A DNA stretch of 64,000 nt from Botryllus schlosseri. Lineage: Eukaryota. A program made the position numbers and the translations under genes. The DNA lies in assembly GCA_051294905.1 (NCBI GenBank), contig CM119384.1, positions 9,486,001 through 9,550,000 of the forward strand, written 5' to 3'. Within the stretch, counting starts at the first letter, position 1. Every line of letters starts with the position of its first letter. A model generated the notes under the pieces. That model made no database searches. It worked only from the letters and a program-made list of their open reading frames with translations, and was not told where the DNA came from. Shown here one piece after another: positions 1 to 64,000 of this stretch.

Positions 1-972
1 AAAAACAGATCTGGGTGAAAAAGAAATCAGGAGTTGCATGTCTGGTCAGTGGTCATGCTGTGATGCGATTGTGCAGTCTCGTTTTATATTGAGCCCCCAT
101 TGTTATGTCACAAGAAATTGACCGTAAACGAAGTGAATAGATCAGGGCTGATCCCGACATCCTCTGATCAGGCTACGCAACTGGCGGACTGCGGTCCTAA
201 TGCGGACGTTTTCAGTGTTGAATCCTGAGCTTATCTGTCTCAATTTACTTATATTTTTAACAAAACGAAATCGACTATCGCTGATTTGCAAAAGCAAAGA
301 GAAGTGATAATTTTCCTGCATTCACCACTGATTTCGTCTCGTCCTCGTCACCTCGTCACTCGTCACACATTTCGATGATTGATTTTGCTAATACTGCTTT
401 ACCAAATTTTGTATATAGTTTTACCGTATTATTTTGTATTATGGTATCCTATATATACCATTTTTGGGCAAACTGCAGCTCGCGAGCCGCATGCAGCTGT
501 TTGAGCCTTTAATTTCGGCTCTTTAATGATTACACAATGTACAATTGCGCGTGCACAATTGCACATGCGTTTCGCCATTTTGCTAGAGAGATTTAACCTG
601 ATAAAAGATTTAAATGATAAATTGATGCATTTTATCACATATTAACAATATGCGTGTTGTTTTCGTGTTGTTTCTTTCCTTGTGGTTTACGTAACTCTTG
701 TAAAATTGAGGGGAAGGTGGCACTATAGGGTTAGAACTTTGCAATTGAACTCTCAAAATCTAGTTCACAACTGCAGGTAAACCTTTCACCCGCAACGATG
801 GAACATGTTCATCAATATACGATTGTGTTCAACAATGAACTTGATAATTAATCACGGTAGCGCCCTAGCGCAGGTCACAATCATTTCCGGACTAACAATG
901 GTGAATACTGAATACGGCTCTTCGATTCGTATCGTAAAGGCTAGCAATGACGGCACAGTGCATACTGCACAG

Positions 973-2580
973 CAGACATAAGGTGATTACTTCACGAATG
1001 TAATCGATTGCGATTACGGTTACTTCTGAATCACGCAAATACGATTACAAATACGATTATAGCAAAATCGGGAAGGAGTTACATTTATTTTGCTTATGAG
1101 AACTTATTGGAAGACCTCTGAGAGAATAACTTTTTCAGATGAGTCGTCATAACATCATTTGCTGTTGATGTCATAATATACCCCCAGCATAACTTATAGA
1201 AATGAACATTTCGTGCCGGCCATTACCGCGCCACCTCAGCAAGACCAACATGTGACTCCGCGAAGTATGCTGGCAAAGGAATGCCTTGACCGTAAGTTTG
1301 TGTATGTGTCCATTGTCCATGGCTGCGCCGGATGGTCTCGAAGAATAGTCCTGTCCTCCAAATCTGAGCCTCACAATACAATTGTCACCCGGGGCACCAA
1401 CTGAGGAAATTCATGCGCCCGTAACAATAAGGAAATTTATGTGTGCGTATACGAAAAATTTTTCTTTCCGCTACATTTTGGCGACTCCGATATCTCTTGA
1501 CTGTATAGTAGACGCGAAGTCACGAATTAACAACATTCAATAAAGTAATAATAACAACGGGCCCGCCCGAAGATGTTAGAATTATGAAATAGGCCTATGT
1601 GCCCTAATTTTCGAAGACACCCACGTCCCCCAGCTTAACCGGTAAATCTGACCGCGGGAGCTGAGAGAGGATTAAAATGAACATTATTATATGCAATTAC
1701 CAATATTTTACACGAAATAAGTCATGAACTTGAAAAATTGTTTGCGCTTGGCGCGACTTGGCAACGAATATACAGCGAATTCATATCCCATCTAAACTTG
1801 CCTTTCAGTTGTTGCGAAAAACCCGATCGTAAAAAGGGGTCTGGGGTACTTCGCCCGCCAGACGTTTTGGTTATCACCCTATTATTAAGGACCCAAGACC
1901 ACCGTTTGGGGTAGGACGAAGTGCTGTTTCGGTCCTGATTCCAGCTGCAACCCACGCTTACATGGTGGAAATCGTCATGTTTAATTTGACGAGTACAAAG
2001 TTTCAAATCTTTGTCCGGCGCAGTGCATTTAAATAGGCCCATTGCTCGGCAAGCAGAAACGATCAAACGGCGTCTAACTAAGCATAACCAAACAACAGTA
2101 GCCTACATACGTTACTATTTGAAACTAGGCAGGTGGGGATTATTATCTTGCGGTGAGGTAGTGGCGTCAGGAGTGTATTGGTACATTGATGACCTGATAC
2201 ACGGCTTGGCGGGTGTTTTTACAATCACGTACCACAGGTACATCGAATAGCTATTTACTACGTTTGGATAATTCGCTTTGCAATGACGAGCCAAGCTAAT
2301 ACTTATGACGTAATAATGAGCAGTGGCGTTTGAAAACCCGACGTTTCTGCTATCAATAACATCGTAGCCTATAATATCGCACTCTTCGCTGTTCATGCTC
2401 ACCAATGTTCAGATTATGTCATCTCATTCATGGTCCTTGTTAAAATAAAAAGTAATCGTTCTTTCACAAAGAAATCGATTAGATGTGAGAAATAGTCGAT
2501 TACGATACTTTGAATTTTTTTCGATTGTAATCGATAGCTGTAATCGATTACGATTACTAATAACGATTACCCCATGTCTG
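973..2580. mobile_element. Non-autonomous hAT-type DNA transposon (1.6 kb)
   Basis: Ends CAGACATAAGGTGATTAC / GATTACCCCATGTCTG form an imperfect TIR; perfect 8-bp TSD CTGCACAG at 965-972 and 2581-2588; subterminal CGATTAC/GTAATCG arrays; no transposase ORF inside. Confidence 0.85.
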
Positions 2581-2758
2581 CTGCACAGTGCAACATTTGG
2601 CCAGGAAAACGCCGCTAAGCAATAAATTACAAGAAAAGAAATTATATACAGGAAAATAGAACCTTTAAAACAGAATGGAAGGAATAGTTTGCATTAAGTG
2701 ATAATAGAGGTAAGCCATTGTGTTGTATCTGTCAATTACAAAGCTAGTAACTTGAAAG

Positions 2759-3625
2759 TAGGGATGGTGTGAACCTCTGAAAGGTTCAGGTTCGTGTGAA
2801 CGCGAACCTTTTTGAAAGGTTCTGTGTGAACGCGAACGTGAGCCTCGTGACGTCATAATCCTAATTCCATCCATGCATTTCAGTGAGTTGATATATTAAT
2901 GTAAACAATACTTTGCGACAACTCGGACCACATTATGCCACAATGCAAGAGTAGGCTACATACTGACTTTTTAACCGTCACCTAATGTATCAAGTGGAGC
3001 AATCAAATGATATAATAATCCCATAAAATCAATATCTTCCGTCACTTTGCCAAGAATTTCGACGAGGACTTTTGGGAAATATCAGCTTACGGTTTAACGG
3101 TATAGGCCAGACCTGAGCAAAGTGTAAAACGGGTTTCTATACTTGCCACCCATATTACCCCATTAACAAGTTATACAGCAGTAGCCAACACCTCAATCGC
3201 ACTGATTTGGTTTTAATGATACTGTAAACATGTGAAGTCAAGTTTGACGCCTGCTACATTTTTTACATCAAAAAACGATATCAATCTTCTTGATTGGTTG
3301 AATAAGCATCATTCGATGACTATATGTAGTGTATTTCGCGCGTGATGTTGTGTGATTGCGGGTCAAGCTCAATTTTTGAGATTGTCAAGGTGCATGCTCG
3401 TTTAGTGTTGATTCTTTTTATGCTACCAGCGCCATGCATAGAGTGGCCCGCATGTGAAATGCGCAAAATCTGAACCGAAGATGCTATAATGAAGTGAAAA
3501 TTATAATACATGAAAAAGGTTCACAGTGTAGAACCTACCAAGGTTCTGTTGTGAACGTGAACCTCTAAATTTCCGAGGTTCACACACAGAACGCGAACGT
3601 GAACCTCACGTTCACACCATCCCTA
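2759..3625. mobile_element. hAT-type MITE, family A copy 1
   Basis: TIR TAGGGATGGTGTGAAC / GTTCACACCATCCCTA; perfect 8-bp TSD CTTGAAAG (2751-2758, 3626-3633); a closely similar second copy lies at 45395-46751. Confidence 0.9.
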
Positions 3626-5995
3626 CTTGAAAGGTCATTCCGAAACCAAACACCAACACTTTATCACGAGTTACCCAACAATGACAGATTTACGGAGCAA
3701 TCATATTACCGAGCTGAAATCTTCCTTAAATGCTCATCAGCATTTGAAGGAACTGCTCCGTACTGCTTTGACGTCAAATCAGCCTGATTTCAAAGTATTT
3801 CAACATTTTGCAGCCCAGGTGGATACGCACTTTATCACCGGTCACCAAACAATAATCATAATTTTTTGAGTTGTGGCGCTTTTAATACTAATATTTTTGA
3901 TGTGCGGCTCGTGCATGAAGCAGGCCTGCCCACCTCTGCCGTATATACTCTCCGCGGTGTGCAATAAGCCGAGTTCAAATAAGCACTGTACAGTGTACAA
4001 TGGTACATAGGCTGGATTAGAGAACGGAATGGATAGTGGGTGTACGGAAGCCCAAGATCGACTGAACGTTCCGGAAGCGCATCCCGGATGGACGAAGTTC
4101 TTATTGAGCTTTACTGACGTTTCCGACTTTTCGCAACCGCTAGATGACACTCTCGGAATATTTATATCGTGTGCGATCATATGCAATCCAAGCGAAATTC
4201 AGCATCGATGCTAGTATAGTCATCATTTTTTCATGCAAATCTACGGAACGTTCTCTTCGGAGATTTCGCCTACGTGCTGATCAGTGATATTAGTATGCAA
4301 TTTAATTACGTATTTTTCGTTCTGGATACAGAAACAAATCGAGGAGAAATAGGCTACCCTCCAAATCTCCAACAGATCTGGATTCGTCGGGTGAAATTTT
4401 TCCTCCCATCCCATATTTGGTACAGATCTCATGTCATATTAGGTAGATCGTTGTGTCAGTACCGTTACAAATCTTTCAACTCACGGCAGAAAAACCTTCT
4501 TGATATAGTGAACGTGCGAGTTGATATCGTTCTTAGCAAAACTGAACCAGGTGCTCTCTATGTCCCTGACTGACATCCGATGTCATGAAGATGATGACAA
4601 TAGTTCAACCTCAGAGGTTGTAATAAATGTTAAATAATTTTCGTTTTAATATTTTGGCGCGTGCAGGGGGTTGGAGATGATACTTTATTCTTTGTCCAGG
4701 GGGCGTTAGCTGAAGAGTCCGGAAAACAGCTATATAGACAAATCCGATAGATGTCGCTAGATAGTAAATAATTCGTTGCGGATCTTCCGCATCCGCTTGT
4801 TATGTTCATCAGTTCAGATCAAATTACCGTTACAAAACATTCTTCAGCTGGTTCGGTTTTGTGGGCTCGCGTTTAACACGACTATCGACTACATACCTGT
4901 AAATTGAAGCCAAATCGAACAATCCGTGCGCTGTAATTCTGAAGAATCCGAGTAATTTTACCAATGCGCATAGGGAAGCCTGTAAACCCGACGAAAGGAA
5001 GTAGTATGTAGCGTTTTCGCAGGATATTTCTACCAAGGATCGTCTGTGTCATCGTAGAGCGATTTGAGAATTAGGAAGTCTGCTGGTGGCATTATCCTGT
5101 TGATCGCCGATTTGATTCTACTTTATTTATTAACAAAACAATATATTTGCAATGTTTGTCATCATAGACACACGCGAAGGAAGGAGGCTTATTCATATAA
5201 TACCGAGGAAACGTAGACAAGGTAAAAAACAACCAACTGACGCCCTTCCCGTAATCAAACACGACGGTTACGCTATTTGTAGTGTTGATGGTTTAAGCTG
5301 GCTCCCCATACTCCCATTTACGATATGATAAATCGAGACGTTGTTTTGACGTCTCATTCGCCAGAGAGTGAACCGACCCAGGAAAAAAAGAGAGACAAGC
5401 TTCAACAGCCCCGAGCAGTTATCGATTCACAAACAGCGCGAGAGAGATCCGCTTACAAGAAGACCGGAGTAAGACTATACAGAAGAAACAGGCGGATAAA
5501 GAGTGGGAAATGTACGGCAAGTCGAAAACAAATCGCGTCACAGGCGGTCGCCGTCTTCGTAGTAAAGCGCTATGGCGATCGTAGTCAGTTGTAGCAGTAA
5601 ATGAGACGAGTTCAATAATATGTTAGCAGCTTTATAACCTAAGGTGTGTTGCTGTGTTAGAATATTTTCATTATGGCAGGATTCGGTAACTCAGATAAAA
5701 ATGTAGACTCAAAATTATGGAAGATGTCCTGTCCAGTTAGCCATGTAACACTACGATGGCATCATCAACCAAGCAGTTGTTGATGTTACTGCGAATGCCG
5801 GATAGTTGTTCTGGATTTGCAAGGGTATTATCAAGTAAAACTGGGTTGTGTGCGGCGTCAAACTGACTGGCATACCGAACAGCTAACATCATACCGTATT
5901 TTCACAGGCTCTTGTTAGATTATACCGCGTTAGAAATATCTGACCTCTTGCTGCAAGTGTTGAAGACCGCATCCACTGGTGTTATCGATTCTGTT

Positions 5996-6329
5996 ATGGC
6001 GCCGGATATGGACTGCATTTCGCCTACACTTTTGAAGGAAGGTTACCTCAAAAAGCCAAAGAAATGGAGCAAGAGATACTTTGTTATTCGCGAAGGGCCG
6101 CCTGCGTGCCTCGAATATTATGACTCACATAAACGTAAAGGCAACGGTAAGCCTAAACGTGTGATACCCCTCGAACATCCCTGGAGTATCCACAAAAAGG
6201 CTTTGTCGAAGCAGAAATACCTCGTAGCCATATACACAGAGACGGAGTATTTCAGCATGGCGGCAGATAATGAAAATGATCAAGCTAATTGGGTGAACGC
6301 ATTGCGCCTGGCAGCGTTGGGAAGTCGAG
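5996..6329 (+). CDS. IRS: Insulin receptor substrate (IRS1/2/4-like), coding exon 1: PH domain
   Basis: MAPDM...LKEGYLKKPKKWSKRYFVIRE...LEYYDS...PKRVIPLE...KYLVAIYTETEYFSMAADNENDQANWVNAL matches the IRS-type PH domain (IRS1 GYLRKPKSMHKRFFVLR...LEYYE...HLVALYT...AADSEAEQDSWYQAL). Phase-1 donor G|GTAAGA at 6330; upstream acceptor TTTTCACAG at 5899-5907. Confidence 0.93.
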
Positions 6330-7529
6330 GTAAGATACGTCTCTAATAAAATTTGGAAATTTGATGCTCTCAATCCCGGTTGTTTTTATAAATATATGGA
6401 TGCACGAATGTGCATATTGATATTATTTATCAACTTTAATTTTGTCCGTAGAGAACTCGGTTAGCGCTTTCAGAATTGCCAAACACTTCGGTTTTCCGTA
6501 CCGTAATCGCTAGCGACAATTCGACTGCCGCAGTCGGCAAAAGTCGCACCGACATCATTACGAATCACGTAATTATCGTCAAAATATCCGGTTATATTTA
6601 AGATGTAATCCTATTACGCGATGTGTAATCTCGGCTCGATCGGTGCGCGGTAAATACCGCGAGTGAAGTGACTCTGTTTCGGCCCGGGCATTTTGATGAA
6701 AATGAACATCGCCTCTGTCATCCTCAATTCTCGATTTGTTGATGATTCAATCTGTGCGAAAATGACGTTTGTTATTGAAAGTATGCTCCGGAATTCACGC
6801 GACTACGTCCGGTGCGCAATCACAATTGTGTAGGTGTGAAATCTTTGCGCACGATCGTTCCCACGTTTGAGATCAGATAGGTCGATTACTGATATTCCTT
6901 TTCCGCGCCTGAATCGCTGTTGTCATTAGTTTCGAAGTCGACTCGATTATTCCCGGTTTCGCTACCTGTTGACGGCGCCTTGCTGTTTTGTTCGTCATAG
7001 CAATTATCAGCGGCTAGCCGCCGTGCTCGAAACGGCTTCCCGTCGACTTGTCAACGACTTTTCTCAAGGCTAATTTGGTTATTTTCGGAATATTTACGAC
7101 GTCTGCGTGCGTATTGCATTCATTCTTAACTCGCTGTTGATAATTGGACATCCTCAATAGCTAGGCGTAATTTTCCCCGTCGGACGTCATAAGCGTACCG
7201 TTACCATAAGCCGAACATTGTTTTCGGATGATAAACACCCGTAGTGAAACGCGATCGCAGCGCTGTTACTTTGTCAATTGTAATATTATGGATATGTGGC
7301 ATTGTTAATACCTCCGCGTATTGTTGAACATCCCATGTCGCGTGCCTTCCGTAACGGGCGAAGACATTTGATATTAATACCCCTAGAGAAGCGCTGTAGT
7401 CACCCGGGCGCGGACCAGGTGTGTCTTAGCAGTCTACGTCACAAAGCCCGTGAAAAGATAACTTGCCCTGCACTCATTTGTTTTGATCGTATCTACGAGT
7501 GTAGTCTATAAAATCGTCGGTGTGAAATG

Positions 7530-7671
7530 TGTTATGAGTCATTTTTTCCCGTTATTTCTCGCGATCGTTGTTTTCATCGAGATAACGGCCGCTTGTTCTT
7601 TGATATCGGCGAGATCCCGCTCGAGAATTTGTTGACGACCTGCGCGACTTTTCGCGCTGTTATGAGTCATT
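7530..7671. promoter_or_regulatory. Paired identical 14-mers TGTTATGAGTCATT (AP-1-type core) in IRS intron
   Basis: Exact 14-bp copies at 7530-7543 and 7658-7671, each containing ATGAGTCAT, within a CpG-rich intron segment. Confidence 0.3.
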
Positions 7672-7997
7672 ATGGTGGCACTTGAAAAAAATCCTTTATG
7701 AGAGTGGCGATCGTTCGCGGCTGATGTCCGTGTTTGCCGGGTACATTACAAACGTTATGGACTTTAGTGTCGATTTGTAACGTAACTCGTTGTTGTTTGG
7801 CGACATGCCAACGAAACGTTAACGAAGTAATTAGTACTATTGCGTTGATATCGGTCCGACAATAATGGACTGATGCTGCGACGCACGGGCGCCGGCGTGT
7901 TTAGCAGCTGACAACGACAATCCCGTCTCATCCAAGACGCCGCGCGCGCATCGATTAAATCCAAACCGTGACGTCCGATATCGGTAAAGTCGATCGT

Positions 7998-8200
7998 GAT
8001 TATGGCTGGACGCAATGATTCGAGCGCTCGAATCCGAACAATTAATGATTGATGATTCGTGTAGAAAAGTGAGAGACGAATATTTCGAGTACTGATAATG
8101 TATGGTTCTATTCACTAAGAGTTATATTATCCACGCGAATTATAGTTTCGACACTTTCATGGGGAGCCTTGAAACCTCGATTTGTCTAACGCAGCATAAA
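7998..8200. mobile_element. Degenerate left end of the TAGGGCTGGG MITE family
   Basis: Aligns by eye with 27574-27750 (GCAATGATTCGAG.CTCGAATC.GAA...TTTCGAGTACTGA...GAGCCTTGAAACC...CGCAGCAT). Confidence 0.6.
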
Positions 8201-8439
8201 AAACATGTAGTACACGCACGTAAATGGCAACGTTATTCTGTTTATCTTGATCAACCCTCAACGTTGTGAGAAAGTGCTATGAACTAGTTATCATTTACAA
8301 AATACCAAATCGTCTGTACTTGAACTCCATATCATCCATACTTTTTTACATACTAATCAGTGATACTCGAACCCAAAATATTCGTTTCACTCAGGTATTA
8401 TCAATTATCACAGCGTGCTGACCGATTTCCTATTTTCAG

Positions 8440-10475
8440 CTTACCATGCCATGTCGCACGTGCTGTACCAAAACATTTGGCATGGGCACGTCGAGACGAA
8501 GGAGCTGGACGGTTGCGACCCAGTCAAAAAAGAGAATTTGCAGGGCAGTCACCGGTGCTGTCTCACAGAACGGTCGCTGGTTTTCGTCAGAGTCAATTCC
8601 ACCGGCGGTTGCAATGTACCGGCCCATGACTCCGTCGAGGTGGTTATTGCTGGTATCCGCAGTTGCGGGCATAAGGAGAATGTCTTTTTCATGGAGCCAG
8701 GCCGGTCTTGCGGTATCGGCACTGGCAGACTGAGTATGGAACTCGAGGACAGCACGATCGCAGACAACATGCACAAAACCATACTCGCACTTTGGAACAT
8801 AACCACAAATGGTAACGGTGAAACGCGACCACGCGCCACAAGCCTCAGCAATCGCACGAGACACTATTACTGCCCACCACCAAGTCAAGTCGGACTGGGC
8901 AAGTCTGCTCTAGGGCACGTCGCGAAAACTACACACAGGCCCGAGCAGGACCCAAGGACACGGTGTGGTAGCATGCCCACCAAGTCCAAAAAGCACTTGG
9001 AGGACACGAGAGACCGCGCGTCCAGCGAAGGCGCACAGGGCATGAAACAGATCCGTCCCGGTTACAAGTCAGGGATGAGCAGGCTGGCGAAGAGAAGTTC
9101 CACGCGGAGTTTGACGCCGTCTAGCGGTGCCAGCTCGAATAGCTCTAGCCGCGAGCGTGTAAACACCCCACTATATCTGCCCATCAGTAAAACGAACGGT
9201 CACGATGAATACGTGGATGTGAACCCTGTTAATGTCAACATACCCTTTCGCTACGACGATGATTTGAGCTTCGAGCACTACAACAAAGAGAATTCGTCGG
9301 GCGCCCCGTCGGTGCAATCGTCGAGTCATTCGCGTACCCATTCGTTAGACGATAACTACAGCTTTGCGGCACCGATGTCATCTGCGTCGTCCTCTGTGGA
9401 CGGGCAAGGCGATTACACCGGGACATCACCGTCGAGGTGTACTTGTGGTGGCGTGCGCCACCCGGCCGACGATCCAGCCCCAGATTATACTTTTATGAAC
9501 CCGGCTAGTGTCCGGACAGAAGATAAAGACGGTTACGTTCCGATGGGCCCACTGACGCGGTCCCAGCCACAGGAGATAGCGAGCCGGAGGTGTTCGCTGT
9601 CTGAAAAAATGGTGACAAGCGCCGGACACTCTCCCGTGTCGCCCAACCGGTCTCCGGGCAAGTACCCGCACTTGCGTAGGATGCGTGTCACTGAGAAAGG
9701 TCTCTCCAATAGTTACCCGGTCAATAGACTGCCGAGGACGCGGGCTGCCCCGTCGCACGCGAACACTTGGCACGGACTGCGTGACACGACTAACTACGAC
9801 AATGTCCCGGATCATTTCTCCCAGTCCCGGCACGCGGTGAGACCCTCGAATCTGGACATTTGCTCCGACTCGAGCGAGTACCTCCCCATGGGGGATTTCC
9901 CACGCACGGTCAACGATATCAACGCGAGTCGCGACTCTGACGTGTATCACGACTACCTACCCATGAGCCCGATGAACTCGGGGAGTAATGTGGTTGTTGG
10001 CAATGTGCTGTCAGTGGCGCGGTGCGACAGCGCCGGGGTGTCCCAGCCCACACGGTACCCGCACCAAAGATCAGGCGTGCACATGCACACACACACAAAC
10101 TCTCTGGAGCGCAGTAGTAAACTACCGAGACGCAACACCCTGTCCGCGGGTATATCGTTGCCGTGGCGTGGCCCGCGCAGCGTCAAAAGGAGCATGACAC
10201 GGGTCGATAGTCAGTCCATGGTAAAGACAGTGTCGGTGTCTGACCCAGCGAAGCTGCCACCGGTGTCTCAGCCTGGTGGAGAATACGTCATGATCGATTT
10301 GAACAAAGCAAAACAGCAGGTTGGGCCAGATTACGTCAGCCTGGTGACGGAAAGCGCAGACCCGTACCTGTGCTTCGACCAGGTCGACGACAGGCGGAAA
10401 ATGACTCGCGACTCGAATGGAAACATACTGCCTCCCCAAGTAGACAACGCCGCAAAAGATGAAGACGAATATTGA
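8440..10475 (+). CDS. IRS: Insulin receptor substrate, coding exon 2: PTB domain and Ser-rich tyrosine-motif tail
   Basis: Acceptor TATTTTCAG|CT is phase 1 and joins exon 1 in frame (G+CT=Ala). PTB signature RCCLTERSLVFVRVN...IRSCGHKENVFFMEPGRS...G...MELEDSTIADNMHKTIL. YxxM motifs YTFM (9486), YVPM (9534), YLPM (9879, 9954). Stop TGA ends at 10475. Spliced CDS 2370 nt, 789 aa. Confidence 0.95.
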
Positions 10476-11783
10476 TTTACGAAAAAGACGCTCTCTCGCT
10501 GACTTAATAGGTACTAAAGTTATTCGCGTTCGTTCGACGACTGTACTTCTCTACCTCTGACGAATGTCGAGGTGTTTATTGTAGCCGCGCGCGGGGCGCG
10601 AGAAAATCAATTCGCGCTTCGCGCGTGATCCTGTCCGTTGTGAAAACTGCACTGTTATTATTGTTTCACGTGGTTTCGTGCTCTGCTCATTCTACGGTCG
10701 CTATCGAAATCATACGTGCTCCGGCGTTTACCGCGGTCCGCGCGCTCTCTCGATACGCGCGTCAACAATGTATCCCTAGTCGGTTTGATTTGGTTTGTCA
10801 ACAAAATGTTTTCGATGGTCTGTCCCGTTCGGATTTCGCCCCGCGTACGCGAATACCCCGCGGCAGGTCCCGTGGGTGTTTATTCGGCTCGCGGGACGAT
10901 CTGGGAATCAGGCTGACCGCGTATGTCTCCCCCCTCTATAAAGACAAGTTTGTCGTAATATCTTTACTGATTCTTTTATTCTTCACTACATTATCGTATT
11001 TAGTGACTTTCAGTATCAATAATATATGAGTTACTGTTATCGGAACGAGCTTTTGATATCTGCTTATCGTGCGTGATAAGGGTCAGGCTTTGGACAGATT
11101 AGATAGCCAGGTGTTGCGCAAGTTGGTATCTGAGAGAGTGTGTTCGGTTTTAGCTACAGAAAGAGGGCAATAACAAATCCGTTGAAATTGTGATAGTTTG
11201 CTGCTCAACCACAACGGTTGGAGACAAGATTATTTTGAAAATATATAAAATTAGCGCTATTAGGCTTCGTAAAATTCAGAAGTTGCCAGTAGGGTTGACA
11301 CAACGATTCGAATCACGGTAGTGAAAGTAGATTATTTCGAGTAATCAAATATACTCTTTCACACCAAGAGTAATATTTTAAAACCGGAAAATATAGTGCC
11401 AATATTATATCCCCACCGTTGGAAGCTCGAAACCTCTGTTAGTCGTATCCTAGCACATTAAAACATGGAGCATTCATGGGACTGCGATTTATGTCAAGTG
11501 GTGTTCGACCCTCGCAATGTTCACAAAGCGTCACGAAATAGTCATGCTCCAAAATTACGTAACTGTTTCGATGACTGTCACTGGCATCATTTCATTTGTC
11601 GCCCCAAAAAGATACATAATTGAACTTCTTAGTAATTATCAAGGTTATACGTCATTATAGAAGGTTAGGCGTCTCCTCACATCACCTGCTGTTTACTCAA
11701 TTTTACCCAGTAGTATTTTTGAGGCTGGTGAAATGACTGGGATTTCGTTTGGAGGACTCGAACTTTTTATCCAAGTTCCTACC

Positions 11784-11946
11784 AGAGTATTGGGAGTTTA
11801 TCTAGGCTCCTCCTCGCCATCTTATCCGTGTAAGTGGACCATGCTATGTCTGCAGACAGCCTACGCAATCAAAATAAAGGGAATCGGCACGGTGTAAATG
11901 ACCATTGTAGTCGAAAACACCATGTATACGACAAACAACAACAACT
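11784..11946 (+). mobile_element. SINE family copy (body and CAA tail)
   Basis: Shares GTTTATCTAGGCTCCTCCTCGCCA and GGTGTAAATGACCAT.GTAGTCGA.AA.CACCATG with 20637-20900 and 26413-26553; ends in CAA repeats. Confidence 0.7.
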
Positions 11947-12024
11947 CTTTATCCAACTTCTATAGCGTTAGGGGCTCCTCGGAAGTGGAGATTTCCGATC
12001 GTTTAGTAAGGAGAGCGAGTTTTG

Positions 12025-12529
12025 CAGAGTTGTAACGACTCTCGCGATTTTACGTGACTCGAGTCATTCTCATTTTCACCAAAATGAAAAATGACTCGGA
12101 CCAAGTCATATGACTCGAGACATGAGTCTACCAAGACAGGCATTTCATTGTAATTTCGAAGAATAGTAAAGTTATCGCACTATAATCATTTCGTCTATCA
12201 GTACTGGTCCTTGAAAATGCTACCAGAAACTGCGTTTAAAGTGAGGAAAATAAGTATTATGGATGCGAAGCATTAGATATCACCGAGCATAGTTGTAAAA
12301 TGTGGGATTCCCATGACATTAACTCGGAACTGAACAGTCAACACAATGACTTGGACTTGGACTCGGACTTGAGTCAAAACACTATGACTCGGACTCGTTA
12401 ATCTACTCCGTGACTTGTACTAGAACTTGACTCGGTGGTGAATTGAAAATGACTCAACTTGACTCGAGTCAAAACTATAAAAGTGAGATTGACTTGCGAC
12501 TCGGAATCTTGTTACTTGGTTACAGCCCA
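12025..12529. mobile_element. hAT-type MITE with GACTC/GAGTC subterminal arrays
   Basis: Ends CAGAGTTGTAAC / GTTACAGCCCA; flanks GAGTTTTG / TAGTTTTG (7/8 TSD); many GACTCG/GACTTG motifs as in 58721-59694. Confidence 0.7.
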
Positions 12530-15500
12530 TAGTTTTGGCTCAGCAGTAGGAATGAGTCCTAGATTTCCGACCTGGAGAAATCATGGATATCGAAATCGTA
12601 TCGCATCGGTTTAGATTTACAATATATTTACGAACAAACAATTTAAAATAACTCGAAATGATGATACAATTTTCGGAAGACATTGCGCGTGGTATGATTT
12701 CCGATCATACCGCGCTGAGCGCATGTACCACGCATCGAATATGGCCATTTCTTCCGGCCAATGAGCTCACGAGAACAACACCCGACACACAATGATGCAC
12801 AGAGAGGATTAAATCGGATAACCGACATCTGAACCCGGCACCATTGACGCACTACGCGTCGTTGTGCTAACGGCACTAAAAAATTCCAGTGAAGTATTGT
12901 GAAAGAATGCCAAACATACAGTCAGCGAAAATTTGTACCTATGAGGTCAGGCGGCAGCGGTGAGAAGCAAACCCGCTTCGCCTGTGCTCCGACAATATTT
13001 GGTATATAGGTTCAGGCGAGATTACGCTTTAGAAATGTCTCGACGTTCGTGCGGAGTTCGTACGTTGATGTATAGCCGCATCTGACCCGATCCGAACAAA
13101 GAGCCGGTTGCGTTCACCCTCGCGGCTAGTAGTGAACTGAGTTGTTATTCCGATGTGATATTAGTTCCAACGCAGCGACGATTGAAAAATATCTCTTTGG
13201 AACATAACGTGAACTGGCCACGTCCAGTCGCGAACCGCGTAGAAAGACATATTTTGCCTAGTTTTCAAAAATCATCTTCGTTGTTCTGATGTGTTTTTAT
13301 TATTATTTTCCAGTTTGTTTTCCGTGTCACTCCGTTTCAGGAGCAAAAATGTTTTGCCTAATCGATCGAGTTCTTCGCGAGTTGATTTGGATCTGGATTT
13401 TATCATAATCAAATGCATCTTGTGCATTATGTAATGCCTGTGCCCATCAACGATAATGTTGTACTTGTACTCTGTTATTATCGTCAAGAAGCAGATTGGG
13501 ATGTAGGGTAATGATAGCTGGAGGTCGTTAGCGTGGATCATTTGTAAGATGCGGCGCTTAACATGAACTTTAATAAGCTGTGTACAGTACATACTAACAT
13601 TGGCCGCGATCTATATTTACTAATTGGTAACGATTTTCTGGAGTAGTCAGTTGTCGCTCTCCGGACACTCTTGGCAAATAATGTTTGTCGTCACAATAGG
13701 TAAGTACAAAAGCTTTCTCCCAACGGTCCGCTTACCAACTTTCCCCCGAGGGCTACCGTACATTACGCATCAACGTCGCCCTAAAAATGCGACCCATAGA
13801 CAAGGCATACCTCAACATTACTTCATGAGTAAAAATAAGCGGACGATTCGATTTCACATATACCATTCACGCACGTCTGTATGCGTTCGCCTCGGCAAGA
13901 TAATCGCGGTTAAGTGGTTATGATATCTAGTATATATATAGCACTAACATCGATGACAAGTGGTTGATTACATTTGTCGCGAAGTGATATTTCCGAGAAG
14001 AGTTCTTCATTGTGAACCTTGCCCACAATTCACGGCCTTTATCGATATGAATTCACCTCCACCGTCCAGTAATCCCCGCATGATCGCGATAATTTAACTT
14101 AACGGAATCATGTTTGTTTGATCAAAACGCTGAACCTATGAATCATAGGGTCAAATCTGTGGGATATACGAATGAAAAGAGTGTTTGTAACGACACTGTT
14201 TGCAGTGTAATTTAGAGGCAATGAGGAGACTTGAATAGAAGCCTTCGTAGAGATATTATCAATATTGTTTCGTAGTATGCTGTTACCGTTAACGGTACTT
14301 GACTCAATGTTTTCATGACTGTGAGCAAAATATCATCAGTACTACCTTCCGTGTGGCAAGGAAATAGCAAGTAATCATCCATATTCCACTGAACTGTTCA
14401 ACCATTGAAGTAAACAATACTTTAACGGAGATTTTGACAAACAAAATCCATACCCATATGTGGTTTATGCCGCCGTACAACGCAAGCAGACCTTGATGAA
14501 ATGGAAATGTCATAGTCTACAACTACAGTACACTCTACCTACAATGTTCATGTCCAATTGTCCAGTCCATACACCAGTATTATACATAAATCTATATATG
14601 ATCTACTATATAAAGCGCATTGCGATAATGCTATTCGGTAAAATTACATCAAGCCCAGAAAAGGATTTGAAAGTAGAGTATTTAAAAACTACACTTCTTG
14701 TAATATGTGTTGTTGAAGTATATGCAATGGAAGCCAAATGCTAAGCAGGCATCTAAATACTAATATAACGATAATCCTGCTTTAAGAAATGGCCGGTTCC
14801 GATATTATAATAAATTTAACAGGCCTAAGCAAGTGAACCTTATGAACGTTCATATTCGCTGTTCAAATGAAGGATTATACCCGCAATAGCTGTTTAGTAG
14901 AAAATAAGCCAGTCAGATTTTCGCGCAAGGCAATTGAATGCAAATTCAAAATCAAGTGATTCGAATGCTTGACCTTCATATTTTGTGTCAGTCCAATGGT
15001 TCCTAACCTGCAGGCCAAGGACCACTGGTGGGGCACGGGAGCGTTTTGAGATGGGACTAAAAACTGTTTGGAAAATCAGGAAATCGGTGAAATATTTTTG
15101 TTTTGCTCGTCATTTTACTCTAGCAATTATATATAGCTAATAGTTATGCTCGCAAACTCGTCTGTAAATCGATACATACCAAAATAGCTAGTAGTATCGA
15201 AATGAAAACCTCCCGTCCCCATTTATGGGCAATCTTTAATGTCTATTTTCTTGTCATTTTGACGTCACAATGAAAAATCGAACCGGTGAGCCACAAACAA
15301 TTTTTAACATAGAAATTGGGCCACAGTCATAAAAAGTCTAATGGCCTCAGTATTAGTCACATATTGTTTTTCTATGAAATGAATTCTACAGAACAAATCG
15401 TTTAGGTAGATACGTTAATTACTGATGTGTAATTAAACAATCGACCCAGGTAAGTTTATTAGCACTTTTATTTACGGAATATGAACCCGCATTGCTCGCT

Positions 15501-16231
15501 GTTATAATGTTGCATTAGGTCTTAACGCAGTCTTTGTCTGTAGATATGTACTCGAAATTCTTATTGGCATATCTATTCCATTTTTCGAATTCAGTTTATA
15601 CATCTTCATAGGTTGCTACGCGGCGAATTTACGGTGCGTACATTTGTGTTGGACACGAGAGGTGCTACAACAGCAAAAGTAAAGCTTCGTCCCTATGCGA
15701 AATTCCATACATTCCTCTTACAGCGCTCCGTGCAAGTGACTGAGTTGATCATCTGATGTGACACTTCTGAAGTAGATGATGCAAACGCAAACTGCTGGGG
15801 CTGTACAAGTGGCGGATTGAGTGGTTTTGTTATGAATGTGCTTATTGCGTAATTTTTCAAGCAATGCATGTTGATTATCATTATACATTCTTTCTCAGCA
15901 TGCAAGAATGGAAATACGTATCCAAGAAGAGTGAAACAATTAATCCTACTATATTCCAAACATAAATAATGGTACATATGTTTTCATGTGTGTGCTATAT
16001 TTTGTCTGTGTTGCATTGAAAAGGGGGCGTAGCGACGCACCCTACGACTATAATGCCCGAGATTACCAGGGCTATCATTAACATTTCTAGATATCGCTGG
16101 ATATTGCATTCTTCACTTCTGGGCGTCATATCGAGTGAATTGGTGTATAGTATTACAATAGACTCTGTCGATTTCATTTTCGATTCGGAGGTAGCATAAT
16201 ACTCCGGTAGACACTAGATACGTCTAGTATA

Positions 16232-16251
16232 ATATATATATATATATATAT
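16232..16251. repeat. (AT)10 microsatellite
   Basis: Direct reading. Confidence 0.95.
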
Positions 16252-16834
16252 GTGTGTGCCTGCATTGGCCTTGCTTTCGCTTTTCGGTATCAGATGATTT
16301 CTACTTTCGTTTTCACGGTATCCTGTCACAGTTCCGTATTGTTCTACATGCCGCCGGACCTTTTTTTAGGTACGAGTCCTCAACCGTTATTCTCTATACG
16401 TCATGTTCGGATATTTAGGATGGGCACGAATATCTTAGGTCCCGATGGGCATCATTTCAAATGTAAATATTCGCGTGATCACGTATGATGCTCTTGTCCG
16501 ATCGCAGACCGGCGGAATAAATCGGGGTCGTAGTCACACTGACACTGTGTTAATTCCCAGACGAAGGGTGCGGGAGGTCGAGGCTGTATTGCATTCTATA
16601 TGATGTATATTTAAGGGTGTCATGGTGCTTGACTATACTATCTTGTGCTCCAGATAATTGCGAATCACGTGGTGGCATTTCAGAACATAAAACTTGTCGG
16701 GGGCCTGCGCAACGACGGAATCTAACCTGTTGAAGACATTCTGTGAACAATAGCATATTAGAAATGCGATGTTTTTCATTGTGATTCCACATTACTGGCA
16801 TTGTTCACCACAGCATGAATTTCAATATTGTTCA

Positions 16835-18440
16835 TATTATTATTATTGATGAAAAGTTGAGTGACGCCAGGTGCGTCACGGACTAGAATGAGCGATTGAT
16901 ATACCCAAATGTGGGCAAGAACCGATTTACAAGTAAGTACCACAAGATAGAACAAATTCTGCAACATGGGATAACATTTCGGGGAGGATCAGTAGATCGA
17001 GTGTTGCATTGATTTTGAGCTCGCGCGCCCTGTCGAATAAAAAGTTCCGATGAAAATCATATCGATTGCAGTGCAGCAAAAAATGCTCGACTGTTTCAGG
17101 TACTGTACAATGGTCGCTTAGGTAGGTGTCGCTACATCCAATTTTATATAAATGCGCTTTCAGGCGGCAATAACCTGAACGAAGCCGAAATATTAATCGT
17201 TCGTAAAGCCTACGTCGATGCATCGAAGGAAAGTGGCCATCAGTCAATGATCTATGGAAATTTTGATAGTGACCTCCTCGTCATTTCGTTGATATTCGGC
17301 GTTCCAAGTCGCTCTACACCAGTGGTCGGGAACCTATGGCTCGCGAGCCATATGTGGCTCTTTTGGGTATAAGATATGGCTCTTTGCCAAATATGTATTT
17401 TTGTACTGAATTGGTCAATATTGCAGCGACTTGTCAGTAAATTTTCATCACGACCAGAATAATTATTCTCGTGGCAGTATAAACATGTCTTTCATGAGGT
17501 ATAGACAATGCCTTCTCCAGGTTCAGGGGCTCGGAACCCCTCTTTATGAAAATCCTTAAATTTAAGTTACTGTCGCGCCGCCGACCAATATCACTCGCGA
17601 ATTCTATGTGCCCGACTCGAAATCTTGAATTGTGCGATACGTTGATTAATCAAATACCATAGCACTGATAGCAGACATGGCGACGCACATATCACAACGC
17701 ACTTTTCAAATGCACATTCTCTTCCTGATCTACGGCGCGAAATGAACTATCGTGGACGTGAAATTCCCAATTACAAACTGTAGTACCGTTTACCGGCGAT
17801 AAAATGTATGTATGCGTGTAGCGCAACGTTATGTTACCGCCGAATACTTTGAGAATTGAGATGTCGATCAGTATTCAGACATGTATATTAGATTAATATC
17901 AGTTATAGTAAATCCTAAGCTATTTAAGATGAATTGCGTTATCAATATTGGGGCTTGGCCCGTCTGTGCCTTACCTCTCGTTTCGAGCTTTATGTTCGAG
18001 GAATAAATACCCGTTTTAACAGAGAAAATGTGGCGAACACGACGAATCCCATGTAGTGAGTTCGAATTAGTGCTACCATGACGTTAAGGATTTTTCGATT
18101 GTGGCGTAACAGTTGATTGTTATATATGGCTCTTTGGGAGTTAACATGGAAAAAATAGAGCCAGCAATATGGCTCTTTGGATAAAAAAGGTTCCCGACCC
18201 CTGCTCTACAGTATTGACGAACTTTGGCTTTCGCCTCAGTGTGGCTAATTTCGTCTGGAAGTGTCTGAGAAGGGGTATTTTCGATATCGGTCCTGGCAGC
18301 TTGCCAAGCCAATTTATCGGCTAACTCATTACCACGGATATCAGCATGCCCCGGTACCCAGGCCAGGACAACGATGGCGCCCTTCTGAATCGCTTGATTC
18401 GGCAAGCGACCACATTCAAATATAACATTCTGCGTTCATA
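16835..18440 (-). mobile_element. 5'-truncated, decayed non-LTR retrotransposon of an RNase H-bearing (I-group) clade, split by a hAT MITE
   Basis: 18440-18204 encodes RNase H C-terminus (VVLAWVPGHADIRGNELADKLAWQAA). The frame resumes after the MITE (QYC|RATWNAEY). 17247-16927 encodes the ORF2 C-terminal CCHC-type region (RLRSGYCRLKAHLYKIG...HCTVPETVEHFLLHCNRY). (AAT)4 tail near 16835-16847 resembles I-element (TAA)n ends. Confidence 0.85.
17320..18203. mobile_element. hAT-type (Charlie-like) MITE inserted in the LINE
   Basis: TIR CAGTGGTCGGGAACC / GGTTCCCGACCCCTG; TSD CTCTACAC / CTCTACAG (7/8); subterminal TGGCTC/GAGCCA motifs; removing it restores the LINE reading frame. Confidence 0.88.
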
Positions 18441-18858
18441 GCTTCTTCGATTTTCACACGATCACGGGCGACTATCACTCTTGCGTCCAATCACTCTTCG
18501 TTTCCAATCATGCAGGTCCGAATCAAGGTATTTGCTGACGACATAGCTTTTACGATACTCGAATCCGGATCGAATATTATTTGTAAAGATTCGAGTCGAG
18601 TTGTGGCCTGTGGTAGATGATTTCCCCATGTACTGAAAGCAGGGCCGTAACAGCACTTCGTCAGCCCCCCCCCCCAAAAAAAAAACTTTGTTCTTGGGCC
18701 CCCCATAGGGTTATAGACCGAACTTATGGGGGGCTTCGCCCCCCAGACCCCCCTCCGGCGATACCCTGTTTACCGCTATTCTTCATATTCGTTGGGAGTT
18801 TATTTAGTGAATCAACTTTTGTCGCCGAAGCGCGGGATATTTCTAGAATTCATGACTG

Positions 18859-19334
18859 AATCGGTCAGTATGATCGGGAATTGCATATATATTGTTATCA
18901 ATTTTTATCTTCTCTCTGCTCACGTAATCAGATTTGCCGGTAGAGCTGAGTGAGGTGTGTTTGAAAAGGTAGGACCACTCAATAATAATTAAACATCTTC
19001 GGGCGTATGTCCGTTGGCAGGAACGAAACAGCACCTCTTCAGGCCCCCAAAAACGTGGGTCTTGGCCTCCCATAGGGTGATAAAACGACCCCCCCCCCCA
19101 TCACGTTGTTCGCGTTTGTCACGAAATTACCTGTACTGTATTCTGAGCCAGCGCGAAGCGCGAAAATTTTCGATAATTTATGATAAAATCGGTCAATCAG
19201 ATCGGCGATTGCATATATAATATGCTATCAATTTATTGTCCTCTCTACTCACGTAATTAGATTTATCGGTAGAGCTGAGTGAAGTGTCTTGAAAACGGGA
19301 GGGCCCGTAGATAATGATTAAACATCTTCGGGCG
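18859..19334. repeat. Two ~150-bp diverged direct repeats within a composite GC-run repeat
   Basis: 18859-19005 and 19187-19334 share AATCGGTCA...ATTGCATATATA...CTCACGTAAT.AGATTT..CGGTAGAGCTGAGTGA...ATTAAACATCTTCGGGCG. Confidence 0.8.
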
Positions 19335-20030
19335 GGCGGAACCGTTGATATGACTTCGTTACATGATGTTATTTCGTGACTTCCGGTCTGCTATATCAAA
19401 AAATATAGAATCGCCCAGACGTAGGCTTCTAAACTAAGAGACGCACACGATTTCAAATTGGTATTTCTTCACTGGCATAATTTTTTTCCCAGCGGGATGG
19501 TATTTGTCTTGTGAGGTTCAGATTGCAAAGACAGGAACATTCGGCGCCAGTCATTTAGTCGCATATGGACAATTAAACCTATATGTATTTTGTATATATA
19601 ACGAAGTCTTCGGTCAGCATAAGGGCATAGACCTTTTCGGCCAAGGTTTTCTCGCTGCCGATTGTTCTGGCACACTTCTTGGAGTCGCAAGTTATATGGC
19701 CTAAAACTTGATTGCATTTCTTGGTGAGTCGTGGCGCGGTAATGGCCCAATACCCAATAATACAGATAACTGGCTACTTGAATTCGCGCGGAGCGTGAAA
19801 AAAAAATTGAAAAATTTGCATAAATTTTCAAAAAATACTCTATGATTTATGCTAATTCACGAAATAATTTTGGGCCTCCTTCGAGCTCGGGTCCCTCCAA
19901 TTGGGGGGTTTGGGGTGCGGCAGTTACGGTGCTGAGTGAAAGAATCTGAAATAATAGGAGAATTACCGTTGCGATAATTTTTCCCCGCCGTGGAAGTCTT
20001 GGCGTCTTCAAATGGTCGTATATCGCAGGC

Positions 20031-20905
20031 CAGTGGTTCTCAACTACCGGTGCGCGGACCGGTGCCAATCCATAACAAGTTTCTTGCCGGTCCGCCAGAT
20101 ATATTGGATTTTTATATCTCTATTAGAAAATGCAAGAGGTTTGGGGCTTGTCCAATGTCCATTGTCCATTAATGAAAGAAATAAAGCATCAAATTTTGAA
20201 TATATTTAGAAGTGTGGAACAGATTTTTGCCTGACGTCGCAATTGAGAAATGGTCTACTTTAGGCGTTCGTCTTAATTCTACAAGTGTTATAAGAAACTG
20301 TCAATATGTAGCCTACAACTCGTTCCGGACCAGATGTATGTGAAAGCTACGGAGACTTTTAAGTTAAATTTCAACTCAGCAGCTCTTGGCTCTATGCCTC
20401 TATATGGCAAATTGCTAATTCACATTTCTGTCAAAGGTCACTGAACAATCTGAATCAAGTTAGTGTCATTTAACAGGACTTCGCGAACTTCGCATTGCAG
20501 CAACTTCAGAAGAATTACGTATTACCCATATTACATTCAAGTTGCCGTAATTAAATCTACGGTGAATTTTAGTTTTTGAAGGTTCACCGGTCCGCGAGAT
20601 CTGTTTTAAGGTTTTACCGGTCCGCCAGGTCAAAAAGGTGGTCCGCGGCTGGAACACCAATGGGTTGCGGGTTCGAGTCCGACCGTGGTCGACTTCAATA
20701 CTCCTACACCTAAGAGTTAGAGGTTTATCTAGGCTCCTCCTCGCCACCTCATCCCCGTAAGCAGTATCTTAGAAAAAGCCTAGAAGTGGGCCGTGCTATA
20801 AGTCATCAGTTACGGAATAAAAATGAAGAATGAAGAATATTCCTGGTGTAAATGACCATAGTAGTCGACAAACACCATGAATATTTAAAAACCAACCAAC
20901 CACTG
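20031..20905. mobile_element. hAT-type MITE (CAGTGGTTCTCAA, CCGGTCCGC motifs) whose right TIR is interrupted by a SINE
   Basis: Left TIR at 20031; right-end motif GGTCCGCCAGGTCAAAAAGGT at ~20618-20639 resumes as AACCACTG at 20898-20905; relatives at 40050-41283 and 55003-55200. No clean TSD. Confidence 0.6.
20637..20897 (+). mobile_element. tRNA-derived SINE, most complete copy
   Basis: Pol III B-box GGTTCGAGTCC at 20670-20680 with a possible A-box ~30 nt upstream; conserved body shared with two other copies; (CCAA) tail. Confidence 0.7.
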
Positions 20906-20937
20906 GTATTGGCTACAACGCTATACGCAAGTTAATG

Positions 20938-21226
20938 CTGGAAATGACATTTTCGTGAAGTCGTGATGAACCGATATAGCATTGTCACAAAGTGCAATGA
21001 AATAGGTATGGTCGAAAATCTACCAAATATATCTTCAACGTATATAGTGGAGAACTATGGAATTATTTTCGCTGTGATCGCATAAAAGGTTCATATTTGA
21101 ACTTTCCTCATTGTCCACACTTTTACGATGTCACAATGTGCGATACTCGAATCCTAGACTCGACTCGAAGCCTGCTGCTCGAATATAGGTATCAAATCAC
21201 TTAGGTATTCGATTCTGCCAGACCTG
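20938..21226. mobile_element. Right half of the TAGGGCTGGG MITE family
   Basis: Colinear with 27788-28065 (AAAGTGCAATGAAAT.GGTATGGTCGAAAA...CATATTTGAACTT...GATACTCGA...GACTCGACTCGAAGC...GGTA.TCGATT.TGCC). Confidence 0.75.
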
Positions 21227-24200
21227 GCTCAGATTACTATCTTAGTGGAATATTGAAAGCAATGCAGTTGCAGCATTGCAACCTCCACCGCAAAGAAGGG
21301 TTCGAGCGCACTTCCATAGGTGTAATGTTCTACTACAAGCCACGACCACAATAACAAAGGTGGCGTGGTCTGACTTCTAGTCCCGCGAGATGTTTTGACT
21401 GGGCCATGTCTTCCGATTCGGTTTCGTTAGTCAGTATCGAAGTATCCAAGTGTTACTCGCTCTTTGATTAAACAATAGTATTGTTTGTGCGCTATCTCCA
21501 TTTCTATATACTTGACTTGATCATAGTTTTTGAAGCCATAATACTTGGTTAATGGTTAAAGGATTTCAGATTTTGTATACATTTATATCGGTGACCATGA
21601 CCACACGATAACACACCCAATTATGCAAGGGAGCATGTAATGCGGTTTCGAAGTCACACGTATTTGTATCATCGTTAGCGATGCTGCATTTCATGTGGAT
21701 ACACATTTTGTATTTTTTAGACTCTTCGCTCTTATACAAATTTGCCACGCTACTTATTTGTGTAATTAAAAATCTTTTACTTTCTCCATCTACCTATACG
21801 CAGTTTTAGCCTGCTTGTGGCCTTCAATTGAAGCATTCGATCTATACTCTGAACCCTTTCCAAATTTGGTCTTGTTACCGAAGGATTTCAATTATATAGG
21901 CCACCTGGGCCTGGGCCAGTTTGCTGATCCACTCCCATGGAAGTGATTTTTCACTTGACAAAGTTAAGTATACATATTAGTAGTTCTGTATTTAAACTTT
22001 TAAAGTGAAAGTAGTAAACAAACAAACATTTGAGTAAGTAATACGAGTATATAAAAACTACAAGAGTACTCCGGAAAAGCATATTTACTCCGTACCACTG
22101 CTTAGTGCTAACCACATCTGATATTACTGTTACACATTCTAGTTCTTGGAAATGTGTGATGAGCTTGTATAGGCCACTGTGTCTGTAACTGTTCCATCGT
22201 TTCATCCACCCTTCGACAACGGGTACTGAACCTGAGATACAACTCTAATCTGTAATGTCAGCAATAAGACGAGAAGGGACATTCTTCATCATGCCACCAG
22301 TGTAGGAAAATCGGTGATTAATCGCAATGAGTGGATTTGACTTAATCCTATATTATGCCTTCGGACGGATGACTGTAAAACATTCGAGCCAAGGGTAGGA
22401 AACCTAACCCGATCATACGGACTCCGCAGACGTGACACAACCTTATTAATCATTGAGTATTTATGGCGGAAACGCGTCTGCGAAAACAAATCTCCCCAAC
22501 ACCACCTCGCCCATCAAGTGTTTACCATGTGTTTTCCAGATAGCTGCGATAAACTTCACCGTATGAACTATAACATTTTCTGATGATTCCCTGATATTGG
22601 CATCTCGAGAGGACACGTCATCAATTGATCTTCTGTAGCTTTCAGTCGACGCGGTTTGCCAACTCATCTGGCCTGGCTGTCATGCATCAAATGTCTATCG
22701 ATTTCACGGAATGGGGATATGAAGTGAAACGTTCATATAATTGCATCACAGTGCGTTGTGGTTGATGGCAAATAGGCATCAAATCCGACAACGACACCGT
22801 CTCGACCAGCACCGGGTTAATACCACTCGAATTTGGTAACGTGAAGAAAAACAGCTATAGTATTATTTTCGAATTATTGCGAACGCCCTCTATCCAAATT
22901 ACACTAGGATTAGCAGTGTTGAACAAATTGCGAAAGTAAGGCACAAATTTTCGCACTTTCGAAAACATATGTAACCGATTGGCCTAAATATAGAATGGAT
23001 CACGAATACGTCACAACTCACAAGCCCGACGCGACAATCGCGAATTGTGTTGAAACACCGCGAAACTAATGGAGTTATTTGATTCGAAATTTGATTATGA
23101 AAACCATTTTATCAATTATATCCAAAAAGAGTTGGAGATTAGGCATAATACTTGGTAAACCCACGATATCAATAAAGTCATGTCCATGTAGACTAGAGGT
23201 AGACTCGTAAAAATACTGAGCACATGATGTGGGATGGACAACGCGGGCGTTAAGTCGCGATTTATTGCGTCACAATGGACTGGTGACGACATGTCGTTTC
23301 TGAATGCAAGTGATGGTTAATCTCAATTGTCTTGATACGCTCCTAATGATTACAATTTACAAGTGTCTCAAACTACAGGAATGCGTAACGAACCGAATCA
23401 TACATTTGATTTGTCGAAACTCCTGGTACTTGATCCGGATACTCTACGAATCCATTCCATAAAATTTACCATGGGAGATAAATCGAATGTAAAAGAACTG
23501 AGAACTATGCGCTACAAACGCATATAGTCAAACATATTCGTTGTCTACTTCAGCAACGTTACAACGAGATCGAAATTCAGCAAATGTCAAATCATACTAT
23601 GCTAAATGCCGCACCAGGCAAATGATATCTTATTTGCTTCAAGTATTTTCACCTACTTTTTTGGTTGCTTTCGGCCAAATAAAAAGAAGTACGATTAAAC
23701 TATATGCGCATTAAAAAACTATTTCTGGTTCTCCCCAGTTTCCAACTAGAATTCGAAACAATTCGGAATTTCGAAACGCGGAGCCCGTGATGGCCGGCGA
23801 ACTTTTAGTCCTTTAAAATTGTTTATCGAAATTTCGTTTCATCAAATGGCCCACTTTTTCGTTTCGCAAATGAGATTACATGTAAATTTAAAGCGTAAGT
23901 AATAATCAGCAGACGGCTCAGAAATTACAGGTTATTTGTGTGCGAAACTCCATTGAGAACGGCATCTCAGCAGTCTATTTTGCTTTTCGCGCTTACTAAC
24001 AGCATCTATATTTATGTTATGGGCTTGAAATATTATTAAATTTATTATGCCATGAATGAGGCTTTTCATAGCAGGTTGGATATCACAGATCGCGAAGAGT
24101 AAGCAGTCTAATCATGTTCGGCGCGATTTCCTCCTAAAGTAAATCATCGTCAGCGGCATGACATCCGAATTTGTCAGCTTACTGCCTTCCCCGGCAGTCT

Positions 24201-26412
24201 GTTCCGTGCTGATGACGTGGCTTCTTAAATCGTTTGTTTATGGAACGACACCGGGGATGTATGCCAGCGCCAGCATCAGTTTTTAGCATCACAGTTCAAC
24301 TCGGGTCTACTTTCTAATGAGTCAATAAAATGCTCACGAAAAACAAGGGCCATTCGCTATGTGTCTTTACTTGCGGACTAATTTGAGATTCGAAATCATT
24401 CACAGCGAAGTGTTACGCGTCCCGTCATTCGAGTGAAAACAATAGCCTGTACCCGCTAATCATCCTCTCACACAATGAGTTGTCAGTCCCACAATATCCG
24501 CTTGCTTGTTGCTTTTTTTTTTACAAAATTTCGGTTTCGCTAGTAATTGAAGGAATAAATATTCCATCGTCCGCATCACCCACAGGAAGAGTATTACTTC
24601 CAGCATGTTTATTGTTTATGTATAGTCGTTTTCGTATACTTGAATGGGCGGGTATGTTTATTTTCTTAATGGCACACATTTCAGCCGGAAGAGTAACACC
24701 GATACGATGTATAATGTATTTGTATACGTATAGCCACGCAAAATCTGTGTCCATCCGCAATGCTGGTATCGGTTATGATTATGCTATTAGCATTCAGCAT
24801 ATTTTGTGGAGTACTGCAGCAACCGGCGTACGAGAGCCGAAAACGAATACAAGCAACCGAATCCAAACATACTGAACTTAGTGACCGGTGATTGCGAAAC
24901 TATTGCCCCCAGATACACTTTTATTAGTAATTGCGATGAATTGAATTGTCAACCATTTCGCCGGTATATATTATTGCGCCACAAACATGTTTTGAACAGA
25001 ATATGATCTTGAAAACACGAGCAGACAAACAAAGTTTGTCGTAAACAACTCAAGCCTAGGATGAAAGAAGAGAGGCGTAATGATTGTGCGAAACGGCCGC
25101 TCTTACCTCTCAATACAGAGAGCTGGAATAGCGAGTGTCGAGAATTTTTGTTAGGTCGAGAGAGGTAATCAAATATTCCAACTGGAAATGGCACGAGGTC
25201 CTTCACAGACTACAAAGAATGGCGATAACAATCGACGAGAAGATGATTTCATAAGCTATTCCCGGAGTGAACTTGGCTGCGTTGCCGGAATGAACTTGTG
25301 CACCCTCCATACGTAACAGTCTGTTTTTGAGGTCGCAAACGTTCAGTTCATTCGAAGTCGGCAGACTACAATATTCCTTTATTTACGCCGCATGCCATAC
25401 AACGTGTACGATATATGACTTGGAGATGCTGACAATGACAGCAAAATTCCCAAGAAATATTGTTTTTCGATGGCCAATAGCCGACTTCAACCACTTGGTA
25501 TGAGTAATCCCTTGAAGTACTTGATGATATGAGGTAATGTCATTACGAATTTTCTTATAGCCTACACGCTACATCATTCTGGACTGCCCAGTGCCCACAC
25601 ACCAGTCACTTCGGATATTTTTTAGTCAAGTATCGCATTACAGTTTTCTCAAAAGTATTGATAATCGATAGTTTTACTACTCATTTTTTGTCACTAGTAA
25701 GAGTAACACGAAATATTTCATCATCACCATCACCATTCGAGATAGGTGAAGGTGGAATAACATAAACCACTGAACAGAACTGTAAACACTTGTGACAATG
25801 GTGGGCTATAAATATCGACGCTTTACTGCCACCCGACGAGACTCATATATATCTACTGCCAAAAACGCGCGTGTGAGAAATGAGAATGCTCATTGCGCTT
25901 TCGCAGGTGGAAGGCGATCAACAAAAAGGTAAAATCCCATACTAGAAAAACAATGAAGCCAGGTCATTATGAACAGTCCAGCAGCGTTTCGCACGATGGA
26001 TGTATTTCCATGCGGAATAGATATTGCATACGATGAGTTTTACTAAAACTTTGCATAAACTTGGTTTTAATTATGGAATGGTGTCATATTACTGCGTGAA
26101 GCCACTGCAACACACTGAACGCTGTATTGTTGTTCGCGGACCATATCCGATATGAGGTTCGTGGTCCTTACATTGAAGATTTGTGATATAGAGCGATAAG
26201 GTCAACGCAAACTAATTAAGGAGGTAGTCGAAAGAGTCCGGTGGTGTGAAGTGAAACTCTATCAACATTTTCTCACGCGGTTTTCGAAACCAGCTGGTAC
26301 TGTTATCAATTACTTCCACCCAGTAATATATAGCTGAAGATCATCAGCATTGACAATCTATCTAATCTCCGATAAATGAGTAGCCAAGGCTGTGCCCAGT
26401 CAATTCCTGTTA

Positions 26413-26553
26413 TGTTGTTGTTTGTGGAATCCATGGTGTTTGTCGACTACAATGACCAATTGGCCATTGGCCATGGTCATTTACACCAGGCCGATATTCC
26501 TTATCTTTGACTCCGTATCTGCCGACTTGTAGCACCGCCCACTTCTAGGTTTT
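26413..26553 (-). mobile_element. SINE family copy (reverse orientation)
   Basis: Reverse complement of the SINE body: CCATGGTGTTTGTCGACTACAATG...GGTCATTTACACCAGG...GCCCACTTCTAGG, preceded by GTTGTTG. Confidence 0.7.
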
Positions 26554-27573
26554 TTATAAGTCAATTGCGGTTAATTGGTACCGCATCTGCCATGTGCAAT
26601 GTGCATTATGTACACATTCGAAGGTTTGTGCTACATGTGTCGAATGAGGATGGCGACAATCGAGCTATCAGGTATGGCACAGTAGGAAAATACCAAAACA
26701 ATGACTGTCGTAGGAACAAAATAACTCTCAGTGGCAAAGGGCGTGTAATTACCGACTTTACGGTAGTTGAACACATCGACTTTCACTACTCGCCTCCAAT
26801 CATGCAAATGCATATAGTCGATATTGATTATAGTAATAGAATCGTTTTGTCTAGCTCATATTCGCTGCATGATCGCCTGTCTAAGTGTCCGTACGACTTA
26901 CATTTCGGAACTGTACCTGGATCGTGAGTTTATGTTCACAATGAACTTCTATCGGTCGGTTCGCGTTATAATTAGGTTGGGTACCACTGTTGCATGGAAC
27001 TTATTTGATATTTTCGACACACACTTTCTAATTCCAAATCATTAATTCACAACATCCCTCCAATTACATACTTTCCTATCATTCGCCCTTTCGCTATCTT
27101 AGATGACAGCCACGAATATCACTAGTAAACCAACGGGTTACGTTTTCATTCCTATAAGAAGAGAGCCTTACTATACTCGCGTCTCCAAGACTCTGCACTC
27201 TGCAGATCATAGTTTCGATCTACTGACAGATATTCATCAATTGGTAACATAATTCAAAATATACTCCATCCCACGTATTCTAAAATATGCGGTGAAATTC
27301 AAAAACTCAAATTACGAAAATAGCCGATATCGGCTCTTTATGCGTATAGGACGCACCCCATCCGCAGATGTCAAACGCATAAATGCGCTTCTTAAAACGC
27401 GAACAATCACGATCAGCGTCGAAGACAGTAACATAATCGCTCTGTAAATATGGAACAGCATAAATAAAAGTTAGCTAGAGAAGTGAATAAGCAAAATTTA
27501 GAAAAAACGCTTCACGACAAAAGAATGTCCAACATGCAGACGTGCACCTCTGCTATAAATACGATACTACGAC

Positions 27574-28065
27574 TAGGGCTGGGCACAATGATTCGAGTAC
27601 TCGAATCTGAATCGAGTATTAATTTTAATGATTCGAGTCGAGTAGTAAAATACGATTTTTCGAGTACTGAAATTATATGCTACTTGCCACTGATAGTTAA
27701 TTTACTAACGAGAGGAAGCCTTGAAACCTTGATTGGCCGTGTCGCAGCATACCAGACATAGTACAAAAGCTACGAACGTTAGGCCTACTGGAAATAACAC
27801 ATTTCCGAAGTCATGGTCATCCCACAATATTGTCAAAAAGTGCAATGAAATGGGTATGGTCGAAAAAATACCAAAGCATCTTTAATGTGACGGATAACAG
27901 CCATTATGTTCTTTGTGGTGGCATAAAAGGTACATATTTGAACTTCGACATAATACATTATGTTGTGACGTCATAATGAGTGATACTCGATTACTCGACT
28001 CGACTCGAAGCTTATTAGGTGATTCAGAATCGAAACACTCAGGTACTCGATTTTGCCCAGCCCTA
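27574..28065. mobile_element. hAT-type MITE, 55 bp downstream of the TTC34-like stop codon
   Basis: TIR TAGGGCTGGGCA / TGCCCAGCCCTA; perfect 8-bp TSD ACTACGAC (27566-27573, 28066-28073). Confidence 0.92.
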
Positions 28066-28119
28066 ACTACGACAGAGGAACTGGCGGACATTGGTATTGC
28101 TAAATTGCGACAGACACTG

Positions 28120-28262
28120 TCATTGCACTACGCAATATCCGATTTCTTTCCTAGCACGCGCACGCAATTTCTTGAGGTCAATGTTGTTGTTGTCGATCAG
28201 TATCCCGTCCTCGCACAGCTGTAAGCATCGCTGCGACAAGATAGCGACATATTTCATAACAG
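28120..28262 (-). CDS. TTC34: TTC34-like terminal exon 20 (CaaX box)
   Basis: Acceptor AATTCTACAG, phase 1; VMKYVAILSQRCLQLCEDGILIDNNNIDLKKLRARARKEIGYCVVQ, then TGA at 28122-28120. Confidence 0.88.
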
Positions 28263-31200
28263 CTGTAGAATTTTCCGTGCGCATTCAAAGTTTATGACTA
28301 TAACCTAGGTGTTCAGTAGCGCAGTACTTCTACTTTTTCGGAATACGCACGCAAGGTTTTGTCGATACTAGCACTATTTACTCATGCAGTGCTTTCACAC
28401 CTGTTTCAGGAGGTGTAAATGAGTCAAATACACCATTTTAAGTGAAGGTCTTTTGCACCACGTAAGGGATAATTAGCATATACCCAGGATTTCACAGGTA
28501 TTTCTCACACGATAAAACAAACCACATCTCATGGGATGTATCTCCGTAAGGATTCGTGCATTCTACTCGCTCTCGTCCATAGGAATGGGTGTGACAGCGA
28601 AAAGTGGTCACAGAAACAGCCGATTGTTCGACTATTTATCTCTCTGTATTATAGTGGAATGTGGTAAACACACCTATTTCGCATCCATGTATTTACAGTC
28701 TGGTAGATTATATACTACAGCAGATTGAAACTCAATCGTTACCTCGAAATCGTGACGGGTAAATTCGTTCAACGCCTGTCTCTGGAACACCCGACTCAAT
28801 GGAGCCAGACCCGGTTTGGCGTGAATAAGCAGAGTCGCTTGCTTGCTGTAGATAGAACGAGCGATTCAAGTATACGGCGCGAACCTCGATAAATTCAGTC
28901 GTGACCCACCAGTTAATCTTCAACGCGCGACTGTAATCGGAGCAAGCTTCCTTGTCCCGATTGTCCATCAAGTGGACATGACCTCTCGCGCAGTAGTCCA
29001 TCGCGCATGCGCCAGCTCCGGCTTCCTTGATAACGGTCGCCATGTCGTCCATGGCTTGCCTGAAAATTGACAGGTTACGTTCTCGGACCGCGGTTTAAGG
29101 CTCGCAACTCTTTGCGTTACGACAGCATGGCAAGATAACACTATACAGATGGCCAGTAATGAAGCACTTCTACTTTTTAAGAGTATTCAAGCATAGGTTT
29201 CGCCTACTTGCGCTATATTTACCCAAGTGGTTGTGTCTTTGAACCAGGGGCGGGCAACCATATTTCGGCCGAAGGGCCACACGAGATTTACGAAGCATTG
29301 CGCGGGCCACTTGAATGCTGATAACCTTTTTAGTTGTCCAATTGGAGCCAACCAGAATAGATAACGTTGAAAACAATACTTATATTACTACGCATCAAAA
29401 TCGATGACAATTTAATCATGGAAACTCTGCGTGCATTCAAGATCTAATCGCACCAACCGCGAAGTTTTTGAAAGTTAATGAATGAATTCGGTCAATAATA
29501 TTGTTACTTGCATATATTGCGGGTCGCCTCTGCATACCGCTGGGCTCATTTGGCAAAGACAGGATTATTTGGCGCTTAGAAATATCAATATCGAAGATTT
29601 CGGCGAAATGTGACTATGACCCTGGGTCGGAACTGATTTTTTCGTCATCAACATCCTAAATTTTATCAACTTTTTGATTCGCCTTGCAAGTTCACAATAA
29701 AGTACCTGGGTACTTTTTTGATATTACAACTAATTTCGAAAATTACCTCGTAGGCCACTTAAAACCGCTGGCCAGGGGTTGGCCGCCCCTCTTTTAGACT
29801 TTTATTGCCACTTTACTGAGCAGTTTGGAAAAACTATTAATTACTTTTATTATATGGATATTGAAAAGTAAGAAGTAGTTTTGGGATAAGTATATGTATT
29901 ACTTTTAGGAATGAAATTGTCACAAGAACTACATGCAATATCCCTTTGGTAACTGAATATATTATTGAATATTCTATCTTTGTGCATAGTGATATCAGTC
30001 ATTTTGCGTTATTTGCGAAGAAGTACCGGCAATTTCAAGAGCAGCCGGCTCTGACTAACCAAATCTACTTTTTAAAACTTACTTGAGTTCTCGTCATATC
30101 TTCATTTTCGACTTCCATTCGAAGTAATTTTGACATGCCATGGAATTCACTGTACTTGTACTATTAATCAGGGTCACGTCAGAGTCAGAGGAAAAGTACC
30201 CGTGCTTGCAGCACTGCATATTTTAGTTGCGTCACCCTTTATTGACATTTTCGCCCACCCCCCGATTTCATCGCGTTCAACTTCGCGACTGTATGTCGAA
30301 TGGTGACTCACTTGTTATTCTTCAACTTCATAAAGCACAACGCTCTCTGTCGCAACTTTTCGAGTCTTTTGTGGTCGCTCGCCACAAGACTTAGTCCAAG
30401 GTACTCGACTGCTTTTCGGAAATCGTCCTCTTCGCACATGATACCAGCGTTCACGTGACACTCCTGCCGGGGAAAAAAAGCGGAATCGTGGCAGAGAGTC
30501 GACAAGACGAATAACGGTTCGATGCCGGAGACCTGACTCCAAAGTCGTTGAAACTAAACTTATTGTATTGACATATTGTATTTGTTTTCCACCTATATTT
30601 TAAGCAGTGTTGAATGCCATAAAGATCCATATACTTCTAGCCTAGTGGAAATTTCGGACATTAAAACCACTAACCACTTGGGAACAGCAATGGGTATTAT
30701 TCGAGCGCTTCTCAGGTATAGCGCAAGCATGCGCATCTGACCTAGAATACGGTGAGGTTATAACTATTGATTAGAGGTGGTCAGTAACGAAGTAATTCGA
30801 CTTGTTCAGAGTACTCAAGGAAGGTTTTGCCAATACTTTCAATACTTAGTTTTAGTGACCATGTTCGTGAACTAATCCAACTGCTCTCAAACCAGCGCTT
30901 ACCCAACCCAGTATATGCCACCCTCGATCAAATGTATTCTTTCAAACTACTTAGTCGATTACTTTTCAAACACGTCATTTTGTACTGCCACTTGAAGTAG
31001 TTTTCACATGTCTTGAAGATCGCTGCTTATATTTCTACTCGAGTGGAGACGTTTGATGCCTAATTTTCCAAAATGCTGATAGTGGACGCACACTACAGTC
31101 AGTCACATAATCTTAATTTTGACTATCAATGTCGGCACGCCAATTCAGCGAGATATAAGACTACATAGCAGAAATATACTGGCTATCCTCAAAACACTCT

Positions 31201-34200
31201 CGAGATAAGTGAACGGGATATCTTGCGGACCAAGTAACAGCCCAAAAAGTGCATGAAAATAGAAGCGGTATGCGATACCTCAGACAGCCTGCGCCGCACG
31301 GTCGAGTCCAGAGACTTCAAAACGTACAGGAGCAAAACCCAGTCGACATCGACCAAGGAGCTGAGCAAGCCGGCCGAATCCTCGTACCGATTCTGCTTCG
31401 CGCATATCAGCCCCGCCCTCGCCACGGCGGTGACGTCATTCGGCGACAACTCCATCACGATTTCCAGATGACGCAAGCCTTCCTCAAACTCACCTGCGCA
31501 AAGTTAATTGAACTATTAAATAACCTAAGTTAATTACCGAGATGATCACAGTAACGAAGTATGCCTCTACTTTGTCAGCGTGCTCAAGATGTTCTACTTA
31601 TACAGCTTACTCAAGTCGCTATGTTTATAGAATACTTCCAATTCTACGGGACAATTTGTTAGGGCGGAACTGGCTACTTTCCCCACTTTTCGTTTTGGAC
31701 ATGGGCGATCAGTAGTGAAGTATTTCTATCTTGTCGGCGTACTCAAGTAAGTTTTACCCATGTAAGTTAAAAAGTAAGTGTTCTAGAGCTATAGTTTCGG
31801 CTGAAAAGTCGGGATCTGTTATGTAGAATTGTCTAAAATCACACAAATTGATTTTAGACAATTCTGCACAACAGTTTCCGAGTTTTTAGACGAAATTATA
31901 GCTCTAAAAAACTTACTTTTTTACTTACATAGTAGTATAGCAAAAGTATTTCGTATCTGGCGACCGCTTCCTTCGTTTGGATAGAAATTTACGTTACAAA
32001 ATAATTTCAACTTCTACTTAGGTAGCAATGCCGACCACCAGAGGTGGTCAAAGTAGTCACCGTCGTTACTCAAGTAGAAGTAGAAGTAACGGCGGAATTT
32101 CTACTCAAGTAGAAGTAGGAGTGGTGGTTCACAAGTAAGTAAGTAAGTAGGTATTCTACGCTTATTTTTGCCTACAAAACTGAAAACTGTCAAGTAGAAG
32201 TAGAAGTAGTCTGAAATCATAACTACTTAAAAAGTAGTGTGAGTAGGAAAAATCTACTTCAAGTACTTCAAAAAGTAGAAGTACTTCGTTACTGACCACC
32301 TCTGCCGACCACTCTGAAGACATCTGGGTAATAATACAGAATCCTCGCACAGCCCCGATGCAACATCTCGCTTACCTTTCAATATAAATATATCGGCGTA
32401 CATCCCGTGCCGCAAAGGGTTGCCGGGGTCGACCGCGATCAGCAACTTGCCGATCATTTGCGCACGCAGCAACCGTTCGGTCCTCTCGACGCCGCCGATC
32501 ACGTCGTCGCACGAGAGAGAAGTCTGCGTGCTGAACGTGGCACCCGACATGCTGCTGCCGTGGCTGGACGAAGCCGTGCTGTCGAGCTCTTCGGAGCCTT
32601 GACGAAATTCTCTCAGGGACGGCTTTACTTTACGAGGCCCCGCCGAGGATCTGGAAAAAACGCGGGGGTCGGTGTTAGTGTAAACAGAGGTGGTCAGTAA
32701 CGGAGTGCTCAAGTTGGTCTCTTTGCATTACTTATCAAAGGAGGTCAGAGTATTCATATTTCGTACTCAAATAGAAGTAGAACTAACGAAACAAATATCT
32801 ACTGAAGTGCACGTAAAAGTAGCGATTTTCAGATAAGTAAAAATGAAAGTATTCTACTGTCTCATGAACCCAGGAAGAGTATGGCCGCCAGGCCTTCATA
32901 TTCCGACCCCGGGTATGCGGCCCGTAATTCAAGGCCGTTCTCTCCAGGCACAAGTATGGTGGCGATAAGGGTAAGCGGCCACAGACGCCCCCTTTTCAAA
33001 GCCTACTTGTGGCAGCCGCATGCACCTTCAGCTGAGACGGAAAAAGAAAGGGAAAATGCGAGCAACCGCGACGGAGAATCTGTGTCCCATGACACAGAGG
33101 ACCCAATATGGGGGGAGGTTTTCTGCGGTTCCTCCGGGCCCCTTAAAAAAAAGTATTCTAGGTCTTAGTTTTGTCTAAAAAAACTGAAAGCTGGTAATTA
33201 GAAGTAGAAGTAATCTACATTTATAACCAGTTGAGTTAGTTGTGCTAGTAGGCAAAACATATTCGAGAAATCCAAAAAATTAGAGCTACTTCCATACTGG
33301 CCGCATATACTTAACAGTATAACATAGCAAACTCCTTACTTTTCGCATTATGGAGTTTGTACGGTATAAAGTAGTTTGGAATGTTTTCCGTTGTGAGTGA
33401 AATTGTCATGCCAAGTGGATGGAATATAGCGCTTGCGTCACGGTAACTGAATTTAATTTTGTAAATCCGCCAGTTTGTAGTGTCATTTATCATTTTGCAT
33501 CAGTCACGAAAACGCATCCTTCAATTACAGAGATGTCACCTTTAATTAGCTGCCAGAATCGACGACCCCTCAACCAAATCAAGTCTTTAAAACTATTTCT
33601 CTAATTCTTTACATACCTCCGTATTCTACTTCAATTTGAGCAGTTTGGACGTGTCTCGGATATCAATACTTCTACTTGTGTTTATATTCACGAGGTTCTT
33701 TTTACTTCTACTTGAGTACCAACGATAACTGGTTTGATTGTCTCTAGTGGTAAAGAGCGTTTCGCGTTGTTTTAACATACTTGTGAAAACCGCGCCGTTT
33801 TCGTTTCATCGTGTTCTCGGACGTGGATGAAAAGGACGTTGTGTTCCTGCTATGATTGGAATAGGAACTGAACACGCTCATAGCTTCCATGCTCGTGTTT
33901 TCGCTTTTAGTGGGACTAGATGCTGCGTTCTGCGGCGAGCTTCCGTCAAAAGGCGATGCCGCATCGCTCTATATAGATAGAGAAGTATATGTTCATTTCT
34001 GTAACGTTCTACAACTGTATTTTGAACCGACCGATTCCGGGCGGTCACGCGCGGCGTAGAACTTCATATCTGCGGACGAGGTCGAGACGTCCGAATACGG
34101 AGACGCCGCTTCTGGAGAAACCGGAGTCGTTTCCGAAGACGAGTCGGATGACGGCGAAGGGGTATGGCCGAAAAGCTTCGCGGTTTCCACGGTGATGCTG

Positions 34201-37200
34201 GATTGTAAAACGAGATTTTTTTAACCGAAATTGTTGTATCCGACAAAGGAGATAAAATCACTATCAGTGGGGTACCAAGAGGGGAAGATCTTGAAATTAT
34301 GGGGTGTGGCGATGTGACGTCATAATCGCTTATTTCGTCACCCCGCAACTGTGACGAGACTTGGTCGTCGCCCATTTCCGCCTCATCCAAATTTTGATAC
34401 TGATTGCGTCCAGGGGTGGTCAGTAAATCTTGTGAAGTAGAAAATGGTTGTATTGCATCACCTTTACGAGCGAAATTGTCATACCAACTGGGAAAAACAG
34501 CCCATGTACGACGTAACACGGTAACTGAATTTATTTCGAAAATTGCACCAATTTATAGTTGCGTTAATCATTTTGTGTTACACGCGAAGATTAACCCTCT
34601 AATTTCACCACCGATTAACTGCTAAAAGTATACGAACCCGCGACCAAATCTACTTTTTATAACTATGCACCTATTTGAGTACTTTCCAGGGCCGTATTTT
34701 CTATTCCCGCTAGAAGTTTTGACGTGTCTATAAATCTACACGTCTACTTGTACTTGAGTAACAACGTTGACATCTTTGACCAATGACCACCTCTTGTCGC
34801 ATGGGTTTGTAGCAGGGATATCTAAAACTCCGGTTTGTAGATTCGTCCCGCCTGGAGCCTACTCATTCAGTATACGTGAACATCGCCGTGGAAACGCGGC
34901 ACCGTCGATTACGTCATCGCATACCTTATCGAAGACTCCCTTCTCCCATTCAGCATCAATCCATCTCTCGAGCCGTACGCCAGTAACAGAGAAAGTACAT
35001 GCTGATCTGCCCGCGAAAAAGCAAACATTAAACATCATTTCACAAGCCGCAGCAGTTCAGGCGCAGTGACTAACCCAACCAATGAAGCAGGATTCGCTTT
35101 GCATCCTGCGGCAGCATGCCGATATGCGCTGTCACTGTGGGCGTGGCAACTCCGCAGGCTTGCACAATATCATTGACACACCCGTGTTCGTCACCAAGGG
35201 CTAATCTCATGAAGGCCCTTCCGCATAGCGCGTCTACACTTACAGGGTTGACCTGATAAAAACGGATGATTGATACCGTTCTGGAATCGTACCTAACGAT
35301 GTAGATTTACCTCCAGCGCGGAGGTGAAATCGCGGATAGCGTTGCCTTGATCGCCCAGATGAGCGTGGCATTCAGCTCGGGCCAAATACGATTTGCATAG
35401 ACCGTGTGAAAATAGGACTTCTGAAAAGATAATAAATTTCACAATCTTAGACAACGATGAGAGCACTTGGTAGCTAAAGTATTAGGTCTTCGTAAGTACA
35501 CAAGCTGACGCAGACGTAATTCTGTGAATTTCCACTTACTACAAGTAGAAATGAAGATTGCCAAGATCTGTCAAAAGTTTTGACTTCTTGACTCAAAATT
35601 ACTGCAAGCGGAAGTAGAAAATCAAAGATTCGAAAACTACGCAAGAGAGTATTCAAAACGTAGAGACGGGTACTTTCCAAATTGCGAAATCCACATTTGC
35701 GACAATGTCGCTTATACAAATAGGCGCTATTTTCGTATAGTCAGTTTCCGTGATACAGGGGATATATATGACCCGATTACTATACAGAGGGGCTTCTTAA
35801 AGTATGGGTCGCGACCGCCCCAAAGCGATTGCTAAATTTCTTGCAACAAAAAATACTTCGCGCATGGTTTGTACGTACAAGGTCACTGTGTTGGGAAAAC
35901 TATATAGACAATAAGCAACAGAAAATTGATTACTACAGTGGCTTGATCATGAAAATGTGCCGACCTTTATATTACACAAATTGGTTTGATGTCTTGATAA
36001 GATTTGTCTGACATTGGTATCTCTGGAAAGGTCAAAGTTGCGCAGATAACACTCGGTCAGGGTAGAAGTATAGGGAAAGGGTGGAGGTAACTGTCGCATC
36101 CGATAATTTTTTTTAATACGTATAATTTATATACATGAATCAACTTTATTGGCAATTGTGAAATAGCGGTATATTCCTACTGTCGCTTAACGCCGCCCGA
36201 TACAGTTGCGGTGATTTAGTCAAGGGGTGTGTAACAGTATTTCGAGGCCGCATTTTCCGCTCGCGTCGGATCAAACGAAGACATGAAATTTTTGCCTACA
36301 GGTGGATGGGTTACATTATGCGGTGCCAAAATACTCGGATAAATGCGATAACACCTTGACCCATATTGGTGTGTTCGGTATTAGAAATGGTCGACACCAA
36401 ATAGGTCGACCTTGCAATCTGAGCCCCGCAGTACAAATGTGGCCCGCATAGGAAAATAATGCACCCCATTTTGAAATCGCGTGCGTCACACATGTTTCAT
36501 AGAACCACATTGCGTACATCTGGTTGTCTGCGCCTTCTCTATTTCATACATGCCCGACGCCCGTAAATAGGTAGCATACTGACATTAAAAATGCATTCAT
36601 GTCGATGTGTGAGGCTTCGGTCGCGAGATGGAATAAAACTCAGATTTGGGTTGTGGTTAAAAATGTTTAGGAACCACTGTTATGCAGTTTTACTCATAAC
36701 AGTGACACAAACTTATCCAAAACTACTTTCTACTTTTCGAAATCAGCGGTGGTCAAAGTAGTCATTGTTGGTACTGAAGTAACGTCGTTAATTTCTACTC
36801 CAATACAGGTAGAAGTAGCAATTTACAAGTAAGTGTTATAAGCCTAGTTTTGCCGACAAACGGAAAACTGTTACGCGTGGAATTTTAAGCCACAAAAGCA
36901 TTCACATTTATCGGGGATTTACGCGGATTTCTGAATAGGAATTACATTCAATCCTATTTTGCATCAACAACCTTCGCCAGCTGTTGGGCGGAAATCCTTT
37001 GTCGTGTACAGCAACTCGACAATTTGCGCGTTGACTTTATCTATAACTATATGCGTATCGCGGTGCTGCACGCCACAGGCTATTACGGTCCGTAATCGGA
37101 AAGCGGTATCAAAATATTTTGTACCCACGCGGCGAGAGATTCCGAGAAGCGGCGCACAGTTGCTGTGCCGCAGTTTCGGAAGCGAATTTACATAGCATTT

Positions 37201-40200
37201 ACATACGAAAGCGCGCGAGGTAACGTAAATATTGTGGAGATACGACCGATCCTGGCGATTTCGCTTGGCAGCAATTATTTGAACTCTTTGCGGCGGACGT
37301 AAACTTGAATTTTAAAACGAAAAATTGTCTCGTACGTTGATTGCCGCGAGTTGATGACTAACGAAATATTTATATTTTTACTCTATCTGCTGCTTCTACT
37401 CTTTGAAGTATTCGAGTAAATATCCTTTAAATAACTTCCACCTAAGTGTTTTGACTAGGGTTGCATTTAAAACAAATGGTTGTTTAAAACACTTTGTTTA
37501 AAACATTAAACAGTGCTTTTTAAGTTGTATAATTATGCCATAATTGCGTAAATACTTTCCAAAAAACATGTTGTATGAGCCTACGGACGACTACCACCCT
37601 TTATATAGCCGACGCATACGATATGGGATGGTGTGAACCCTCAAAATAGTCGGTTCAACAACTATATAAGTACGTAAATATTTCGTCAAAGGAGCTTTGT
37701 TTACCCTATATTGTCCATGGTCAATGTCAATCAACTATGACGTCACAATTGAATATTAAGAAATGACGCGCAGCCGCGACAGCCGGAGCGTGAAGGTCCT
37801 GTGGAAATTTCAATGAATTGCTGCTCCATTACGGTGGCGTTCTGAAGAAAATGGCTGCGGCCAATTTGTTTTTCGTTCTGCCCTTCAATTTGAGACCACA
37901 TCAGTTTTAGAGCGCAGTGCCCCTTCAAATTGAAGGTAAAGTAGGCCTACTCTAGAATAATGGAACCACTTGAGTAGGTTATGCATATAATTATAGTGTT
38001 GAGTACTTCAAAAAGTAAAAGTACTTCGTTACTGCCCAGTGACCACCTCAGACCATTAATGTACAAACGGCCGGACCGAGCGCCTAAATTATGATCGTAA
38101 GGAATTCGTTACAGATGTTACATGTTTCGAATATATTCAGTTTCGAATTCGAGAAACATCACATACAAGAGCACCGATCCACATTGATTGTTAATGATGT
38201 CGTAAACCGTTGTCACCTGAGGAATTGGTGGGCCCCGCCAGACAGCATAGAACGGCTATCGTGAAGCAATGGATCGCCCTTCGCACGGAGCCGTCGTCTC
38301 GCTTCGTTCGAAGCATTGTGACGGCATAGCCGTGGATGGAAGAATACAAGAACGTCCGCTGCGAGGGCGGTATCTCTTGCAGAAAGTTAGAAACCATTTC
38401 CTCGCCGCCGACTTGCACCACCTTCAAGAGCAATGCGAATAGGCTGTTATCCGCGTCAAAGGGATGGGCAGATGTGGTCAAAGTAGTTAACTTAGGTCCC
38501 GTACTCAAGTAGATGTAATGCAGGAAAATTCTGCTCAATTACAACTAGAAGTAGCGATGTCCAAGACATGTCAAATCATAGTGAAGTAGAAATAGAAATG
38601 AAGGTCTGAAAATATCTCTCAAGTAAGTATTTTTACACATTTTTAGCAGTGAGTCGGAGGCGGCTACATATTAAATTGCAGGATGCATGCACGTTGTACC
38701 TAATGATTTATGATACTTCAAACAGGTGCAATCTGCGGCAATGCATCCAGTCACAGTGATGCATGGTTTATTTCACCCAGTTTATACCATAGTTTCACCT
38801 ATAAAAGTATTGCACACTTATCGCAAAACTACCTTCTATTTTTCATAATTCATAGCATGAAAAGTAAGTAATTTCGCCTCCAAATGTTAAAACTGGCAGC
38901 GGACACCGAAAAACATAGCAACTAGGGTGAATAGTGCAAGTGTGCAAAATCTACTTAAGTACTCCGAAAAGGTACAATTACTTCGACACAGACCACCTCT
39001 GGAGATGGATTTATCTGAGCGTCGATTGTGTGCATATTTTAACTATAGTCACAAGTCACAACGCTGAAGAATAGATACTTCAACTTAGCGATGTAAGTTT
39101 AGTAAACTAGTGTTCATTTATTTCATCACAATATTTTCCTGCGAATGACAACGCCAATCGTTGGTTCCTGCGATTGTCGCTATAGCAGCATAGTTTACCA
39201 TGACTTATTTTCTGAAGCCCGCAAGGCTATAGGAAAATCTCTATACCTAGTCTATACCTTGGTCAAGTATGCAATCCCTGTCTCCGCATCTTTCATCAAA
39301 ATCAACAACAATCCGAGATGCAGCTTTACGATATGATTGTCGGAATTCTGCAAGGACAGTAATAAACGAACTTACGTTACACAGCCCTACACTATTCAAA
39401 TCGCGATTGAGAGAGATGTCCTCTAACCTCTGGATTGTTGTCAAGCAGTCTTTTCAGGGTGACCTCGGCGTCATCGTAGCTACCAATGTAATAGAACGCA
39501 TGTGCTTTGAGAATATGCGCGGCTCGGTCCTTACTGTTGAGCTTGGTCAGTAATTGACTGATGGAGAGAGCCATTGAACCTGCGTTTGTGTCCGGGCTGG
39601 CGTTGCCTGAGAGATTTAAAAGAAAATCCCGTTTACTGACATTTCACACACGAAAGTAATTGCCCCAAACGAATTTATACTTTTCAAAATTTTAAGTTGA
39701 ATAGTATATTCATATTGAAATGAACCCGAATATTTTCGGCTGACACTCGTCAGGGGTAATCGTCAGCAACTAGTAGAGAATTGGAAATAACATTGTATAT
39801 CAACAATCGTGACGTCATATTTTGCGATACGATTGTTGATATACAATGTTCTTTCCAATTCTCTACTAGTTGCTGACGATTACCCCTGACGAGTGTCAGC
39901 CGAAAATATTCGGGTTCATTTCAATATGAATATACTATTAAATTGTATATTGAAGTTCTGTACCTCCAAGAAGCTCTTAAAATCTTAAATGCAAAAAGTA
40001 AGCAGTTTTGTGTCAAAGCAGCGGTAATAGTCAAAATAACACTGGTTCGCAGTGGTTCTCTCTCTCTCAGTGGTGCCGGTCCGTAGCAAGTTTACTGCTG
40101 GTCCGCCAAATATATTTGAATTTATATCTCAATTCCAAACTGCACGAAGTTGAACCCTTACCTAATAATTCGACAAACAAAAGATTCCATTTTATGTTTA

Positions 40201-42542
40201 TGTGGAAGTGCGGAACGTATTTTTCTGTTATGTGGTGTCGTAGTAGAAAGTTTATGGGCTCATTGTCCGAATGTAACGAAGTTTCTTTAAAAGTCTTCGT
40301 CGATTTCGCACATAACTTGTCCGAAACGTACGCTCTATTTTTAAGCAGTCTCGTACAACACTTGCACTATTGTGGCGCGCGTCCAAAGTAGATGCAATTA
40401 GGCGACGCTCGGCACTTTGTAGAGGTCGACCGATATTGATTTTGCAGGCCGATATCGATTATCGACACACTCACAAGGTCGATAACCGATACCATAGGCC
40501 GATATTAATATGGAAGGAGCAAAGAACTATTTCGCCAAAAATATTATATATTAGGCAAGATGGCACTTGTACATGACACAGAAAGCTGAAAAACAAACGA
40601 GAAAACTAAAATTAAAAAGAATTATTGCTTAATTGTGGACATTGATTGAAATTTGGGATAACCCAAAAAGCAAAACATGATACAGAATTGCAGATCGGTT
40701 CAGTAGAGGTAGATTGTGATGCAAGAAGCATATTTTCTCTCGATGCTCACCCAGTAATACTCGTCCTTCAAGGGTATATATGTCACGCATTGCCATTTGT
40801 GTCGTCGATTTCTTCAGATTGAGAACACGTAGCATTAAATTTCTAATATTTTCGAATTTTTTGATATATGAAATATTGGCCTTCATAGGCCCCATATATC
40901 GATAATCGGGAAAGTTCCAAATATCGGCCTCGATAATCGGATAAGTCGACAATCGGTCGACCGCTTCTCGGCAGTATAATAGAGGCTACAGCAAACAGCA
41001 AAGTCGTAATTCATTCAAAGGATACCGCATAAACATATTCAAGTTACTGGTCTTTGACAGAACTTAGCGAGCTTCGCCTTGCAGAAATTTCAATACCGTC
41101 ACGTATAAATATCTAATATCAAAAACGCAACAGTAAATGAAGCTTCTAATATTATATTTGAGTTGCATGCAGGTATCGTATTTAAATTTAGGGTCAATGG
41201 TGATTTTTTGACGGTTCGCAGGTACGCCACATTTGTTTTGAAGTTTTGCCGGTCCGCGAGGTCAAAAAGGTTGAGAAACACTGGTCTAAAACATAACCAC
41301 TTAGGTCAGTACTGCAGGTGGGAAAAATGAGCTTGAGTACTCTGAAAAAGTCCAAGTTGCAATCCTCATAGAGTGCATAGAGTGCAATCCCGTGGTGATT
41401 GATTTTCTGACGTCAAACCACCGCGTAAAGTACCGGATTGATCGGGTACATTCCGTGCGGTGCACTCACCCGTGGGATGTTGAGCGTATTGCAAGAGTTT
41501 CTTGGCTCGGTCGTATAGCATCTGTCGAATTCTCGTCCTTTGCGCGATTGGGAGTTTGTTCATGTAGATGCTGACTGTCCTTTGATTGGATCTGCACGCC
41601 GCCTGACAAATACAATCAGATGTTTCTCGATATTTATTTACATCATTTCATTTGCTATCATCCAATATGCATGTAACGCTTCAGAGAAAATCTTAACAGC
41701 ACAGATGCCACTCTATAGAACCGCACCGCAATAATCGAAGGTATTAAGCATCTGCTTGCCGTTCTAATGCGCCCGGGCACAGCCTTAGCATCAGCAAGAA
41801 TGAATACACGTTTCGGTGACGATGTGACGTAACAAACGACGTTATGATCGCTGGAATCAAGATTTACGAGGCGCAAATATGCATTGATTTAGCTTACTGC
41901 TACTCTTGGTGCAGTCCGAGACGCAAATTTATTGGTTTTTTATCCGTTGATGTTTTCAAAAGACTCTACAGCTGTCGCGATTGCTCCTATTCCTATAATC
42001 TCGAGAAAACCTTATCAATTAGCAATGACCCCCAATGAATGAGAAATCGATATGGTGGTTTTGTTTGGGTGCAGTGATTGATTGGTGTGATCGGTTTCTA
42101 ATCTGTCCTTATTATTTCTCACTTTTGTACCTCCATTCGATCCGTAGCTAATAAATCTACAGCATTGGAATGAAGCGACTCCGCCACAATACCTCCAAGT
42201 CGATGAGAAGAGCATCGATGTCTTCGTTTTCCAAATGAACGAGAGCGCGCTCGAACAACAGAGTCGGGTCCTTCGGCGAGTGGCGCAGAAGATTGTCGTA
42301 ATCTTTCCTGGCTTCGTTCTGGAAGACATTTGAAAATTCAGAATCATTTTGTTCTGGAATATGTGGCCGTTGAGTGAATTGAAATGCGCGCGACTCGTTC
42401 ATGCGCTTCTGTGTCAGGGGGCATATGACACAATGTGGTTAATTAGAGCCAATAACTATTTTGCCGAGTCATTATCGCACTTAACATCTATAATCTTATA
42501 AGTCTACACTGTTCCAATTAAAACAAAACAAATATATATGTC

Positions 42543-42578
<36 letters not shown>

Positions 42579-45500
42579 ATAGAGAGTCTATATTTTTCAT
42601 CTAACCGAAATACATAAACAGACAGCAATAATGGTGTACAGAAAATACGCATGCAAAGTATTCGGTATCAGATAGGAATGATCGAAACGACGTTGGAGGT
42701 CAACTAGTCTGATCACACCCGCATCTATCAGGGATGCAATTGTCTGAACACAGTCTCGCTATAATATCCACAAATCCATGCAGATTGCCGACCCATGCCT
42801 ACGAGAACGTGAGGAGTAGGAGTATTAGTGATCGGTTCATAGGATTAGTCGAATTTGGAAAATGTGACAGAATACATAAGTAAATCGCACAAACAGTTGC
42901 GACTCCAGTCCTAAACCTTGGTGGAAATGTTGAAAAGCTGTGCTGACTGAATTACTCCTGCTGGACTATACGTATAAGTTCTATAGTTGACATGTGTCAC
43001 ATTTTAGTATTGGCAGAACATATTGGTTTTATCAGCAGAATTATTATGTATAGGCTTAAGATTCTGATATCCGACCAATTGTCTTAATAATCACCCTACC
43101 TTTTTCCCGGTTTCCCGATAGCAAGCCGCTCTCGCCGACAAGATCACGCTGTCCTGCGCGTAATCCTTCCGCGACAGCAAGTGGTCGTAGATTTTGATCG
43201 CGAAATTATGCCTCCCGATCTTCGAATAGCAGGCGGCCAGTTTCAGCAACGTGTCCCGGTGCCTGGGCTTCACCACCAAGATCGCGCGGTAGTAATCGAT
43301 CACTTGGTGCACGTTAGAGTTCAACCTCATGTTTGACGTAGACTTTTCGGGAGAGTTCAATCTGGAAGAAATCTTGTCCAAGGTCGACACCACGTCGTTC
43401 AGCTCCGCAGAACTGGAGTTCAGTATCTCGCGTGCGATTCTCCCAACATGCTGCACTTCGTAATTATCTTCCAGGAAAGTCTTTGTTATGTCATACTCCG
43501 GCTGTTGTTCGCTTCTCTTCGCGTTGGCTTTGTTAATCGCTTCAACCAAGGAATCGATTGGCAAGTTCAAACCGCGGGTAATGTTGCTGATTGCAATGTC
43601 TGTCTGTGGCTTCAGCACGTAGCAATAGCCGAGCCGGATCCAACATTCGGCAAGCTTTCTGGTGTCGGCGCTGACTTCGTGGTATAAAACCCGGATGGAT
43701 TCGTTCAGTGTGGCGATTGCTTGATCCAGTTTGTTCCAGGTTGTTAGCCTCTCGACGTAAGTCATTTGAAGCTGGAAGTCTGTGGTGTCCATCGCTAACA
43801 GCAGTCTGGCAAAGTATGTACGACATCAGCTGCGGAGCAAATGCCCTGTTTTTCTCGATACTTGTTACAGAACTACCAAAGCTGAACTGTCCAATGATAC
43901 CTACTAGAATAGTAAAAGGTACACGGGGATTTGAAGATCGCGGAAGCAATACTTGAATATCACTGATCATTATACTGAAGATGACAACTTCCACTGAGCG
44001 ACATGATCAATTGCGCATAATTGTGTAAAACTCACGATTGCTGTCTCCGGAACTTACCGTCTTGTTATGAAATTTGATCGTATGTAGGATTTTACTTTGG
44101 TCCGATTACCCACAGTAATATGGGCGTAGTAGGGACAAATTCGGGAGGGGCTAACAACATTATAATTATATGACGTCACAGACGCAACTAACAAATAATA
44201 AACATACCATTAGAAAAATACTTGGGGTTAGGACAATTATACCTACCCCAGCATGCGTTCGGCCTGAATTATTCTCAATATCGGAACTTTGAGAGTAACA
44301 CATTCATAATTCGACCTCCGTTGACAACAAATACATATTCTGTCTCAACCCAGTGATTAAACAAGCGGTTTGGATACGTTAATTTATCCGTAATTCGACG
44401 AGGAAAAACACCCTTACTTGCAGCAATCTGTTGTTAGCTTCAGCCATTTTTCACTTTTTCTATTTTCGCTTCCGATCGGCTTCGAGTGCACAAAAGCCCG
44501 TAGCAGTTCAGTAATTTGCGGGTAATGGGCGCCGTGCTTATTCCGTAAAACCTGCTCATTGCGCACATGTCAATCAAACAATTCTAAAGTATTTCAAAAT
44601 CCCCGAAGGTCCGTAGCTAAAATCAACAGTATTGGGCCATTGGCGAAGAAAGGAAACATCATACGGTAACGATCATATATATGCGTTGAATATAAAATTT
44701 TGAGGGGGGAGGAATTGCAGCTATACGATGCCGTCAATGATACGTAATTAACGAAATCAAAAAGTAACGTCAGATAGTGTTAAAAGTCAAAGCTTAGAAG
44801 ACAAGAGAGCTCTGGTGTGGGCGGTTTAATTTTGCATAGGATTTAATATTAAGTATGACATATATTGATGTGTGCAGAAAGATATTTGTGGCAATAGATA
44901 TTTAACACACAAATATTTTCCTGTCATCCTACAATTGGATCAACACCCATTCAAACGTTTTGATATTTTCAATACATAAGATACAACCACTCGTGTCTTA
45001 TTTGTAACCGGATAGGACATTCGATCCATAATCACTGATATAAACTTCCTTTTACATTCAAAAATTTGTAACAGGCATTGTCTGGGCTTTGTGGAGACGG
45101 AGTCGTGAATACGGTACTGTACACGGACAGAAAACGACATGGGCGGTGCACGACGGGATCCTATCAACAAATCGCAAGTACAATGGGCTGCCTAGTAACC
45201 GGTGACTGGAGGCAAGGGCTATGGTGTTTGAGTCAAGACTATACTGAGAACTGAACCCGGAAAAAAATTACATGAGGGCATCCCCTGACTTCACCGATAA
45301 TAATTGCAATCACTTCTCTGTGATACTACCATACATTAAAAATATTATTGTTCTTCCCATCCGTTAAGATGGCGAATTAAACAATCTTATATCATAGGGA
45401 TGGTGTGAACCTCGGAAAGGTTCAGGTTCGTGTGAACGCGAACCTTTTTGAAAGGTTCTGTGTGAACGCGAACGTGAACATCATGACGTCACGTGACGTC

Positions 45501-48500
45501 ATTTTGCTAATTCCAACCCTACATTTCAGTGAAGTGATAGCCTTTATGAATGTACACAGTAGGGCTCTTCAAAAATGACTTTTATTCTCAAATCGTACTG
45601 GCTACTTGATAAAATTGTTAGGTTACCTAATTTAAGCCTACACACAAAATTTGGTTCAATTCCAGCCAGTAACCGCTTTGCTACAGGAGTATAAAGTTTC
45701 TATTTATTATATAAAAATAAATATTAGAAAATTTGAAAATTTTCTGTTCACCCCATGAAAGTGTTAGGCTGTCTATAGAAACGATGCTCACCAAATTTGG
45801 TTCAATTCCAACCGTGGAAGCGGAGTTATTGCCGTCGAAAAATCTGGATTTGAATAAAATAGTATTTACGGTGACCGATTCTTTGTTTCTTTATTATAGC
45901 TGTGCTCACCGTAAATACTATTTTATTCAAATCCAAATTTTTCGACGGCAATAAGTTCATATTGACGATTTAAACGTCGCCAAATGTATCAACTGGGGCA
46001 ACCAAATGATATATTAATCCCATAAAATCAATATCTTCCGTCGCTCTGCCAACAATTCCGACGGGGACTTGCAAGGGAATATAAGCTTACGCCTAAACGG
46101 TCTAGGCCAGACCGGACAATGTATTCGTGGTCTGAGTATTGCTACGTGGATATTGAACAGAGTGTAAAACGGTTTCTATACTTGCTACCGATAGTGCCCC
46201 ATTAACAAGTTATGCAGCAGTAGCCAACACCCCAATCGCACGGATTTGGTTTTTATGATACAATAAATGTATGAAGTCAAGATTGACCCCGCACGCCTGC
46301 TAGATTTTTACACCAGGCAACGATATCAATTTTATTGATTGGTTGAATAAACAACATTCGCTGACTACCTTGTACCTACATGTAGTATAGTTCGCTCTTG
46401 ATGTTTGTGATTGCGGGTCAAGCTCACGGCAGAGAGTCACTAAATATTCACAACGGAAAGCTTGATATTTCGAGCAAACGTTTGTAACAAAACAAGTAAA
46501 TTTTTTGAGATTGTCAAGGTGCATGCTTGTTTAGTGTTGATTTTTTATACTGTCAGCGCCATGCATAGAGTGGCCACAATTGAAATGCAGTAAATTTCAA
46601 CCAAAGATGTTATAATTAAGTGAAAATTGTAATATATGAAAAAGGTTCACAGTGCAGAACTTACCAAGGTTCGTTTGTGAACGTGAACCTCTAAATTTCA
46701 GAGGTTCACACACAGAACGCGAACGTGAACCTCACGCTCACACCATCCCTAAATCAAGTGTAAATCAGACCATTATGGCGAAATATTGATAGAGAACAAT
46801 ATTTGAACTTCAACGGCAGAAATAATGACTCGAAAGTCAAGAACGATACCGGTAAACCCTGCTGCAGCGATGCAAATCAAAGACGACATCTACTACAGAA
46901 TATCAAATACCTGTTCTTGGCCTTCTGTTAGCGTTGTCAGTTAATATAAATTTATAACATGTTACGCTTTTGATAAACAGCCATTATTATTTGTGAGACG
47001 CATCTCTGCAGCATGCTAGGTTTGAAAGTGATTATTCACCTGAACCGCTCCCTCCTTGTCTTTGGCGAAAGCGCGGAGGCAGTCCGACACGGCCTGCTTA
47101 TTGAAGCCGTCCATGAGCGTGTACGCGATGGCCCTTTGGATCAGAATAGAGGCCGCATCGTTTCCCAAGTGGTCAATGATGGCCGAGCATACATCTACCA
47201 CCTGTTACATGTCGTATGCATTTTATTATGAAAGTAGGCTATGCCTGTTTGACATGGGGCGGAATTTTACCTGTTTGTACCTCTTTTCTTTCATTTGGCT
47301 TTCGATTTGTGCGATACACGTATCGACTACTCCGGGGTCCAGTGTGAAGATAAATTTCCATATTTCGTTGGCGACGTTTTTCACTCCGGGACATCTCCTC
47401 CTGGAAATATCATCCATTTCGGTGAGATTTGGTTTAGCAATGAAATGTCACGAAAATTGCTAGTGAACGATGGTACTGTATTTCTCAAAATGCAAATTTA
47501 CGGGAAGAGGACATAATTGGTACCCATAAGGGTATAATGCAGTTCAACGCGATCCAGATAAGATGTCTGGCATTCAGAAAAATCAGAAAAATCACTAGAC
47601 ACAAAACCGGACTCGTTACCACAGGGAGCGACTGTCCTACGCCAAACTGGTCTACACGATTTTTGCGCCAGGACTTCTTTGGGTCAATGTAACAAAATTT
47701 GGGGGCGCTGAGTACGACTATGACGTTTTTTTGGCTCCATCACGTCACGTTTTGTCACTTTCAGTAATTCTCAGAAATTTCATCTCATCTTCCACTTGAA
47801 GTAGTTTTGACATGTCTTAGAAATGACTGACTATACTTCTACTTATAATTGAGTAGAAATGTAAGGCGTTACTTGTGCTACTTGAGTAGCATCGCTGATC
47901 ACTTCGACCGACTCTAGTTTATAGTAAAATATTACGGCAAATCTGAAACCACCAAAAATGTAAAGCGTTTTGTATTTAGAACTGGTGTTTAATCATGCAA
48001 AACATCAACAAAAAGTCTCGATAATAAGCAATGCTAATCTCTGGCTCTGTTCCAGCATAGAACACGTGATATATGGTGTAGGCTACAGAATGTCCTATGT
48101 GGAGAGGGATCGACTGTCCAAGAACCGATGCATATTTATTTCTATTGTGAACTGTGAAGTAACACGAACTTCTGGTTTCCTGTTGAGCTGTTAGTAAGCA
48201 GTCTCCATTCATCTGGTTGTCTATAATAGACAATGAGAAAGAAGCCCTTCATATCATGGCAACAAATCGAAGGAAAATAGTTCAGAAACAGCCTTCCTCG
48301 ATTCCGATAAAATGTGACAATATATGGAAAATGGAGAAGAAGAATTAGCATGATAAGTACAGGTGGAGTTTAATGATGACAAATTCTTTCAAGTTATCAT
48401 GATAAGCACTTTTTTCTTTGGGAAAGCAGACATCCTGTTTCGTTTAATGTTTCAAGACAAGCTTAAAGGGTCGCATATTCGGGTCATGTGCCAGGGTGAA

Positions 48501-50468
48501 CAATTCTCTTCTACCTAATATACCAACAATACAATGTTTATTGTTTGCAAAATTTATGTTTTGCGAATAAGCATGTGTCCGGTCACAAAATGCATTGACC
48601 GATTAAGTCTGCAGAACGGATGCATAAAGATAGATACCTTATGGAACTAAATTAGGTAAGGAGCTACTAATCACAATCCTTAAACGAAGAGTGGTATATA
48701 AAGATGATAACTGCTGCGGACTAAAAATAGTTGCATCCACATATAAATTTATGGGTCGAAAAGAGGTCCTGATCGAAAGAAGATAGAGAACCACTGGATT
48801 CAAGTTCACCGAAAACTCAAGTTATTCTGTTCTGCAACAACCCAGGTTTCATAATTATAGATGATCTCAATAACAATATTTGATTTGATCTGTTGCTGTT
48901 GTACGCTGACCGTAATGTCACTAACGAACAATATTCCGTCTAATTTGTGACGAGTCTACGCGCACCCACCAATTCACTGCGCGGTCCCTTTAACAACAGT
49001 GCGCAACAATTAAAAAAAAAGGTCCCCACTTCGGATTTTTTGTGCGCAGCTTAGATTTTCTGTGTCCAGAGACCGTGTCAGCACTGCGCATTTGCGCAAG
49101 TGCGCAGCTTAGAGGGAACATTGCTAACGAAAGCCGAAATTTGATTAATATATGAAAACGAGAAAAATACATACTGAAAAAATCTGACGTGATAGAGAAA
49201 TTCTGACGACAGAATCGGATTCACCAACCTTTAATTAGCCTAAATCAATCATTAAAATTTTTGGGACAATTTATTTTTAATTTTTAGACCAGTGGGTCGA
49301 AAAGGGCTTCTTCTGATTGAACAAAGAGAGAGAATCACTGGATTCAAGTTCACCGAAAACTCACTTATTCTGTGCTACAACAACCCATCTTTCATGATAG
49401 ATGATTTCAATAACAATATTTGATCTGTTGCTGTTGTACGCTTACCGTGATGTCACTAACGAAAGCCGAAATTTGATTAATTTGTGAAAATGAGAAAAAT
49501 TCGTACGGAAAAAAGCTGGCGTGATGGAGAAATTCTGAGCACAGAATCGGATTCAGAAACCTTAAATTAGCCGAAATCAATCACTAAAATTTTTGGCACA
49601 AAATTTTTTTCGAAATTTGTAGACCAGTGTAATTCATGAATCTCAACGAGGTTGCGACACAATATGAACCGCGTTATGACCCTTGAATGTTCATTAGTAT
49701 CTAGTTAATTAGTGACCAAAATCAATCAAAGACGTAATTTGATAAGCCCATAATTATCTGCTATTCATTGACTGTATGCAAATTAGTTTGAGTTACGCTA
49801 GTACTTGATCAAGGTGACAATGCTTTTCTACGCGGGTTCAGATGACTGCATCTGGATGCAGTATGTATTGCCGGCTGTGACAATTGTTTGACAGCGCGCG
49901 GTTGGAGACTTATTTCAATCAGTGGCTATCTGCTGGCAGCCTGAACGCAAAGTTAAATGAAACCAGTAACAGTTGATCGTACTCTCGCTCTGAAGCCTAT
50001 TTTATAAACGATATTTTGAATCAACATTTTCAGTATATAGGGCACTATAGATCAAACCGCTGTCGAGTATGAAAATCGGAACTATTCAGGACAATCGCGT
50101 TGCTGAAAAAAAGGCCATACTTACGTCGCGTACCGAAAGTGTGGTAACAATGCACCTAGACTCTAGACATCCCTTTTTAGTGGGTACCCCTATTTTCCCT
50201 GACTGTACGAGTGTACGTACGTACACGTGCTATCTTACCGTAAATTTTCCGCACTGTCAGTCTTCAACCAGTCCTGTAACACGCGCACGACATTGTCCTT
50301 TTCCGGCGGAACTAGCGAATCGAGAAGATGTAATTGAGTACCATGCGGATCAACAACATAAGCGTTCAGATATGAAACGACAGCCTCCAACAAATGGCCA
50401 GCAGCCCTCTTGATGTCACCATCAGCGCGTAGAGATTCTCCATTTCCGTTCTCCCGTCCTCGCAACAT
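28120..50468 (-). CDS. TTC34: TTC34-like tetratricopeptide-repeat protein gene (20 coding exons, 3921 nt, 1306 aa)
   Basis: Twenty exons join with GT-AG sites and matching phases into one open frame. Colinear from N- to C-terminus with vertebrate TTC34 as I recall it: TDCCKLLLAMD ~ TDCLRLLAALD; DALCGRAFMRLALG ~ QALCGRALVHLALD; HLEIVMELSPNDVTAVARAGL ~ HLEKALHRAPTSEAARARLGL; EDGILIDNNNIDLKKLRARARKE ~ ESGLLVDPDHRGLKRLKARIRRE. The start codon is the first ATG in the open frame, so it is less certain. Confidence 0.88.
28743..29059 (-). CDS. TTC34: TTC34-like exon 19
   Basis: Acceptor AATTTTCAG; QAMDDMATVIKE...MDYCARGHVHL...ACSDYSRALKIN...YPSRFR; phase-1 donor GTAACG. Confidence 0.85.
29245..29791. 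mobile_element. hAT-type MITE
   Basis: TIR CAGGGGCGGGCAACC / GGTTGGCCGCCCCT with GGGCCAC subterminal motifs; TSD degenerate. Confidence 0.65.
30312..30463 (-). CDS. TTC34: TTC34-like exon 18
   Basis: Acceptor TTTTTTCCCCGGCAG; ECHVNAGIM...AVEYLGLSLVAS...LRQRALCFMKLKNN; phase-2 donor GTGAGT. Confidence 0.9.
31279..31493 (-). CDS. TTC34: TTC34-like exon 17
   Basis: Acceptor ACTTTGCGCAG; EFEEGLRHLEIVMELSPNDVTAVARAGLI...RRRLSE; donor GTATCG. Confidence 0.9.
31760..31930. repeat. Degenerate ~170-bp palindrome (hairpin MITE)
   Basis: ATGTAAG...TAGAGCTATAGTTTCG...AGAATTGTCTAAAATCA cacaaat TGATTTTAGACAATTCT...CGAAATTATAGCTCTA...CTTACAT. Confidence 0.8.
32039..32304. mobile_element. hAT MITE family B (CAGAGGTGGTCA TIR, AGTAGA/AGTAA arrays), intact copy
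   Basis: TIR CAGAGGTGGTCA / TGACCACCTCTG; perfect 8-bp TSD CCGACCAC (32031-32038, 32305-32312). Confidence 0.92.
32376..32650 (-). CDS. TTC34: TTC34-like exon 16
   Basis: Acceptor GTTTTTTCCAG; SSAGPRKVKPSL...AQMIGKLLIAVDPGNPLRHGMYADIFILK; phase-1 donor GTAAGC. Confidence 0.88.
32685..33745. mobile_element. Family B copy, opposite orientation to 32039-32304, with an internal retroposed insert
   Basis: Begins CAGAGGTGGTCAGTAACG; ends TTCTACTTGAGTACCAACG...CTCT; flanks AGTGTAAA / AGTGGTAAA approximate a TSD. Confidence 0.7.
32857..33149 (+). mobile_element. Retroposed ~290-bp element (SINE or LINE 3' end)
   Basis: GC-rich insert ending in an A-run, flanked by 11-bp direct repeat AAAGTATTCTA (32846-32856, 33150-33160). 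Confidence 0.65.
33781..33968 (-). CDS. TTC34: TTC34-like exon 15 (Ser-rich insert; absent from the ORF track)
   Basis: Acceptor TCTCTATCTATATAG; SDAASPFDGSSPQNAASSPTKSE...MKRKRRGFH; phase-2 donor GTATGT. Confidence 0.75.
34032..34197 (-). CDS. TTC34: TTC34-like exon 14 (Ser/Pro-rich insert)
   Basis: Acceptor TTTTACAATCCAG, phase 2; ITVETAKLFGHTPSPSSDSSSETTPVSPEAASPYSD...RPES; weak donor GTCGGT is the one giving the required phase 0. Confidence 0.7.
34411..34795. mobile_element. Family B copy
   Basis: CAGGGGTGGTCAGTAA ... TCTACTTGTACTTGAGTAACAACG...TGACCACCTCT. Confidence 0.7.
34925..35006 (-). CDS. TTC34: TTC34-like exon 13
   Basis: Acceptor TTTTTCGCGGGCAG; DQHVLSLLLAYGSRDGLMLNGRRESSI; phase-2 donor GTATGC. 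Confidence 0.82.
35075..35252 (-). CDS. TTC34: TTC34-like exon 12 (absent from the ORF track)
   Basis: Acceptor TTTTTATCAG; VNPVSVDALCGRAFMRLALGDEHGCVNDIVQAC...ILLHWL; donor GTTAGT. Confidence 0.9.
35311..35420 (-). CDS. TTC34: TTC34-like exon 11 (absent from the ORF track)
   Basis: Acceptor TATCTTTTCAG; ...SYLARAECHAHLGDQGNAIRDFTSALE (TPR); donor GTAAAT. Confidence 0.9.
36744..38050. mobile_element. Family B ends enclosing ~1.3 kb
   Basis: Left CAGCGGTGGTCAAAGTAG at 36744; right GTACTTCGTTACTG...GACCACCTCA at ~38020-38050; no clear TSD. Confidence 0.55.
38217..38421 (-). CDS. TTC34: TTC34-like exon 10
   Basis: VVQVGGEEMVSNFLQ...AIHCFTIAVL...NSS; phase-1 donor GTGACA. Confidence 0.85.
38469..39001. 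mobile_element. Family B copy
   Basis: CAGATGTGGTCAAAGTAG ... GACCACCTCTG; flanks GGGATGGG / GAGATGGA (6/8). Confidence 0.75.
39258..39347 (-). CDS. TTC34: TTC34-like exon 9
   Basis: Acceptor GTCCTTGCAG; NSDNHIVKLHLGLLLILMKDAETGIAYLTK; donor GTATAG; phase 0-0. Confidence 0.85.
39428..39606 (-). CDS. TTC34: TTC34-like exon 8
   Basis: Acceptor TTTAAATCTCTCAG; ...SQLLTKLNSKDRAAHILKAHAFYYIGSYDDAE...DNNPE; donor GTTAGA. Confidence 0.86.
39700..39939. mobile_element. Near-perfect fold-back MITE (111-bp arms, 18-nt spacer), probably Tc1/mariner-type
   Basis: 39700-39810 is the reverse complement of 39829-39939 with one mismatch; TA dinucleotides flank 39704-39935. Confidence 0.9.
40050..41283. 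mobile_element. hAT-type element (CAGTGGTTCTC / GAGAAACACTG) containing a nested TAGAGGTCGACCGAT MITE at 40420-~40966
   Basis: Outer ends match the 20031 and 55003 family; inner ends TAGAGGTCGACCGAT / ATCGGTCGACC with GCCGATA/TATCGGC arrays. Confidence 0.65.
41470..41602 (-). CDS. TTC34: TTC34-like exon 7
   Basis: Acceptor TATTTGTCAG; AACRSNQRTVSIYMNKLPIAQR...LQYAQHPT; phase-1 donor GTGAGT. Confidence 0.88.
42193..42318 (-). CDS. TTC34: TTC34-like exon 6
   Basis: Acceptor TGTCTTCCAG; NEARKDYDNLLRHSPKDPTLLFERALVHLE...IDLE; donor GTATTG. An in-frame alternative acceptor exists at 42408. Confidence 0.82.
42549..42574. repeat. (GA)13 microsatellite
   Basis: Direct reading. Confidence 0.95.
43100..43805 (-). 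CDS. TTC34: TTC34-like exon 5
   Basis: Acceptor CTTTGCCAG, phase 2; 706 nt with several TPR units (AECWIRLGYCY; DTLLKLAACYSKIGRHNFAIKIYD; ILSARAACYRETG); donor GTAGGG. Confidence 0.92.
44418..44551 (-). CDS. TTC34: TTC34-like exon 4 (absent from the ORF track)
   Basis: VLRNKHGAHYPQITELLRAFVHS...LTTDCC; phase 0 to 2; donor GTAAGG; bridges exons 3 and 5 in frame. Confidence 0.85.
45395..46751. mobile_element. hAT-type MITE, family A copy 2 (longer; carries nested hairpin)
   Basis: Same TIRs and colinear body as 2759-3625; extra internal DNA at ~45540-45960; TSD not preserved. Confidence 0.88.
45826..45954. mobile_element. 129-bp hairpin MITE with 49-bp arms
   Basis: TTATTGCCGTCGAAAAAT(C/T)TGGATTTGAATAAAATAGTATTTACGGTGA and its reverse complement, one mismatch. 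Confidence 0.85.
47040..47201 (-). CDS. TTC34: TTC34-like exon 3
   Basis: Follows a 69-nt intron; VVDVCSAIIDHL...ILIQRAIAYTL...LRAFAKDKEGAVQ; donor GTGAAT. Confidence 0.88.
47271..47400 (-). CDS. TTC34: TTC34-like exon 2
   Basis: Acceptor ATTTCCAG, phase 2; RRCPGVKNVANEIWKFIFTLDPG...EKRYKQ; donor GTAAAA. Confidence 0.85.
48752..49629. repeat. Tandem duplication (541-bp and 337-bp units) in TTC34-like intron 1
   Basis: Units start TGGGTCGAAAAG (48752, 49293), share CACTGGATTCAAGTTCACCGAAAACTCA...CAGAATCGGATTCA and end TAGACCAG(TG). Confidence 0.88.
48929..49123. mobile_element. 195-bp hAT-type MITE
   Basis: TIR CAATATTCC / GGAACATTG; perfect 8-bp TSD CTAACGAA; the paralogous unit has a single CTAACGAA (empty site) near 49456. 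Confidence 0.9.
50239..50468 (-). CDS. TTC34: TTC34-like coding exon 1
   Basis: MLRGRENGNGESLRADGDIKRAAGHLLEAVVSYLNAY...VLQDWLKTDSAENL; phase-2 donor GTAAGA. Confidence 0.8.
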
Positions 50469-50608
50469 CTCCAAGCCAATTAAGTTGACAAGCGATGTGT
50501 TGGATTGTGAGTTTCGGCAAAGGATCAGTTTCTGACAATTACGGTGACGGCATGTGATATAGACGAGTCAGGTGATGCTTGCGCTTTGCATGACACACCC
50601 ATAACCCC

Positions 50609-50622
50609 GTATCTATGGTTAT
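50609..50622 (-). promoter_or_regulatory. Candidate RFX X-box upstream of the TTC34-like start
   Basis: ATAACCATAGATAC on -, ~140 bp upstream of ATG 50468; one mismatch to the relaxed X-box consensus RTHNYYWTRRNRAC. Confidence 0.25.
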
Positions 50623-50968
50623 TGTACTTATGATCAGAAAATATAAACGAAATCATATATAACAAGGCTAGACGAATGCACTTCAGTTTTTCTGTTCAAT
50701 TTCAATTATATAACGACCTTGTCCGTAATTCCCTTGTTACTTCTTTATAGGGAACGAAATTTTGCTAACAAATAACATGTTTTACATCGTAAAAACGCGG
50801 CGATATCGAAACCCTCAAAGCAGACAAGCAGTATAGGCTAAGTTAGTCCTCGTATGGTAAAATGTCCGTATCCTGAATGCTGTTTCTGAAGAACTCATCT
50901 GATTTCTGTTCGGTCGAAATCCAATATCCTGTGATCATGCACAATGAAGATGGTGCGAACTCCTAAAA

Positions 50969-51283
50969 CAGTGGTTCTCAAGCTGGGAGGCGTGAAAGCA
51001 TCTGGAGGCGGGTGTGAAGCTGAGGTCAATTGAAAAAATGTTTCGCACTCCGAGCGATTCACCACCAGCTCATAGTTATTGCTTTGTGTGTAGTCCGAAT
51101 TTCATATTTGAAAATTCTCTCATCAACAGTCACAACCCTTCATGCCATCAAACTATCCGCTGGGATTGCTTGCTAGCATTCTGGTTGCATTTTGTGATAT
51201 GACGATGAGGGGGGGGGAGGCGGGGCGTTAAATTTTTCGTTACCATAAAGGGGGGCGTGTCTGAAAAAGTTTGAGAACCATTG
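50969..51283. mobile_element. hAT MITE family E copy
   Basis: CAGTGGTTCTCAAGCTGGG / AAAAAGTTTGAGAACCATTG; flanks TCCTAAAA / CCCTAACA; colinear with 58144-58450. Confidence 0.85.
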
Positions 51284-54200
51284 CCCTAACAGGCCTATAG
51301 GATCGTGTGAGAAAAAAACTTTTTTGAAACACTACGAACGCGTGAATTCTTGTGATGTCACAATGCTAATTCAAACTCAATTCAATTTTTGCCATCCTGT
51401 ATACGCCCCGGTCTATTGCCGGAGTAATATATAGTCACATACTCAGTATTATAGTCAGTTATATATAGTCATTACTCAGAGTACGCTTCATGAGGTCAGC
51501 GGTTGGAGCAAAATGTCCCATTATGATCTTATCATATAAAAACTTGGTAATACCTTCTAATTCAGGGGCGGCCAATCCGTATAGACCGCGGGCCACATGT
51601 GGCTCGTGAGAAGGTTTTGAGTGAACCACGAGGTAATTCTCGAAGTTAGTTATGTTACCAAAAATAATTTACCCTGATACCCAGGCAATTTATTGTGAAC
51701 TATGTCGATGACTAAAATATCAGTTCCGACGCATTGGTGTAATCAGGGGTCAGCCATATTTTCGTATATCTCCGTTTATGACCATAACGTAGAATATTTG
51801 GTGATATTCTTAGCGATTTATTGTCACTTTGACTTTTTGCTTTTAGTATTGATATCCCCTTCTGAATATTAAAAATACGGCCATTTTGAGGCTAATTATT
51901 GAGGCTAACTATTCGCAATTATAAGAGAACGTGTTGTCCAACCTATGACTTCGCGTGTGCGCTCGGAGAAAGATTATCGGCAATGAAACCTTGCACAAAA
52001 TGATAGACGCATGTTCGCCGAAATCTTTGATATTTATATGTCCAATCAGCGAATAATCATGTCGCTTCCCAATGTGCCCAGTGGTATGCAATATTATTGA
52101 CCGAATTCATTCATTCATTATGAAAAAAATTCGCACCTAGCGCGGCTATGTCAAGAATGCACACTGAGTTTTCATGACATAATTTATATCGATTTTAATG
52201 CGTAAGGTAAGTCTTGTTTTCGTCGTTACCTAATCCGGTTCGCTCCTATCTGGATGACTAAAAAAGGTTATCAACATTCAAGTGGCCCACGCAATGGTTT
52301 GTAAACCTCTGATTCGTACCCAGTATTATTAGGCTGCTCGGGGGGAAGGTTCGGAGCCCCGGAATAATTTTACAGCACTTGATCGAACTTTCATTTCCGG
52401 TTGCATAAGTGCATATTATATACTTAACTGTGTTCTACTATACGGCGTATGTCAATGGCTAAACATGAAGCAATGGCGGAGACGCACCAAATGAATACTT
52501 ATCTACAACCAGAATATAGTGTGTTTTTGCAATCAAAATTCTCTGGAATCAGTATGATTTTTGATGATTCATGGTATATAATCACAGTTTTTTCCGTTAT
52601 GTATCCTTCTTCTGCAACGACTGATATATAAAAGGAATTTGATATCCAAGACATTGTCATCAAAACTGTTAAGACTTCTGCAAAATTCCACTATTTCTCA
52701 AAAACGTTCACAGGGTTGAATCAACTAACGTTCTTTTGCGAATAAGTACGACGTATACGATACCTCCCAAAGAAATTGCCATTTCTCACGTTTGGATTCA
52801 TCATTATCTAGTCTATATTCCAGAATCTATATAATTCTAAATGTCCACGCTTCGAGTTCGTAACTCAACCACAATTTCAAGCTGCTTTATGTCGCGCCTA
52901 AAGGACCGCCTAGCTCAATACATACTGTAACAATATACTTTATGTAAGGTTTACCACATGTGGCTTCTTCCCCACTAGGATATTCTTTTCAATTTCAGCT
53001 GCTGACATGAGGTAGAAAAATTCGATCAGAATGTAGCTTACAGGTTTGTCACGCGACATCGCTATTGAGTGGTATCAAATTATCTATTCATCAATCAATC
53101 GAAAGAACTCTTCAGCAAGCAACTGTACTTATTGTACATACTAGCGCTCGTCTTGGACACGACATTACCACCGAACAATTCACCTCATCATTTGGTCATC
53201 TATGAGGTCGGCTATAAGTATTACATTTCGCAACTAGCCATAGCGAAAACAGACATTGTGACTACTCGGTCAGTGTGCTTTGTTACATAACAGGGACATC
53301 AGATGAAAAACAAACTTCCCCGACGAAAAAGCAAGCCAAAGGGGCATGGTATGGAAGGGGAAATTTCCATATCCCTCATGTCACTAGTTCCATACCACAC
53401 AATTATGGGACCCCCGCTCGAAGGTGGCCCAAAAGTATTTCTTAAACACATATTCTGTAGAATATTTCTGGGCAGATTTACTCCGCTTGGGATTTTTCTT
53501 GGCGCTCCGCGCGATTGTGCAAATGTGATTTTGTAATCGTGTGCGTCGTACGAAAGGAGTATGGTCTGGTACGCGTGGCCAAAAGCAATGTATTTGGAGC
53601 AGCGACAATCGTTCCAGAAGTCACGAAATAACAACATGCTTCAACAAAGTTGTTGTTGTTTATAGTACACGCACTATTTTGGCGTTTATTGTCTGTTTAG
53701 GTTACTTGTGCCATGGCAATGAACATTTTAATGTTCATTGACCTTTGATTTTGTCCGCTTACACCCTAATTTGTGGGCCCAAGAACGGCGTTAAGGGACC
53801 AGGAAAAGTGCTGTTTCAGCCGTGTTGGCAACATTCCCCAATGTGGTAAGCCACTCCCGATACAATAATATACAAGCCATAGCATGTAATTCGCAATCTG
53901 GAGAACTAATCGAAATGACACCCTCTCGTCAGCAAGTCTTGCTGATCTAATGGTTACAACATGGTTATCGATTTTCAATAGCAGACTGATGTATTCTGGA
54001 GTAACAGAGATTGTTGGATTACATAAGCAAAACAAGTTTTTACGACAAAGGGAATGATAGCAATAATGAACCAGATGTGGAAATAGATCGAAAATTATTA
54101 TACATAAAAGTTTCGACAATACCCACAAATGAGAAATGACTAATCAAACAAGTTTTCTCCGATTCCTTGATATCAGACAATAATACTGTGCATTCGGCCT

Positions 54201-55892
54201 ATATGTCTATACCCGAAATTAAGTTTAACCTTCCCTGATAATAGACACGAAATCACACAAATATTCATTACATCTGAGCCGAGTGAGTGAAACGGGATGC
54301 GGCGGAATGTGATAGCGCAGCCTACTAACGTAGTACGTGGTTCTCAAGGTTTTCACAGTTCACAGTTTCACAGAGCCAGAGCAAATTGCGAAATTTCAAT
54401 TTAGTTACGAGGTATATGAAAACGGTCAGTGTTCACACGAACCAGAAGCTTTCGGGGATCGCACAACATTACAATGACGTATTTCACGTATACCAATATG
54501 GAAAGGGAGAGTCAATATGAAGTGAACAGTCAGGCCTGGATCATTCATCGATGCTTTGATGGCATATATAATATAATCATTATCTCCCGTTGCCATATAG
54601 AAAGTGGTCGCAGTTGTGATGGATATAGTGGACTCTTGGAGCTCCGTGAACTAGCGAGTAGAGCAAGATCAGTCGTAATATGTCAAGTAAAATCAGGTTC
54701 GTTGTTCTGTTTCAGAAATAATCAGTATTTTAGACTTGTCAACCTAAAAATTGTTTCGTAACTGGCTTGAAATATTCTGTAGTGATGGAGTCGATTGATC
54801 AGTCCTGTATATAGTCGGTCGATCGCCGGAAGACACATTCGCCCCCCCCCCAATTTTGACTAGAAAATTGCAACATCATGTCTGTTTACTATACGTCATT
54901 ATGGACTCGTGTGGCTACGCCAGCGTTTAAACTGCCGCCACCTCGATTTTCAGCTTTTTTTGATAATCCTGTGCGCTGTTTGGTGATGAGTGTACTGTAC
55001 AGCAGCGGTTCTCAACCTTTTTGACCTCGCGGACCGGTAAGACTTCAAAACAAACGTTGCGAACCGGCAAACCTTCAAAAATCAAAATTCACTCTAAATT
55101 TATTTCCGACAAATGCTTGCAACTAAAATGTAATATTGGAAACTTCATTTAATGGTGTCTTTTTGATAATATATATTTATATGTGGTTCTATTGAAGTTT
55201 CTGCAAGAAGCTCGCGAAGTCCTGTTAAAGAACACTAACCTGATTGTGATTGTACAGCATCCTTAAAAGAAACGCGAGTTTGCTATTTACTAAGACCTCT
55301 ATTATACTGTCAAGTGTCGCTTAATTGAACTGTCGTAATTTAACGAAGTTTGTTTCAGAGTCTCCATAGCTTCCGCATATAACTTGTCCGAAAAGACTTG
55401 CAGGCTTCTTTTAGACCAGACCTGGGCAAACTGCGGCCCGCGTGCCTGTTTCTCGGAATTCAAAACATGCAACCTGAATATCGCTGCGTGGAATAAAACC
55501 ATAAGCTGTATAAACTGAGCCGGACCGGATATTGGTTCACTTTGAAGCCTGTTCATTAATATTCCGCGACTACGCAGCCTATGTCCCTCGCAAGCTCACT
55601 TGCGTAACCCAGATTCAAAATAAACCAATGTAGCATATAGTATGGCGTAACAATTAAAGTCACAATAAGTCACTCATCATAGTTTAGTTCAAACCTTTTT
55701 TTGTTGCCATTGTCACATTTCGCATTAACATAAATTATAGAGTTTTTTTCAGATATTTATAAAACTTTATTCAAATTTTCTTCGCGCCTCGCACGATTTA
55801 TCGTGGCTATAGATGTTTTGATGTTAATATGGGTACCCCTCTCCCCGAAAAAAACCGCTTAATTTATAGAGATCAGCATTTCGGCGTCGGCA

Positions 55893-56707
55893 CAGGGGTA
55901 TAAAAAATACGGCCCGCGAGCCGCATACGGCCCGCCAGACTGTTTCATCCGGCCCACGAAGCAATTTTGAGTAGATTGAAAAATGCGTGTATATTATCGA
56001 GCATATTTCTAACAGCAAATGTTGGTATTTTTAGTAAGAAATACTTCCGGTAAATAATTCCTCACGACAGCAAATACAGAGTATGTTCATGTTCATGTTC
56101 ATAGGCCTTAACCATCCGACAGTGGTGTTGTGATTTAACTTTAGTCACCACTAGGAACAAGTCATTCACGTTGACACCCAATTTCGAGAAGGCAAAAAGT
56201 ACATACGGAGTTCCGAGTTTTATGGGGAAAGGAACCCAAAACTAGTTATTAACAGAAGTGAAAATTCCGATGCAAAATGTTTATATGCAGGTTACATGGA
56301 GAATATCATAGCTACACGGAAATATAAATCAAATATATGTGGTCAGCTCATGTATTACTCAAATGCACACGCGGGGCTGACGCCGGGATTGCATAGGAAT
56401 TTGACAACTCATATCATCGTAAGAGCCTCTGTAGTAGCCGTTTATAACTGCATTCAACCCCCAGTCATCGTATTATTGCTAATAAATTGCGAATAAAAGT
56501 GTAGCTAGAATAGAACCCCTAATGATCCTTAAGATGATGTCATAGACCTACTATCGTGTGTATATAGGCTTGATAATAAAGTATTCAAATTAAAAACAAT
56601 GGCATGAGTCTTGATATAATATTTTGGAATCATTTGACTGGTGCGGCCCGCGAGTGATCTGAAGGTTTGAATCCGGCCCGCGACGCAAGTTGAGTTTGAC
56701 ACCCCTG
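55893..56707. mobile_element. hAT-type (Charlie-like) element with CGGCCCGC arrays
   Basis: CAGGGGTA...CGGCCCGCGAGCCGCATACGGCCCGCC and CGGCCCGCGA...TTTGACACCCCTG; TSD not evident. Confidence 0.65.
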
Positions 56708-58143
56708 ATCTAGCATGTTACTCTGCGACGTGAGCTGCCAAAAAGCTCGACGGCGAGGAAACTTGGACCAAATGTACCGCCTCATGTTGGCCTCATGTTG
56801 CCATGCCTCTTTTTAACACTTATTAAAAAGTTTTGTTGATTTGAAATCCAAGGTGGAAGTTTGATTGATTAACTTCACCAAGTTGTTTCGATGCCTTGCT
56901 TTCTTCGCATTTTTCATTTATTTCAATTCTTGTCTTGTCCGAACTTGATAAATGACAATAAAATGATGCTGATACCGCCCGAATTTTCATCCTGACTATG
57001 CCTCGATCTGCATAGGTCTACTAGGCTATATTAAGGTTGCTATTCGTTCGGATTTCTTCGGACATGTACCTGATTTTGGTGTTAAAATTGGCGTAGGATG
57101 TAAGCCCATGCCTAAATGTCCATAATTCTCAAAAACCATATCGTACTTCTGTTTTTATTTATTGGTTGCCACCTTTTGATTTATGAAGGTTCAATGGTCC
57201 GCAAAATTTGATTTGGAGTTTTACTGGTCCACAAACTCAAAACAGCTGAGAACCACTGCACTATATCCATAGGTCGTCAAAAGTAGCCTAGTCAAGAAAG
57301 CTACTCAAGTAGAAGTGAACGTAGCGACTAAGTACGAGTAGAAGCAGAATGAGATTTGGGAGGCTTTAAATTTACTTAAGTAAGTATAGTTTTGAAAAGA
57401 TGCCATAAATACATGCTTTGATGGACTGTAAAAAGCAGGAAACTGAACTATGCGACAAGTGCAGAGAGCACACACACACACAGTTCATGATGCTACATCC
57501 CAGGAGGTATATATTTTGCACAGCAGAAGAACTGCAATGGATCATGGGATGAAAATGATAGTTTTGTTATGGAACCGTGGTTCCTAACTCTAGCACATCT
57601 CAGACATGATGTCCGAACACGCACCAAACACGATTTCCGATTGGCAATGCAGTCCGGAGACACCCCAGAATGATATCCGAACACCCCCAGACACGATATC
57701 CGAGTGTCAACCCAGTCCGAACCAGAGTTGGATCAATTGTAATTTGTAATTGAGCTGAATGTACTTAATTACATTTTTTTTATGTAATTGTAATTGTAAT
57801 TGTAATTGAAGCATTTCTATTTTGTGTAATTGTAATTGTAATTTGATAAAAATTTTGCTCAATTACAATTTCAATTACATTTTTATGGAAACCTGACAAT
57901 CACAACATAAAATAATCAATCAATCAATCATTTATTCGTCACACCAGTGAAAATCCGGTACGGACCAGGATGACGACGAGGGGCCTTAAGGCCTTTGCAC
58001 ACAGTCGCCACCTGTAATAATTAGCCTATTTACATCGCTGTTCTATGCGCGCCGCGTTATAACGAGATAATTCAGCCATGCTAAACTATTGCCCATACTT
58101 CAGTAGCAACAGAAAACTTTGTGAATTACAATATAGGCTAAAC

Positions 58144-58450
58144 CAGTGGTTCTCAAACTGGGGGGCGTGAAAGCATCTGAAGGGGGGGCGCGAAGCTCCG
58201 GTAAACTGAACTTTTTTCCGCGCTTGGCGCGATTCACCTCCATTTCATAGTTATTGCTCTACGTATAATCCGAATTTCATATTGGAGAATTCTCTCATCA
58301 ACAGTCGATAACCTTCCATACCGGTACCATCAAACTATCTGTAAGGATTGCTAACATTCTGGTTTCATTGTGTGATATGACCATAAGGGGGGCACGAAAT
58401 ATTTCACTGTCATAAAGGGGGGCGTGTCTAAAAAAGTTAGAGAACTAGTG
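58144..58450. mobile_element. hAT MITE family E, intact copy
   Basis: CAGTGGTTCTCAAACT / AGTTAGAGAACTAGTG; perfect 8-bp TSD GGCTAAAC. Confidence 0.9.
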
Positions 58451-58720
58451 GGCTAAACTAAATCATACTATATCAAAAATGAATGAACAGCAAATAAACT
58501 CTTCTCAAACCTATGCTGAACCATTTCCTACACCACGGTCAAAGTTTTATTTCTAAATCTCTGACCAATACCGAGGCTTGCTGCAACAATTGCAAATATA
58601 AATTCTATTTTCCAATCAAGGCTTCATCAAACTTCATTACGCATTTGTTGAGATGTTATCCCAATCTTACCTCCAATCTTGGCCAAATTTACTGGGGCCA
58701 GAAATTTTCGCACCCTGATG

Positions 58721-59694
58721 CAGTGTTGGGATCAAGTCACTACCTTCGAGTCACGAGTCATTTCGAGTCATTGCACATTTTGACTCGAGTCAAGTCAAGT
58801 CAATCGATTTTCAAAAGTGACTCGAGTCAAGTCAAGTCACTCGATTTTTGGAGGTGACTCGAGTCAAGTCGAGTCAAGTCAAGTCAAGTCACGAGTCAAG
58901 TCACATTTCCAGTCAAGTTGCCTTTTCGAAGTATGTATAAGTAATGATTACGTAATTGCAATTAGCTAGCTGTCTGAAATACAGTTTGAGTGGTCATTGA
59001 TTCCGAACCGATGACCGAATATTGAGTTGAATATATACGCAAGAAGGCACTGTATCGCTCACATATACGTAGAACTGTTAAACTACGTAATTGCGTATAG
59101 CCACAGTTTATAGTTACCAGCCGGAATAGAGCTGAGAAACGAATTGATAAGATGCAATACATTACCCATTTAAAAATAGATATGATACAATTCGAGCCTA
59201 CGCCAATGGTTGAGGACTAAACTATATTCGAATTCAATTTCAATAAAACAATAGGTTTAGTTAGGGTAAGAACAGAGAACGGAAATATGCATTTTGCTAT
59301 TTTATTACTTTACTACTAGAATTACGACAACGTAAGCTGTAAGCTTCGATCACTTCGTTTGCGCTCAATTTATTTATGCTGAGATAACAATCGAGGCTCA
59401 ATGAAACGCACGATCATTGAATAATTGGTCGCTCTCACGGGTTACACCAGCGTTTCGCGAACAATCCGAACATATGCAAGATACAGTGATTTTTATCGAC
59501 ACCGATTATACTTGATGACTTGAAATTGACTCGTGAATTTTGCTCCGAGTCACGAGTCATTGCACATTTCTGATACGCCGAGTCAAGTCAAGTCAAGTCA
59601 TTTTAGCAAAGTGACTCGAGTCAAGTCAAGTCATGCAAAAAGGTGACTCGAGTCTGACTCGAGTCAAGTCATGACTCGAGTCATCCCAACACTG
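58721..59694. mobile_element. hAT MITE with AGTCA/GACTCGAGTC subterminal arrays
   Basis: TIR CAGTGTTGGGAT / ATCCCAACACTG; perfect 8-bp TSD CCCTGATG. Confidence 0.92.
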
Positions 59695-60487
59695 CCCTGA
59701 TGTCCATCAAAGGCAATCTAACACTTTCCGAGCAAGTGAAAATGTAAATGCGAACCAAAATGGTGTAATTCGTAGTTATCAGGAGGTTCTTTCCTTTTGC
59801 ATTTATTTTAATTTTACACATCTTATCGGTATCATCCTTATCGCTGACGCCTTACCGATTACATTTCATTATCCTCACTCAGCTCTGAGTAGCCTATAAT
59901 CGTTTGATTACATTTCATTATGACTGTCTTTGTAGCCTATTCGCCGTTAGTCGCTCAAACTTGTGGTTATTAACAGTCGCTTGAAATATTTTTCTGTGTT
60001 TATAGTTTTCAATAGGCCTACTCGTGATTAGGAATAGTTCGAAAAAGTTCGATTTTTTTTTAATTAAAGGGTATTCTACGTATCATGAATGAAACACGAA
60101 TAGGTTGAGATTGTTGCTAATTACGTCGCTACGGTTGTCAAAGAACACCTCTCCACCGAGTCGCTTACATGTTTAACGATAATTGTATTTGTAATTGTAA
60201 TGAATTACATTTTTAACAGTAATTGTAATTGTAAATGTAATTGGATATTTTTAGCATTGAGTAATTGTAATTGTAATGTAATTGAATCATGGAAGGAAGT
60301 AATTGTAATTGTAATCATCATGTCTGGGGTGGGTTCGGACTGCGTTGACACTCGGCCATCGTGTCTGGGGGTGTTCGGACATCATGTCTGCGGAGTGTTC
60401 GGACTATGTTACCACTCGGAAATCGTGTCTGGGATAGGCCTATGTTGGTGCTGCGACTGGCGTTATTGTGAATATAACGACTGTCCT

Positions 60488-60585
60488 TATTATGAACATG
60501 AGACTGTTAAATTGTGAACATGACTGTTCTTATTGTGAACATGAGACTATTCTCATTTGAACAAAACTGTTCTCATTGTGAACAC
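60488..60585. repeat. ~20-bp-unit minisatellite (ATTGTGAACATGAGACTGTTCT-like), about 5 units
   Basis: Repeated TGAACA(TGA)GACTGTTCT variants. Confidence 0.75.
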
Positions 60586-61756
60586 AATCGAACCAACCAT
60601 CCTCCAGACATGTGGGATCGCGATCGGTGCCGTTGATTGATTGTGAGCTTTCTACGCTCTTTCTGTTTTCAGTAGAAAGCAGTGTTAGCGGTGGCGCTGG
60701 CGGTCTGCACCATTCGGACAATCGGTCATGCATTCTTATTTTCTGGAGTCCTTTCATCATTTGTAATGATCTCCTACTCACAGTTCACACTCTATCGGTA
60801 TCAAGTTTTATTCAGGACAGTTCAAAATAGTGTCGTCGTCATACAGAGTCGACTTTGTGAAGTTTTTAAGGATGCCTTGAAAGATAGGCGAATATATTCT
60901 CTATTTGATGACTCCATTTATGCGTGGCTCGATTGGCCCGTAGGTAAAGTTTGATATATATGTAGGCAGAGAATTTGTATAGGTCAACTTCCGCCCGAAG
61001 ATTACTGCCTATATGTCTGTAAATTGTATAATACTTATAGCTACACCTCTCTGTGCCATGCCATCCTACCTCATTCTCATCTGTGTTATTGAATTAATTC
61101 GACATTGTTTTAGCTCTGATTGACATAACACTCTGAAGATGTCATGTGTTGAGACATTAGACAGCAGGCTGCAGTTGAGGCCCTCTGCTTCATTGTGTTA
61201 TTGCTGTGATGCTGTTCCGAAAATTTCTAGTATAATCAGGTCAGGGTTGTGGAAAAATCACCTTAAAAGAGCAAAATTAATAAAATAGCCAGTATTGAAA
61301 CCTCGCACCGATTGTTTCGTCCGTACTTCGTGTCTACCTTCTTACCCTATACCACAATCAGATTGTAATTCTGCAGTGTGAGCTTGACAATGAGCGACAT
61401 GAACAAGATTAGAACATATATGAACTCGATGTAATGCACTTCGCACGGATTTATACTTACAAAACAATTGGCATGCAGTGTCAATAATGCAATATGCATT
61501 GTATCTCAGTGATTCCAGGGTTTCAGATTTCTAACCACTTTGGAATAATCTCGAGTTTACGGAGTCACCGCGGCAGCTTTCGATTCGGACCAGTGTTAGT
61601 CGATTTTGAGAAGAATTGCTATAGCCTGTATGAGATAACCCATGATTTATGTTCACCTGCTATCCACCGGGAGCCGCTGTTGTGAGTTTCTTGTGGATTT
61701 GTTATACATTTTCACATTCATCATTTACTTTTCAGTAATTTATTATGTTATGTTAC

Positions 61757-61892
61757 ATGAATGTAAAATTTCTATCACTTGTAATTCTCTCGTCATTGAT
61801 AACAATCCAATGTCAAAAGATTGAAGATGAATTGTATGACGGCTATGAATCGAAATGTGAGCCCTTAACGATCCCTATGTGCAGGACTATGG
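61757..61892 (+). CDS. First coding exon of a Frizzled-type CRD protein (Frizzled or sFRP); remainder outside the window
   Basis: MNVKFLSLVILSSLITIQC is a signal-peptide-like stretch; CEPLTIPMCRTMG matches the start of the Fz CRD (C.P(I/L).IPMC..(I/M)GYN); phase-1 donor G|GTGAGT; preceded by a candidate 54-nt 5'UTR intron at 61682-61735. Confidence 0.8.
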
Positions 61893-62346
61893 GTGAGTCC
61901 GGTGACTTATTACTTCCTATTGCTTTCCCAATGATGGATAATTTTTGATTACTTGTCATTTCCACGGATTGTCATATCCGGTTTGTCTATTACCTGCTAG
62001 TGGACTGTAGGCATATATGATATTGTATAATGATTTCAGGCAAATTAGCGGGTGTCAAAATAGCGAGTTGAAAATGACGAGGCATAGTTGATGGTTAAGG
62101 TCATTTGGGTGTTCCATGGAACGCCAATTGAGAAAGAACTACTGTTATATAGCCTATACCGGTATTGAAAAAAAAATTGTCGGGTGTGTCAATTGTTATT
62201 TCCTGGTATATTATAGAGGTAGTAGGCTATTGGGCGCTTCTTCAATAGTAGGTAGACATCGAACAATGTTCACCATGATCACCAATGAATGTTTCTCATG
62301 ACCACGTCAAAATTTCTAAACGTCAAAATATATTTTTTTTCGCTTT

Positions 62347-62726
62347 GGGATTGGGGTTGGGGTGGGGATATTAGTGTTGAGGTGAATATAAGGGTTGAAG
62401 GTGGGTTAGGGTCAAAGTTGGGGTTGGAGAAGAGGGATATTAGGGTTGGAATTGGGGGATATTAGGGTTGGAGGTGGGTTAGGATCAAAGTTGGGGTTAG
62501 GGTATCACAAGTTTAGGGTTGAGTTGAGGGACATGATATCCAACCCTAATATCCCCTCCTTAATCTTGGGATACCCTAACTATGACCCTAACCCACCTCC
62601 AACCCTAATATCCCCCTCTCCCTGAACCCTAATATCCCCCAACCTTAATCCTGGGATACCCTAACCCACGTCCAACCCTAATATCCCTCCTCCCCCAACC
62701 CTGATACCCCCTCCTCCAACCCTAAT
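62347..62726. repeat. Fold-back G-rich/C-rich minisatellite containing TTAGGG and CCCTAA units
   Basis: G-rich half 62347-62530 has 5 exact TTAGGG; C-rich half 62540-62726 has 8 exact CCCTAA; a related C-rich piece lies at ~63876-63954. Confidence 0.85.
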
Positions 62727-63425
62727 CTAAGGATGCCCCAACCCAGGCCTGGGCAGAGTGCGACACGCGGGCCAAACTTGCATTTTGAATGTTTATGCGT
62801 GGACTAAAACCATAGGATGCATGACCTAAACAGGAAATTTGTTTACTTTGAAGCATGTTCATTAATATGCCACGATCAGCCTGCCTATACGTATCTCGCA
62901 TGCGCATCCAGATTCAAAATAAAGGCAACGTGGCAAAGTATGAGTAACTATCAAATTCACAAGAAATCACTATTTCCAGTAAGTTTAGGTCAAACCTACT
63001 TTGTTGCCATTGTCACATTGTGTATTATACGGTACATGATTCAAATTGTTTCTTGAGGCGTACCAAATCCCTAATTCGAAAAACAAGTTAATCAGTGCTC
63101 TCGACTACTATATGACTCATCATATCTATCACCCATAAAGGATGAACGAACATGTCAAAAAGAGAAAGTCGAAAGCTGGTTTAGAAGAACACTAAATATT
63201 TGTATACTGTAGTTAGGGATAAATCCCTCCATTTTAGTTTTTGCCGAGTAGGCCTATAGTGCCGAGATTAAGGATTTAATTACGACAAAAACTCGGTCAA
63301 GGGACGGCTAATTTTAGAAAAACTGCAAACTTCGCTCAACATCAAGAGTATTTGAGCTGTACTGCACATTGGTCGGAATGCAGCAACCAAGACAAGCATT
63401 GTGCTATCCCATATACATTTCAGTG

Positions 63426-63630
63426 CAGTGGTTCTCGAACTGGGGGGCATGAATGAATTTCAAGATAGGCGTGAAGCTGAAGTAGAATGCATTTTTTTTC
63501 GCGCTCGGCCCGATTTAACTGAAGCTTATACTTTATTGCTCTGTGTATTGTCCTACTTTGATATATTACAGAATTCTCTCATCAACATCCATAATCCTCC
63601 ATGCCATCGAACTATCCGTCGGGATTGAAG
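63426..63630. mobile_element. hAT MITE family E, truncated copy
   Basis: CAGTGGTTCTCGAACTGGGGGGC...GAATTCTCTCATCAACA.TC.ATAATCCT.CATGCCATC.AACTATCCG as in 50969 and 58144. Confidence 0.8.
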
Positions 63631-64000
63631 AGAGTTAAAAATGTATCATGTTTAACATTGTTTTGAATCATGACGGCAAATAGATATTTTTTAATTAACC
63701 GCCACTTTCTCATTACCTAACATCAACACGTTCACGGAGCAGCATTTATTAACGATGTGATTTAGAAATAAAATTAATATTCGCTGGAGAATAGAGTTAA
63801 AATTTTTCACTCGGCCCGCCAAGGTATTTTCTAGTTCTTATTTGGCCCGCGAAGGAAAATAATTGCCCAACCCTGTCCTAACCCTAACTTTGACTCTAAC
63901 CCACTTCCAACCGGAATACATCCCTCCTCCCACCCTAATCTTGGGATACCCTAAACCAGTGATTCCCAACCGCGGCCCCCAGCTAGCCTTCGTGCGGCCC

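What the first reader, a model, noticed from the sequence alone, without database searches (positions are those of the whole stretch)
28120..28180. TTC34-like protein ends in polybasic + CaaX (LKKLRARARKEIGY-CVVQ): a predicted farnesylated TPR scaffold
CVVQ is a canonical farnesyltransferase motif (X=Q), and six K/R residues just upstream give the K-Ras4B-like second membrane signal. TTC34 is a poorly characterised gene associated with motile-ciliated cells, and I know of no report that it is prenylated. Farnesylated ciliary cargos such as INPP5E reach cilia via PDE6D, where a large hydrophobic residue at -1 favours tight binding; here -1 is Tyr. Human TTC34, as I recall, also ends C-x-x-Q. 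Hypothesis: TTC34 is a lipid-anchored, PDE6D/ARL3-trafficked ciliary TPR adaptor.
Basis: partly seen in the sequence, partly recalled or inferred. Interest (0 to 1): 0.7.

Follow-up and report, generated by a model that had tools for sequence, protein, structure and literature searches.

The report
Conserved farnesylation motif on tunicate TTC34
The last exon of a large TPR-repeat gene, the sea-squirt counterpart of the uncharacterised vertebrate gene TTC34, is transcribed and ends in a basic helix plus a Cys-x-x-Gln lipid-attachment motif kept in all nine relatives found, so the protein is probably farnesylated and membrane-tethered, but a ciliary role remains speculation.

Summary
The minus-strand ORF 28120-28284 ends ...LKKLRARARKEIGYCVVQ followed by a stop. 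A spliced transcript contig joins this exon in frame, through GT-AG introns, to five upstream exons.

The gene runs from 50468 to 28120 on the minus strand, is single copy, and is colinear with Styela clava LOC120328794.

All nine orthologous C-termini recovered keep Cys at -4 and a terminal Gln. These include Ciona, Clavelina, Styela and four unnamed contigs. The boxes are CVVQ, CTIQ, CILQ, CIVQ (twice), CVIQ, CLIQ, CHIQ and CRIQ. Position a1 varies freely, a2 is always I, V or L, and KLRAR is invariant. One sequence has a 2-residue insertion, yet its Cys is still at -4.

The "TTC34-like" label holds. A pLDDT-94 model of the C-terminal domain matches mouse, human and Xenopus TTC34 end to end (TM 0.81-0.84, 28-32% identity). 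The next hits reach only TM 0.34.

Three caveats remain:
- The basic stretch is the last TPR helix, not a floppy K-Ras tail.
- I could not read the last four residues of vertebrate TTC34.
- The PDE6D high-affinity signature (Ile at -1, Ser at -3) is not conserved, and nothing here ties the gene to cilia.

My verdict is a new, well-supported predicted CaaX protein. It is a new member of a known kind and moderately interesting.

The parts
28123..28134 (-). CaaX box Cys-Val-Val-Gln (Cys 28134-28132, Gln 28125-28123), the predicted farnesylation site
   Evidence: Read directly from the sequence. Cys and Gln are invariant in 9 of 9 orthologues.
28120..28122 (-). TGA stop codon directly after the CaaX box
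28135..28176 (-). Polybasic segment LKKLRARARKEIGY (6 K/R), which forms the C-terminal capping helix of the last TPR module. KLRAR is invariant in the family.
   Evidence: In the AF2 model of the Styela orthologue the equivalent residues 254-269 are helical, with pLDDT about 89-95.
28123..28230 (-). Coding part of the last exon (36 codons), following an AG acceptor at 28232-28231
   Evidence: Spliced RNA contig X1 record 2, frame, GT-AG check, and tblastn to Styela residues 1261-1297.
28037..28119 (-). The part of the 3' UTR seen in the transcript contig. It runs into a high-copy inverted-repeat element at 28065.
   Evidence: (piece 28037-28230 and the depth table).
28743..28845 (-). Penultimate coding exon
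28910..29059 (-). Coding exon containing a TPR repeat
   Evidence: The joint 29058>30311 is seen in runs X1, X3 and X12.
30312..30463 (-). Coding exon
   Evidence: The joint 30462>31278 is seen in runs X1 and X3.
31279..31493 (-). Coding exon, the most conserved block of the C-terminal TPR domain
   Evidence: (56-67% identity to tunicate orthologues).
32376..32646 (-). Coding exon covering the end of the Ser/Thr-rich linker and the start of the C-terminal TPR domain. Its 5' limit was not determined.
28037..50468 (-). The whole TTC34-like gene, with colinear homology to Styela clava LOC120328794 residues 4-1297. The likely start codon is at 50468-50466.
   Evidence: tblastn tiling, TPR Pfam hits on the exons, the start region read, and single copy in the genome.

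Best explanation
The window carries the single-copy tunicate orthologue of TTC34. It is a TPR-solenoid protein of about 1,300 residues with a long disordered Ser/Thr-rich insert. Its mRNA ends with an exon encoding the last TPR capping helix, which is strongly basic with an invariant KLRAR, followed immediately by CVVQ and a stop.

The most likely mechanism has four steps:
1. Protein farnesyltransferase farnesylates the Cys.
2. A CaaX protease removes -VVQ.
3. ICMT methylates the new C-terminus.
4. The farnesyl group, together with the adjacent basic helix face, tethers the C-terminal end of the TPR scaffold to an acidic membrane leaflet, or hands it to a prenyl-binding chaperone. The rest of the TPR array then recruits partners at that membrane.

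Shown here:
- The sequence, its transcription and its splicing.
- Orthology with TTC34.
- Family-wide conservation of the Cys at -4, an aliphatic a2 and a terminal Gln.
- Presence of prenyltransferase-beta, ICMT and PDE6D genes in the genome.

Inferred, not shown: the lipid modification itself, the processing steps, membrane binding and which membrane is targeted.
For: - Sequence and frame.
- Spliced transcript using the exon. Canonical introns.
- Nine orthologous C-termini with invariant Cys(-4) and Gln, a2 restricted to I/V/L, and a1 free (V, T, I, I, V, L, H, I, R).
- P0163 has a 2-residue insertion before the Cys yet keeps it at -4 from the end. Selection therefore acts on distance to the C-terminus, which is the hallmark of a CaaX box.
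- Stop codons directly after Gln in two independent genomic loci.
- Background frequency of Cys at -4 among unrelated TPR hits is about 2%.
- FTase rules: Q at X is positive, a2 I/L/M/V is favourable, and only D/E/K/R at a2 or K/P/R at X are restrictive (PMC10320760).
- In the AF2 model the last four residues are the only disordered, exposed part (pLDDT 44) after a confident helix.
- Genome content: three prenyltransferase-beta loci, ICMT and PDE6D exons.
Against: - There is no biochemical evidence of lipidation.
- The Cys sits directly after a confidently predicted helix. Classical substrates and predictors such as PrePS expect roughly 10 flexible residues upstream, so access to the FTase active site would require the helix end to fray.
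- The exact conservation of KLRAR suggests a structural or protein-binding role rather than simple charge.
- An Rce1-type protease was not detected by the exon-wise Pfam scan. That is a weak negative.
- A Styela isoform (X2, P0154) ends before this exon, so not every product need carry the motif.
- Expression is low: depth is 5-15 in the contigs, and there are no reads on the coding exons in the sampled bulk RNA-seq run X23.
Confidence: 0.7

Rival explanations
1. The conserved C-terminal Cys and Gln serve a purpose other than lipidation. They could be a C-terminal peptide ligand for a partner domain, or a redox or metal contact with the other invariant Cys about 27 residues upstream. On this view the protein is not prenylated, because the motif abuts a rigid helix.
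For: The basic stretch is a confident helix ending at -1. A second invariant Cys lies in the preceding helix (column 6). KLRAR is conserved residue for residue, which is unlike typical polybasic membrane signals.
Against: The conservation pattern is exactly what FTase recognition predicts and is not expected for a peptide ligand or a metal site: a1 is free, a2 is only I/V/L, X is only Q, and the Cys stays fixed relative to the C-terminus across an indel. The tail is modelled as disordered and is not packed against the upstream Cys. A cytosolic TPR protein is unlikely to use a disulfide.
Confidence: 0.15
2. The farnesylated protein would be a high-affinity PDE6D cargo, released by ARL3 inside cilia, making TTC34 a lipid-anchored ciliary TPR adaptor.
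For: The genome has a PDE6D orthologue (C2, about 23.608 Mb). The window protein has an aromatic residue at -1, and a hydrophobic -1 side chain (Ile in INPP5E) sits in a hydrophobic PDE6D pocket and raises affinity (PMC5512577). Farnesyl plus a polybasic stretch is compatible with PDE6D binding in general (established knowledge for K-Ras4B).
Against: The -1 residue is not conserved: it is Y in the window but S, K, K, K, K, G, R, K in the eight orthologues. Position -3 is I, L, K or E, never the Ser that INPP5E uses. No paper in the library ties TTC34 to cilia, FOXJ1 or PDE6D cargo lists. No strict X-box was found in the window (a weak negative). Homologues were found only in tunicates and vertebrates, unlike core ciliary genes.
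Confidence: 0.1
3. The motif is a chance ORF ending or an annotation artefact: the stretch is not the real last exon, or the Cys is there by accident.
For: About 2% of proteins have Cys at -4 by chance. The mechanical ORF start at 28284 is not the real exon boundary.
Against: A spliced transcript reads in frame through the exon to the stop. The exon is homologous to the last 37 residues of named orthologues. The motif is conserved 9 of 9.
Confidence: 0.02

Closest known systems
Vertebrate TTC34 (UniProt A8MYJ7 human, Q8C0Q3 mouse, Q5PPS5 Xenopus laevis)
   Same: The C-terminal 273-residue TPR domain superposes end to end at TM 0.81-0.84 and 28-32% identity, far above every other TPR protein (next best TM 0.34 at 15% identity). 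The alignments reach the last residue on both sides. The nearest language-model clusters are named TTC34.
   Different: The tunicate proteins are about 1,300 residues against 554-566 for the Swiss-Prot entries. They also carry a long Ser/Thr-rich disordered insert. Sequence searches with tunicate queries did not retrieve any vertebrate protein. I could not read whether vertebrate TTC34 ends in C-x-x-Q.
Farnesylated CaaX proteins with X = Gln (yeast Ydj1 CASQ, human DNAJA2 CAHQ; from general knowledge also Rap2A CNIQ, PRL-1/2 CCIQ/CCVQ, CENP-F CKVQ, PDE6A CCIQ)
   Same: Cys at -4, an uncharged a2 and a terminal Gln. This class is taken by FTase and not by GGTase-I.
   Different: Here a1 and a2 are mostly aliphatic, so full processing (cleavage and methylation) is expected, unlike the 'shunted' Ydj1/DNAJA2 type. 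The carrier is a giant TPR scaffold rather than a GTPase, chaperone or phosphatase.
K-Ras4B polybasic-farnesyl membrane signal
   Same: Six K/R residues within 14 residues upstream of a farnesylatable Cys, with no nearby second Cys for palmitoylation.
   Different: The basic residues are predicted to lie on a structured TPR capping helix. They are conserved as an exact KLRAR motif rather than as a disordered, compositionally defined lysine run.
INPP5E-type high-affinity PDE6D ciliary cargo
   Same: A predicted C-terminal farnesyl-Cys, and in this species a bulky hydrophobic residue at -1.
   Different: The defining Ile(-1)/Ser(-3) pair is absent and is not conserved in the family. There is no evidence of ciliary localisation.

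Membership tests
CaaX farnesyltransferase substrates | Cys exactly four residues from the C-terminus of the translated, spliced product | tested here: met
   Found in 9 of 9 orthologues, with stops verified.
CaaX farnesyltransferase substrates | a2 is not D/E/K/R (preferably I/L/V/M), and X belongs to the FTase class (not K/P/R, and not the L/F class taken by GGTase-I) | tested here: met
   a2 is V, I, L, V, I, I, I, V, I and X is Q throughout. The rules come from PMC10320760 and PMC11152559.
CaaX farnesyltransferase substrates | Accessible, flexible C-terminal segment upstream of the Cys | tested here: inconclusive
   In the AF2 model only the last 4 residues are disordered (pLDDT 44). Residues -1 to -16 form a confident helix.
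CaaX farnesyltransferase substrates | Covalent farnesyl thioether demonstrated on the Cys | not testable with these tools
   This needs metabolic labelling or mass spectrometry.
CaaX farnesyltransferase substrates | Modifying and processing enzymes encoded in the same genome | tested here: met
   Three prenyltransferase-beta loci and ICMT. An Rce1-like protease was not detected exon-wise, which is not evidence of absence.
TTC34 family | Specific similarity of the C-terminal TPR domain to reviewed TTC34 entries, clearly above generic TPR proteins | tested here: met
   TM 0.81-0.84 and 28-32% identity, against TM 0.34 or less and 15% for the next hits. Supported as a lead.
TTC34 family | Orthology of the N-terminal half, or conserved synteny with vertebrate TTC34 | not tested
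   No vertebrate sequence or locus could be retrieved. The exhaustive HMMER search with the 233-residue exon gave only tunicate-type hits.
   Only co-terminal structural alignment is seen. The residues themselves are not shown.
K-Ras4B-type polybasic plus farnesyl signal | A cluster of at least 6 basic residues immediately upstream of the farnesyl-Cys | tested here: met
   KKLRARARK in the window, with 6-7 basic residues in all orthologues.
K-Ras4B-type polybasic plus farnesyl signal | The basic region is an intrinsically disordered hypervariable tail | tested here: not met
   It is predicted to be the terminal helix of the TPR domain, and its sequence is invariant (KLRAR).
High-affinity PDE6D ciliary cargo (INPP5E type) | A hydrophobic residue at -1 and Ser at -3 relative to the farnesyl-Cys | tested here: not met
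   The window has Tyr at -1 but Ile at -3. Orthologues have S/K/G/R at -1. The rule comes from PMC5512577.
High-affinity PDE6D ciliary cargo (INPP5E type) | PDE6D present in the organism | tested here: met
   PDE6D-type exons at G000:C2:23608051-23609727. The C16 hit is UNC119-like.

The most novel reading that the evidence does not exclude
TTC34 is, throughout chordates and including humans, a farnesylated, membrane-tethered TPR scaffold. Its invariant basic KLRAR helix plus lipid would form a bipartite targeting signal, and in ciliated or germ cells a prenyl-binding chaperone (PDE6D/ARL3) would deliver it to a specialised membrane such as the cilium. That would give the first molecular function for an orphan gene.
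Probability: 0.12. Interest if true: 0.7.

Novelty: new member of a known kind. Interest (0 to 1): 0.45.

Why it matters
TTC34 has no described function. The 96 papers in the library that mention it are association or methylation gene lists, and none links it with prenylation, CaaX motifs or cilia.

A CaaX box conserved across three ascidian orders (Ciona, Clavelina, Styela and this genome), sitting on a domain that matches vertebrate TTC34 end to end, gives a concrete and cheaply testable handle: the protein should be membrane-anchored, sensitive to farnesyltransferase inhibitors, and mislocalised by a Cys-to-Ser change. It would also add a very large TPR scaffold to the short list of non-GTPase farnesylated proteins.

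It does not change any concept. The chemistry and the recognition rules are textbook.

Tried and rejected
**Retrieving vertebrate TTC34 sequences**
- All three homologous-protein searches returned only tunicate proteins and unnamed fragments. The queries were the Ciona C-terminal region, a full-length profile and a C-terminal profile.
- The exhaustive HMMER search with the 233-residue exon gave one full-length hit (Ciona) plus exon-sized ORFs.

**False lead**
- P0116 ends ...KLRARAARERDRAE and looked like a CaaX-less relative. It is a generic repeat-on-repeat TPR protein from metagenomes.

**Structure searches with no specific match**
- afdb_clusters and the ESM-Atlas structure search gave only generic TPR matches at TM 0.35-0.58.

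**Literature supplements**
- The CXXX-screen supplements of PMC10320760 are truncated in storage and contain none of the nine boxes.
- TTC34 is absent from the held supplements of the humanised-yeast CaaX paper and of the PDE6D cargo proteomics paper.

**Other checks**
- A strict X-box (RFX) pattern gave 0 hits in the window against 0.5 expected, which is uninformative.
- A first related-loci run failed because the alignment contained fragment rows. The repeat run found one further species.

**Not attempted**
- Complex prediction with FTase or PDE6D, because the interaction depends on a lipid and on an enzyme active site that the tool does not score.

Full report
**1. The observation**

On the minus strand, the ORF 28120..28284 ends ...NNIDLKKLRARARKEIGYCVVQ followed by TGA. 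The Cys codon is at 28134-28132 and the stop is at 28122-28120. Six of the 14 residues before the Cys are K or R. The text of the finding is therefore correct at the stated coordinates.

**2. Is it a real, expressed last exon?**

I laid four public runs of the same organism on 27000-32800. One contig of run X1 (1085 nt, depth 15) is spliced into six pieces: 28037-28230, 28743-28845, 28910-29058, 30311-30462, 31278-31491 and 32374-32646.
- The joints 29058>30311 and 30462>31278 recur in runs from other studies (X3, X12).
- Concatenated on the minus strand, the pieces give a single open frame of about 340 codons that stops right after CVVQ.
- After sliding the boundaries by 0-2 nt, which leaves the mRNA unchanged, all five introns are GT...AG.

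The last exon therefore starts at 28230, not at the ATG of the mechanical ORF. The contig has no mismatch to the window in that exon.

Expression is low. The sampled bulk RNA-seq run X23 has no reads on the coding exons. Its reads, and the enormous depths at 27572-28065 and 32044-32304, belong to a high-copy repeat (see section 7).

**3. The gene**

TPR Pfam models hit several minus-strand ORFs. An exhaustive HMMER search with the largest exon (233 aa) found one full-length protein, Ciona intestinalis LOC100176663, plus exon-sized ORFs from unnamed assemblies. Word-indexed searches added Clavelina lepadiformis and Styela clava LOC120328794.
- tblastn of the Styela protein tiles the window colinearly from 50468 down to 28123, covering residues 4-1297. 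The only gap is over a Ser/Thr-rich, poorly conserved insert.
- The likely start codon is at 50468.
- A profile of the C-terminal domain finds only this locus in the 495-Mb assembly, so the gene is single copy.

By similarity, the organism is an ascidian closest to Styela among the named hits.

**4. Is it TTC34?**

None of the tunicate entries is named TTC34, and no vertebrate sequence came back from any sequence search. Two other lines of evidence support the label.
- A model of the Styela C-terminal 273 residues, built on a 13-row alignment that includes the window's exons, is very confident: pLDDT 93.7 and pTM 0.83.
- Against AlphaFold models of Swiss-Prot, its three best matches are TTC34 of mouse (Q8C0Q3, residues 280-554 of 554), human (A8MYJ7, 291-566 of 566) and Xenopus (Q5PPS5, 290-562 of 562). 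These score TM 0.81-0.84 at 28-32% identity, while every other TPR protein is at TM 0.46 or less and 11-20% identity.
- The nearest named ESM-Atlas clusters are also "Tetratricopeptide repeat domain 34", at 0.97-0.98. I treat this as a lead only.

I accept "TTC34 orthologue" for the C-terminal domain. The N-terminal half was not tested.

All three structural alignments run to the very last residue on both sides. Vertebrate TTC34 therefore has a tail of the same length after the last helix.

**5. Conservation of the motif**

I recovered nine C-termini. They come from:
- the window;
- Styela clava;
- two Ciona entries;
- Clavelina;
- an unnamed marine metatranscriptome contig (P0163);
- an unnamed Logan transcript contig (P0164);
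- two unnamed genomic contigs, reached by walking along assemblies (L004 and L008).

Aligned, the invariant columns of the last 38 positions are one upstream Cys, K-L-R-A-R, one Glu, the Cys at -4 and the terminal Gln.
- The boxes are CVVQ, CTIQ, CILQ, CIVQ, CVIQ, CLIQ, CHIQ, CIVQ and CRIQ.
- Position a1 takes V, T, I, L, H and R, while a2 is only I, V or L, and X is only Q.
- P0163 has two extra residues before the Cys, yet the Cys is still four from the end. What is conserved is the distance to the C-terminus.
- Stop codons follow Gln directly in both genomic loci.
- Among about 150 unrelated TPR proteins in the hit list, only three have Cys at -4.

This is the pattern expected of a functional CaaX box. 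In the complete CXXX screen of yeast FTase, Q at X is the one positive pattern, and the only strong restrictions are D/E/K/R at a2 and K/P/R at X (PMC10320760). Human FTase also takes CxxQ, and human GGTase-I refuses it (PMC11152559).

The genome encodes three prenyltransferase-beta-type loci and ICMT. An Rce1-type domain was not picked up by the exon-wise scan, which is a weak negative.

**6. Mechanism and its limits**

The best reading is farnesylation of Cys -4, followed by removal of -VVQ, then methylation, then membrane tethering helped by the neighbouring basic surface.

The basic stretch is not a floppy K-Ras4B-like tail. It is the last (capping) helix of the TPR solenoid, and only the four CaaX residues are disordered. 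Two things follow.
- The basic residues would form a fixed positive face next to the lipid. Their residue-for-residue conservation (KLRAR) hints at a structural or partner-binding role as well.
- FTase access may require the helix end to fray, which is the main reason my confidence is 0.7 rather than higher.

A Styela isoform that ends before this exon (P0154) shows that CaaX-less products may exist.

**The ciliary/PDE6D extension**

Fansa et al. (PMC5512577) show that high affinity for PDE6D, and hence exclusive ciliary sorting, depends on Ile at -1 in a hydrophobic pocket and Ser at -3.
- The window has Tyr at -1 but Ile at -3.
- The eight orthologues have S, K, K, K, K, G, R, K at -1, which resembles the low-affinity Rheb type.

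The signature is therefore not a family property. PDE6D itself is present: exons on C2, while the intronless C16 hit is UNC119-like.

I found no literature tying TTC34 to cilia, FOXJ1 or PDE6D cargo. This part remains speculation, at about 0.1.

**7. Seen in passing**

- The stop codon is followed, 55 nt downstream, by a 492-bp element (27574-28065) with 16-nt terminal inverted repeats. Read depth there runs into the thousands, with many loose ends at its borders. It is a MITE-like, high-copy, transcribed repeat inside the 3' UTR.
- A second block of very high read depth lies in the intron at about 32044-32304.
- The plus strand at 5912-10475 encodes a PH domain and an IRS-type PTB domain followed by a long disordered tail, so it is an insulin-receptor-substrate-like gene.
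- An RNase H remnant lies at 18073-18405.

**8. Verdict**

It is a new member of a known kind, namely CaaX proteins. Its value is to give an orphan chordate gene a first testable biochemical property.

Noticed in passing
window 27574-28065: A 492-bp MITE-like element with 16-nt terminal inverted repeats (TAGGGCTGGGCACAAT / ATTTTGCCCAGCCCTA). It lies 55 nt downstream of the TTC34-like stop codon, inside the 3' UTR. RNA-run depth is in the thousands, with many loose ends at 27572-27574 and 28065, so it is a very high-copy, transcribed repeat family.
   Followed up: partly
window 32044-32304: A second block of very high read depth with sharp loose ends at 32270 and 32304, inside the intron between exons 31279-31493 and 32376-32646. 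It is probably another interspersed repeat.
   Followed up: no
window 5912-6346 and 8415-10475 (+): Plus-strand exons encode a PH domain and an IRS-type PTB domain, followed by about 550 residues of Ser/Pro-rich disordered sequence with Tyr motifs. This is an insulin-receptor-substrate-like adaptor gene, convergent with the TTC34-like gene.
   Followed up: partly
window 16927-18405 (-): ORFs with an RNase H match and retrotransposon-like C-terminal sequence, probably a decayed retroelement fragment.
   Followed up: no
P0154 (Styela clava LOC120328794 isoform X2): An annotated isoform ends at ...ALKIDS, before the last two exons, and so lacks the basic helix and the CaaX box. A non-lipidated variant may exist.
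   Followed up: no
L011 (G000:C16:22062480-22065950), ORF 1486-2172 (-): An intronless 228-aa ORF carries a full GMP_PDE_delta domain and looks like UNC119, the myristoyl-binding chaperone, rather than PDE6D. The multi-exon PDE6D-like gene is on C2.
   Followed up: partly
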